NCBI RefSeq assembly: GCF_006345805.1
Contig: NC_042998.1
Span: 9,424,001 to 9,488,000 of the forward strand
Length of the DNA stretch: 64,000 nucleotides
Source: Octopus sinensis
Lineage: Eukaryota
Direction: 5' to 3'
Shown: positions 1 to 64,000 of the stretch, in pieces
How the letters are laid out: every line of letters begins with the position of its first letter
How positions within the stretch are numbered: position 1 is the first letter of the stretch
Program-made: the position numbers and the translations under genes
Notes under the pieces: generated by a model
What the model saw: only the letters and a program-made list of their open reading frames with translations
Told to the model about the DNA's origin: nothing
Database searches by the model: none

Positions 1-233
1 GCGAGCTGGCAGAAACGTTAGCACGCCGGCCGAAATGCATAGCCGTATTTCGTCTGCCATTACGTTCTGAGTTCAAATTCTGCCGAGGTCGACTTTGCCT
101 TTCATCCTTTCGGGGTCGATTAAATAAGTACCAGTTATGCACTGGGGTCGATATAATCGACTTAATCCATTTGTCTGTCCTTGTTTGTCCTCTCTGTGTT
201 TAGCCCCTTGTGGGTAGTAAAGAAATAGGTATT
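1..233 (+). mobile_element. tRNA-derived SINE, family C (Nin/Deu-like central domain)
   Basis: GAGCTGGCAGAA A-box-like and GAGTTCAAATTC B-box-like head; core GACTTTGCCTTTCATCCTTTCGGGGTCGATTAAATAAGTACCAG resembles the Nin/Deu domain; five related copies in the window. Confidence 0.8.
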
Positions 234-1075
234 GGTTTAAAGTTTGAAGCAGCTTCTGGGAGTATTACATTGGAAGGGTTCAGGCTAATAGAGAATTGAG
301 GAGTTAATAAGTTTGTAAATTGAGTTGACCTATGTGGAAAAGGTATTTCTATAACGGTAAAAGCACAAGTTATTTATCATCTTTTAGCTTTAGAGTATAC
401 AAAAGAGAGAGAATTGTAATAACCAATCCATGGTTAAGTTGACAACTTCAGCCAAATCAATGAAATTTATTTAAAATAATAAAAAAAATTTTTTTTTTCT
501 ATCTACTGTAAATTAAAAAGTAACAATTATTTTGAAAATGCAAATCTTGTATATTTGTTTATTTACTGCCCGTTTTTATTCTTTCAAATAAATAGTGGCT
601 ACACTTGAAATCTAAATCATTCCTAACTAACTTGAATGCTAAATGGTTTTAATATACCTATATAGAGAGCTTTATTGCAGTCTTGCTAGTAGACATTTAC
701 ATATGTGTTTGTATGTGTGTGAGAGAGAGAGTAGTGGAGAGAGAGGTATTTATTTCACAGCTGCAGAAGCAAATCTAATATTGTGAATTGAATTAGTTGC
801 TTGAAATCAAATTTATTCTTGAATGAAGTTTGGATATATTATCAGATATAATTCTACTCAGCTCCGAGGCAAGAAATGTGCATATGTTATGTATATGATG
901 TACATAGAGTTAGTTTTGTACCTTGGTTTTTAATTTGATACCAGTGGTTTTAATGGTCATGACATTTTAAAAAAACTTTTAGGTCTAAATGAAAATATCT
1001 ATAACTGGATTTAAATGTGATATGGTTTGTAAAATTACTCGAAAAAAAAAACAGTAGGATTGGTTGAGTGTTTAA

Positions 1076-1296
1076 CCCTTTAGCATTTAAACCGGCCATA
1101 TCCAGCCAAAAGTATCTGTCTGTTTTATGTGCAAACTGGCCAGATCTGGTCTCTCACACCAGCCCTGCAATATCATTTTAAAAATTAACAGCTTCCTCAT
1201 CAAAATCTCATTGCTACAAGATAATGCATGATTAGTTTCAAAACAGTGTGGATGAAAAAGCATAAATTTTGGCAGAATAATGTGAACACTAAAGGG
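1076..1296. mobile_element. piggyBac-like MITE, family M1
   Basis: TTAA|CCCTTTAG...CTAAAGGG|TTAA (TTAA TSD, CCC/GGG termini); related copies at 20295, 31724, 34375. Confidence 0.8.
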
Positions 1297-1449
1297 TTAA
1301 GATGTTGAATTACATAACAGTCAGGAAGTTAGAACTTGCAACAGACCTAGTGTTATTTTTGAGCAGTGATTGCATTTGTCAGTTTTATTTATTTATTTCA
1401 TTTATGAACAATGACTTATTAAAATGAAATTAAATAGCTAGCATGAAGT

Positions 1450-1662
1450 GCTGGCACCAAGTAAAATGTATCCATGCTGGTACCACATAAAAAGCACCCT
1501 GTACACTCTGTAAAGTATTTGGTGTTAGGAAGGGCATCCAGCCATAGAAACTATCAAAATAGACAATTGATGCTGGGTGCAGTTCTCCAGCCTGCCAGCT
1601 CCTGTCATACTGTCCATCCCGTACCAGTATGGAAAACAGACATTAGATGATGATGATGATGA
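1450..1662 (+). mobile_element. Diverged family D element (GAT-tailed retroelement 3' end)
   Basis: GGTGTTAGGAAGGGCATCCAGCCATAGAAA core and (GAT)n tail. Confidence 0.7.
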
Positions 1663-1696
1663 AGTAAATACTTATTAAATTTAGACATTTTCTTTA

Positions 1697-1973
1697 AGCA
1701 CCATCCATTCGTGGCCGTTGCCAGCCTCGCCTGGCCCCCGTGTCAGTGGCACGTAAAAAGCACCATCCGATCGTGGCCGTTTGCCAGCCTCGTCTGGCAC
1801 GTAAAAAGCACCCACTACACTCATGGAGTGGTTGGCGTTAGGAAGGGCATCCAGCCGTAGAAACATTGCCAGATCAGACTGGGCCTGGTGCAGCCTTCTG
1901 GCTTCCCAGACTCCAGTTGAACCGTCCAACCCATGCTAGCATGGAAAGCGGACGCTAAACGATGATGATGATG
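1697..1973 (+). mobile_element. Family D element (5'-truncated, GAT tail, probably RTE-mobilised)
   Basis: GGCACGTAAAAAGCAC subrepeats, GGCGTTAGGAAGGGCATCCAGCCGTAGAAA core, CCAACCCATGCTAGCATGGAAAGCGGACGCTAAAC(GAT)n end; many copies in the window. Confidence 0.88.
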
Positions 1974-2068
1974 AAGTGCAAACTAAGTTTATGACAGTTA
2001 TGACTCTTATATCTTATCAACTGCAAGAGATGAAATGTCACATAAATTTGTTCTCGGTTTATTTGTAG

Positions 2069-2247
2069 TACATGCAGCTATCATTGCTATAAATGATGCC
2101 ATTGATCGCAAAGATGCGCCAGAGACGATGAAAGCTCTACAAAATCCAGCCGCTATGCTGGTTAATTGTCAAATGGATTTTGCTGAAACTTACCAAACAG
2201 AATTATGGGAAGCTAAGCAAACAAAAGCTGAAAATTCAAGAAATAAG
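2069..2247 (+). CDS. IQGAP1: IQGAP exon 1 of window (IQGAP repeat)
   Basis: atttgtag|TA CAT GCA...AAT AAG|gtaaag; HAAIIAINDAIDRKDAPETMKALQNPAAMLVNCQMDFAETYQTELWEAKQTKAENSRNK; phase 1 to 0. Confidence 0.95.
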
Positions 2248-5200
2248 GTAAAGCATTTTGTAATCTATACCCAATTTGAATATCTGCCTCCTTTTATTTT
2301 CAGTCCTGTCTTCTAAATTAACTGTTAGAAATTTGGAAGATTTTTGTATTTTTAAAAATTTTATTCTCTCCATGATTTCTTTATAAATGTTGCACTAAAT
2401 ATTACTACTTACAATTATTTCATATTGAAATGGAATTTTTAGACTAGTCGTGGGCAGCCTGTGGCCCACAGAGCTTTCTGAATGACATGCCTAAGGAAAA
2501 TTACCCTCAGTTTTTAAAATTTTTTTGTGAGGAGTAGAGCCCACCTGATAATGAGTCATCTATCATATGGCACCTGCATCTCAAAAAAGGTTGTCCATGC
2601 CAGCTTTAAGACAATAAATGTTGTAAGGTTCAAAGCTTTGAAGTAATTGACTGAAAACAAGTTTAATTTTTAGAACAGACAACTGTTGTAATAACTGTTA
2701 ATCTAACGAGAGATTCAGAAATACTTTAACTATTTTCTCACGACAAGCAAAATATGTCAGTTTGTTAATTGCAACTTGTTAATATTCACTTGCAGTCTTA
2801 CCATTTATATTTAGATTACATTTCAAAATTATCATAAAACAAGTATATTAATGGGATATAGTTTTTAATTATATCTGAATAGTAAACATGCACAGTGAGT
2901 TTTTTTTTTTTTCACTTTTATTGGGCAACTAATGAATCACTTAACCAATTAACTAATTGCTTGATTAATCGTTCACTCAATCAATGAGCAAGGTTCATCA
3001 GTCCTTTCATTGCCATTCATGGTCTCATTAATGACATTCCCTCTCTATTCTAGATTTGTCTGTCTCTTAGTTTACAGGTCCTATATATTTATAGGGATGT
3101 GTGTGAGAGAGAGAATGCAAGTATGAGGTGGTATCAAAAAGTACCTGAACTAGTTCTGTAGTGTGCCAACTGATGGCAGCACATGGTTGCATGCACAGTG
3201 AGAGCTAGCAGTGACCTTCATAGGGCAGTGTGCCGAGTGACATCGCTGTGATTACTTTGCAAGTTAGGAAATTTGTGATCACATTTATGCTGTAGCCTGC
3301 AGTTTTTGTTATGGACAGGAAGTTGGAACATAGAACAAATATATAATTTAGTACTAAACTTGGAAAGTCTGCTACAGAGACATTGAGTATACTTTAGCAA
3401 GTTTATGTCAGCAAGGCAAGGGGTCATACACAATGTTCCGGGTGGCATGGGCACTTCAAAAGTGGAAGTGTGTGTCTGGAAGATGAGTGATCCGGAAGAC
3501 CTGTCACAAGCATGACCCTCAGAAATGTGAAGAAAATTCATCAGCTTGTAGGAGTATCATTGGAGGACAATCAATGACATTTTGAAGTGTTTAAGGAAGA
3601 ACATTCGGCAAAAGTGACCGAATCTGTGGTGTGCAAAGAATTGAATTCTTCACAACAACAATGCACCCTGTCACTAAGCTTTCTTCACTCGTCAGTTTCT
3701 CACCAAAAACTTGGTATTGCTTCCGCACCTGCTATTCACCAGATTTAGCACCTGAGAACTTTGATCTCTTTCCCAAGATGAAAACGCAGCTCAGAAGTTG
3801 CTGTTCTAACACCATTGTTGAGATCAAGAGTGAATCACAGGTCCTCAACTCGCTTACAAAAAACAACCTCGTGGCAGGATTCCAGAAGTGGCAGAAATGC
3901 TGGGACTGGTGTATTGCTGCACAAGGTGACTATTTCAAAGGAGATGATGTTAAAACTTAAGTTTATAACTTTTTGGATTTGGTTTGCAAGATTCTTTTTA
4001 TGAGTTCGTGTGTTGAAGCATATTCTGTTGTCTGGGGAGAGTCATTCTCTTTTAGTGCCTTATTATTTAACACACTCACCGATAAAATTTCCACTTATCT
4101 CTTATTTTTATTTTCTAAAATTTTAGAAAATAAAAATAAGAGATAAGTGGAAATTTTACCGGTGAGTGTGTTAAATAATAAGGCACTAAAAGAGAATGAC
4201 TCTCCCCAGACACAACAGATTAAGTTTATAAGTTATTTTTTATTAAACATAAATAGTCCAGGAACTTTTTGATACCAACTGTTATGCGTACAGTATGGAT
4301 TGAAGTAAACAATTTTGAATGAGTTTTTTTTTGTAAATTAGTTGTCTGTGCAATGCAAATTGTTTTTCATGCAGATGGCATGTTTAGGTTATCCTGGAAA
4401 CAATTCTATTTTCTTATACCAACTAGTATGCAATCATATATTTGATGATTTTTATATGCTTTGACAAATATTGCAAAATCTATACATTGTTAATGAGGTC
4501 ATAAGACTCAAACATGTTTGGATTGTCTTTTGTGTTATCTGAAATAATTAAGCTATTTTACTAACAATTTTTTTTTTTTTTACTTATTATTTGTAGTTAG
4601 CATTTTTTTAATGAAATATGTTAATATTAACTACGTAATTGTATCCAGTGATAAAAGCATAGCAGCAACAACAATCACTAATAATTGTTATTACAGTCGC
4701 TGCCAACATTATTAATGTTCTGTTTTAAAGATGGGGAGTAGTTGATTGCGCATATGACTGGAAGCCAGACATTGTAAATGCTTGTTTGGCTGTTATTCGT
4801 GTATAAAATCTGAAATGAAACTCGCTATAGATAAAAAAAAAAAATTCTCAAATAGTCTTTAAAAAAATGACTGAAAATAATAACAGAACAAAGAAAACAT
4901 GTAATGATATGATGCTTCAGTGAATTAATTGCTTTTAGCTGACATTGGTGTTGGTGCAAGCATGGCTGTGTGGTAGGAAGTTTGCTTCCCAACCACATGG
5001 TTCTGGGTTCAATCCCACTGCGTGGCACCTTGGGCAAATATCTTCTACTATAGCCTAGGACTGACCAAAGCCTTGTGAGTGGATTTTGTAGACAGAAACT
5101 AGCTTATCAAATACGTTTGTCCACCACTACCACTTGACAACTGGTGTTGGTGTGTTTATGTCCCTTGTACTTAGCAGTTCAGCTAAAGGGACTAATAGAA

Positions 5201-8200
5201 TTAGTACCAGGCTTTAAAAAAATAATTACAGGGGTTGATTCATTCAACTAAAATTCTTCAAGCTGGTGCCCTAGCATGGCCACGGTCTAATGACTGAAAC
5301 AGATAAGTAATAATAAGGGAGAAATAACATTTAGTATAGTAGTGGGAAAAATCATTGGTGTGGATGCTGGTGCCACATGAAAAGCACTGGTGATGGTACC
5401 ATGTAAAAAGCATCCAATGCACTCTGTAAAGTGGTTGGTATTAGCAAGGGCATCAAGCTGTAGAAACCAAGCCAAAACAGGCTATGGAACCTTGTGCAGG
5501 CCCCTGGCCTTGCCAGTACCTGTCAAGCCATCCAACCTATGCCAGCATGGAAAACATTAAATGTAGAAAATAATGGTATACTGAAATTTTTTTTAATATT
5601 CAATATTGCATTCAATAATGGAATTTAGATGTACAGTAATGTTATTGACAGGATTTATGATCGTAAGCCTCAGAAGAATCCTTCTGATATAAATGAAACA
5701 GCTTTAAGATCTCTGAATGCTTGTGGGTGTAATTGTGCCATTTTGCTTTCAACCCACAATACTTTAAACTGGATTTGTAATTGTAGTTTTGCTTCTTTGA
5801 CAAATAAAAAATTTTGTTTCTAACATGCAGATTGCTAACTAAACTGAAAGTTCAAATGAGATACCTTTTGTTTTTATTTATTTAATTACTTTCAAATCAT
5901 GACAAATGTATCTTGCTGTAAAAATTTAAGTGCAGAAATGTTTACAGTGAGAATTACTGCTGCAAAAATTGTAGTAGTAGTAGTAGTAGTAGTATTTATG
6001 GTGAAAATAAATAGATTAAATTTTCCTATGGTAAAACTACTTGCTATGAAAGTTAATAACCAGTTCTCATTTAAAATAAATAGGTTAACAACCCATTAAT
6101 ACAGACCAATGCAAACTAGCTCCATCTCAGATCTGCCTATACTATCCTAATATAATGATTAAATATTACTATGATAGGAATAACCTCATTGTGAGGGACA
6201 GGCATAACTCAATGATATTATCATGCTAAAGGCAAAAATACAAGATGATGTTCCCGACCTTAAGTTCAGGTTGGGATATAATGATTGAAATTATGTAGGA
6301 TAGATCAGCATGTATTGCATCACATCCACTACACCCATTGAACCTAATATTGGTGAAAGTGTCACGCTATGCTTTATGCTTCACCATAGTTCTTTGGTAT
6401 TTTATGCTTCTTCTACATTGCTCTTGAAAATATGTGGAAAATTTTGTATTTGAATATTTAACATACCAAATTATAAAGAGTACTTGTAATGTTTTTGTGA
6501 TATCAATAGGGTACAAATGGCAACTTCACTCCTTTCTCTTCTCAATGCACAAGGAATGTTGGAGTCGGAACCATGAATACACTCATCCTGACCTTAAATT
6601 CCTTTACTTCATCCTTCACAAAACCATTTGGATGTCATTCCCATCTTTTAATTTCCCAACAGTCCAACCAGAATGCTGAATCTCACTGTACAGTACACTA
6701 TACATTAATCTGTTTTATTGTGTGAACTGAATAAAATATATGAGCCTGATTATAATAAATAGAAAATTTAAAGGACAGCTAATAATAGTCTCCATAAGGA
6801 GACATTGACCATACATAAAACCTGGCAATAGAGTAATGGGTGTATATGTATCATTTTCATCACTTATTGGCTCTAGAAATAGACAACTGCTTTGTAAAAT
6901 TAGAGTAATAAAGGTTGTCGCACAATTGACAATGCAATTGGAAATGAAGCTAATTAGTATATTCATCAATAGGAAATTTATATAGACAAAGGTGACAGTG
7001 ACTAATGTGCTTAATATTATATTTTGAGGACACGAACATAAGTTGAGCAGATGGGATGATAATGCTAACAATTATGTGATTAATTTCAATGGGTTTGATA
7101 CTTATAATTAATCTGTATATGTTTAAAAGCTTGATTATAGAAATTTTATTCATTGTTTGTAAATATTTTTAAGATTAAGGTGTTTTGCTTTCAATCTCTT
7201 CTATAACCCCAAGTCACCTTTCACTGACGACTTGTAATCAAAGGCATTCCAGTCTTGACCAGCCCATCATTTTTGCATTGTTCAATGTATTCTTCATTTA
7301 AGATGATATGATGTGTAGGAGAGTTGGCTGCTATTTCTAGAAGGTTGAGCAACTACATAGAGACTTCTTCACTGGCTCATTTAAATCTCTTAAATCCAAC
7401 TAGCAGATGCACAGTTCTTTTGAAATCACTTTTACTATTGAAATGGTGTAATAGATATACTACTGGACGGTCTCTGTTACTTCCACAACCGACATAGTGC
7501 TGAAGGTCGTTGTAGTAAAATTATTGTAGCTTGGCTAAACAGCATGTTCTCCTTCTCCTGACATGTTTAAGAAGTGATGCTGCATAGCAGAGAGACATTA
7601 CTATTCAGTGTGGAACATATGTCAGCATTGTAACTTGCATAAAAGTGAGTTGAAAAAGTGGTTGTGCATTAAAGGTGACAGCTGATATGTGCAATAGAAA
7701 TGACTCAGCCGGGACATGTGTGAATGGATAATAAATACTGGGTGGAAAAGCGCTTTGTATTGATTAGTTGACGGTGCCTTTAAGAGAAATTGGTGTAGAT
7801 ATTAACAAGTGATAATGTGCTGCACAGCAGGCCTAACCAACCTGGAAAGTTTGTTTTTTTTCTTCAGTTTTTTTTTTTATTCAAATGTCGGTGGCACGTA
7901 AAAAGCACCATCCATCCATGGCCGTTTGCGAGCTCCGTCTGGCACCTGTGCTGGTGGCACGTAAAAAGCGCCCACTACACTCACGGCGTGGTTGGCATTA
8001 GGAAGGGCATCCAGCCATAGAAACACTGCCAGATCAGACTGGGCCTGGTGCAGCCTCCTGGCTTCCCAGACCCCAGTAGAACCGTCCAACCCATGCTAGC
8101 ATGGAAAGCGGACGCTAAATGATGATGATGATGATGATGATGTATGTGCAACATCCATGTTCTTTGTAGGCTTAAACATTTCTATTTAAATCAGTAGTAT

Positions 8201-9673
8201 TGGTCAGCTTTGTAAACCTTGACCGATCTTGCATGGGCATAGAAAAGGTATCTAACTCCTTTAAATGGCCATGGTAAGACTTTTGCTCAGCTCTGCAAGT
8301 GAATCATACACTCAGGATATTTACCAGGGCTTGTACTGATGACATGTAACCTGTTTACAGCCAAGTGCACTGAGTCATTTAGCAATGTCAGAATGTAGAC
8401 CATTGATAATTTTGACCAGTAAACCAAAACTGAGTTAGGTCCTGTGGTTCCTACCGTTTGCACATTTTAACCTCAGGTCACCCCTGATTGAGCAGATCTT
8501 ATGATCTGGCATTCTAGCCATGGCCATTTTGTTTTTGCTTTTTAAGACATGGCTTAGAGTGTAATTTAAAGATTTAACTTTCTTGCAAGCCAAGTGACTA
8601 ACAGAGGCTCTTAATGGCTTAAAATTCAGTGCTTTATTTAACAAGATAGTTTTTATTGGAATGTTAATAGATATTTTTCATCAAGCATTAAGAATCACCA
8701 TTATCTCTACTTCCAGTGCTGGCATTGGATTGGAGGGGGTGGTCACAGTCCAAGCCAGTTTTAATTTCAAGTTACTTGTCTCCTAGATGGTTCTATAGCT
8801 GGATACCAACAATTTTACAATGTGTGCCGAGTCTGGGTGTATTTTATCAGAACTCCAGCACTGTGAGTTGTCCTTACCATTTGCAAAACTAATCAGTCCT
8901 CGCTATTCCACATTGCTCTTTTTGTACAATCCATGATCAAAAAGGTTATTGTTTAGATTGCTTGCCAAAAGAGAGGGAAAAGATTAAAAAAAAAACATTC
9001 TCAATAAGTTACATTCCTGGAACTCAGCATGGCCAAGTAGTGCCCCAGCATGGCCACAGTCCTATTACTGAAACAAGTTAGAGTAAACTATTGTAATTTT
9101 TGAAGTTTTACCTTTTGTAAAATCTAAGCAACAAGCTTCTAAGAATTTTCAAACATTGTTTTGTCTTAATTTTTTCATGAGTCAGGCACTAGAAATATAT
9201 TTTTACAAAAACAAGCATGTGACGAAGATAAGGAAATTTAGGTTATACAATCATTACGGTGACAAAATCACTGCCATTAACAGGCTACTTTCCCGTTAAA
9301 TGTGTTGGGTTGTGGGGTGCACTAAATTCTTTAGTTTAATTTTGTCTTGTCTGCTTTCTAAATTTAGATTCTGCCATTGTCGCATATCTGTTTCAGTCTC
9401 AGCTTTCAATAAATTAAATGCCAGTTATATTCTAGGGTTTATTTACCCATCCACTACAACTATTAGCCTTGTGAGTAACTATAGAAGCCTTGTTGAATTT
9501 GTGAAAATAGAATTTCTTTTTTACGTAACATGACTTCAGAAAATATTGCGTGTGTGGACATATATATTCAACTTTGATATTATTCTTATTAGTCTTTAAA
9601 AATTTTTTTAAATTGAAGAAAACAGACAGTTGGTTTTTGAGATAGTTAAAACAGTAGAATCTTCTAAATGCAT

Positions 9674-9711
<38 letters not shown>

Positions 9712-12700
9712 GCAGGTGGTTGTTTGCTACTGTCATCAAAAGAAAGTAGGTCACTTACGTAGATGTGTTGGTTAACTTGTTTTCTCTTTTAAAATTACTG
9801 TTATTTAATGTAACTTGAAAGGGAGTGTGAATATTGCTTGACATGATGGTTGCTAATAATTATTCAATTTTGTATTTTGGTTAAAACAATGGTTTGATAA
9901 GAAATGGAGTTTTACTTTGTGAGTGTGTATGTTCATGAAAGTAAATGTCACAGAACTTAGTAGGTACTTAACAGATAGATTAACTATTTTACTACAGAAA
10001 TCAGATACATACACTAGTATGGCTAAGGGGGAGGGGCAGAGGGAGCAGGTCCCCACTTCGTGGGTGACACTTTAATGGGGGTGGCACAACCTTTGAGTCT
10101 ACTGTATATGTATTTTTTGTGGGGGCCCAAGGGCATCAAATTGAAGGGCTGCCCCAGGTGGCACACACTCTAGCTATGCTAGTGGATATATCCGCTTAAA
10201 ATTTCTTTACCCTTAACTGTGAAAAGAAGTTTTATATACCCATCTCTCTTCTGTTGAAGAACGTCATGTTTGTAACTATTTTTATTGTCCAGTTTGAGAT
10301 AGTATCCTTGCGGAAAATATCCCTTTTATTTTTTGTTAGATATAAAACTACATTACTGGAATAGCCACAAAATTTTATTTCACAGTTAAAGGGTTAATGT
10401 TGTTGACATTAAAATGTCAACAAAATTAACCCTTTCCTGGTTAAAATGTCTTGTTAGCTGGTACTCTGCTTCATTTGTTGTGTTGAGGCAAAAAAAAAAA
10501 AAACAATAAACAGGAAAATTTCAATAAATAACTGATTTAATTTTTTTATTATTATTATTATCCTCATTGTTTTCTGATTTTGAATAACTTTTGTCTGTGT
10601 GTGATGCTGTTATATATAAATTGTTATTGTCTATAAATCATGTATTATTAATGATTTAAAATAACAACTTTAACTATTATTTATGGTATTCTAACAAAAT
10701 GAGACATTTCTCTTGCGGCTTCCCCCACCCAGCCAAAATTGTGATTTTTCACTGATTTTTTTTTTTTTTTTTAACCTCATGTCTTTATTTCTGTTCACTC
10801 AGTACATCAGCTTATCTCACTCTAACTGAAAATAAATATAGCATCCTCTTAATCATGCTTGCTTTGTGTAGAAAGAACTTAATCTAAAAATTTATTTGCA
10901 AGCAATTTAGAATATCTGGGGAAAAAAAATACTACTTAGGCCACTAGTGAAACTAAATTAGGTTATTGATTTAGTTTTCCTTTTATGCTTGATTTCCTGA
11001 GAGAGAATTTCAGCTTCTATTGTCAGTAGTAAGGACATCTGTTTATTTAAAAAAATGCTTTTGTTGCAAGTTTAGTCATCAAACCAACAGTGGTAAGTTT
11101 TGGGCTTAGATTTTGCAACCCTCTGCTATGTTCATACTTTACTAAGGTAATAAGAAATACAAATCATTTATTATCCACATGATTTGCACTTTTAATTATT
11201 TTAGTAAAGTGTGAAAAGAGTAATCCCGTTGTCTTTGAAATGTTATATTCTTATAAGAAATTATAAATCTTGCCAGCCTTGTCTGGCCCCCATGCCGGTG
11301 GCACGTAAAAAGCACCATCTGATTGTGGCCGGTTGCCAGCCTCGACTGGCACCTGTGCAGGTGGCACGTAAAAAGGACCCGCTACACTCACGGAGTGGTT
11401 GGCATTAGGAAGGGCATCCAACTGTAGAAACACTGCCAGATCAGACTGGGCCTGGTGCAGCCTTCTGGCTTCCCAGACCCCAGTTGAACCGTCCAACCCA
11501 TGCTAGCATGGAAAACGGATGTTAAACGATGATGATGATGATGATGAAATTCATATCATCAATTGCTAATAACCTAATGTGAAAAATAGAAATCATACTT
11601 GTCAAGAATTCTGAAGTCTCTGAAAAATGACAGGAATCTTGGTTAATGCAAGAACAACTTTGTGTTGTATTATATCCAAGTGATCTTTTATAATATATCT
11701 GTATTTTGATGATAAATCATTTGTTTAATTTGAAACTGTAAGTTTCCAAAAGCATCATCTTAATGAATGTCTATAGCTAATGGATGTCATTGTATACTTA
11801 ATTCAGGCTATATAAGCAGTGAAATATAATATACCCCGTTTTATAAAAGTAAATGTTTTGTAGAGTTTTGTTGCTGCATTGCTAATGTTTTAATTAATAT
11901 CTTTTAACGTTTACCGATGCAGCTATGTTTCTGTGAATTTGGAATTTTTTGCTTGAAATACTGTTTTCTGACATACAAGTCAATGTAGTATATAGTATAA
12001 ACATTCGAACATCATCACTATCTTTCCATATCCTGCTGCATTTCACATGGAATTTTTGGCCCTTCAGAGTGATCTTGGTGCCTGTCAATGTACCATCTTT
12101 GGCTGTGAATTTTGCTCTGAATAATTGAACTTGAATGCCAGAAAATATGGCACTTATTCAATATTGAAGTTATTCAAGCACTGGAATTCCTTCTATGACA
12201 TAGCAACCATTTGAATAATTACACTCCACTGTGAAGGTCTAAGACAACCAAAATACATCTAGTGTTGTCATCACGTCTGCTTAGGCTGAGAGACAATGAG
12301 AGTAGTTTAATATCTTTGTTTTTATTTAAGCACTTTTCAACAATGTATACCTTTCCATGATATAGGTATGATCTCAATTAATGTTATACTTGAAACATTA
12401 GATAATTGGTACTTACTTCACCAATGTAATTCACATTTGCTAGTAAAAGAACATAATTTCCACTTCTGCATCAACATTAATTTCGGAAATTAAGAAAATA
12501 CTATCTTTTTAGATGAGGTACATAGCAGTAACCATCATAACAGTTACATTAGTAAAATGTAATATGAAGATTCAATAGGCGCAGGAGTGGCTGTGTGGTA
12601 AGTAGCTTGCTTACCAACCACATGGTTCCGAGTTCAGTCCCACTACATGGCATCTTGGGCAAGTGTCTTCTGCTATAGCCTCGGGCCGACCAGAGCCTTG

Positions 12701-12748
12701 TGAGTAGATTTGGTTGATGGAAACTGAAAGAAGCCCGTCGTATATATG

Positions 12749-12781
<33 letters not shown>

Positions 12782-13558
12782 TTGTGTTTGTCCCCCTAGC
12801 ATTGCTTGACCACTGATGTTGGTGTGTTTACGTCCCCATCACTTAGCAGTTCGGCAAAAGAGACTGATAGAATAAGTACTGGGCTTACAAAGAATAAGTC
12901 CCGGGGTCGATTTGCTCGACTAAAGGTGGTGCTCCAGCATGGCCGCAGTCAAATGACTGAAACAAGTAAAAGAGTAAAAAGAGTAAGTAAAGTTTCTGGA
13001 TGAAGAATATTTCTATGCCTGAGAAGAGTAGGAAGTCCTCAGTCAAAATATAAAGGAAAGAGTTGTACAGCTGCAGATAAAGAACTAGTTCTTTGCTTAA
13101 TTTTCCCTCCTCTCCGTATGTAATGTAGCTGACTGGAATCGAAATATCATGGGAAATGTTAATAAATGCGACAATGCTGAAGGATGTATGCTTCTGATAA
13201 TTAGTTTAGCTCCATTCTACCATTTAGCTTCATATCATGTGTGGTTTAGACATGCTACGTTCAATTAGCTGCTGATGGATTAATGCATGATAATGCACAG
13301 TCGAGATCACTGCCAACTCAACTGTGTAATGTTTGAAAGATTTTATCATTGCTGCAAACCTATTCAGTTTCAAGCAAGATCCAGTTATTGCATTCTGAAT
13401 TTTTTATGAAGCCCATTCAAATAATGAATTTGTTTCCAATATCTGCCTAATCTGAAACTTCACATGAGATATAGCTCTGCTTATATTTTGTGTGTTTTAG
13501 GAATAATTTATTTTAATCTCAGCGTTGACTGACCACTCATTTTGATTCCATTATTATT

Positions 13559-13604
<46 letters not shown>

Positions 13605-16600
13605 CTCCTCCAATCTCTACCCCACCCCCATATCCATAAATAGAAACTCTAAAAGTGGTATTTAGGCGTTGGAGAGCTTGTGATGGTCAGCTGCATAATT
13701 TATTTTTGTTACAGCAAGGCAAACTTAATAAAAATATTTACTTATCTGAGGTATTTAACTGTTTATATTATTCCCCGAGTACTTATCTATTGACAATAGC
13801 CATGGAATTTGCCTTTTTATATATTTAAATAATGCATATGAGACACAATTAAGTATTGTTAATTACAGATACTTACAAATACTTATATATATACATATAT
13901 ATATATAAAATGTTTTTATCATAATCATCATTCAATGTCTGTAGGATTTCTTTTCTCTTTTTTAAGCAATTGTATTACTGCTGAGCACTCTTGCTGTTGT
14001 TAATCATTTATTTGATGATGTAGGAGTGTTGCCTGTTTTACTAGCATTGTAAATTGGTCAACTAAATTAATCCAAGTAGATAGTAGACAAAATATTCCTC
14101 TAGGGCAGTGGTTTTCAACCAGGGTTCCGCCAGTACAGTCCAGGGGTTCCGCAAGAAGTTACAAAACTGCTAAAATCGGCAGTAATTTTTTAATTCTCCT
14201 GTGCAGATATGTGTGCATAAGACTATTAAATTATTGCACAGGGGTTCCTCGAGCCAGTGGAATGTTTCTTTGGGGGTTCCGCTCCAGCAAAAAGGTTGAA
14301 AAGCACTGCTCTAGAGGTAGGATGCAAATCCAAAGTAAGCAAGCAAAACAACTCAAGTAAAATCAGTTAACTAGAACTTTTGTGCAATAAATACAATAGA
14401 CCTGGAGTTTAAAAGCCATATACAGGTTTTCTCATTGTAATGCTTTTTTTGTGTATATGCATAAATGTAATTGTTTCTCCCAAATAAATTACATTCACAT
14501 TTGAAGCTCTGAAGCTATAAGGTGTTATTGAGGCACTCCACTATAAGTGCACTGCATATTGTAGCAGAAACAGCTGTAAGCTAATGAAGTTCACAAGATA
14601 GTTGTTTATTCCTTTGTCCTCTCATTTTTTATTACTGCTCTGTACTCTACTAACACTTCGTTCAGAAACAGTGTATATTGAGTTCTACATCAGGTTATTA
14701 GCATTGCAATGCCTTAGCAAAGTGTGTGTGTTTTAAGAAGGGCTTCCATCGTAGAAAACATTGCCAATGGAGATATTGAGGCATGATGCAGTAGTTGGAC
14801 CCATTAGATCCTGTCAAACCATCCAACACATGCAAACATGGACATTAAATGATGATATATATGTAGATGCAGTATGGCCAAATGGTTAAGAATTTTGCTT
14901 TGCATCCAAGAGGTCTCGGGTTTGATTCCACTTTGACACATTGAGCAAATCTGTCTACAGCTTTGAGCTAATCCATAACTTGTGAATGAAATTGGATAGG
15001 CAGAAACTGTATTCAAGCCTACCAGCTCAATTCATCATCATCATCATCATCGTTTAACGTCCGCTTTCCATGCTAGCATGGGTTGGACGGTTCAACTGGG
15101 GTCTGGCAAGCCCGAAGGCTGCACCAGACCAGTCAGATCTGGCAGTGTTTCTACAGCTGGATGCCCTTCCTAACGCCAACCACTCCGAGAGTGTAGTGGG
15201 TGATTTTATGTGCCACCGATACAGGTGCCAGACGAGGCTGGCAGACGGCCACGCTCGGTTGGTGTTTTTTATGTGTCACCGACACAGGTGCCAGACGAGG
15301 CTGGCGGACGGCCACGCTCGGATGGTGTTTGTTACGTGCCCTCAGCACGGAGGCCAGTCGTTGCGGTACTGGCTACGGTCAGATTGTACCTGTTATTCAA
15401 AAGGTACATCTTTACCACACTCTGTGTCATGTTTCTTCTTCTTGTGAATTACATTAAGAGTACATGTGTTTGTGGAAGGTTCAGCCCCTTCACATTAATT
15501 CAGTAGTAGTTATTCAGCTGATTTGGACAACTGAAGTACCATTATCAAATAATGGAGATCTTCTATGTTTGTCTATGTGTGTAGATAGCTTGGCAAGAGG
15601 GGAACATAGGGACATTTGATATAGCTACAAACAATATGAGGGGAATGTTTTGCATATTAAATGCGAAATATAACAGGGTCTTGGATGTTATGTAGTAACT
15701 TGTCCTTCATAATGATGAATTAACTTAGGACTACATCATCATCATGGTTTAACATGTCTTTCATGTGACTTGAGTTGGATGCTCCAGCATGATCTGATGA
15801 CACACAGGACTGCATTGGGCATGGTTTTTATGGCTTGATGTCTTTTCTATCACCAACCACTTTACAGTGTGTATTTGATGCATCTTTTCATGGCACCAAC
15901 TCTTGGATGATTATATTGTCCTTGGCAAAACTAAAGCGTCTCCCCTAGCACTGAAGAGTTATCTCCAATACCAGAGTGTTACCTTGTAGATAGAAATGAA
16001 AGGGGACCCAAACTGGGGGGTGATAGAGAACAAAGAGGAAGTGAGACAGTTTCACGAGGATGGTTTGTTAGAAAATTCAATAGAAATAGCATGAGCTGCA
16101 TGGTGGCCATAAGAAGGAGATATGGTGATAGGATCGGAGTACTAGAAGTGAGTACTTGGAAGGAGAGAGCGATGTCAGTGAATGGTAGGGGCAGGAGTAA
16201 TTTGAGGAGTGATGGATAGCAGTGAAGATGGGTGTTGGTAAAATTGATGGGTTTCAGTGAGTGACAGGGAAAAGAAGGATCAGAGAGAAAGAAAGATGAC
16301 AAGCAATGAGGATGAGGTAATAAGTGGGGAAGCTGAATGAATACCGACAGATCCAGTGTGAGGCCATCCTTGATGACATAGGTGATTGTAGATAGTGACA
16401 GTAGAAGGGCACATTGATGGGAAAGGGGGTGAGTGGTAGATGAGAGTAACAGGAAGAGGAAGAGAGCAGTGCATGGAGACTTAATGGTTGGGAGTGACCC
16501 CAAGTGTAGATTCTCTACATCCCAGTCTACATTACCTTTACCATAATTTTTTTACATTTGTTTTACTTTGCTTACATAGGTTGGCTGAGATCTCTGTAAC

Positions 16601-18151
16601 CTAGCACTTTACCACAAGTTGCAGCTCTGTTTATGTTCCATATCTTACTTGGCCTCCTTCATCCTCAGATTCCACCCGCTTCGGCAACTGTCATCTTCCA
16701 TATTCATTACATGTAATCGTTATTAGTTTTAGTAATTTGAGATACCAAAAAGAACATAACACCTTTTGTTTGTGTTTTCTAAACGAATACTTTTCTCTGT
16801 GTGTGTGTGTATGTATATATATATATATATATATATATGTATTTAAATTAATTTTTTAATTTAAATACATATATATATATATATACATACACACACACAC
16901 AGAGAAAAGTATTCATAGGCGCAGGAGTGGCTGTGTGGTAAGTAGCTTGCTAACCAACCACATGGTTCCGGGTTCAGTCCCACTGCGTGGCATCTTGGGC
17001 AAGTGTCTTCTGCTATAGCCCCGGGCCGACCAATGCCTTGTAAGTGGATTTGGTAGACGGAAACTGAAAGAAGCCTGTCGTATATATGTATATATATATG
17101 TGGGTGTGTGTGTGTGTGTGTATGTTTGTGTGTCTGTGTTTGTCCCCCCAGCATTGCTTGACAGCCGATGCTGGTGTGTTTACGTCCCCGTCACTTAGCG
17201 GTTCGGCAAAAGAGACCGATAGAATAAGTACTGGGCTTACAAAGAATAAGTCCCGGGGCCGATTTGCTCGACTAAAGGTGGTGCTCCAGCATGGCCGCAG
17301 TCAAATGACTGAAACAAATAAAAGAGTAAAAGAGATATATACATACATACATACATACATACTCACTCACTCGCTCGGGCATTTTTCTATGAGCAATAGT
17401 ATCATCAGTATCAGATTTAATTGTAGGCTTGACAGGCTGAAACATAGGTCATCAAAATCTAGAGGGGCCTCATGCCAAGATATCTAAGACTTTTGACAGT
17501 GTCATAAATCATTTGGGAGGAGCCCCACAAGTGGAATAGCCTAAAGCCTCTCTTCATCTAAATTCAGTGCTGTGAATCATTAGTTATAAATTTCCAGTGA
17601 ATCCGTAAATGGTTCATAAGACCTAATGGCCAGAGTAACAAGACAGCTTCTGTGCAACTTGGGCAAATAAATAACACAAGGTATTTTTGTTTGCATCAGT
17701 ACATTGTGTGCATTTTCATTGTATATATGTAGGATTTTATTTCCTTTTGCTGCTATACACATATACAGCAAGCGTCCATCTTCCACAAGGCATTGAGCAA
17801 CCCAAAACACAATAGTTGAAGACCCTTTCCAAGATTCCATTTAGCAGGATCAAACCAAGAATGCAAATTTTAAATCTCACTGCCATTAATAGATGAAGCT
17901 AGAGTAACAGATTTTTGGCAATTAGATAGGTTTTGGAGGTGAGTGTAGTAGTGTATAATAGTAATAAGCCCCTTTAAGATGGTCATCATAAGTGTTATCT
18001 GAAAAGGTGTTGTAACGAATTTATTGTGTGTGGAAACAGATGTTTATACTTTTCATACTTAGTTTTCTGGTAAGCATCTAAAAACATTTACTCGTGCATG
18101 ATAATTATCTCATAGCAGCTGCATAAAAAAAATTATCTATTAAAATATAAT

Positions 18152-18188
<37 letters not shown>

Positions 18189-18638
18189 GAGAGAGAAAAT
18201 ATATACAATGTGTTAGCTCTTAGAAGATTTGTATCTACAACATAATATAGCTGACAAAATATAGTAAACTAGATATGCAGTTTTCTTACATGTTAATCAA
18301 CTTTCTAAGTAAATCTGACTCTAAGGTATATATACAATTCAGCATGTCTAATATAATATCTGAGAATTAGTCATCAGGCACTGACTGCTGCTGTTTGTTA
18401 TAGCATATCTTGAATAAATGTTTAATTAAAATCAATATTTCATGGAATATTTTCGACACTTCTTGGATAGTTTTTTGGGTTTTTTTTTCCTTTTTGTGAC
18501 AAAATGGTGAATATTTTTATCTTTTAAATCTCTATCGTCTGTCCATTGTGTAAATAAATAAAATGCAAAATATGTAAGAGAATGTTGAAGCTTTTCATGA
18601 AATCCTGTCTTGGCAGTCATCAGATATTTTCAGTTGAT

Positions 18639-18690
<52 letters not shown>

Positions 18691-19443
18691 AAGCACGCAT
18701 ATGCAAAAGGTACACTGTATATAGCATGGAATGAGTTACTGCATAGCAGAGACATTGCATTCAATGCAGAATGATGTCTGCTAAGAAAACATAGACAGCA
18801 ATAATCTTTTTGATGTGATTTTTAACATCTTGTGTGAAAGTCAAATTGAGCTGGACAAGCAGCTGGTCGTTAAAAGACATCAATTATTTGTGAAAGAGAA
18901 GCTGTGGACATGTGTCCTAAATTGCTATTGATTTGGTCAAAGTGTAAGAGGAAATGAAATCTTAGGATGATAGGCTGAACAGATAAAAGGAAACATCAAA
19001 GTTTTTTTTGTTTTGTTTTGATGGTGGATCTACCCAACCTTTTCTGGCATGGCAAAATACTTTCTTAATAGTTTGGCTGGAGGAAGAATGGCAGTTCTCA
19101 TGGCCGCTTTCTGTTTAGATCCTACAAGACTGTTGAGAGGAAGAGATCAGAAACCTGGACTCTGAATATCTTGCAACAGAGTGAACTCCCCTAAAGATAC
19201 CCAAGGGCCAGCCGGGCGAAATGCGTAGCCGTATTTCGTCTGTCATTACGTTCTGAGTTCAAATTCCGCCAATTCATCCTTTCGGGGTCGATAAATTAAG
19301 TACCAGTTACGCACTGGGGTCGATATAATCGACTTAATACCTATGTCTGTCCGTGTTTGTCCCCTCTATGTTTAGCCTCTTGTGGTTAATAAAGAAATAG
19401 GTATTAAACCAGGCAAAAGATTGTCATATAACACACAAAAAAC

Positions 19444-19510
<67 letters not shown>

Positions 19511-22500
19511 ATCCTCAGCTGGGTTTGCATTCAGAATCTATGTTTAATATATCTGCTGTTTAGTAAATAACATCAGACCTTTTAGGTCTGGGATTTCAAA
19601 ATCAGTTAAAACATATTTAGGAACTGTTACTTCTGCTGACAATAAAGAGATTCTCTTTGGTGCCGGGATGGTAAATTGTATGATGTTTGTGTTGGAAGTG
19701 CAATATTGCATGACAGTAATGCATGGCATTGAATGTGGAGTATGTAATGTTAGTATGAATGGATGTAGATCACAAATGAATTGATTAATAAAAAGAAAAG
19801 CTGGGTGTAAGAAGTTGTGTTGTGAGATGAGGGGGGGAAAAACTCAAAATAAGTTGCAGTAGTTGTGTGCAAGAGAAGAGTTTTTGTAGTTGTGTGCTGG
19901 TTTGGACAAGTGGTGTGTATGGAGGATGGTTTTGGAGCAAAACAAAGTGCTTAATGATCCAAGAGAAACAAACCTGCAGAATTGGTAGACTAATGAAGAC
20001 ACAGGGACAAAAAGGGATCAGGGCTAAACTTAGGATTGAACCACCGAAAAGAGATGACTAGAGACTGCAATAAGTGGTGAGACTGTAATGGAGAAAACTT
20101 TTGTTCATTCATGCATGGACAAACCAACTATAAAATGATGATTTGGGACCATTATTAGAGAATATATCATTAGAAATGTGGATTAGTTAGAAAAAAACAA
20201 TGTGTAGAGTAAGTCTGGAAAACTAAAACTTTTAGTAATTTCAGAGATGTAAAATGCAATTTTAATTATTGTTCTGTTGTTTAATTCTAATCAACCCTTT
20301 AACATTTAAACTGGCCATAGCCAACCTGAAATATCCTACCGGTTTTATGTGCAATCTGACTAGGTCTGGCCTCTCACCCCTATCTTACATGTCACTCTAA
20401 AAATAGACAATCACATCATCGAAATCTCGAAGCCACGAGATAATGCATGATTAATTCAAAACAATGTGAATAAATAAGCATTGCGTTTGACAAAGTAAAC
20501 TGGGTATTAAAGGGTTAAACTATATTATTTTTTTGTTTCAGTTCATTGATCCTAACAGTACATATGAGGCAGATGTCTATGATGAACTCTTAACTCAAGC
20601 TGAGATTCAAGGATATATAAACCAAGTCAATGGTGAGTCAACAATTCTTATATTCACTCTGGAAATGCACTAAGTTTAATTTCTTTAATTTCTTTCTAAA
20701 ATATTAATGTAACATGTACAAAAATAAAATGCATCAGAGTGAAAGATTCTATATAAACACTAGCAGTATCGCCCGGCGTTGCTCGGGTTTGTAAAGGAAA
20801 TAACTATATAAGCATTTTTAGAGATGTAAAGTATAATAGCCATCTCAATATGGCTAACCACAAATGGGGGGGGGGTGTTACTGTAGCTTTTTACGTTCTG
20901 AGATTTAATAATACATTTTTAGAGAGTTACTTCCCTTATATATGCCAAAAATGCATTAAAAATGGGAAAAATTCATGGTAAATTTTTTTTTTTACATCAT
21001 AGACTCATCGTAGACGCGCGCTAATACCCAGAAGGGCTCGATATGAATCACGACTATAAGATACCCGCTTTTGGTTAAACTGCACCGCAAAATGTGGGAG
21101 TAGTTAGGAATCTAAATCGTAGGAGACAGACAGCACACAACTTGACTTTTATATATAAAGATATTCCATTATAAAATTATCATAATTCATACAGATTAAG
21201 TTTGGTTGATTGAAGTTTCAAACTTCATGAAGTAACTGTCATTTAGTACTTTTCAAAGTAATTCCAAAGCTTTAATACTCAAGAATTCCTTTATTTCTTG
21301 CTCTTAATAACATTTACACACAATCAAGTTTCAGTTATCAGTTAAGTAGATACTATGAAAGGAAATAAGAGAAATTGACACAATCATTATTGATCATAGT
21401 GATTTAAGCTAATTTCTATATCCATTTTTTTTTTTCTTGTATGTTGAAGTTAAAACTGTTCAGCATATGACTAGAACATGAGCTGTTGAGCAGACGAAGA
21501 ATTATAGTATTAAGGATTTCGTTTATTTGTTTATATTAGAAAATTTAAACAAAATGTATAATTCCCGATTTGTTCTTTGATATTTTTCAGTTTACACATC
21601 ATTGTCTTGGGTCAATGATGCTCTTCAGAAAATGGATCGTGATTCTTTGATTAATGCTCTTACATCAGGTTTTCTATCATTGAAGAATGTAAACCTCAAC
21701 AACATTGACTTCTATATGAAATGTCTGCAGGACACACTTGAACTGAAAAAGGTAAAGATTTATTTCAGTAGTTTCATGTAAACAGTCTCAAATTAAATCT
21801 GCTATTAACCCTTTTAATGCAGAAAAGTTTTATATATCAGTCTATCTTTTGTTGAAAACATTATGTTTGTAACTATTTTCTGTTTGAAATATATCAAATT
21901 TATTGAAGCAATGTCACTTGCAGAATATGTTTTGGTTGATATTTAGCATCATTACTGAAATAATCATGAAATTTAATTTCACAGTGAAAGAGTTATTAGT
22001 AGTAATAACATCTAAGTACTGATGGTAGTTTTATATGGGTAGACCAGCTCTCAACATTATTCATTATGATAAAGTACTATAATGATAAATTGGAAAGCAA
22101 AGCAATATTTTACTCTCTGGTCTATTCTGTAGAATACTTAAATTATTTCTTAGTTAAATAATGGTAGAACCTATAAAAATAATAGTAGCATTTTGATTTA
22201 ATTAGGTGAAATTTGTATGGTCAATGCTTAATTTAGTTATTAGTTGGTATTTCATGGAAAGAAAAAAAACTGATATTGTATCTGTTTTCAGCCTTATTAG
22301 TAAGGGTTCTTGCTTATAAAGTAAAACAATTTTGTCTTCAATCTTTAGTTGTACCATTACATGGAAATGTTCATTAAAGTTTCACATAAAGATAGGTTAA
22401 GAAGTGTGGCGGAAGGTTTGATAAATGCAAAACAAATTGCAAAAGTTTACTTTTAATCAATATTCCTTCTAGTTTTTCCCTGCCAGAGAGAGAGAGCAAC

Positions 22501-25500
22501 TTTTGATGCTTTGAGCCAAAACATATTAAATTCAAAGGTAGTGCATAGCGTTCAAACTTTCAGGCAGCTTATGAAACACGTTTGTGAAGTATGAGTGGTT
22601 ACATTTTGATGTGTACCACACTATTACAACAATTGTGCAGCCATGCACCCTACCAGCTTCGAAGGAATGTCTATGATAGTGATTAGTTATTGCTTTATTG
22701 TGTTATCATTGAATATATATAAGGTCAACTTTGCCTTTCATCCCTTTTGGGGTCGATAAATAAAGTACCAGTTGCGTACTGGGGTCGATATAATCGACTT
22801 AATCCCTTTGTCTGTCTTTGTTTGTCCCCTCTACGTTTAGCCCCTTGTGGGTAATAAAGAAATATATATATGATAGGTTTTAGAATTTGAAATTTTACGT
22901 GTGAGGTATTTAGCTCTGTTACTGCAGGTTTCTTACTTATTAATACCAACAAGTCTTTAAAAGTATTTCATAAAATATAAAACAAGTATTAACTTTTAGA
23001 ACCACTTTCACATGCTTGTAAAGTGTGGTATAGTCTATTTGCTGAAGCAATTGTTTTTCCTGCTAGATGCTCTTTTTATTTAAAATCATTCAGCTTGACT
23101 GACTTCCGTGCCGGTGGCAAATAAAAAGCACCAACCAGCCTCACTTGGCACGTAAAAAGTACCTACTACACTCATGGAATGGTTGGCATTAGGAAGGGCA
23201 TCCAGCTGTAGAAACACTGCCAGATCAGACTGGAGCCTGGTGCAACCTTCTGGCTTTCCAGACCCCGGTCAACCCGTGCTAGCATGGAAAACGGACGTTA
23301 AACGATGATGATGATGATTCATCTGCTATGTACAGAAGGTGGAGCTTATTTACTGCTCAAACAATAAAGCTAGCAAAATCAGTTAGATGCCTGCAATATG
23401 ATGACAGTAATAAAAGTTCAATTTCTAACATGTTACTAATACATTACTTAGCCTTACATGGTGCTTCATTCATTTTTAATTTTTATTAAGGTTAAAAACA
23501 AAATTTTTATCTTTGCCAGCCAGCCTCGCCTGGCCCCCATGCCGGTGGCACGTAAAAAGCACCATCCGATCGTGGCCGTTGCCAGCCTCACCTGGCCCCC
23601 GTGCCGGTGGCACGTAAAAAGCACCATCCGATCGTGGCCATTGCCAGCCTCGCCTGGCCCCCGTGCCGGTGGCACGTAAAAAGCACCATCCATCCGTGGC
23701 CGTTTGCCAGCTCCGTCTGGCACCTGTGCGGGTGGCACGTAAAAAGCACCCACTACACTCACGGAGTGGTTGGCGTTAGGAAGGGCATCCAGCCGTAGAA
23801 GCACTGCCAGATCAGACTGGGCCTGATGCAGCCTTCTGGCTTCACAGACCCCAGTTGAACCGTCCAACTCATGCCAGCATGGAAAGCAGACGCTAAATGA
23901 TGATGATGATGATGATGATGATTAAGGTTTAAAAATTTTTTTAAATTTTTATTAAGGTTAAAAAAAAATGACTTGGTAGAGATCATTCACTGTATAAATT
24001 AACGATATAGCTTATTTAGAATACTGGGACTGTAAAAGAATTATATCTGTACTCCCTTCAATGCAGATGTGAATACTGATGTAATGGATATGATCTGAAA
24101 AGTAATTACACTGCAAATTGCATCCTAATGATGTTGAAATGCATTTAAGATTTTCGATAGCTAAAATATTACAGCACTCAATATCCATAAAGCCAGAAGA
24201 AAAAAAATTCTTCACAATCTAAACTGCTTTTGTTAGGAAAAAACTTTAATAGGTGGAAAATTCCCACCTCATTTCCCCCCTCCCCTTCACACACACACAC
24301 ACCAAAAAAAAAACCCTTTCAATGGGTAAAGATATTGATCTTCAAGGATTTTTACACGTGACTGAACTGCTGCTAGCTGCAACTCTTGTATTATCTCAAC
24401 TTATAAAATCTATCCTTTACATTTTTCTTGACAACTGTTTTTTTACCTTGGTGATATATTTTATTTGCACAGAACAATAATGGTGGAGATGTTTTCTTAG
24501 ATAAAGATGAAGTTCAAGCAGCAATCAATCTTGCAAACCAGGAAGCAGACGTAGAATATCAGAGTATGGGATCTTTTTCTTTTTATTTTATGCATTTTGG
24601 AATAGATTGTTAAATATTTACACAAAACTTGTTCTAATAGATTTATATTTCTTTCGGGAAAATCTTATAATTCTTCATTCATTCATTCAATTACAGTTCT
24701 CTCAGGAACCAGTTCCGATCCTTATCAATGCTTTAATCTATCTCTTAACACAAGGATATATGCAACTACATGGCTTTCACTTCTTTCACCCACCAACTTC
24801 CAATAGCCCAAAGATGTTGAATCAGTCATAACAATCATCTTTGGTTTCCCTCCACTCCCAGTGGCCATCTGTATGGTTATGGTTACTCAGATCTACCAAA
24901 TACTTACCCACTGATACACACACCTCTTCTACTTGCCCTACTGCATCTCACAAGCAGCAATACCCAAAGTAAACCTATTGCCCAATTATTCCTCCAGAAA
25001 TTCCATACCTATTCATCTTATGGGGCAGAATCCAGTATTTAGGCACATTGCTACTTTTCTTTAAACATGTATATAATATCATTTTCCAAATGTATCTAAA
25101 TATCAATGATTTCCATTTTAAATATTTTTTTGTTCTTGGAATAATTTTAATAAATTCTTTCATTCTTTCTTTCCTCTTCTTTCTTTCCCTCATCATTATC
25201 GTTTAACGTCCACTTTCCATGCTGCACCTGGCTCCAATCTGATCTGGCAGAGTTTCTACAGCTGGATGCCCTTCCTAATGCCAACCACTCCAAGAGTGTA
25301 GTGGGTGCTTTTACGTGCCGCCGGCACGAGTACCAGTCAGGCGGTACTGGCAATGGCCAAGCTCAAATGGTGTTTTTTACGTGCCACCTGCACAGGAGCC
25401 AGTCCAGTGGCACTGGCAACGACCCCGCTCGAATGGTGCTTTTTATGTGCCACCAGCACAGAAGCCAGTTAGCTGCTCTGGCAACAATCACGCTCGGATG

Positions 25501-26638
25501 GTGCTCTTAGCGCTCCACTAGCGCAGATGCCAGTCATCAAATTTGATTTGATTTCAATTTCTTTCTCTGTATATATATATATGTTGTTACTGTCATAAAA
25601 TTTAAGCCACATTTTGTGTGTACTTCCTAACCACATGGTTTTGGGTTCATTTCCTTGTGTAACACCTTCAGCAGGTGTCTTCCACTCTCGCCTTGGACTG
25701 ACCTGTCTTATGGGTGGATTTTAATTGATGGAAACAAAGAAGCTCATTATGTACATATATACTTAAAAGTGTCAGAATTATAATGTGGTTTCAATTCCTG
25801 TACCAGATAGCGTGTTGTATCCTTGAGCAAGGGCACTGCATTCATGTTGATGCAGTCTACTCATTTGAAAACGAGTACCAGCCAAGTGCTGACGCAGCTT
25901 TCTCTCCTGTTACATCCTGAATGTGCTGCTGGGTCAAAGGGTTGAAAAATCATGAGGGTGTCTGCCTGCTCACATTAGACGGGTACCTTAAGCAAATAGC
26001 AAAAGCATGTTACAGGTTACCAAACCATAATTGTTCATGAGTGACAGCTGGCTCTCTTTGTGTGTGTGTGTTTAACATTTGCTCTTCTCTGAAAGTCAAT
26101 GAGCCTCAAGCAGTGACATTATTGCAAAACAAACTCCCTGTCAACAAATCATCTGCTGGCTTTGAATCTTTGGAGATGTGTGCAATAAGAGATCCATTTC
26201 AAAGGGTTAGCAACAGCAAGAGCATCAGGTGGTAAAACAGTTCCTCAATATGTATACTCTTTACTCTTTTACTTGTTTCAGTTATTTGACTGCGGCCATA
26301 CTGGAGCACCAGCTTTAATCGAGCAACTCGACCCCGGGACTTATTCTTTTCTAAGCCCAGTACTTATTCTATCGGTCTCTTTTGCCGAACCGCTAAGTAA
26401 TGGGGACGTAAACACACCAGCATCGGTTGTCAAGCAATGCTAGGTGGACAAACACAGACACACAAACACACACACGCATGGAGTGGCTGTGTGGTAAGTA
26501 GCTTGCTAACCAACCACATGGTTCCGGGTTCAGTCCCACTGCGTGGCATCTTGGGCAAGTGTCCTCTGCTATAGCCCCGGGCCGACCAATGCCTTGTGAG
26601 TGGATTTGGTAGACGGAAACTGAAAGAAGCCTGTCGTA

Positions 26639-26681
<43 letters not shown>

Positions 26682-28432
26682 TTGTGTGTCTGTGTTTGTC
26701 CCCCTAGCATTGCTTGACAACCGATGCTGGTGTGTTTACGTCCCCATCACTTAGCGGTTCGGCAAAAGAGACCGATAGAATAAGTACTGGGCTTACAAAG
26801 AATAAGTCCCAGGGTCGATTTGCTCGACTGAAGGCGGTGCTCCTGCATGGCTGCAGTCAAATGACTGAAACAAGTAAAATAGTACATATATATATATATA
26901 TACATACATACATATATACGACGGGCTTCTTTCAGTTTCCATCTACCAAATCCACTCACAAGGCTTTGGTTGGCCCGAGGCTATAATAGAAGACACTTGC
27001 CCAAGGTGCCACGCAGTGGGGCTGAACCCAGAACCATGTGGTTGGTAATCAAGCTACTTACCACACAGCCACTCCTGCGAATATGCATATATATGTTTAC
27101 ATGAAACTCTGGTTCTTGTAGGGTTAAACTTGTTTGAGGGTTCATGGGGATTTTCTTGTTGTAATACCACACATTAATATTCTGTGATTGTCCTTCATTG
27201 GGGCTCTGTCTGGTAAAGGTAATAGTTTTTTTTTTAGGGGTTTCAAGTTGATGGTTGTGTTGCATATTTGTATATATATATAGATAAAAATGGATGCATA
27301 GATACATAAATACTTAGATGTGTATATAAATGTGTGTGTGTATAAAAAGACATATATATAGGTGCAGGAGTGGCTGTGTGGTAAGTAGCTTGCTAACCAA
27401 CCACATAGTTGCGGGTTCAGTCCCACTTCGTGGCATCTTGGGCAAGTGTCTTCTGCTATAGCCCCGGGCCGACCAGTGCCTTGTGAGTGGATTTGGTAGA
27501 CGGAAACTGAAAGAAGCCTGTCGTATATATGTATATGTATATATATATATATGTGTCTGTGTTTGTGTGTCTGTGTTTGTCCCCCTAGCATTGCTTGACA
27601 ACCGATGCTGGTGTGTTTACGTCCCCGTCACTTAGCAGTTTGGTAAAAGCGACCGATAGAATAAGTACTGGATTTACAAAGAATAAGTCCCGGGGTCGAT
27701 TTGCTCGACTAAAGGCGGTGCTCCAGCATGGCCGCAGTCAAATGACTGAAACAAGTAAGAGTAATAAAGATGTATATATGTGTGTAAACTTATATACTGA
27801 TGTGTGTATACACATACATACACAGAGGCAATTGATGTATAAAGATCAAAGAATAAATCCACGGAAATTACAAGTTCAATAAGTTGTTAAACTCCAGCAG
27901 ATTCTTACTTCACAGTAGATCCATATTAGATACACACAATCAGCTAAAATGATCTTTAAGAGCAATATATTTAGCAGAAAAGCATTGAACTTCACATAGA
28001 GTTCATACTCTGTGCTCAACAGCTGTTTCATGGAGATAAACACTAACAAATATATAATTACATAATTGTGATAGATAAGTAATTTAAATTAAATTAAATT
28101 TAAAAACTCTTTACAGAAACTTTCAGAAATGCTATGTTAATCAGAAAACTGTTGCTAATTTACGTTTATATATTTGTTTTGCAAGACTTTTGATGTGAAA
28201 TCGTGTGTTGAAAAAAATATTGTTGTATTTAGGAAGGGTCATTTTGCCAGTTTAGCCAATAAAAACACATGCAATATATATTCGGTGTTACTTTGCTTCA
28301 GTGTTATTTATTTTTTTACATTAATCTTAAGCTTATTTCGGCCAGAGTTCTTTCGTCACACTCCTGTGACCGCAGCAGTGGCCCTTTGCTTTCTTCTTTC
28401 TTATTTGTGTGTCTCTCCTTGCTAACTAATTT

Positions 28433-28478
<46 letters not shown>

Positions 28479-31400
28479 AATCAGTCTTATTTGGTTTTAA
28501 TGGTTTATAATGTGTTTAATGATCTGTTAGCAAATGTGTTATTATCATGGATATATTCTTTGATGCTTATGCATTAATTCTATACACAAACACATACACA
28601 AATAAATAAATATGGCTGCATATATGTGTATGTATATATTTCAAAAGATCCAGATGTGAGGAGTAAATGCATTAATATTCCATATTTCATTTTGTAGTTC
28701 CATTCCAGTGCTATCAGTATGTGTGTGTATGTAAATGTCTTTATGTATATATAGTTCTGTATATTTTTGTATGTGTATATGCAGATGTGTGTGTGTGTGT
28801 ATATTATTTATACATGTATGTACATATGTCTGTGTATGCATTCATGCATAAAAGCTTTTTTTTTTCTTTATTCTTTGTAATGTGTATTTTTTTTAATGGA
28901 TTTGTTTACGTTAATAATGAATACAAAAAAAATATTTTTTGAAGTTGAAATTGTTGAAATTGTTTATCACAGAGCAAGTTGCCGTGAAGAATATCAATCT
29001 TGCTATTGAAAACACTGATGCTGAGCAATTAATGAAAGCTCTTCAGAACCCAGCTGCCCAACTGAGTCCAATCGATGACACTGCCCCTATGTTGTACTGT
29101 GATGAGTTCTGTAGTATAAGGCAAGAGAAGCAGGACTCTCTGGAGTATCATGAAATCTTTAATGCAGTCAAAAGTAAGTTTCTCTTACTTTTCTATTGAA
29201 TGTGAGATATTAGACTTTATTAAATTAATCCTGACCAATTTTCATTAGTACTCTATTTTTAAACTGAATTTAAAAAATCGTCTATTTATTTATCAGGTTC
29301 TCTGTAACATTAATGTAAAAATTGGAAATATTTTTGGTAGTATTATTTTGGATAATAGCATTGTCTAAAATATAATGTAGGGCTAAAAACAGAAAAGGAT
29401 TTGTTCTTATCTATTAAATAATATGTATTGATTTTATGAGTGAAGAATGATACTTTGGAGCATAATTTAATGCCTGGTGATTTTATTAAATCAGCCATGG
29501 TACAATGGCCAAAACTTACTGCTATTGGATGCAAATAATACCATTATCGCTTACTTTCCTTTATTAGCATACTCAAACTATTTTCGTGTTGATAATACTG
29601 GATCAATTATTGATATGCATTTTTCTAAATAATGCCTAATCAAATTATAAAAAAAAATCTCTTCCCTTGTTTATGAAATATGAGTTTGATTCTTTATAGC
29701 AGGTGCCAGTTCCAAATCTGTATTATGAGATAATTTTTTGTCATTGAATCTGACTCACAAAATATGGACAAAATGACAGAATCTAAACCTTCTGGAATTG
29801 AAATAGCTGATCTGATTTTCTATGGGTCATGCTGACACTTTGAATGTCACTATGTTCTAGAGAATTCCATGTCAGCTCAGAATTAGGCCGATTTTATTTC
29901 TCTTTACAGTTTTTATCCTGATAACTTCTTTTAAAGCTTAAAATTAAGTGGAATTAAGGACAACCAAATTTTTCTCTGTGATTAAGTTTCTATTCTGTTT
30001 GGAATGGAAGCAAGAATGGTTTTTGTTAGATATTAAATTGATAAATTTAGTTTTAAAATATTTGGGAATAATTTGATTGGGAGTGATGAGGTCAATAAAA
30101 TTAAAGGATGAAACTAATCAGAACAGTTTCAAATTTTTTTTATTCACAATATTTAATTATTTTTCAAAAAGTTTAAATAACTTTTTAGTTTTAAGTGCAC
30201 ACACACACACACTTGTGTGTGTATGTGTGTTGTATGTATGAAATGGTTGACATACTGTGATATACAATATTCAATTCAAATAAGCTCAAATCACTTAATT
30301 TTCATAAGTGATGTGTTACCATCAAAAATATATAACTAGTTATTTGATATAGATTTTAGATAGTCGAATTTAGATAAAATGATATGGGTAAGCCAAGAGT
30401 GTATATATGCTTAGTATATGGAATCAATTAATTAATTTTGATTTCTAGCTAATAAATATGAGGAAAGGGTCTACTGTCTCATCTAATTTCCTGTTTTCAT
30501 GAGGAATTTCTTTTTTTTTTTTTAAGCAAAAAACTAGTTTATCATTTATGAGAACATTTTAATTAATACAGCTAATTTTGTAGTATACTAATTTAGTTGG
30601 TAGATCAAATCTCAAAACTCTATAGTTATCATGTTTTTCTAATGTTTCTTTATCACACACTAAATGAATTTAAACAATTGCAGTAATAATAATAGGTTTT
30701 GATCTATATTTCTGTCTAAATAAATTCACTTTCATTTTCAAATTTGTATATAATGTAAGAAAGTTATACAAATACCCATTATTATTTCTTATTACTATTT
30801 ATAAAAGCATTATAATGTGCAATAAATCAATGTTTCATTTCCTATTTCCACTGATTGCTGCCAATTTTAAAGATATTTATATTTTTCGATTTGATTGCAT
30901 TCTGCTTATTAAATTTGTCTGCTTTTTAAAGTTTTGCTGTAGGTCTTTGATAGCTTTTTCAACTTTAATACATAGACATTAATTTAATAATGATTATATT
31001 GGTAAATTACAATGATACCAAATTTCATGAATATTACTGTAAAGTATTGTTAATTCTTGTTGGTACATTAAATGAAATGAAATGTGATGTGCAACAGTGT
31101 AGAGCAATTGTAATTAAATATTGGCCGGATATTTTTACAGTAGTTAACACAGCACAATAGCACTATTTATGGATTCTGCATGGAATCCTTGTTTTATGGT
31201 TCTGTTCATGTCCAACATGGGTTACTTCAATTGATGTCTAATATTGTGATTAAATAACTTTAATTAGTTATGTATTTTTCTTGTTATATAATGAAGTTCT
31301 TTGTAAGCATATCATGCATATCCTCATAACAAGCAATGTAGTATCTGCATTGAGTATTCTGCTATCTTTAACTTGATATTATTAGAAATAATTTTCAAAT

Positions 31401-34400
31401 CTGTTGCATGTTTAATTAACATTGGCTTTATTTAGTATTCTCAAACATTGCAATTTCCTCATTTTGCATTGAAAATGGAATGTAATAAAAATAGTCATTT
31501 CTTTAGTGAGCTTTGTGTAGGTGTTGGACAAATATAGTGAGAATTGAAACTAGTATTCAAAACTTCATATGTTGAAAGTTGTAATTAATGAGTTTTGAAA
31601 TATCAGCTGTAGAGTTACATCTCAGAATAATTTTAATATTTCAGTGCTACTCTGAAGTCCTTATTGTACAACTTTGTTATATTACAAATAGTTATCTTAC
31701 AAAAGAAAATAGAAAGTCATTAGCTCTTTAGCATTTAAATCAGTCATATATAGCCCAAATATTCTACCTGTTTTATGGTCAAACTGACCAGATCCAGCCT
31801 CTCACACATACCCGACAATGTCATTCTAAAAACAATCACACCATTGAAATCTTGAATCTATGAGTTAATGCTAAATGGTTAATTTAAAAATGACAGTTGT
31901 AGAAGTCCAGTCAGATTTTTAACTTAAGTGCTGACTAAACATATTTTATTAATAAATAAAGCTGTACAAATGCACTCATAAATCAATCATTAAAACTTAT
32001 TCATTAATACTTTATTAAGCTAAAATTCAAGATGATTTTTTTTTCTCCCTTAAGGACCAATAGTGATAGTAGGGGTGAAGTTGTTAATTGAAAAGCTTTC
32101 TTAGTACTGACAAAATAGGAACCAGTCTTCCTTCTCGACTGATTGATTAATGATGAAATGCTTATCTCTATGGAATCATTTCAATACATTTAGCAATTGA
32201 TTAAATTTAAAGTACAATTTAACCCTAGTTAAATTTAATTGAAGATGCTTTATTTTGGCTTTTTTTTTTTTTTTTTTTTCTTATTTTAGTTCTTTCTGCA
32301 ATTGCTGCAATAAATAGTGCTGTTGACAGAAGAAATTCTCAAGCAACATTCACTGCCCTAAGTGATCCAAATGCACATATTCCTACACTTGATTTTGAAC
32401 TCAGTGAGAAGTATCAAAACTGTCTAGCGAAGGAAAAACAGAAGAAATTTGAGGTGAGTCTGCTTGTGTCTCTGTAAGATAACATATAATGTTGATTGCA
32501 ATTGTTGATGATTAGCATCCGAGTCACCTCTGATTCAGGACGTCTATAACTGTTTATTATTACTCCCATACTCAGGTGTTGTATCAGTTAATTTGAGTGC
32601 CCTTATCCTGCATGTCTTGTATTTAATTAACGATTATTGCCAGATAATTGGTACTTCTAGTCAACACTTCATTATCTTACGAAATTTAGATTTGTGCTGA
32701 AAAATATTGTATAAAATTTTGATTATCATAAATCTTCAGAGTATAAATATTCTAATGATTTTTTGTTATCTTATTTTACCACCTTAGTTCTACATTGTTT
32801 GATTATCTTATTTACATATCATTAATTTATTGTAACTAAATGAGTTATATTCCTATCTAAGTAAACTTATTAACCTTTGGATGTAAACAATTTTCATCAT
32901 CGTTTAACGTGTTTTCCATGCTAGCATGAGTTGGACGGTTCAACTGGGGTCTGGGAAGCCAGAAGGCTGCACCAGGCTCCAGTCTGATCTGGCAGTGTTT
33001 CTACAGCTGGATGCCCTTCCTAACGCCAACCACTCCGTGAGTGTAGTGGGTGCTTTTTACGTGCCACTGGCACAGGTGCCAGGCGAGGCTGGCAACGGCT
33101 ACGATCGGTTGGTGCTTTTTACGTGCCACCAGCACAGAAGCCAGTCAAGGCGGCGCTGGCATCAGCCACGTTCGGATGGTGCTTTTTATGTGCCACCGAC
33201 ACAGGGATCACAACTACAATTTCCATTGATGTTGATGTACTTGACTCAATTAGGTCTCCTCAAGCACAGGGTCGAAACGGTTTTTTTTACTTGCCACCTG
33301 CACAGGAGTCAGTCCAGCGGCACTGGCAACTGCTGGGTGCCAGTCATAGGATTGGTTCAATTTTATTAATTTGCTGGATTAGACATTTAACGATTTTTAA
33401 TTTTTCTAAATGTGACATTTTTACCCTGTTTGCTGCTTATTGCATTGAGGCTTATTTGTCGGAGTTTGACACGTCCTCTCCATCACAGCATCTCTCCACT
33501 TATTATGGTCCATTGTCATTTCTAGTTACACCTAACATTGAGAATAAACCCTTCCTGTGCTATAAGCTCGACTGTGGGTTTTCAAAAATGTTTTTTGATA
33601 TTTATTATAGTTACCTTGTGAGCAGCTAACGCACCATGAAATTGTAATGGCAGTAGAAAAAGTTCATCAACAAGTACAACAGGAGCATGAACGTAAGTGG
33701 AAGTCCAATATACGTATCTTGTGTGTCAACTGTTTTTGTGATTATCTTCATACTTGCTTTATAGGTTTTTAGATTTTCTTTCATGAAAAGAAAGCGAACT
33801 TTTCAGTTTGTTTTTATTTACAGGAATATGAAAATCTTGATTTCCCAAAGTGTTGATAATGCTGTTAGGAATAAGTTTGGAAGGTATTTAGAATGGAATG
33901 GACTCTGTGTGTGTATGTGTGGTTTTTTTTTTTTTTCCTCTGTCTTCCCTTCTCTGGATCTTTCCTTCTATGTTTCCAACGAAGAGCTCCGCTCGAAACG
34001 TTAAACCCTCCTTCTTTCTTAAGCATCCAATAATACTATATTTGTTCCACGTCCTCGCGTTGTTGTGTTTTTTTTGTGCTTTCTTGTTTGGATTAACTTT
34101 TCATATATATATATATATATATAGTCGGTCTGTTATTAAATACTTACTATTCTAACTATATGTGTTGAGTACCACTTTCATTTGTTTGCCTACTTTTTGT
34201 GTGTGTATGTGAGTCATCGTTTAACATTTGCCTTCCATGATGGCATGTGTGAGAATTAGTTTATTGAGATAAGTGGAGATTGATGATTCATTGGATTATG
34301 GAACTAAATTCAGAGATTTTGAGAATTTTTGATGAACAAAAAAACTGTTTTATACGAATGTGGTATTGATTTTACCCTTCAGCATTTAAAACAGTCATAT

Positions 34401-36261
34401 CTGGCCCTGGTATTCTGTTTTATGCTCAAACCAGCTACATCTGGCTTCTCACACCTATCCTACAATGTCATTCTAAAAATAAAAATCACATCAAAATCTT
34501 GAAACTATAGCATAATGCTTGGTTAATTCAAGACAATGTGAATAATTAAGCATTACATTTGACAGTAATCTGAGTGCTAAAAGATGAAGAACAGCTCTTT
34601 ATAATAGGGAATCTTTAAACTTTTAACTATGATTACTCAAACTTTACTGTTTTGGCTCTCAATCCAAATCTATTGTTTATAATTTTGTTTTTATTAATAA
34701 TTAGGATATGAGTAATCTGAGAGTGTTGTTGTGGATTTTGTGAGATTTTTCCATTTAGGTGATGTTCTTGGAGGATTATATGTTTTTACTCCAAAATAAA
34801 TACCTTTTACATACATACACTTGCTTGCTCAAATTTCATCAGAGATTATTGTTAAGATCCTAATTGATTGAGAGAGTGTACAGTCGAAATTCTTGCATAC
34901 ACAGAAAGTTGAATGTTGGAAGAAATTATTGGCTAAATTGAAAATCTAAGGGAACTGGTGGGAGATGGTCTATATCAGCAGCTGAACTACTTCTTAGGTT
35001 CAGCGAATTCAGTTGCAATGTTGAATGGAAAGTTGCTTCAAGCCATTGGGTGGAGGGGGTTGTTGATTGAACTATAATAATAAAAGAATTAAAATGGAGT
35101 GAGGAGTGGGTACCAAAAGAGAATGGGAACCAGAAATCTGGAGTGAGATGAAGGTGCAGGAGTGGCTGTGTGGTAAGTAGCTTGTTTACCAACCACATGG
35201 TTCCGGGTTCAGTCCCACTGCGTGGCACCTTGGGCAAGTGTCTTCTACTATAGCCTCGGGCCGACCAAAGCCTTGTGAGTGGATTTGGTAGACGGAAACT
35301 GAAACAAAAGCCCGTCATATATATGTATATATATATGTATGTGTGTCTGTGTTTGTCCCCCTAGCATTGCTTGACAACCGATGCTAGTGTGTTTATGTCC
35401 CTGTCACTTAGCAGTTCGGCAAAAGAGACCAATAAAATAAGTACTGGGCTTACAAAAGAATAAGTCCCGGGGTCGAGTTGCTTGATTAAAGGCGGTGCTC
35501 CAGCATGGCCGCAGTCAAATGACTGAAACGAGTAAAAAAAAAAAAATGCGATAACTTATTTATTCTGTGATGTTTAGAGTTGCAAGATTTGTTTCATATT
35601 TTTGTTTGGTTATGTGTAGTAGATAACTGGTTTCGTATTTCCATGTGTATCTAATGCTTTTGTTTTTTGTCATTTCAGGAGTTTGTGCTATAGGGACAAT
35701 CAATGATGCTATTTCCAATGGTGATGAACAAGCTGTATTAGCTGCTTTGCAGCTTCCAGCAGCTCAACTTCAAAATGTCAGGGATCGGCTCGCTCACCAA
35801 TATATGGTTATGCTTGTTAATAAGAAGAATAAGAAAGCATTGGTAACTATCAACATATTTTTCTTTTGTTTACTAATTATTAATTAAATGCTACACTTTA
35901 ATGAATTGTTACAATTTTCTTCTTATAGTATAAACGATTATTATGTTCATGATTTATCTTGTTATAATGCTCATGTGTAAACGTGTACAGATATTTGATT
36001 GGGCTGTACAAATTCTTATGTTCTCTTTCACACATTTCAGCAATCTCAAGATGAAGACACACTACTGTGGCTGGAGGAAATTCAAGAAACTATCGTTGAA
36101 GCAAATGAAGATGAAGAGAAAGCTGTTGAAAGTATATTTATTTTGTTTCGTTCTTTATCATTTACACTCCACCTAAATTACCTTATACTCTCTCAATATA
36201 CCAGCTGCTTTTAAACTCTGTGTTAAACATAACATTATGCAACCCTTCCTCCCTGCAGCTA

Positions 36262-36300
<39 letters not shown>

Positions 36301-38442
36301 AATACACTCACAAGGTATTGGTCAATCATACTCATCATTTAAATAAGACTGCTCCAGCACCATGCCTCCCCACTTGATGCAGTTCTTTCTCATCCCCTTC
36401 ATGGCGTTTAACCTCCTGACCTCTCAGTTTTCACCATTTCTTTCCATATTTCCTTTTTCAGACTCCTTCCACTGACATCACTTGGTACATCTTTATCCTA
36501 CTGTCATCCTTTTTATGCATCACATGTCTGTACCAGCTTAGACGTCTCTTTTGGACACAACATTGGATTCCTCTTATCCCTAGTTTTTCTCTCAGATGGT
36601 TTATGCCCTACTAACTTTCCACATCTAATGGAACATATTTGCCTAATTTCTTTTACTGACCTTTCCATATCCTCCATGTTCAGTGTCCATGTTTCACTAC
36701 CATGCAACAATGCACTTCATACAAAAAAATACTTTGCTGTCTGCCCTTCTCTCAAAGTGAACATCCCTTCATTGCCAACAGAGGTAATAGTTGCCTGAAC
36801 AGTGTAATTTGAATAATTTTCTTTAAAAAATTATTTTTTGCTAACTTTTTTCTTTCTATTTTCAGTGTCTTTGGGTATCAAAGATATAAATGCCAACTTA
36901 AATCAAGATTCATCAGATGTTCTGCTTCAGTCTTTGCAATGTCAGCCTGTTCAATTGCAAAATTTACGTTCTTCTTGTGGGAATATCTATATGGAAAAGC
37001 TGAGAGCACTTCGCAGTGAAAAGGAAACACTGGGTAATATTTTTAATGATGATTTGGGTCGTTATATATTGTACTTCTGTATTCTGTCTTAGTATAGATA
37101 CTTTTAGTGTAATTTTTTTAAATGAAACTACTTATCTAACATTTTATCTTAGTTTTCAAATCTCTGAAGGTAAAACTGATTTGATTTTTAAACTTCAATA
37201 ATTAAATTTTTTCCATTTGAGTAAAAGAAATTTCCTTTTGGTTTTGGTAAATGTTTGCTAAATATGTAAATATTTTTCAACTGTTTTTATTATGTGTATC
37301 TGTTTCTCAGCAAGGAATTAATTTGTGAAATAGTTCATGAAATAGAAAAAAAAAATGCTCAGCCCCACCTTCAAAGAAAAGGATAAATGCAATTTATCTA
37401 GAATTAGTTTTAAGAATATTAAAATAATAATTTGTCTGGAATAGCATCTTAAAAGAGTGGCTGGTTTTCAAGTGTCACATAAAATGAGATTTAATTGGAT
37501 TTTTTGATAGCAAAGTTAGCAGAGGCTTGGTCAGTCAGACATAGCAGTTGTTGATATCCATGAGAGGCCTGATTGGATAAACCTGTGGTTAAAAGTCATT
37601 CTAGATGTGACTATCACTTCTGTTTTTAGACATAATATATCTGGAACTATATTATCAAATGTAACCTGTCTTTCATAAGATAGTAGGATATTTGGCTGCT
37701 GTTTACAATAGATAAAGTAGTGGCATAGAGATGCCATCATTAGCTCATATTCTCTTGTATTATATTTGTCTTTTCATGGTTGCATCAACTGGATGAGTTT
37801 CCTCCAACACAATGTCTCACCACTCGTTGCTCTCTCTCTTGTCATCTCTTATAGGTCCCTACATCCTAAGATCAGCCTTTACCACTTCTCATGTCTTCCT
37901 TGGTCTTCCTCTCTCACGAGTTCCTTTCACTTGAACATCTTGGAACTTCTTTATTCAGGTTCCATCCTAAACGTGTATCCCGTGTCCTTACCACCTTAAT
38001 CTTCCTGCACACTTTGTTTGATTTCTCTCACACCCAGTTCTTCTCTCAGTATGTTTGTGCTTCATCCAGCGAAGGATGCTCACCTCATTTCTTTCCAATT
38101 TTCAAACATTCTCCACATTCAATATGCTTGACTCTTTGTCATGCAACATTGCACTTCATATGCATTCATCATACAATCTGGCCTTTTCTATGGAGAAAGA
38201 ATTCCTTTGTTATCAGCAAAGGTAATAACTCTCAGGTTATTCCTCCTCCTCCTTATTCGCTTTTACTTGTTTCAGTCATTTGACTGCGGCCATGCTGGAG
38301 CAACTCGACCCTGGGACTTATTCTTTTGTAAGCCCAGTACTTATTCTATCGGTCTCTTTTTGCCGAACCGCTAAGTAACGGGGACATAAACACACCAGCA
38401 TCGGTTGTCAAGCAATGCTAGGGGGACAAACACACACACGCA

Positions 38443-38482
<40 letters not shown>

Positions 38483-39872
38483 CATATATACGACAGGCTT
38501 CTTTCAGTTTCCGTCTACCAAATCCACTCACAAGGCTTTGGTCGGCCCGAGGCTATAGTAGAAGACACTTGCCCAAGGTGCCATGCAGTGGGACTGAACC
38601 CAGAACCATGTGGCTGGTAAGCCAGCTATTACCACACAGCCACTCCTGCGCCTCTAGCTCATATGCTTTCAGAACACTCATCTCTACTGTTGATTGGTTC
38701 ATCTAAATAACAAAAACTATCAAGAGTGTACTTGATGCATTTCATTGTGACATTAGCACTTGATAAGTTAGCTTGTCTCCAGCAAGTCAGAGTCCTTCCT
38801 ACCCTAGATTACATTGCTTATTTCGTATTGATAATTCAGGTTATGATTGAAACATGACACTGTGGTTATATCTTATCATATCTACTATGTTAATAGAAAA
38901 AATCGAAAGAACAGAAGATACACTGAAAGTGCTCCTTGTTAATGAAGAACTTTTACTTTCTACTTTTGTTACTTAACAATTCTATGTTGCTTTGTGAATG
39001 AATAAAAAAAAGTGGTGATCAAAATACTGAGCAATATTAAGTTATGTCCAATGTTGAACTGGACCTTGTTCTTGGGAACTGACAAAATATTTTATAAAAG
39101 AAAAAGAACAGTTACTTATTGCTGGATGAAGTAAGACATACTCAATAAAGTTGTGTCAATTACAGTCAAATAACTCCTTTCGCTTGTGCTTGCAATTCAG
39201 TTATCCACTTCAAATGTTTTGAAGTGAAAGTCAGTTACTGTGTTTTCTGCAGAAGATTGGTACGATTTGTTTGCCTTGGTGGTAGTGAAGAAATATTTCA
39301 AGTATTTAAAGATGCTTCAGAAAATATATGTGCATTTCTTCACTGCTACCAAGGCAAACAAATCGTACCAATCTTCTGCACTTATTTTATGCAGAAAACA
39401 CCGTGACTGACTTTCACTTCAAAATATTTGAAGTGGATAATTGAATTGCCAGCACAAGTGGGAGGAGTTATTTGACTGTGGTGTAATTGACACTTTTTAT
39501 TGAGTAGATTTTACTTCATCATCCAGCAATAAGTAAACTGTTTGTTTATAAAATATATTTCACCTGTTCCCAAGAACAAGGTCCAGTTCAACACTAGACA
39601 TAACTTAATATTGCAAGATATTTTGATCACCACTTATTTATTCATTCACAAAACAACATAGAATTGTTAAGTAGTAAAAGTTCTTCATTAAAAAGGAGCA
39701 ATTTCAGTTTATCTTCTGTTAATTCGATTTTTTTATTAACATGGTAGACGTAAGATTTAACCAGTGTCATGCTTCAATCATAACCTGAATTATCAATATG
39801 AAATAAGTAATGTCATCTAGAGTCGGAAGGACTCTGACTTGCTGGAGACAAGCTAACTTATCAAGTGTCTGT

Positions 39873-39915
<43 letters not shown>

Positions 39916-42900
39916 ATCTTCATCATCAGTTTACTTCTACTTTCTGTACTAGCATGGATTCGATGGGTCATCACGGCCCAAGTTAGTTTTTGTGAGTTAT
40001 TGCCCTCATAGTCAGGTCAAATGATCGTGTCACTAATACATTTCATTTTTTGCATGGTAATGGTTAGATGCCCTTCTTAACTCTAACAAATTTTCAGAGT
40101 TTTCAGATTTTCACCTCATTTTATTTAATTTGGTATTATTAAAGTCCTCTAATAAAAAGATGTCTTATTGTTGAATTTGTGGCTAAAAGTTCAGTCAGCC
40201 ATTTAAAATATCTTAAATGGCTTACAAACACCTTCCACGCTGCAATTGTTTTCGTTTCAGCACACGATCTCAGATCAAATCACTTGCTATGCAAGTACAT
40301 CTCCGTAATTTAAAATATCAGCAACTCAGAAAACCAGTTGTTAAAATTTTGGCAGTGCAATGAACCATTTCTTAAAATTTAACATCTTACCAACCCAGTT
40401 GTTTAGATTTTGGCTGTTTGGTGAATCAGTTGTTAAAATTTTAGCAATTCAGCAAAGCAGTTAAAATTTCAACTGTAAATGAAGCACTTATGTAAAACAA
40501 ATTATGGCAGCTCTTCACTAGTTATGTCCCTTGGCCGTTTTGGTTCAAATTTTTATTACTTTGACTTGTTCATCCATGGTTGATAAAATAAATAACCATT
40601 CCAATACAAGGGTTCAGTTTAATTAAATAGGACCACCAAAAAATGTATTGCTGTGTTAGAAATCCTTGTTGTAGAATATTTTGCAAATACAAAGCACAAC
40701 TTCTTTGCTGTGTGTTTCCTGCTGTGAGACGTGTGTGCTTCAGTAAAAATTTGAGTAACTTGTAAAATGCTATGAAACTATCAGTTTGTAGAAGATATTG
40801 TTTTTACTTTATATTTATCCTTTAATGCTAATAATTGCTAAGTCAACCATATTACCTTTCTTTGTTCCCAATACTAGGTGAGACTGGAACTGGATGGATG
40901 ATGAACAGATCACCCGAAGGCTTTAAGTTTTTTTACAATGTAAATACTGGAGATTACGCTTGGGTTCGGAATGACACGATCATAAAAGATTATTCTATTC
41001 TGACAAAAGAGGAAATCCAGGTAATTATGAGTTTTGTTCTGATTTTTTCCTAACTATTTTAATGTAGACCAGCCCATTTCATTGTGCATAATTAGACAAT
41101 TCATCAGATTGTTGGTATTTCTGTTTCATCATCATCATCATCGTTTAACGTCCGCTTTCCATGCTAGCATGGGTTGGACGATTTGACTGAGAACTGGCGA
41201 ATCAGATGGCTGCACAATGCTCCAATCTAATCTGGCAGAGTTTCTACAGCTGGATGCCCTTCCTAACGCCAACCACTCAGAGTGTAGTGGATGCTTTTAC
41301 GTGCCACTGGCACAAGGGCCAGTCAGGCAGTACTGGCAACGACCATGCTCAAATGATGTTTTTTACATGCCACCTGCACAGGACCCAGTCCAGAGGCACT
41401 GGCAACGACCTTGCTTGAATGTTTTTTCACGTGCCAGTAAGACGACACTAGTAACAATCATGCTCGAATAGTGCTTTTTATGTGCCACCGTCACGGAAGC
41501 CAGTTAGCTGCTCTGGTAACAATCATGCTCGGATGGTGCTCTTAGCGCTCCACTAGCACAGATGCCAGTCATCGAATTTGATTTCAGTTTCACTTGCCTC
41601 AACAGGTCTTTGCAAGCAGAGTTTAGCGTCCAATGAAGGAAAGGTGCACATAGTTTACATTCCTCCTCTCATCATCATTTAACATCCATTTTCTTTGCTG
41701 CATGGGTTGGACGGTTTGACAGGGGCTAGCTAGGCAGAAGACTGCACTAGGCCTCACTGTCTGTTTTGTCAAGCTTTTTACAGCTGAACTCCCCTCCTAA
41801 CACCTTACAGAGTTTGTGCAATTTTGGTAAACATTTAACAGTCTTCTATATCCAAACTAATCAGATTTAAATATCTGCTATTATACTGCTTTAATTCAGA
41901 GAAATATATATTCCTTTGATCAGCCTTTCCTGTAACAAATTCAACTTTGGCACAAGGCCAACAATTTTGAGGGAAGGATATTAGTTCATTACACCAACCC
42001 CAGTACTTGTCTGGTACTTTATTTTATCAACCCAGAAGAGGTGAAAGGCAAAGTTGACCTCGGTTGGACTTGAACTCAGTGTGTAAAGAGTCAGAAAAAA
42101 TACCACAAAGTATCTTTTCCAACACTCAAACAATTCCGCTGGTCCACTGCTCTTGCATTTCCTACAATAAATTTCATATTTGTAATTTCTAGCTCAATCT
42201 CTACTTTATATATACACTCTTTTCTCAAAACTTTCCACCCCCATCCCAGCTGTATAGCTCCTTCACCCTTGACCACCTTTTCTTTCCTTTTTCCTGCCCC
42301 TTTCCCTCATTTCCCATTCCACTCTTTCTCTTCCCCCTCTCTTTATTCCTTTCACTGTCCCAGTTTAACAATTTTTTTATTGTATGTTGATATTGATTAT
42401 CAGAAATATTTTCAAATTATTTGTAAAATCCTACATTTCAACAAGTACTAGCATTTGTATCACCTGTATTGCATTTGTTAGGTCAGTTACATTGAACCCC
42501 TCTCTATCCCATCTCCTAAAAATTGCTCTGGCCTTGTGTCAAAATTTGAAACCATTATTACTATTATTATGCAAACCAAGAAACTGCTTTATTTATAATA
42601 ATAAAACCGAAATTCTGTCTGTCCGTCTGGGACCCCCTGTATCTCAGCCTACATTTGCTCAACAGACATATTATACCTTTTTTGGAATCAGGATGATCCC
42701 GGATTTGAAAATCTGCCCGTCATTTGGTTCTTGAACATTCAGCATTGGGATCTGATTTTAAAAGCACTTGGGTTGCTATTTCTAGCATGTAAAGCTTGGC
42801 TTATTCACACCATCTTGGTTGACGTTTGTCAGATGATGTCAGAGACCAAGGGGGAGATAAATGATATTCGCTTCATTAATTTTACGTCAAGATAAGAACT

Positions 42901-45900
42901 TTGGGACAAATTGGCCAACAGTTGGAATACAACAGAATGATTGCATTGCAAAAGTAATTCTCATCTGTCTTTAACCTGTGATCAAACACCACTGGAGCCT
43001 ATAGTCATTATAGATGTATTATAGTCATGTCATTTAGCTCTTTAGTTTTCAGCCACAAACCCAATTAGCCCTCAGTAGGAGCTAGGTTAGAAGTCCGCAT
43101 GGAGTGCGGCTTTTAAGCTAGTAGTAAATAAGAGTAATAATAATGGTTTCTGATTCGGGCAAAAAAAGAGAAAAAAAAAATCAGTTATTTTAAGGGGAAG
43201 GGGTTTACTCAGTACCATTGAGCCCATTACAAATAAAGTACTAGTCAAATACTAGGATCAATGTTATCAACTAACACCCTCCCACTAAAATTGCTGGTCT
43301 TGGTCCTAAATCAGAAGCTATTATTATTAAGGTAGTGAGCTGGCAGTACATTAGCATGCCAGGCAAAATGCTTAGCAGCATTTCATCAGTGTTTATGTTC
43401 TGAGTTCAAATTCTGCTGAGATCAACTTTACCTTTCATCCCTTTTGGGGTCAATAAAATGAGTATCAGTTAAGTCCTGGGGCTGATGATATTTGGGCTCC
43501 TCTCCCGAAATTTTAGTAGAAAGGATTATTATTGAATGAGAGTGTAGTACATGCCATCAAAGTGACACCGGGGTCCAAATATACAAAGCCCAGTATACCC
43601 ATCTGATAAGGGTACACCAGGCACATGCATCACAACTATATGTGCATAACATAGTGATCTCATCAAAATAAACAGTGCATGACTCTGCAAGTAGGGCCCA
43701 GTTAGAATTATCTTCAGGTCATGTAGTCCATCCTATTCAAAAGGTCTGTGAATAAGGTTTGTTTAAGAATGTTGAATGAAACACCCATGTTTCCAGAGGT
43801 GAATTATTCAAACTCCAAAGAATTCCTTTCAACAAATGGCTATGATGCTCCCCACTACTTCTGCCTGTGATCAGAGATGTACATATCGTCAGCCACCAAG
43901 GGACATGCTCAACTGGTTATGGTCAAACAACTGACAAAACAAATCTATGGTATTGAGCAGAATATTTGCTGTAGCCCATCTTTTATACCAAGATGATTAT
44001 TATTATTATTATTATTATTACTACTACTACTACTAGGTTGGAGGATTAGAAGAAACATTAAAACATTGAACAAAATTCTTTTTGAGATTTCTTCCTCTGG
44101 CATTTTACAATCTTTCTTCAAACCCCACCAAGGTCAGGTTTGCCTTTCATCCTTCAGAGGTCAATAAAAGAATGTCTTAGTCTAGTTCTGGGGTCATAGT
44201 AATCAGCTAATCCTCCCCATTTTAAAATTACTTTTATCTTTTTTTTTTTTTTTACTTGTTTCAGTCATTAGATTGCAGCCATGCTGGAGCATCACCTTGA
44301 GGAATTTTTAGCCAAATGAATTGCCCCCCCCCTGTTTTTTGGGGTTTTTTTTCTTATAAATGCCTATGATTGTGATGGCAGTGGAGTGCCTGCTAGTCAT
44401 ATCACCCACCCTAACTCCTAACCCCTTCCAAAATAATGGTAAAAGACTGACTGTGTACTGTCATTGTACTCGTACAGAAAGAAAAGGGCAATTGAACAGA
44501 CACATGCCTTTTAGAATTAGTTCAGGGTTGGCAGTGAGGGTGGTAGGTGGGCTGCCAACACATGAAACGACTGGTTTAGATGAGGGATCTGAACCTAAGA
44601 TCCTAATTTCACCCCTGGTCAACCAAGGCTTTGTGAGAAATTTGGTTGATAGAAACTGTGGAGAAGCCCATTTGTGTGTAAATGCATATAGATGTGTTTG
44701 TTGTGTATGTGTTTGTATTTGCCTCTTAGCACTTAACTGTGTTAGGTTGTTTATGTTCCCTCGACAGTTTGGCAAAGAATGACAGAAGAACAGAAGTTAA
44801 AAATTATTAACTAGGGTCAATTTAATGGTCTAGAACTTTCAAGGCTTATTTGAGGCAGTCCCCTAGCTTAGCTATAAACCAATGACTGAAATAGATAATA
44901 AAAAATAACTTCACAAATCAATAAAAACTGTCTATTTGAAACAAGTGAAAAAGAAATTTATTTTACTTTAAAAAAAAAAAAAAATTGTTTCTGATTCCAG
45001 AGTGTTTTAACTGAAATTCAAGAAAGCTATGACCGAGAGCTCTTGTTTAAGGCAAATGAAGGTTTCATTGTGTTGGTCCAAGCTTTAATTCGTGGTTACT
45101 TGGTGAGGAAATCATTTAATGACCGCATTACCTATATCAACTCTCAAACACCAGCAATTACTAAAATCCAGGTAAATTTTCTTTTTTTTTCTTTGTAAAT
45201 TGGAAAGTAGAGTTTAAATTATTACAATTCTAGCATGGCTTTGCTATTTACTGTAGTTGTTACTAGCAGCTTACAAATTATGGCTTACAAATAATTCCAG
45301 AAAATAATTTTTACAATATGATAAATGCCTTTAGTTTTCTAAAACTTTATTATTACAAATATTTCTATCGAGTTAAGAGAAGTTAGTAACGAAATGACGA
45401 GTGTTTGCTGCCTTTAATTTCTGCTGTCTCTTTAAAGTTGTACAGTGGAAACCTGCACCGTTGTCTGACTTCGCTTTCTTTTTTCTATATCTTCCTTTCT
45501 CTTTCTCTCAACTTTTTTTTCTCTAATTTTGTTTATCTTGCTTTATTTCAGGCTTACTGGAGAGGTTCTCGTCAACGAAACCTTTTCAAAACCAGAAAAC
45601 AGTTCTTGAAACAGAATGGTCCTGCTGCCGTTAAGGTAAATATTTTGCATTCATCTTATACACCAGGTTTATAAACCTTGTAAATGTACAAAGCTTAAAT
45701 TATATTTCCTTAGACACTAATGAACCAAAATTAATTTCTGAAATGTATTAATTATCAGAAATACTGTCTGCATTATATCAAGATTTCTAATTTTGATCAC
45801 AACAGTATTTGATAATGAACTTAGGAAGTAATATAATCATGTATTTTATCATGCTTAAGGATTGTATGAGGAATCGGTGTTTAAGGATTTTTTTTTCTGT

Positions 45901-46755
45901 TGAATCAGTTACAAGCATTTACCAGAATGTACTTGACCAGAAAAAGATACAGAGAGAGACTAAAATATTTCAAAGACAATGTAAGTAGTCTCGTTTTCTT
46001 TAGCTTATCTTACTCATGGTGGCCAAAGCCATGGTAAACTAAATTTTTTTTCTTTTTTATTTCTTTTGAAATTTAAAATTTTAAAAAAATATCATGTAAA
46101 TTTAAATGTGAAAGCATTCAATTTGGGTTTGTTTTTTCATTTCTTTTTATGACTCAGTCAAACAAGAGCAACAATATTAATTGGGGAAAAGAATAACGAA
46201 ATTATGGCTCATGGGATTTTGCGGTAGGCAGCAGTATATGAAGATAGTGATCCCTGGTTCAAACACTACCATAGTATAGACCAATCATGAGTAAACTGTG
46301 GCCGCTGAACTTTATGAATTAACATGCCAATGAAAAATTTCCTTGAATTTTTTTTAGTAGTGTAGCTCACCTGATGAGCTATGTCTCATGAGGTTCACTT
46401 TTCAAAGTATTTGCTCACAGACCCTGTTAAAGGTAACTCAAGAACCAGGTAGTGGAGTTAATCCAGTAGCAGATTAAGTCTGCTACCCAATAACATTTTG
46501 ACAGAAACTCACAATTTTTGCCAACCTTATTTCACTGACAAGGTTTGGGTTGACACAAGGTTATAGTTGAAGAACTAGTCAAAGGCATCACACATTGTGA
46601 TCAAACCCCACAAAAAATGTGCATCTTCACTACACAGCCAAAACTGGCGTCCTTAACTATTATTCTTAAATGATTAATCATCAAATATGACTTGCTGGAA
46701 CAAAGAAACTTAATAGCTAAAATTTTCTATAGTAACATACTATATTCCATAATAG

Positions 46756-46786
<31 letters not shown>

Positions 46787-48271
46787 CCTGTGTCGCCTTA
46801 CTGGCACTTGTGCTGGTGACACGTGAAAAAACATTCAAGCTAGGTCGTTACCAGTGCCACTGGACTGGCTCCTGTGCAGGTGGCACATAAAAAGCACCAT
46901 TTGAGCGTGGCCGTTGCCAGTACCACCTGACTCACCCTCGTGCCGGTGGCATGTAAAAGCACCCACTACACTCTCGGAGTGGTTGGCATTATGAAGGGCA
47001 TCTAGCTGTAGAAACTCTGCTAGATCAGTTTGGAGCCTGGTGCAGCCATCTGGTTCGCCAGTCCTCAGTCAAATCGTCCAACCCATGCTAGCATGGAAAG
47101 CGGACGTTAAATGATGATGATATATATATATATTATATAACTACCATTTAATTATATATATTCCATGAAAGTGAGTATTTTGACCATTGATCAATAACCT
47201 ATTTCTCAATGACAGGCTATTGTATGACACATTTAATCCTTTCTTAAATATTCATGTTAATATTTTCACTCATTTGGTTGTAGTCAGGCTAAAATGAACT
47301 CATTTTTTGTTCTTTGACATAGACTAGAGTAGCCTGCTCATTAAGACAGTTGTGTTTGTTCTTAGAATTCTGACCACTACAAATGTATACAGTGTCTATT
47401 TTGGTACTTGAAATTCATTTGGACAATGTCTTATGCTTCAACCATCAGCTGCCACCATTGACATCATCATCATATAGTGTCCATGCTGGCATGGGTTGAA
47501 CAGGATCTCATGGGTCCAAGGACTGCATTGTGCTCCAGCATCTGCTTTGGCATTGTTCCTATGGCTGGATGTCCGACCTAGTACCAATCACTTTTCAGTA
47601 TGTACTGAGTGCTGTTTTCATGCCATCAGCACTAGTTAGGTCACTATGCAGCTTGCAAGACTTGCGAAGGATGGGGCATCAGGTGCATATATATATATAT
47701 ATATATATATCATTTTACATCTGTTTTCCATGCTGGTGTGGATTAGACAGTTTGACAAGAGCTGGCAAGCTGGAGAGGCGCAACAGGCTCCAGTTGTTTA
47801 TTTTGGCAAGATGCCTATGGCTGGATGCCCCTCTTGACACCAGCCATTTTTCAGGGTGCACTGGGTGCTTGCTTACGTGGAGCCAACACAGGTGCACCTG
47901 CTTACAAGGTACCAGCATGGGAATTTGTTTACGTGGTACCAGCACAGATGCTTTCTATATGACACCAACACCAATGGGGTTGCCAGAGGAGATACTATAT
48001 GAATGATCTTTCGTATGTTTCTGCTTGTGTTTCTAACTACTCAAACTTCATGTTGTATCTTATTTGTAAATCTGTAAACAAGAGTGTTATGTAGAGAATA
48101 TAGAATGATATTAAGACACTGTAAGCACCAATTCAAGGCAAAGGGTCAAATACTCACTAACGGAATATGGGACACATGTGTACCACTTGCTAGACAACTA
48201 CATAATTGATTTCACTCCGAAATACCTGTCAACCCCTTTCTCTCAGATTCAATACTTAAATTTATTTCTGC

Positions 48272-48306
<35 letters not shown>

Positions 48307-51300
48307 TTACAGGACTGTTTATCTTTTGTCTCAAATTGGTACTTACATTGGCTAATGTTGAAAATATTTAATTCATTTATGATATTTTGGTTTGATTTTC
48401 ACTTTTGCATTTACATACGAATTAAACTGAACTTACCTTTTTGATTTTTCAAGGAAAATTCCATTGTAAAAATCCAAGCCTTTGTTCGATCTACCCTTGC
48501 CAGACATGATTATAAATCTCTTGGTAAGTATATTAGATACATCCATGACATACACTACTGAAATTGTAGAAAAACAGACTAAAAAAATTAGAGAAATTTT
48601 CTTTAAAATATACTAAATATGTATATTGAGCCAAGATATATATATATATCTAATATAAGGATAAAATTTTATTAAAAAATTTTATCAATGGCCAGCATAT
48701 GAAAATTACCTTTTAAGGTAAAAATTATAAATACAATTATAAATAAGGGCAAAAAGAAAAAAAAAATTCTTTGCCAATATGCTGAAAAATAGACGCTAAA
48801 TCATCTAACCACATGAAATATTTTCACTTGTAATAATATATGTCAATATTTCATGTGGTTAGATGATTTAGCGTCTATTTTTCAGAATATTGGCAAAGAA
48901 ATCTTTTTTTCTTCTTGCCCTTATTTATAATATATATAGGTTAATTCTACTTACCTGAGCATGATCTTTGGGTTGTCTCTCACAGTTAATTTTGATTGAA
49001 TTCAAGTAATTAATCTTTAGTTTTGATCTGAGATAAATTGAATTAAGAAGCACAATTGTCTTGAGTGTGATATGAACTCTTGATCACTGAGTCATTATTT
49101 TTTTCAATTGTTCTTTTTTTTTTTTTTATTACATGTCTTATCTTTTACTTATTTCAGTCATTGGACTGTAGTCATGCAGAGGCATTGCCTTGAAGGGTTT
49201 AGTCAAACAAATTGATCCCAATCTCCAATACTTACTTTTTTTTATCTGGTACTTATTTTCTTTGTCTCTTTGCCAATTCACTGAGTTACAAGACATAAAC
49301 AAACCAACACTGGCTGTCAAGCTGTGGTGAGAGTCAAATGCAGATGCACACATATGGGCTTCCACACAGTTTCCATCTATTAAATTCATTCGCAAGGCAT
49401 TGGTTGGTATGGGAATAAAGTAGAATGCACTTGCCCAGGGTGCTATACAGTAGGATTGAACCTGAAACCATGTGGTTGTGAAGTGAGCTATTTAACCACA
49501 CAGCCATACCCGTTCCTACATGTCATAACATTTTTTATTAATTCTAGAGCTGGTAATTAAAGTACCAGTCAGATACTGGGGAATTAAATTTGATTATATC
49601 TCTCTCTCCTTGCAATTTGTAATCTTGTACCAATGTTAAAAAGCATAATATACACCTTGTATTTATTCCTGCTTTTCTAATTAAATTTTTAGTTTATGAT
49701 GATAATCCTCCCTTGAGTGTTGTCCGCAAGTTTGTGCACTTGCTGGATGCCAGTGATGCTGATTATGCAGAAGAACTTGGTAAGTTTCCTTATATTTATT
49801 TATTCTCTTTAAAAAAAAAAGGTAAATTACCACATAAATGCGGTTTAGATATTGATAAGTATGCACCATATTGTGTGGTTTTTAAGATTAGTTTCCTATC
49901 CACTGTCTTTGAATAGATTTTCAGTGGGGGAGACCATACTTTCCAAAAATTTCAAAAGCAGCAAGCAAGCCTTTGGCCTCTGTCATTGCTCAATCTACTT
50001 GGAGTAACAGCCAAGTATCCTCCAAATGACATTCCATCGTTTTATAAAAGGATATATTGGATAATGTTTTTGGGTGTACTGTGATGAAGATAAAAAGATA
50101 ATGGTCATGGGTGTAATGTCATTCAATATAATTCTGTTCAGTCAGGCTTGCCCATAGCCTCCACTAGAAGAAATGTGATCCATATGAAATGGTAGTTGAA
50201 AAATCAGGCATACTTGATTTTTTTTTTTTTTCTTCCTTTCAACACCTTTCAACGTGTAGTGTTGTTGATCTTGGAGCAAAAAAAGTTGTGTTGAGATGGT
50301 GAACTGCTAGTGGGTGTTGAAAACTAACTCACCACAATTGTTTTATCTCTGTTGACTGGTTCTAATATAATGCCTAACTTGAAAAGCAGTTCATCATGAT
50401 CATTTAATGTCCGATTTCCATGCTGGCATCATTGAACATCTTGACTGAAACTGGCAGGGCCAGGAGCCACCTCAGGTTCCATGGTCTGTTTTGGCTTGGT
50501 TTTTACAGCTGGATGCTCTTCCTAATGCCAACAACTGTACAGAATGTACTGGATCCTTTTTACGTGGCACCATCACCAGTGTTTTTTATGTGGAATCAAC
50601 ACCAATGCTTTTTATGTAACGCAATGACAGGAGAAGCATTTGGCCATAAAATTTTGCCTGAAATAAGTCCCCATCTAACCCATACCAGCATAGAAAAATT
50701 AAAACAAATGAAAAGGAAACTTGTGTGTATATGCAATCATCATTTTAGCATCCACTTCTCCATACTTGCATGGATTGAACAAAGTTTGAGGCAGGTTTTC
50801 TACAGCCAGATGCCCTCACCTGTTTCCAAGAAAGGTATTTTCCTATGGCCTGGCATGTTTTTGCAGAATATTGGAATACATACAGAACAAGTTTCTTTCA
50901 GGCTCTGTCTACTAAATCCACTTGCAAGGCTTTGGTTAGCCCAGGATTATAGCAGAAGACTTGCCCTAGGTGCCATGCAGTGGGACTGAGCCCAAAGCCA
51001 TATGTCTGGCAAGCAAACTTCTTAACCAAACAGCCATGCCTGCATCTATTATATATTTATATAAAATAGAATATAAAAAAATAAGCTAATCTTTCTCATT
51101 TTATTTTGTATTTTAGAACTACAAAAGTTAAGACAGCAAGTTGGATCTGAAATTCGTTCCAATCAGCAGTTGGAGAATGATTTAAATCAAATGGATATTA
51201 AAATTGGTCTTTTGATTAAAAATAGAATTACTTTACAGGTAAGAATAACATTTTAAAAATTATATGCATGATGAATAGCAAATTACTAAAGTGTTGGATA

Positions 51301-54300
51301 TTGTGAACAACCAAATATGTTACTCCTACTCTATCATCTTCAGAATGGCTCAGTTTTCTATTGCCTTATAACTTCCTCTTGTAAATATCACAAGAAATTT
51401 CACTTCTCAACTGTTTCCCCATGTAAGCTTTATTTACATACAACCTAATATTTTACTGTGGAGGCGCAATGGCCCAGTGGTTAGGGCAGCGGACTCGCGG
51501 TGATAGGATTGCGGTTTCGATTCCCAGACCGGGTGTTGTGAGTGTTTATTGAGCGAAAACACCTAAAAGCTCCACGTGCTCCGGCAGGGGATGGTGGTGA
51601 TCCCTGCTGTACTCTTTCACCACAATTTTCTCTCACTCTTACTTCCTGTTTCTGTTGTACCTGTATTTCAAGGGGCCAGCCTTGTCACTCTCTGTGTCAC
51701 GCTGAATATCCCCGAGAACTACGTTAAGGGTGCACGTGTCTGTGGAGTGCTCAGCCACTTACACATTAATTTCATGAGCAGGCTGTTCCGTTGATTCGGA
51801 TCAACCGGAACCCTCATCGTCGTAACCGACGGAGTGCTTCCATTCCAATATTTTACTACAAAGAATTAAAATAAAAGACTCACAGAAAAGCATTTGCTGA
51901 TAAGTTCACAACTTTTTTTTTAACATTTTCTTTTTTGTGTCTGTTACAAAAGTATAAAATTTTATTTCAACTGTAAATTTTCTGAACATTCTTTCCGATT
52001 TATAGGATGTAGTATTTCACAATCACAAACTGAAGAAACATGCTGAACGAACTGGAGCAATGACTCGGGGACTGAAAGCCCTGAGTAAAGAAAGTCGTGG
52101 AAAACTGGATGCCTACCAACATTTGTTCTATTTGTTGCAAACAAATCCAACTTACCTTGCAAAACTGATTTTTGAAATGCCCCAAAGCAAAACAACCAAG
52201 TTTATGGAGTCTGTCATATTTTCCCTGTTTAATTATGGTTCTAATGCTAGAGAAGAGTTTCTCTTGTTACGCTTGTTCAAAACTGCCTTAGAAGAAGAAA
52301 TTACGTAAGTTACCATTTTTATCTAAAGAATTTGATTATATTTGCTTTTAATATTTAATAGAAATTTCATACAATTTAACATTTTTTTTTTTTTTCTGCA
52401 TAAACTTAATGAACTTTTTTTTTCAGTAATATAATATAATAGTATACCTTTGTATCTCCTTTGCCTATTACATCTGTTACCTACACTTATTTTCTTGTCT
52501 GTAGTGTAGTTGCTGTTTAAGTTTGAGCATTGATTGTTGTTTAAATACATTGAAAGAAACAAATGTTCAGATATTTAACAAGAATTTGTCATAAAATTGC
52601 TGGGAAAGAAAGAAATCTGTAGGAGTACTATGTTTTTATATATATAAAACATCTGTGGGTTTCGCTAATGACTCGCAAGCCTCTCTCTTCTTTATGGTTT
52701 TTGTCCGGAGCACCCATCTCCATCGCATCTGCAGGATCCCCAAGATCGGTAGATCAGTAACATTAATGCAGTTGATGTTTTTTCTTGAACAGCTGCTAGT
52801 TGAGGGATGCAGGAAGGAAATTCCAGAAGTGAGGCTTGCAAGGAGGTAAAATATGAATAAGAATTGTCGTGATTTTTAGGTCCATCAAAAAGATGCATAT
52901 CTGTTGACAGTAGTCCACTAAATTTCTGGTGACTGTGTACTACATTTTTGTTGTGTTTGAGTAACTGAACACACTAATGGCTAAAAGTAAAGCTATTGTA
53001 AACATTTTAACTGTCTTCCACAAATATCTTAATAGGAGCAGTTCTGATTTTAACAGTATTGTACACAGTTCCCATGAACTAAAATCACTTATAAAGTTTG
53101 TATTTTTGAGATCATTGCATTGTCTCTTACTGTATTATATTATAAAGAAAAAGTGGTTAAGGATCTGATATACTAACAGGGATGTGAGTGTCACCTTGTC
53201 AAGTATGTTATAGATTTTCATTGTCTATCAACAAAAATAAAATAGGTATCATTCCTATTTTACTGTAATATACTTGGCATTACTAAAAGATGTCTAGCTA
53301 TAAAACATCTGATATTTCTTGCTATGTTATTAGCACTGCTACATCACTGAAAATTTATTTTGTGAGTCACTTAAAATACATGTAAATTTATGTTTAAACC
53401 TTCTTTAACTTGAAGGTTAAAGAGTGTTTTAATTTTATGCCGGAAATGGAAGGCCTTGGTGTCAGCTGTCTTAACCAGCTGACACTTTATGCTAATGACT
53501 TCAAACCTGTAGGCTTATTCAAGCAACATGTATTCTAAGACATACAAAACAGAGAACTACTGGTTATCAATCAGTCTGTAATGGTAGGCATGTAAATTGC
53601 TCAAATATTTTGTCAATATTTTACAATACAAAATTTAATGGAACTGCAACAACTTTAGAAATAAAGCTATTAATCTGAGAATTTTTACTTATGCACTGAG
53701 AGACAAGCTGTTCTTAAAAGAATGATGTGTAGAGGATTGTAATAGTTTAATTAGGATTAGTGAAATGTTTGCCAGCTATTAATATACCATTTTACACAAG
53801 ATGCTTATGCTTATTCTCCAGCTTCATTAAGAATGAATTCAAAAGCATGAATTTTGATACTTTATATTTCATGTGACCTTTTTTTTCCTTTTTTTTATTT
53901 TGAGTTTTGGTGAATTTTCATTCGGGATTTTATTTAATATTCTCTTATTAAGGATGGTAATCATCATTGTGTTCTCATATTGGATGTAGAACTTTCTTTG
54001 GAGTCCTGTTGTTCCTTTCACACACAACTTTATTTAGAGAGCACTTTAATTAGAGAAGTTGACTGCTTCTTTTAATCCTCTTTCATTTAACTGAACTTAT
54101 TTATATAGTGCGTGTTAATTTGGGGGATAAATATTTTATATTTGGGACAGAAGTGGGGATTAATTCTAAAAGGATTAAGGTTTGTACAATATGTACATTA
54201 TTTAATGTAAATATTGGCAGGAGGGATTTATTGAAATAAAGTAAATGGCTACTGCAGTTTGTTGATGAGGATTTGGATGACGTTTGAAGAACATAGATTG

Positions 54301-57300
54301 TTGTGGTGTATTAGACCTAAACAAAAAAAAAAATACATTGATGACCAATGGAAGTTAATGAGTTTTACTAATCACTCAAATACTCTCTTTGATCAGATTA
54401 TAATTGGGAAACACTATCTTAATCTCTCTTTTTTTTATGTGTGTGTATGTTATAATTGCCAATTTTTTAATATTAAAGAAAATGTCTTGCAATATGAAGT
54501 GAAAAATTTTTAAATTATAAAAGATAGGAAATGGTTCACTTCTCTGAATATTAGTACAAGTTAATTAGCATCTTTAAAAATTAATGAAACAAAACAAAAT
54601 TGAAAACAGTTTTGTATAAAATACTCTTCGTTTGTGTTGTATTTTATCTAATTACATTTCTTTAAATATTATTGATGTGGGACAAATCAATTTGTGCTAA
54701 TAATTTAATTCATGTGATAATTTCTGCCCCATTTTTCATTCATAGGAGAATGTAAGTAAACTCTTTCATCTTCCGCACGATCCTTGCCAACATTGTCACT
54801 ATGTAAAACCCCAACCATTTTGCATGATTAAACCAGTTTTTGTCTTAGAAATCCCATATTAGTAAAATGTCCACTTAATAATTAATATTTCTTTGTTATA
54901 TCCAAAGCATGTTTACCAACACAATTCCAGAGCTACCATTGGTGCACACCTACCTAAATTTTATTCACTCCTTACACACACACATACACACAAACTAACT
55001 ATTATTCCATGCAATATCTCTTGAGGATTAACCTTGAAATTCAAAGTATTGCGTTCAAGAGTACTGGGGTATTTTTCTCTTAAATATATAGAGACAGTGT
55101 AATGTGGTTAAGAAGCTCACTTCATTGACATAGCATTTGATTGAATCCCACTGTGTGACATCTTGACTTAGTGTCTTTTACCAAAGCCTTCAGTAAAATA
55201 AATATATACACACACTATGTATGTGTGTTGAATTGTAGGGCTGGTGCAACAGCTAAGTCATCACACAAAAACAACTTGCATATGGTTATAGCTATCTGAT
55301 GTTCTGGTCACACCCCTTTATGCTCAGGCGAGCTTTGCCACTTTCTCCTTCAAATGTACATAAAATATGTGCCAGAATTCTGAAATCAATGTATTTGACT
55401 AAAAATTTTGATGCTGTGCCCACTATGGTTACAGTTCAATAACTTAGTAAAAGAATAAGGCAATGTAAGTTCATAGAGCTATTATTTTACTGATAGATGA
55501 CTTCAAACTTTTATAATTTCATCCTCAAAACATGTTTAGTGTTAGATATTGAGTACTTATTTTATGGATCAAATAGTATGCTTACACTCATAATGACTGT
55601 GCACACACAGGCACATGCACAAAACTATGTTAATACAATAATCCCTCAGTACATTTTAATTTAAATGTAAGTATTCACTATTATATAATTATAATTTACT
55701 TTAACATCAGTACTTTTTGTCTGAACTTGAAATAACTATAAGTTTGATATTTGTATGTATTTTTCTTTTCACCATGATAATTGTAAAATATTGATGGTTT
55801 CAATGGTCGATACAAAAGCCTTAAAGAATAAATAAAAATACAATTATTCTTTGCTGAGTACAATATTTAAATAGTTAAGGTGCTGAATAATTGATCTGTT
55901 AAATCAAGCTCTGTTATCAGGAATGCTTTGAGGTTTTAGACTAGGTATATTTTCCCAACTTGCTTAGACCAAATTCAGTTTCAGACTTTTGGTATTTATT
56001 AGGAAAAACATCTAGCTATGAAACATTTTATTTTATCATTAGATTTATAAAAATTACCAGGGCACATCCCAAAATGAAACAATATTTCCAAATATTTTAC
56101 TTCAAATTTTAACTCTGAGAAAATTATACTACTAACCACTTAATTGGTGGTTGTGAAGGTGGGGCATAATTTATTGGCCATGCAGTGTACATTGAAAAAT
56201 ATATTGAATAGTATTTTAATCAAACTTACAAAAAATTTTCATTTTAAGTGTGTGTTGTTTTTTGTTTTACATATTTTGTTGATTTGTATTTCATATGCAG
56301 TTTCATTTGTTTTCCTTTTAAGCAATGAGTGCTAATCAAAGTATATCAATATTAGTGTCCTTAAACACTGATTTTTGCTTATTCTGAGTGTGCTTTTGTC
56401 AGTTTTTATATGTAGTCAGTAGAATTGAACATTTTCTACATTCTATAAATCAACCCATATTATCTCATAACCTTATAATAATCAAGAGTAAACTACTTTT
56501 TTATGTTGTCAAAGGCTATGCAGTATTTTTTTTTCTATTAAGTGTGGGTTTGTCCAGTAATGACTTAGACCTAGTCTAACTTAATAGCATCAGCTGGTAA
56601 GCAAATGAGGTTTCCTTTGCTCATTCACACAAGATTTTGTTTGGGATCTGGCTTGTTTATCTAAGATTGTTTGAAGACAGATTCATGGAATTGTAATTTG
56701 AATGTTAGGATATATTTTTTTTATGGGAATAAGATTAGTTATGTATTGTGAATGGATCTTAGCAAAATGTGTGAGAATTAAAGCCCCAGTTTTGAAAGGT
56801 TTAGTCATTGATGCAGTACATTGTGAGCTGATATGACCCTGTTTGTCAAAGATAAAAACTGGCTTGATGTAATCCTCCTCCAAAAAAACAAAAACTCAAT
56901 ATCCAGCATGCTGTGTATTTTCCAAGTAATTGTTGTCAATTTATAATTTCTTGTTTGGTATAGTGTGACCACAGAAATAATGCTTCAATTGGTAACTGGA
57001 AAATATAGTAGGGAATAGAATAACAATTGGGTTTCAAGCTGAAATTTAAAACCAAGAGACACATTTTGGTGTTTTGAGTAGATTTAGACCATTTTGTCAA
57101 CAATAACCTAATTACTCTTAATCTAGCATACATTTTTTTTTCATGAGGAGATGGTATTATTTTCATTTATCCAGACAGCAAGTTGGCAGAACCATTAGCA
57201 ACATTTCTTCCAACTCTTTATATTCTGAGTTCAAATTTTGCCATGGTTTAGTTTCACTTTTCATCCTTCCAAAGTCAATGAAATCAGATGTAGTCAACTA

Positions 57301-59000
57301 ACTCCTTTCCCAAAAATTTCAGGCCTTGTACCTAAAGTAGAAAATATTATGTTGGTTGGTTTTTGCAAGTGTTGATTGTTGTAATATGTAGTAAATCTCT
57401 TTTCTAAATCAGTTTCCCCATACAGCATACACATTTTACTGATGTATAGTAAAATACATCATGATTTTTTTTCTTTAATCCAGTCTTTTGGTTATCCCTT
57501 CCAACACCCTTAATATTTTTCTGCTCACATCCTCCGCCTCCTGCCTTTGAAACATTTTATTTTATTCCAAATATTGTGTAATGTTTGGTATCTTGACACC
57601 CTTGAATAAACTAAAAGAATCCATGCTAACTGATATGTTTTGTTACTTTTCTAATAATTGAATGTAATAAAATGATTAAGAAAAAAACAAGAAACTTACC
57701 ATGTAATTTGATGAATATTGTTTTAAAAATAATTTCTTGACTTTGTTAACTAAAACTTTGTCGAAATACACCTTAAAGAATCAACTGATTAAGTTCATAA
57801 TCATTGTGTTTATTTTTGAAATATTCAATTTTGCTATAACTTGAGAAGTCATTAATAACTGTAAATGCCATCAAATTTGCTACAGAAAAACTCTCAAACT
57901 AATCCAACTTCTATCAGTAACTAGAGACTTTTAATACTTTAAATTATATTTTAGTTCAATATTGTCTTCTAAAAGCTCACTATTTTTTGCTATGAATATT
58001 ATAATTACAAATTGTTAAGGAACCAGTGCCTGTTAATTATTTCTTTAATATGTTGTCTAATGTAACTTCATTATTACTATATTGTATTATCTTACCTATA
58101 TATCGTTCATTAAAATACCTGTCGAACTGGTCACTGCATATGTCAGTGATCAATAACCTTAATCTAAACAGTTTATGGTGAATCCTAAAACTAATGGAAT
58201 TGGTGCATTTTGCTTTGTCTTGTGTTTTTCTCTTAATTTGTTAATCCTGGGCAACAATATCATTTAGAATCTAAAACTAAAATTGTGCATTAGTTATATT
58301 TAATTTTTAAAAATATTTTCCATATTCCATATAAAATTGTGTGTGTGTACATGGATGATAAGTTAACTTTTTCTATAAAAATATTTCCATGGAATGAAAT
58401 AAACAAAAAATGTAAAGTACTCAGCATAATTGTACTAGATTTCTCAAACAAGTCCAATTTCATTTTGCTGGCCAAAAATATTTTGCATTTCTCTAAATAT
58501 AAAATGTAATTCTGTTAAGCAATGACATAAAAGGACTACAGCATTTGGAGAAGAAAAAATCTGTATGACCTATTGTTCATTATGTATAAGTTGGAGTTTA
58601 ACATGGGTGCTTATTTAAGAGGATTTAATGCCATTTGTTACAGAAGCAACTATGTTGATGGAAACAGCAGAAGTAAATAATGAATTTAAGAAAGTTAAGA
58701 CCAGAAAAGTTTGGCAGGGAATATTAATATCTGGAATCAGATAACCTGCTCTGGCTTAAATATTTCGGGATTAAAAAAATTAATATTTAAAAATGCTATG
58801 TGGCTAAGCGAGCAGACCAACAGAAGAAATAGCGAGAGAAAGTTGTGGCGAAAGAGTACAGCAGGGATCGCCACCACCCCATGCCAGAGCCTCGAGGAGC
58901 TTTAGGTGTTTTCGCTCAATAAACACAACACCCAGTCTGGGAATCAAAACCGCGATCCTACGACCGCGAGTCCGCTGCCCTAACCACTGAGCCATTGCGC

Positions 59001-59031
<31 letters not shown>

Positions 59032-62000
59032 GGTATAAAAATTATATATAAAAAGGGACGAGAACGTGAAAAACACAAAAAACGGACGGGTCATTCGAAG
59101 CCTTTAATCTTCAGTCAGGAACCGGATCATCATAGCAAATTTTGGCTGATTAATCCTGATATTGCTCCGATGCGGCCAGCCCCAATGAAAAACTAAGCTG
59201 CGAGCATTAGATTTCTTGGAAAAAGGATCGAATGTAAACGAAACAAGGACAGAAAAACGGACGATGCCACACGAATATAAATACAAAAAACAAAAACAAA
59301 AATAAAAACAAGAATGGTAATAACAGGACAACAGCAGGTGTCTTACGACTTTAGACAAATTTAACTTATATATATATAAAGCTAATTCTTAACTTTAATT
59401 AGAATATTAATTTGTATGTTAAACAAGAGAAAATAATTATTGTATGTTGACTCTGAATGCTATATTATGTATGTGAATTTGACTGTTGTTTAAGAGTTAT
59501 TTGTAAATATAAGTGTGTGTTTGTGTGTGCCTATGCCCTGATGTAGCTTATGCATCTTTTCCTAAACTACAATCTAACTTAAAAGACCTAGGAAATGCTA
59601 ATTAACACCAAAATGATAGCTAATGTCATTATCAGTAATCATTAATAAACTTTTGGTTAATTATTGTTAGAAAATGGTGTTGCATATTAAAATCCATGAA
59701 ATAAAGTATTTATGACTTTCTGTTTCTACTTATGTAAAATGAACCTTTTAGCAGAGAGTACAACTGGTAGTTTTATTTTTGTAATTTTCTCGTTTGATAA
59801 TATTTTTTTAATTTCTGTTTTAACTTTTTTTTAAAATTAAAGTGGGTCTTTTTTTTCAAATTTGACATAACTTGACATTCTCAGTATTTTCACTCACTTG
59901 TTATACACTAATAATTTTGTTTTAAAATTTTTTTTTTTTTTTTCGTAAAAGGTGAAGTCACTATGTTAGAAAACTAACTAATAATCAGCTATTACTTTGT
60001 AAAATATATTTTTGATTTGTTTTTTTTTTAGCTCTAAAGTTGACAAGATGTCAGACATTGTAACAGGGAATCCTATGATTATTAAGATGATTGTTGGCTT
60101 CAACAGGTAATTGACTGATTAATTTCTCAATTTAATGCACTTAATCAGTTGTGATTTGTGTATTAATTGTTAGAACCTTTGACCAAAATTTACCAATTGC
60201 TTTTCATAAATTTCTAGAATAGAAAAACAAAAAAAAGACATATCTCCAGTTTTATATGCACCATTAATACTACTTTCCAAAGGGACATTAATTTACTTAG
60301 AAAATAATAAAAGTCATGCTCTGCCTAAACTGTTTCAGTGACTCTAAGGATAAGAAGTTGCATCATATCTTGTCTCATAAATGATGTTTTGATATTTCGA
60401 AATTTTAGTGACACATAAAATTTATGCTGTTTTAATGCAAGAGATATTCTTAATGTCTCTGCTCCTTTTGTATATTTTGCAATAATTTGAAGAATAAAAG
60501 ATCAGAAAAAAAAACAACTATCAAGAAATTGTTGCTGTAGTTGTCCTAACATTATAAATGTATCATCTGTCAAATGTTTTCCTGCCTTCTTACTGTATGC
60601 ATACAAAATAAAGCCATTATAATCTTCATCTCATCATCATCTTCGTTTAGCATCCGCTTTCCATGCTAGCATGGGTTGGATGGTTCAGCTGGGGTCTGGG
60701 AAGCCAGAAGGCTGCACCAGGCCCAGTCTGATCTGGCAATGTTTCTACGGCTGGATGCCCTTCCTAACGCCGACCACTCCGTGAGTGTAGTGGGTGCTTT
60801 TTACGACAAGTGTTAAATAACAGAGCATGATGGATCTTTCACTAGATATAATTTTTGGAAGGTAAAGTTTTAAGAAAACTGTATCTATATTTTCAAAAGC
60901 TTCATCTCCCCATAGTCGTATTGTCAAAGCAAAGTATGATAATATAAATCTGAATAGGTTTTTTTTCAACTAGTCAAATAATGTGGCTTGCTTATGTGGG
61001 GCTAAAGTATTATATATTTATCTATGATTAGAAATCACATCTATTTTGTACAGATTAGATTGAATTCATATATGTAGATATAGTCTGTTTCTTGCACTAG
61101 ACTTTTGGTTTTTTAAATGCTAATACTAATTTTGTTAATCAAACAGTTACATATATCATTAGTCAATTAGTTATGTGATTATAGACATAAAAACAAAATA
61201 AAGTATGAATAATTAATAAAATTCATTTTAAACTACAGAAATCCAAGGGGACAAAGTGCTTTACGTGACCTTTTACATCCATTGATCAAAGAGGTTCTGG
61301 ATGATAAAGAATTTTTAATAAACACAAATCCTGTAGAAGTATACAAGAGTTGGATAAACCAGACAGAATCCCAAACTGGACAGGCCAGGTATTGAGAACA
61401 TTTTTGCTTTTAGTCATTTTTTCCATAGCCATTGTTTCTCAAAATAATATAATACTTCAGTAATTTTTAGTAAAATTTTAATACATATTTTGTATTTCCT
61501 TTGATTTTTTTTTTTAACTTTTCAGTAGTTTCTAGACATATCTCTAGACAATGTAACAGTGAAGTAGTTCATTTATATTGACTGATATATTATTGTACAG
61601 GATGAAATGGAAGAAATAATATGCAGTAATGTAATAAAGCCATTGTAGTGGACATTACTGGCAAAATGGACCATAGTGGGTGGCAACTTACCGAAACCCA
61701 CCCAAACCATGATGGCATGGAGTAAAATATATGCATGAGATAAAGTCTCTGCAATCCACCATTATAAGTTATCTGTCTAGGAGAGCAATAACTCTGAAAA
61801 CTAAACTGATGCAGGCTACAAGAGACTCTTCAGTCCTCCCAATTGAGACAACCTCTTGAGTGCCGATAGTGTAATAAAATGCTTCCTCTTCAAACTGTCA
61901 GACTTACACAACAACAGAGTTGGCCTGTTGCCATTGTTGTTGTTTGTGTCAGCTGATATGGATCATCATCATCATCATTTAACATCTGCTTTCCATGCTG

Positions 62001-63011
62001 GCCTGGGTTGGACATGCTGAATATCAAGACCTACCCAACCCATGCCAGCATAGATAAAAATAAGACCTAAAATGATGACTGCAAGTCCAACTGAAATTGT
62101 TTATTGCTTCAGTTTAAAGTTTCAGTTTAGCCTTTGGTTTTTATACAGCAGAAACAATCCCACCAAACATCTCCACAGATAATGCCATTTTAAAGAACTT
62201 TCTTTTGATATTCTAACAAAAAAAGTTTAAAGTGAAAGATAATTAAGTCTTCATCATCATCATTTTAATGTCCACTCTTCCATGCTTGCATGAATTAGAT
62301 GGAAGTTGTTGAGGCAGATTTTCTATGGCAGGATCCTCTTCGTATCACCAGCATTCACATGTTTACAAGCAAAATAATATTTCCTCATTGCTGGACATGT
62401 CAGAGAAGAATAGAAATGAACATCACCACTTGTATGATGGTGACACTCATTTACAGCTGTCATTTGATGTCCAGACAACACACACACACTCTCTCTCAAG
62501 ATGTTTCCATCTATCAAGTCCCTTCACAAGGACTTGGTTGGCCTGGTGCTATCATAGAAGATACTTATCCATGGTGCCATGTTGTGGGAGTGAACCCAAA
62601 CGCATATAGTTGGGAAGCAAACTTCTAAACCACTGTGAAAAGTGAGCCATCAGAAGTTTTCTTGTATCCATTGAGATTATGAAAAAGTATGGTTATTCTA
62701 AATCACATTTTATAGACATTCTTATTTGTCAGAGATCGTTATTATATATTTTCTTAAATATTTATTACATACTTGGCTTTTTTTTTTTTTTGTCAGTGTC
62801 ATATTTTAAATTGTTTGTTTGATTATTTCTCTCTGGACATGTTTTAACGAGTTTCATGGTTGTTTTTCAGTGGTTTGGCTTATAATGTAACTTCTGAGCA
62901 AGCTATGAAACATTCAGAAGTGAAAAGTCTTATTCAAGAATCAATAGTAAAGTTACAAAAAGCCACAGACAAGTTCTTGATAACAATCACCCAATCTTTG
63001 GACAAAATTCC
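2069..63011 (+). CDS. IQGAP1: IQGAP-family scaffold (IQ motif-containing GTPase-activating-like protein), internal 21-exon part of a spliced gene
   Basis: 21 exons joined at GT-AG sites with consistent phases give one open frame (2806 nt). It is colinear with human IQGAP1 as recalled: HAAIIAINDAI, DVYDELLTQAEIQG, WLEEIQ, WW-like segment, four IQ motifs, VVRKFVHLLD, NQQLENDLNQMDIKIGLLIKNRITLQ, GLKALSKE..AYQHLFYLLQTNPTYLAKLIF, VTGNP, SWINQTESQTG. Paralog number is nominal. Confidence 0.96.
3124..4282 (+). mobile_element. Decayed, internally deleted mariner (Tc1/mariner) transposon
   Basis: TA at 3122 and 4283; TIRs GGTATCAAAAAGT(A/T)CCTG(A/G)ACTA. From ATG 3311: KLGKSATETL...EDE*SGRPVTS with stops. 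C-terminal YSPDLAPENFDLFPKMK...FQKWQKCWDWCIAAQGDYFKGD matches the mariner YSPDLAP motif. Confidence 0.9.
3969..4219. repeat. Insertion containing a spacer-less palindrome, flanked by 12-bp direct repeats
   Basis: TTAAGTTTATAA at 3957-3968 and 4220-4231; arms 4029-4120 and 4121-4212 are reverse complements with one mismatch. Confidence 0.9.
4955..5305 (+). mobile_element. Diverged SINE, family AB
   Basis: TGGCTGTGTGG/GGTTCAATCC tRNA boxes, CTTGGGCAA segment, GACTGAAAC end. Confidence 0.75.
5365..5560 (+). mobile_element. Diverged family D element
   Basis: GGTATTAGCAAGGGCATCAAGCTGTAGAAA core and CCAACCTATGCCAGCATGG end. Confidence 0.65.
7886..8142 (+). mobile_element. Family D element
   Basis: Near-identical to 1697-1973; long (GAT)n tail. 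Confidence 0.88.
10012..10184. mobile_element. hAT-like MITE
   Basis: TIRs CACTAGTATGGCTA / TAGCTATGCTAGTG; imperfect 8-bp TSD GATACATA/GATATATC. Confidence 0.55.
10210..10393. mobile_element. piggyBac-like MITE, family M2
   Basis: TTTA|CCCTTAACTGTGAAA...TTTCACAGTTAAAGGG|TTAA; second copy at 21809-21992. Confidence 0.7.
11272..11546 (+). mobile_element. Family D element
   Basis: Two subrepeats, core and (GAT)n tail. Confidence 0.88.
12578..12985 (+). mobile_element. Full-length tRNA-derived SINE, family AB (central TA/TG microsatellite)
   Basis: GGCGCAGGAGTGGCTGTGTGGTAAG...GAGTTCAGTCC head, CTTGGGCAAGTGTCTT segment, (TA)n(TG)n, 3' half ending GACTGAAACAAGT(AAAAGAGT)n. Confidence 0.9.
14106..14308. 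mobile_element. hAT (Charlie-like) MITE
   Basis: TIRs CAGTGGTTTTCAACC / GGTTGAAAAGCACTG (14 of 15 match); 8-bp TSD CTCTAGGG/CTCTAGAG, fitting the NTCTAGAN target. Confidence 0.9.
15032..15380 (-). mobile_element. Family D element
   Basis: (TCA)n at the left end, reverse complement of core, three subrepeats. Confidence 0.88.
16785..16914. repeat. Near-perfect 130-bp palindrome built from microsatellites
   Basis: GAATACTTTTCTCT(GT)n(AT)n...ATTTAAATTAA-TTTT-TTAATTTAAAT...(AT)n(AC)nAGAGAAAAGTATTC. Confidence 0.9.
16918..17335 (+). mobile_element. Full-length SINE, family AB
   Basis: Same structure as 12578-12985. Confidence 0.9.
19209..19405 (+). mobile_element. SINE family C, 5'-truncated
   Basis: Highly similar to 1-233, with a small internal deletion. 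Confidence 0.85.
19445..19509. repeat. (CA)n microsatellite
   Basis: Uninterrupted CA run. Others: (GT)n about 18641-18686, (AC)n about 39874-39912, (TA)n about 63533-63569. Confidence 0.95.
19740..20095 (+). mobile_element. RTE-clade LINE fragment (RT C-terminus, frameshifted)
   Basis: Translates in part as CWFGQVVCMEDG...KCLMIQEKQTCRIGRLMKT, like the RTE consensus LRWFGHVxRM...GRPxKTW. Confidence 0.7.
20295..20514. mobile_element. piggyBac-like MITE M1, ending 27 nt upstream of exon 2
   Basis: TCAA|CCCTTTAA...TTAAAGGG|TTAA; internal sequence matches 1076-1296. Confidence 0.8.
20542..20632 (+). CDS. IQGAP1: IQGAP exon 2
   Basis: ttttgtttcag|TTC ATT...AAT G|gtgagt; FIDPNSTYEADVYDELLTQAEIQGYINQVN; phase 0 to 1; follows an 18.3-kb intron; missing from the ORF track. 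Confidence 0.95.
20760..21161 (-). mobile_element. Non-autonomous Helitron
   Basis: On the minus strand it starts TC and ends CTAG, sits between host A and T, and has a GC hairpin (CCCGG-CGTTGC-TCGGG, 20772-20787) just before the 3' end; no TSD. Confidence 0.82.
21591..21751 (+). CDS. IQGAP1: IQGAP exon 3
   Basis: tatttttcag|TT TAC...AAA AAG|gtaaag; VYTSLSWVNDALQKMDRDSLINALTSGFLSLKNVNLNNIDFYMKCLQDTLELKK; phase 1 to 0. Confidence 0.92.
21809..21992. mobile_element. piggyBac-like MITE M2, diverged
   Basis: TTAA|CCCTTTT...TTTCACAGTGAAAGAG|TTAT; internal similarity to 10210-10393. Confidence 0.62.
22724..22862 (+). mobile_element. SINE family C, 3' half
   Basis: GGTCAACTTTGCCTTTCATCCC...AGCCCCTTGTGGGTAATAAAGAAAT. 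Confidence 0.82.
23103..23318 (+). mobile_element. Family D element
   Basis: Core and (GAT)n tail. Confidence 0.85.
23513..23922 (+). mobile_element. Family D element with four ~62-bp tandem units
   Basis: Units start at 23519, 23581, 23643, 23706; then core and long (GAT)n tail. Confidence 0.9.
24473..24563 (+). CDS. IQGAP1: IQGAP exon 4
   Basis: ttatttgcacag|AAC AAT...CAG A|gtatgg; NNNGGDVFLDKDEVQAAINLANQEADVEYQ; phase 0 to 1. Confidence 0.92.
25190..25560 (-). mobile_element. Family D element, longer subfamily
   Basis: Reverse complement of core, with diverged subrepeats; shares its 5' extension with 41126-41650. Confidence 0.85.
26252..27079. mobile_element. Nested AB SINEs: a minus copy split by a plus copy (about 26477-26885)
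   Basis: Order on + strand: 3' half (-), (CA)n, full copy (+), (TA)n, 5' half (-). Confidence 0.88.
27361..27770 (+). mobile_element. Full-length SINE, family AB
   Basis: Same structure as 12578-12985. Confidence 0.9.
28973..29173 (+). CDS. IQGAP1: IQGAP exon 5
   Basis: tttatcacag|AG CAA...AAA A|gtaagt; KQVAVKNINLAIENTDAEQLMKALQNPAAQLSPIDDTAPMLYCDEFCSIRQEKQDSLEYHEIFNAVK; phase 1 to 1. Confidence 0.94.
31724..31878. mobile_element. MITE M1, internally deleted
   Basis: CTCTTTAGCATTTAAA...CTAAATGG|TTAA. Confidence 0.65.
32290..32453 (+). CDS. IQGAP1: IQGAP exon 6
   Basis: ttattttag|TT CTT...TTT GAG|gtgagt; ILSAIAAINSAVDRRNSQATFTALSDPNAHIPTLDFELSEKYQNCLAKEKQKKFE; phase 1 to 0. Confidence 0.94.
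32894..33350 (-). mobile_element. Family D element
   Basis: Reverse complement of tail and core; four subrepeat motifs. Confidence 0.85.
33611..33692 (+). CDS. IQGAP1: IQGAP exon 7
   Basis: tttattatag|TTA CCT...GAA C|gtaagt; LPCEQLTHHEIVMAVEKVHQQVQQEHE, matching IQGAP1 ...VNLVVQEEHER; phase 0 to 1, needed to bridge exons 6 and 8. Confidence 0.92.
33900..34123 (+). mobile_element. Putative Penelope-like terminal fragment with a minimal hammerhead-like motif
   Basis: CpG-containing island ending in (AT)n; motif GTTT-CCAACGA-AGAGCTCCGCTC-GAAACGTT-AAAC. Class is inferred from the motif only. Confidence 0.4.
34375..34585. mobile_element. MITE M1, diverged
   Basis: CCCTTCAGCATTTAAAA... internal match to 1076-1296. 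Confidence 0.68.
35153..35546 (+). mobile_element. Full-length SINE, family AB
   Basis: Ends about 130 nt upstream of the exon 8 acceptor. Confidence 0.9.
35679..35842 (+). CDS. IQGAP1: IQGAP exon 8
   Basis: catttcag|GA GTT...GCA TTG|gtaact; RVCAIGTINDAISNGDEQAVLAALQLPAAQLQNVRDRLAHQYMVMLVNKKNKKAL; phase 1 to 0. Confidence 0.94.
36041..36131 (+). CDS. IQGAP1: IQGAP exon 9
   Basis: cacatttcag|CAA TCT...GAA A|gtatat; QSQDEDTLLWLEEIQETIVEANEDEEKAVE (IQGAP1 QDESAVLWLDEIQ); phase 0 to 1. Confidence 0.94.
36340..36790 (-). mobile_element. RTE-clade LINE fragment
   Basis: Minus-strand MLHGSETW motif (RTE LLYGxETW) followed by a degenerate WYRHVM. Confidence 0.75.
36866..37033 (+). CDS. IQGAP1: IQGAP exon 10
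   Basis: ctattttcag|TG TCT...CTG G|gtaata; MSLGIKDINANLNQDSSDVLLQSLQCQPVQLQNLRSSCGNIYMEKLRALRSEKETL; phase 1 to 1. Confidence 0.92.
37860..38235 (-). mobile_element. RTE-clade LINE fragment
   Basis: Minus-strand pieces ELLPLL...SAMLH...LERNEVSILRWM...LREELGVREIKQSVQE, homologous to 36340-36790. Confidence 0.7.
38255..38651 (-). mobile_element. Full-length SINE, family AB
   Basis: Reverse complement of the AB structure. Confidence 0.9.
38757..39867. repeat. Long inverted repeat (fold-back): two arms of about 535 bp and a 39-bp spacer
   Basis: Left arm 38757-39294 (CACTTGATAAGTTAGCTTGTCTCCAGC...GTAGTGAAGAAAT) is the reverse complement of 39334-39867 (ATTTCTTCACTGCTAC...GCTGGAGACAAGCTAACTTATCAAGTG), with scattered substitutions and small indels. 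Confidence 0.93.
40878..41020 (+). CDS. IQGAP1: IQGAP exon 11 (WW-like domain)
   Basis: ccaatactag|GT GAG...ATC CAG|gtaatt; GETGTGWMMNRSPEGFKFFYNVNTGDYAWVRNDTIIKDYSILTKEEIQ; phase 1 to 0. Confidence 0.94.
41126..41650 (-). mobile_element. Longest family D copy
   Basis: Tail, core, up to five diverged units and a unique 5' extension; no tRNA head. Confidence 0.85.
43330..43525 (+). mobile_element. SINE family C, diverged
   Basis: GAGCTGGCAG head, TTCTGAGTTCAAATTC, CTTTCATCCC core. Further diverged copies at about 41955-42090 (-), 44035-44220 (+) and 57172-57350 (+). Confidence 0.75.
45001..45171 (+). CDS. IQGAP1: IQGAP exon 12 (IQ1, start of IQ2)
   Basis: ctgattccag|AGT GTT...ATC CAG|gtaaat; SVLTEIQESYDRELLFKANEGFIVLVQALIRGYLVRKSFNDRITYINSQTPAITKIQ; phase 0 to 0. 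Confidence 0.95.
45552..45635 (+). CDS. IQGAP1: IQGAP exon 13 (IQ2)
   Basis: ctttatttcag|GCT TAC...GTT AAG|gtaaat; AYWRGSRQRNLFKTRKQFLKQNGPAAVK; phase 0 to 0. Confidence 0.95.
45909..45980 (+). CDS. IQGAP1: IQGAP exon 14 (IQ3)
   Basis: gttgaatcag|TTA CAA...GAC AAT|gtaagt; LQAFTRMYLTRKRYRERLKYFKDN; phase 0 to 0. Confidence 0.95.
46785..47120 (+). mobile_element. Family D element inserted in a (TA)n tract
   Basis: (TA)n at 46756-46783 and 47121-47133 on either side. Confidence 0.85.
48454..48523 (+). CDS. IQGAP1: IQGAP exon 15 (IQ4)
   Basis: gatttttcaag|GAA AAT...CTT G|gtaagt; ENSIVKIQAFVRSTLARHDYKSL; phase 0 to 1. Confidence 0.95.
48736..48931. repeat. Inverted repeat with arms of about 87 bp and a 22-bp spacer
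   Basis: ATTATAAATAAGGGC...CCACATGAAATATT (48736-48822) versus AATATTTCATGTGG...GCCCTTATTTATAAT (48845-48931). Confidence 0.92.
49135..49515 (-). mobile_element. Diverged SINE, family AB
   Basis: CACTTGCCCAGG, GGATTGAACC and ACCACACAGCCA reverse-complement motifs. Confidence 0.7.
49693..49779 (+). CDS. IQGAP1: IQGAP exon 16
   Basis: aaatttttag|TT TAT...CTT G|gtaagt; VYDDNPPLSVVRKFVHLLDASDADYAEEL; phase 1 to 1. Confidence 0.96.
51117..51238 (+). CDS. IQGAP1: IQGAP exon 17
   Basis: tgtattttag|AA CTA...TTA CAG|gtaaga; ELQKLRQQVGSEIRSNQQLENDLNQMDIKIGLLIKNRITLQ; phase 1 to 0. Confidence 0.96.
51458..51846 (+). mobile_element. Full-length tRNA-derived SINE, family E, with 11-bp TSD
   Basis: Head GGCGCAATGGCCCAGTGGTTAGGGCAGCGGACTCG...GGTTTCGATTCC (A and B boxes); (TTCCA)2 tail; TSD AATATTTTACT at 51447-51457 and 51847-51857. 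Confidence 0.92.
52006..52304 (+). CDS. IQGAP1: IQGAP exon 18 (start of GAP-related domain region)
   Basis: gatttatag|GAT GTA...ATT AC|gtaagt; DVVFHNHKLKKHAERTGAMTRGLKALSKESRGKLDAYQHLFYLLQTNPTYLAKLIFEMPQSKTTKFMESVIFSLFNYGSNAREEFLLLRLFKTALEEEI; phase 0 to 2. Confidence 0.97.
54746..54751 (+). CDS. IQGAP1: Candidate 6-nt alternative microexon of IQGAP (adds Arg-Ile)
   Basis: tttctgccccatttttcattcatag|GAGAAT|gtaagt; in the phase-2 intron 18 gives AC|G AGA AT|C, frame preserved; CTAAT branch-like motif at 54697-54701. No expression evidence. Confidence 0.5.
58800..59003 (-). mobile_element. SINE family E head with a different 3' sequence
   Basis: Reverse complement matches about the first 180 bp of 51458-51846, then diverges. 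Confidence 0.85.
60032..60106 (+). CDS. IQGAP1: IQGAP exon 19 (GRD, pseudo arginine finger)
   Basis: tttttttttag|C TCT...AAC AG|gtaatt; TSKVDKMSDIVTGNPMIIKMIVGFNR; phase 2 to 2. Confidence 0.96.
60631..60805 (-). mobile_element. Family D element, 5'-truncated
   Basis: Tail and core only, cut at TTTTTACG. Confidence 0.87.
61239..61388 (+). CDS. IQGAP1: IQGAP exon 20 (GRD)
   Basis: aactacag|A AAT...GCC AG|gtattg; NPRGQSALRDLLHPLIKEVLDDKEFLINTNPVEVYKSWINQTESQTGQA; phase 2 to 2. Confidence 0.96.
62250..62630 (-). mobile_element. Old composite of family D tail and AB head remnants
   Basis: (TCA)n-TTTAATGTCC...CATGCTTGCATG at the left end; GAACCC...GTTGGGAAGCAAACTT...ACCAC at the right; similar composite at about 50700-51050. 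Confidence 0.55.
62871..63011 (+). CDS. IQGAP1: IQGAP exon 21 (GRD)
   Basis: tgtttttcag|T GGT...ATT CC|gtaagt; SGLAYNVTSEQAMKHSEVKSLIQESIVKLQKATDKFLITITQSLDKIP; phase 2 to 2; gene continues past the window. Confidence 0.96.
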
Positions 63012-63527
63012 GTAAGTTACCAATTTTCTTGAATATTTAAGGATTCTTTACCAATGAAAATAAAGAAAGAAAAAATATTTTTTTCTTGCAATGCTTACAA
63101 TTTAAAAATTATTCTATGATTGTTTTAACAATGCACAAGTTTTGTGAAAGTGGGAAGGGTCAATAGATGTTACCCCCAAAATATTACAGTTTAGACATTG
63201 TAGTTTATGCAAGTTTGACATACAGAAAAATTATCAGCTTGGAAACAATTGGAACCAAAACTAAATACTAGAAGGTTCTGTTGCCTTAGTTATTCCCATA
63301 ACGTTTAAAATATTCTGTATTGCATAAATAAAACTTTTATGAAGTAATTTGTTTTATTACAGAAAAGTATTTTATGGCTGATGTGAAACTTCAATATTTA
63401 ATATATAAACATGAAAGCAAAGCAAAAATTCTACCTCCATGCAATTACTTCATTTCAATACAAATCTCTGATCAAATCACTTTGCAAATCAATTCAACAC
63501 TGAAAATAAAAACAAAGCATCCACTTA

Positions 63528-63570
<43 letters not shown>

Positions 63571-63571
63571 G

Positions 63572-63930
63572 AAATTATTGTATACAGTGCTCAGGTGCAC
63601 CACAACTTGTCACAAAGTGCGTATAGAGTATATGCAGTAATGTACAAATGTCTGGAAAGGGAACAGTGTATGAGTCAGATACATGCTTGTGTGTGTATGG
63701 AGGGGGAGAAAATCAGGTGTAGTGTTGGCGAATCTCAGGAAGCATGGAAGTTTTGAAGGATGCAGTGCTCCGACAACTAACAACTGATGCTGGCAGTTTG
63801 TTCCTTGCTTCAGCAACTCTCAGCGTGAAAAAATGTTTCCTAAAGTCGTGGGAGCTGTGCTGTTTTCTGACTTTGTAAATATGTCCATGGGTGTTAGACA
63901 GGTGGAGTTTCTACTGCCTCAGCTGCTTCG
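63572..63930 (-). mobile_element. CR1-like LINE 3' end
   Basis: Minus strand NTHGHIYKVRKQHSSHDFRKHFFTLRVAEARNKLPASVVSCRSTASFKTSM...stop (63713), matching the CR1 TRGHxxK...RKxFFSxRV..WNxLP..FK motif; abuts (TA)n. Confidence 0.8.
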
Positions 63931-64000
63931 TTATTACCAAATATTAATACTTCTATGCTGCAAGGCAAACCAAATGAAAGCTTGTGCTGAATAGAAATAA

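What the first reader, a model, noticed from the sequence alone, without database searches (positions are those of the whole stretch)
54690..54760. Candidate 6-nt microexon inserting Arg-Ile just before the pseudo arginine finger of the IQGAP GAP-related domain
Seen: in the 7.7-kb intron 18, a pyrimidine tract and AG (54744-45) are followed by GAGAAT and a perfect GTAAGT donor. There is a UGC at 54725-27 and a CTAAT branch-like motif at 54697-701. Both flanking exons are phase 2, so inclusion reads EEEIT-RI-SKVDKMSDIVTGNP with no stop, 10 residues before the VTGNP threonine. Established: 3-27 nt frame-preserving exons with strong donors and upstream UGC are typical of Srrm3/4 (eMIC)-dependent neural microexons in bilaterians, and gene predictors usually miss them. 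Inferred: a tissue-specific isoform that could tune Cdc42/Rac binding.
Basis: partly seen in the sequence, partly recalled or inferred. Interest (0 to 1): 0.75.

Follow-up and report, generated by a model that had tools for sequence, protein, structure and literature searches.

The report
Conserved 6-nt IQGAP microexon
A six-base mini-exon hidden in a long intron of an IQGAP gene is conserved, splice sites and arginine codon included, in seven other animal genomes, so it is almost certainly a real coding exon that adds two residues next to the protein's GTPase-binding loop.

Summary
AG (54744-45), GAGAAT (54746-51) and GTAAGT (54752-57) lie in a 7,727-nt phase-2 intron of an IQGAP gene. Inclusion reads EEEIT-RI-SKVDKMSDIVTGNP. 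Within the window alone this is not beyond chance: about 7-17% of shuffled introns give such a candidate.

In the orthologous intron of seven other unidentified animal assemblies I found a 6-nt exon flanked by AG and GTRAGT, at a similar relative position. It is GAGAAT, GAGAAC, GCGCAT, ACGAAA or ACGAAT. The middle codon is always Arg (AGA, CGC or CGA), so all changes there are synonymous, and the flanking intron does not align. There were 10 hits (haplotigs included) against 0.2-0.4 expected in about 94 kb.

Intron-less, mRNA-like contigs, one from a close relative, lack the insert, so it is probably an alternative cassette. The upstream features fit the SRRM/eMIC neural-microexon code: a 134-nt AG-free zone, a pyrimidine tract and a UGC. 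No RNA data were reachable, so tissue specificity, eMIC dependence and any effect on Cdc42/Rac binding remain untested.

Vertebrate-like, gutless-worm-type and coral-type IQGAP loci lack it. I found no paper describing it. It is a new member of a known kind.

The parts
52006..52304 (+). It encodes DVVFHNHK...LFKTALEEEI and the first two bases (AC) of a split Thr codon.
   Evidence: ORF and tblastn with the mRNA-like IQGAP ORFs of L015/L016. Matches the IQGAP1 GRD 3FAY at E=2e-46.
52305..52310 (+). Donor GTAAGT of the upstream exon; start of the 7,727-nt phase-2 intron.
   Evidence: Sequence.
54610..54743 (+). 134-nt AG-free zone upstream of the microexon acceptor.
   Evidence: only 0.3% of AG-to-AG intervals in this intron are as long. 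The previous AG is at 54608-09.
54697..54701 (+). CTAAT, a candidate branch point. A second CTAAT lies at 54648-52.
   Evidence: Sequence. Not conserved as a motif in the other species, so it counts as a candidate only.
54725..54727 (+). UGC motif 17 nt upstream of the acceptor AG (its first base is 21 nt before the exon start).
   Evidence: A UGC lies within 30 nt of the acceptor in 7 of 8 assemblies, against a background of 0.3-0.5.
54728..54743 (+). Pyrimidine-rich tract (cccatttttcattcat).
   Evidence: 76-80% pyrimidine against 50% for background AGs.
54744..54745 (+). Acceptor AG of the microexon. A second AG at 54747-48 would give a 3-nt exon (TAGGAG tandem acceptor).
54746..54751 (+). 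The 6-nt microexon GAGAAT. It reads AC|G AGA AT|C = Thr-Arg-Ile, a net insertion of Arg-Ile.
   Evidence: Orthologous hexamers with AG and GTRAGT are at L006:13099-104, L007:13325-30, L008:12503-08, L009:12661-66, L013:11143-48, L011:13084-89, L069:10363-68, L067:1868-73, L068:2597-602 and L079:6459-64.
54752..54757 (+). Donor GTAAGT of the microexon.
   Evidence: The donor is GTRAGT in all eight assemblies.
60030..60031 (+). Acceptor AG of the downstream exon.
60032..60106 (+). It encodes (T/I)SKVDKMSDIVTGNPMIIKMIVGFN and carries the Thr that replaces the RasGAP arginine finger.
   Evidence: The Thr-for-Arg replacement in IQGAPs is described in PMC9408373.

Best explanation
Window 54746-54751 is a genuine, evolutionarily old, protein-coding 6-nt cassette microexon of an IQGAP gene. 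When it is spliced in, the split codon at the exon junction is completed, an invariant arginine is added, and a second split codon is opened. In this species that converts ...EEEIT-SKVDK... to ...EEEIT-RI-SKVDK.... The insert lies between human IQGAP1 K1035 and S1036, at the C-terminal end of the helix that leads into the 'finger loop' carrying Thr1046, the residue that replaces the catalytic arginine of true RasGAPs. The exon is too short for exon definition. Its recognition probably relies on a perfect intronic donor (GTRAGT) and on an unusual upstream region with a long AG-free zone, a pyrimidine tract and a UGC near the acceptor. That is the architecture through which SRRM3/4-type (eMIC) factors activate microexons in neurons. 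The exon-skipped form is probably the common isoform. Shown: the sequence features, orthology, cross-species conservation and purifying selection on the Arg codon. Inferred: alternative and neural usage, eMIC dependence, and an effect on GTPase binding or regulation.
For: 1) Identical or near-identical core in the orthologous intron of two independent assemblies. L006/L007 have cttcag|GAGAAT|gtgagtat and L008/L009 have gtattag|GAGAAC|gtaagtat. The chance of AG-GAGAAY-GTRAGT is at most 3e-4 per intron.
2) Five further assemblies carry a 6-nt exon with a different Arg codon: L013 GCGCAT, L011/L012 ACGAAA, and L069, L067/L068 and L079 ACGAAT. The middle codon is AGA, CGC or CGA, always Arg, so only synonymous change has occurred there.
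3) Family-wise, the pattern AG-N-Arg-NN-GTRAGT occurs 10 times in about 94 kb of orthologous intron. Shuffles predict 0.21, and the empirical rate elsewhere in the loci on both strands predicts about 0.3-0.4.
4) The exon sits at a similar relative position, 25-50% into introns of 0.8-9.6 kb. The flanking intron sequence does not align and there is no Rfam hit, so the conserved island is only the exon plus its splice sites.
5) The intron-less, mRNA-like IQGAP contig L015, closely related to L006/L008, and L016, L018, L020 and L023 all read EEEIx-SKV without the insert. This points to a cassette exon rather than a constitutive one.
6) The cis features match the published eMIC code, quoted from PMC8797185. 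The AG-free zone is 134 nt here and 35-60 nt in the other assemblies measured. A UGC lies within 30 nt of the acceptor in 7 of 8 assemblies. All donors are GTRAGT.
7) The position relative to the IQGAP1/2 GAP-related domain structures comes. The role of the finger loop and T1046 comes from PMC9408373.
Against: No RNA evidence of any kind. None of the 99 protein hits contains the insert, although that database holds almost only exon-level fragments of animal genes. The UGC enrichment is weak (background 0.3-0.5) and a CUAAY branch point is seen only in the window. The exon is absent from vertebrate-like IQGAP1/2/3 loci, from the SMTGPMTD group and from several short-intron species, so the distribution is patchy. 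The comparator species are unidentified, so the depth of conservation cannot be dated. The only structural model obtained has low confidence (pLDDT 51).
Confidence: 0.82

Rival explanations
1. Chance pseudo-exon: an AG, six bases and a GTAAGT that happen to lie together in a long AT-rich intron and are never spliced.
For: Within the window alone it is unremarkable. About 7% of shuffled introns give an equivalent candidate, and 17% contain AG-N6-GTRAGT. No transcript evidence exists.
Against: The same element recurs in the orthologous intron of seven other assemblies: 10 hits against 0.2-0.4 expected, with exact-core probabilities of at most 3e-4. The introns are otherwise unalignable.
Confidence: 0.02
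2. A conserved non-coding splicing device. It would be a recursive-splicing or decoy site that helps remove or regulate the long intron, with the 6 nt never, or only transiently, present in mature mRNA.
For: It lies in a long intron in most species (6-9.6 kb). It has a strong donor directly after an acceptor. The mRNA-like contigs lack the 6 nt.
Against: The acceptor and donor are not juxtaposed. Joining the upstream exon to the 6 nt gives AC|GAGAAT, which does not regenerate a 5' splice site. The length is always exactly 6 nt and in frame, with an Arg codon kept through synonymous changes (AGA/CGC/CGA). That pattern is expected for coding selection, not for an RNA signal. It is also kept in introns of only about 0.8-1.3 kb (L069, L079), where recursion has no purpose.
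Confidence: 0.06
3. A constitutive exon in this lineage that is always included, so that the RI form is simply the protein of this species and the skipped model is an annotation error.
For: Gene predictors miss 6-nt exons. There are no transcript data for this species.
Against: L015, an intron-less mRNA-like contig from the same sequence cluster as L006/L008 (both of which carry the exon), lacks the insert. Weak acceptor context (the tandem acceptor in the window and its nearest relatives), a long AG-free zone and a UGC are typical of regulated rather than constitutive exons.
Confidence: 0.08

Closest known systems
SRRM3/SRRM4 (eMIC-domain)-dependent neural microexons of bilaterians
   Same: Length of 6 nt, within the 3-27 nt class. 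Frame-preserving and conserved across distant species. Located on a protein-interaction domain and encoding a charged residue. Long AG-free zone, pyrimidine tract and a UGC close to the 3' splice site; this cis code is quoted from PMC8797185. The strong 5' splice site matches the mammalian pattern; the same paper reports weak 5' splice sites for Drosophila eMIC exons.
   Different: Neural inclusion and SRRM dependence were not tested. The UGC enrichment is statistically weak. No vertebrate-like IQGAP locus examined has it. No paper found lists an IQGAP microexon in the GAP-related domain.
NF1 exon 23a, an alternative exon inside the GAP-related domain of neurofibromin (from my own knowledge, not tested here)
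   Same: A tissue-regulated cassette exon that inserts residues into a RasGAP-fold domain and changes its activity towards the GTPase.
   Different: NF1 exon 23a is 63 nt (21 residues), lies elsewhere in the domain, acts on a catalytically active GAP and is skipped in neurons. Here 2 residues are added beside the finger loop of a catalytically dead domain.
Recursive splice sites / RS-exons in long introns
   Same: A strong donor immediately downstream of an intronic acceptor in a long intron.
   Different: The six bases are always retained in frame with a conserved Arg codon. No 5' splice site is regenerated after the first splice. The element is also present in short introns.
Human IQGAP1/IQGAP2 GAP-related domains (PDB 3FAY, 5CJP)
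   Same: The flanking exons align without gaps over about 100 residues, apart from a 2-residue gap at the insert. The same VTGNP Thr stands in place of the arginine finger.
   Different: The human proteins have no residues at the insert position (a 2-residue gap between K1035 and S1036). The vertebrate-like loci in my sample have short introns (0.2-1.2 kb) with no candidate exon.

Membership tests
IQGAP | RasGAP-related domain closely similar to the IQGAP1/2 GRD | tested here: met
   3FAY E=2e-46 and 5CJP E=2e-43. Pfam RasGAP on window 61240-61386 (41.4 bits) and 62872-63012 (30.1 bits), both above the cut-off.
IQGAP | Thr in place of the catalytic arginine finger (..IVTGNP..) | tested here: met
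   Window 60032-60106 encodes SKVDKMSDIVTGNP. It aligns to T1046 of IQGAP1 (PMC9408373).
IQGAP | WW domain and IQ motifs upstream of the GRD | tested here: met
   IQ at 25.9 bits, above the 20.3 cut-off (window 44998-45174). WW at 20.5 bits, below the 26.9 cut-off (40877-41020), so weak. One search shows collinear tblastn matches to full-length IQGAP-like ORFs.
IQGAP | N-terminal CH domain and C-terminal RasGAP_C domain | not tested
   Both lie outside the window, which covers roughly residues 235-1177 of a 1,677-aa relative.
Coding microexon (3-27 nt cassette) | Length 3-27 nt, a multiple of 3, no stop in the reading frame | tested here: met
   6 nt; reads T-R-I in the phase-2 context.
Coding microexon (3-27 nt cassette) | Conservation of the exon and both splice sites in orthologous introns | tested here: met
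   Seven other assemblies; 10 hits observed against 0.2-0.4 expected.
Coding microexon (3-27 nt cassette) | Presence in mature transcripts, with both inclusion and skipping observed | not testable with these tools
   No RNA-seq access. The protein database holds no junction-spanning sequence from this or a close species. Only skipped mRNA-like contigs of other species were seen.
eMIC/SRRM3-4-dependent neural microexon | UGC motif close to the 3' splice site | tested here: inconclusive
   Present within 30 nt in 7 of 8 assemblies. Background frequency at random intronic AGs is 0.3-0.5, so the enrichment is modest.
eMIC/SRRM3-4-dependent neural microexon | Long AG exclusion zone and pyrimidine-rich tract upstream | tested here: met
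   134 nt in the window (0.3% tail of background) and 35-60 nt in the other assemblies measured. Pyrimidine content is 0.56-0.76 against a background of about 0.5.
eMIC/SRRM3-4-dependent neural microexon | Neural-restricted inclusion and loss of inclusion when SRRM/eMIC is removed | not testable with these tools
   Needs tissue RNA-seq or RT-PCR and a knock-down.
Recursive splice site | Juxtaposed acceptor and donor that regenerate a 5' splice site after the first splicing step | tested here: not met
   Six exonic bases separate AG and GT in all species. The junction AC|GAGAAT is not a donor.

The most novel reading that the evidence does not exclude
The microexon is an ancient switch that installs an arginine-based regulatory element beside the finger loop of a catalytically dead RasGAP domain. 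In four of the eight assemblies (L013, L011, L069, L079), and probably a fifth (L067, whose downstream exon is not on the contig), inclusion also changes the junction codon from Ser to Arg. This creates R-R-x-S on the first serine of the next exon, a textbook basophilic (PKA/AGC-type) kinase site. In the window and in L006 it creates R-I-S. The included isoform would then be a phosphorylation-gated, or arginine-supplying, form of IQGAP whose binding to Cdc42/Rac (or even residual GAP-like behaviour) differs from the common isoform. It would probably be confined to neurons.
Probability: 0.15. Interest if true: 0.8.

Novelty: new member of a known kind. Interest (0 to 1): 0.6.

Why it matters
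IQGAPs are central scaffolds linking Cdc42/Rac to actin and microtubules, and how their GAP-related domain engages GTPases is still disputed (PMC9408373). This 2-residue insert has kept its arginine across very divergent animals and lies one helix turn from the finger loop. It marks a site under selection that no structural or biochemical study has examined. It offers a natural isoform pair for testing what this loop does. It also adds a clear invertebrate example to the short list of very small (6-nt) deeply conserved microexons. Finally, it shows that such exons can be validated from genome sequence alone, by looking for an AG-N6-GTRAGT island in otherwise unalignable orthologous introns.

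Tried and rejected
1) Isoform evidence in the 5.8-billion-protein database, using an RI-containing query. The 99 hits were almost all exon-level ORFs, and none of the junction-spanning ones (P0001, P0003, P0004, P0006, P0008, P0063, P0094, P0098, P0099) has an insert. This is uninformative rather than negative.
2) Same-species and closest-relative contigs (L001-L005) end about 300-700 nt after the upstream exon, so they cannot show the region.
3) Organism identification failed. Run, analysis and WGS accessions were not found in the paper library, so the cephalopod attribution stays unverified.
A model of an allowed homologous fragment (P0098) had pLDDT 51 and serves only as a weak guide to secondary structure.
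5) The primary IQGAP GRD structure papers (PMC2685667, PMC5014685) are not held.
6) Flank conservation was sought and not found. Rfam gave nothing above noise in the intron.
7) Two weaker variants were left unclassified: L021 (AG|AAT|gtgagt, 3 nt) and L077 (AATGAT|gtaagtaa, T-M-I).
8) Literature searches for an IQGAP microexon or a GRD splice variant found nothing relevant.
Full report
**1. The observation**

The window carries most of an IQGAP gene on the + strand.
- tblastn with two intron-less IQGAP-like ORFs (L015, L016) places collinear exons from 2068 to 63012.
- Window exons hit Pfam IQ and RasGAP above the cut-offs, and WW below its cut-off.
- The two exons flanking the finding align to the crystal-structure sequences of the IQGAP1 and IQGAP2 GAP-related domains at E=2e-46 and 2e-43.
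- The upstream exon ends ...GAA GAA GAA ATT AC at 52304 and is followed by GTAAGT.
- The downstream exon begins at 60032 (C TCT AAA GTT GAC...) after AG.
- The intron is 7,727 nt and phase 2.

At the stated coordinates I read the following:

| Feature | Coordinates |
|---|---|
| CTAAT | 54697-701 |
| TGC | 54725-27 |
| Pyrimidine-rich stretch | 54728-43 |
| AG | 54744-45 |
| GAGAAT | 54746-51 |
| GTAAGT | 54752-57 |

Inclusion gives ACG-AGA-ATC, that is EEEIT-RI-SKVDKMSDIVTGNP. Ten residues separate the insert from the Thr that stands in for the RasGAP arginine finger (T1046 in IQGAP1; PMC9408373). The exon numbers and the cephalopod origin could not be checked.

**2. Is it more than chance inside the window?**

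No. It is the only strong candidate in this intron. Even so, first-order Markov shuffles of the intron give at least one in-frame 3-27 nt AG...GTAAGT candidate with a pyrimidine tract in about 7% of trials. They give AG-N6-GTRAGT in about 17%. With some 60 kb of intron in the window, one such hit is expected now and then.

**3. The comparative test**

The protein search returned mostly single-exon ORFs of IQGAP genes from many animals. I used these, plus a scan of JGI metagenome contigs, to fetch the orthologous exon with up to 10 kb of downstream sequence. The intron after ...EEEI is at the same phase-2 position throughout.

In seven assemblies other than the window's, the intron contains a 6-nt exon bounded by AG and GTRAGT:

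| Locus (source) | Sequence context | Reads as |
|---|---|---|
| L006/L007 (ERZ26273219) | cttcag\|GAGAAT\|gtgagtat | L-R-I |
| L008/L009 (ERZ25073285) | gtattag\|GAGAAC\|gtaagtat | M-R-T |
| L013 (ERZ25073254) | ttctctag\|GCGCAT\|gtgagtat | R-R-I |
| L011/L012 (ERZ26222911) | tttatcag\|ACGAAA\|gtaagttt | R-R-N |
| L069 (JAAUXT010046689.1) | ACGAAT | R-R-I |
| L067/L068 (JAAUYA) | ACGAAT | R-R-(I); downstream exon not on the contig |
| L079 (ERZ26693581) | aacag\|ACGAAT\|gtaagtgt | R-R-I |

- The exon lies 25-50% of the way into introns ranging from 0.8 to 9.6 kb.
- The middle codon is AGA, CGC or CGA, always arginine, so all changes there are synonymous.
- The 200 nt on either side do not align between species.
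- Nothing in Rfam matches.
- The conserved island is therefore exactly the exon and its splice sites.

**4. Statistics**

- The exact core AG-GAGAAY-GTRAGT arises in at most 3e-4 of shuffled introns of L006 or L008.
- The looser pattern AG-N-(Arg codon)-NN-GTRAGT arises in 0.3-0.9% of shuffles per intron.
- Over all 51 loci with usable intron (about 94 kb), the looser pattern occurs 10 times, haplotigs included, in six assemblies. Shuffles predict 0.21. L079 was added later.
- The empirical rate of the same pattern elsewhere in the fetched loci, on both strands (1.2 Mb), predicts about 0.3-0.4.

Chance is excluded.

**5. Where it is absent**

I found no equivalent in:
- vertebrate-like IQGAP1/2/3 loci (L050, L054, L057, L062, L064; introns 0.2-1.2 kb);
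- the large group whose next exon begins SMTGPMTDIITGNP (L027-L053);
- the LFDTALKEEI group (L024-L028);
- L010, L014, L019, L076 and L078, all with introns under 1 kb.

Two weak variants were left unclassified: L021 (AG|AAT|gtgagt) and L077 (AATGAT|gtaagtaa).

A crude tree of the upstream-exon peptides puts the positives in two places. One is a tight cluster with the window (SLFNYG... type: L006, L008). The others are scattered among other invertebrate-type sequences. The species are unidentified, so I cannot date the exon. The unalignable introns and 65-85% peptide identities show that these are distant lineages.

**6. Alternative or constitutive?**

Five fetched contigs carry long uninterrupted IQGAP ORFs across positions that are split by introns elsewhere. 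They are most simply assembled mRNAs. All read EEEIx-SKV... without the insert. One of them, L015, belongs to the same cluster as L006 and L008, whose genomes have the exon. So the skipped isoform exists and is abundant, which makes the exon a cassette. I could not reach any RNA data for the window's species. The protein database contained no junction-spanning sequence with an insert, but it barely samples animal transcripts.

**7. How it is probably recognised**

- A 6-nt exon cannot be defined across the exon.
- All eight copies have a perfect intronic donor, GTRAGT.
- The window's acceptor is preceded by a 134-nt AG-free zone (0.3% tail of this intron), 76-80% pyrimidines and a UGC whose first base is 21 nt before the exon (17 nt separate it from the AG).
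- The other assemblies measured have AG-free zones of 35-60 nt.
- Seven of eight assemblies have a UGC within 30 nt.
- These are the features listed for eMIC/SRRM-dependent exons in flies and mammals: long AG exclusion zones, UGC close to the 3' splice site and long pyrimidine tracts (PMC8797185).
- The UGC background is 0.3-0.5, so this is supportive rather than decisive.
- The CUAAY branch-point motif is seen only in the window.
- In the window and its nearest relatives the acceptor is a tandem YAG-GAG. A 3-nt version (AAT) is conceivable, but GAG is a poor acceptor.

**8. What it probably does**

The insert aligns to a 2-residue gap between K1035 and S1036 of human IQGAP1. A low-confidence AlphaFold model of an allowed homologous fragment (pLDDT 51) places this point in the last turn of the long helix ...LFKTALEEEV-MKK. 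After that helix come a loop, a short helix and then the S/T-G-N loop. This fits the known RasGAP fold, in which this helix leads into the finger loop.

Adding two residues, one always Arg, should shift or re-register the start of the finger loop and add a positive charge there. That loop is one of the three signature GTPase-contact regions (PMC9408373). Everything in this section up to here is inference from position.

A second, more specific idea comes from the junction peptides. In L013, L011, L069 and L079, and probably L067, inclusion also turns the junction codon from Ser to Arg, giving R-R-x-S. In the window and L006 it gives R-I-S. These are consensus sites for basophilic kinases on the first serine of the next exon. 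I rate this as an idea to test, not a finding.

**9. Rivals**

- A chance pseudo-exon is excluded by section 4.
- A non-coding recursive or decoy splice site does not fit, for three reasons. The exact 6-nt in-frame length is retained with synonymous-only change in the Arg codon. No 5' splice site is regenerated (AC|GAGAAT). The element persists in introns of about 0.8-1.3 kb.
- Constitutive inclusion in this species cannot be ruled out without RNA data, but L015 makes it unlikely.

**10. Comparison with what is known, and novelty**

This is a microexon of the well-described bilaterian class. The class and its recognition mechanism are known. Full-text searches found no description of a microexon or splice variant at this position of any IQGAP. 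The vertebrate-like loci examined lack it.

The closest functional analogue I know of is NF1 exon 23a, a regulated insert in the GAP-related domain of neurofibromin. It differs in size, position and direction of regulation. That comparison rests on my own knowledge and was not tested here.

I classify the finding as a new member of a known kind. It is well supported by comparative genomics. Expression pattern and function remain open.

Noticed in passing
window 54741-54751; L006:13094-13104; L008:12498-12508: In the window and its two nearest relatives the microexon acceptor is a tandem YAG-GAG. Use of the second AG would give a 3-nt exon (AAT/AAC) adding a single residue. L021:1505-1507 has only such a 3-nt form (cttag|AAT|gtgagtcc).
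   Followed up: partly
L013:11143-48, L011:13084-89, L069:10363-68, L079:6459-64 with their flanking exons: In these species inclusion changes the junction codon from Ser (AGC/AGT) to Arg (AGG/AGA). The isoform therefore reads EEI-R-R-(I/N)-S-K, an R-R-x-S basophilic-kinase consensus that is absent from the skipped isoform.
   Followed up: partly
window 1681-1929(-), 7877-8089(-), 11251-11496(-), 23466-23867(-), 15070-15447(+), 32926-33369(+), 41217-41471(+): A dispersed repeat family. Its spurious ORFs read MDGSTGVWEARRLHQAQSDLAVFLQLDALPNANHSVSVVGAFYVPPAQVP..., and many copies lie in both orientations within the IQGAP introns. It is probably a SINE-like element.
   Followed up: no
window 12611-12802(-), 16861-17154(-), 26393-26710(-), 27142-27591(-), 38405-38620(+): A second repeat family. 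Its ORFs read MLGGQTQTHKHTHT..IYDRLLSVSVYQIHSQGIGRPGAIAEDTCPRCHAVGLNPEPCGWLASYLPHSHS, and each copy is joined to (CA)n/(TA)n microsatellites.
   Followed up: no
window 3631-3960 (+): An ORF ending ...CYSPDLAPENFDLFPKMKTQLRS... looks like the C-terminal part of a mariner/Tc1-type transposase. It is probably a decayed DNA transposon in an IQGAP intron.
   Followed up: no
window 2068-2247, 28981-29172, 32295-32447, 35681-35848, 36838-37092: Several exons encode copies of one motif (..AI.AIN.AI...D....L.ALQ.PAA.L...). These are the internal IQGAP repeats, each on its own exon and separated by long introns.
   Followed up: no
L079:7100-7260: The exon after the microexon is split between two frames (IVTGKPNGR* / GNPMVVKMIVSFNR) in this 2x-coverage contig. 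This is most likely a sequencing indel rather than a real frameshift.
   Followed up: no
P0063 (protein hit): In one species the intron at this position is so short and open that the called ORF reads straight through it (EEEIQ-SVVVAYWCLLALHFFISPLFRA-KVFKLNDIITGNP). This shows how variable the intron is in length.
   Followed up: no
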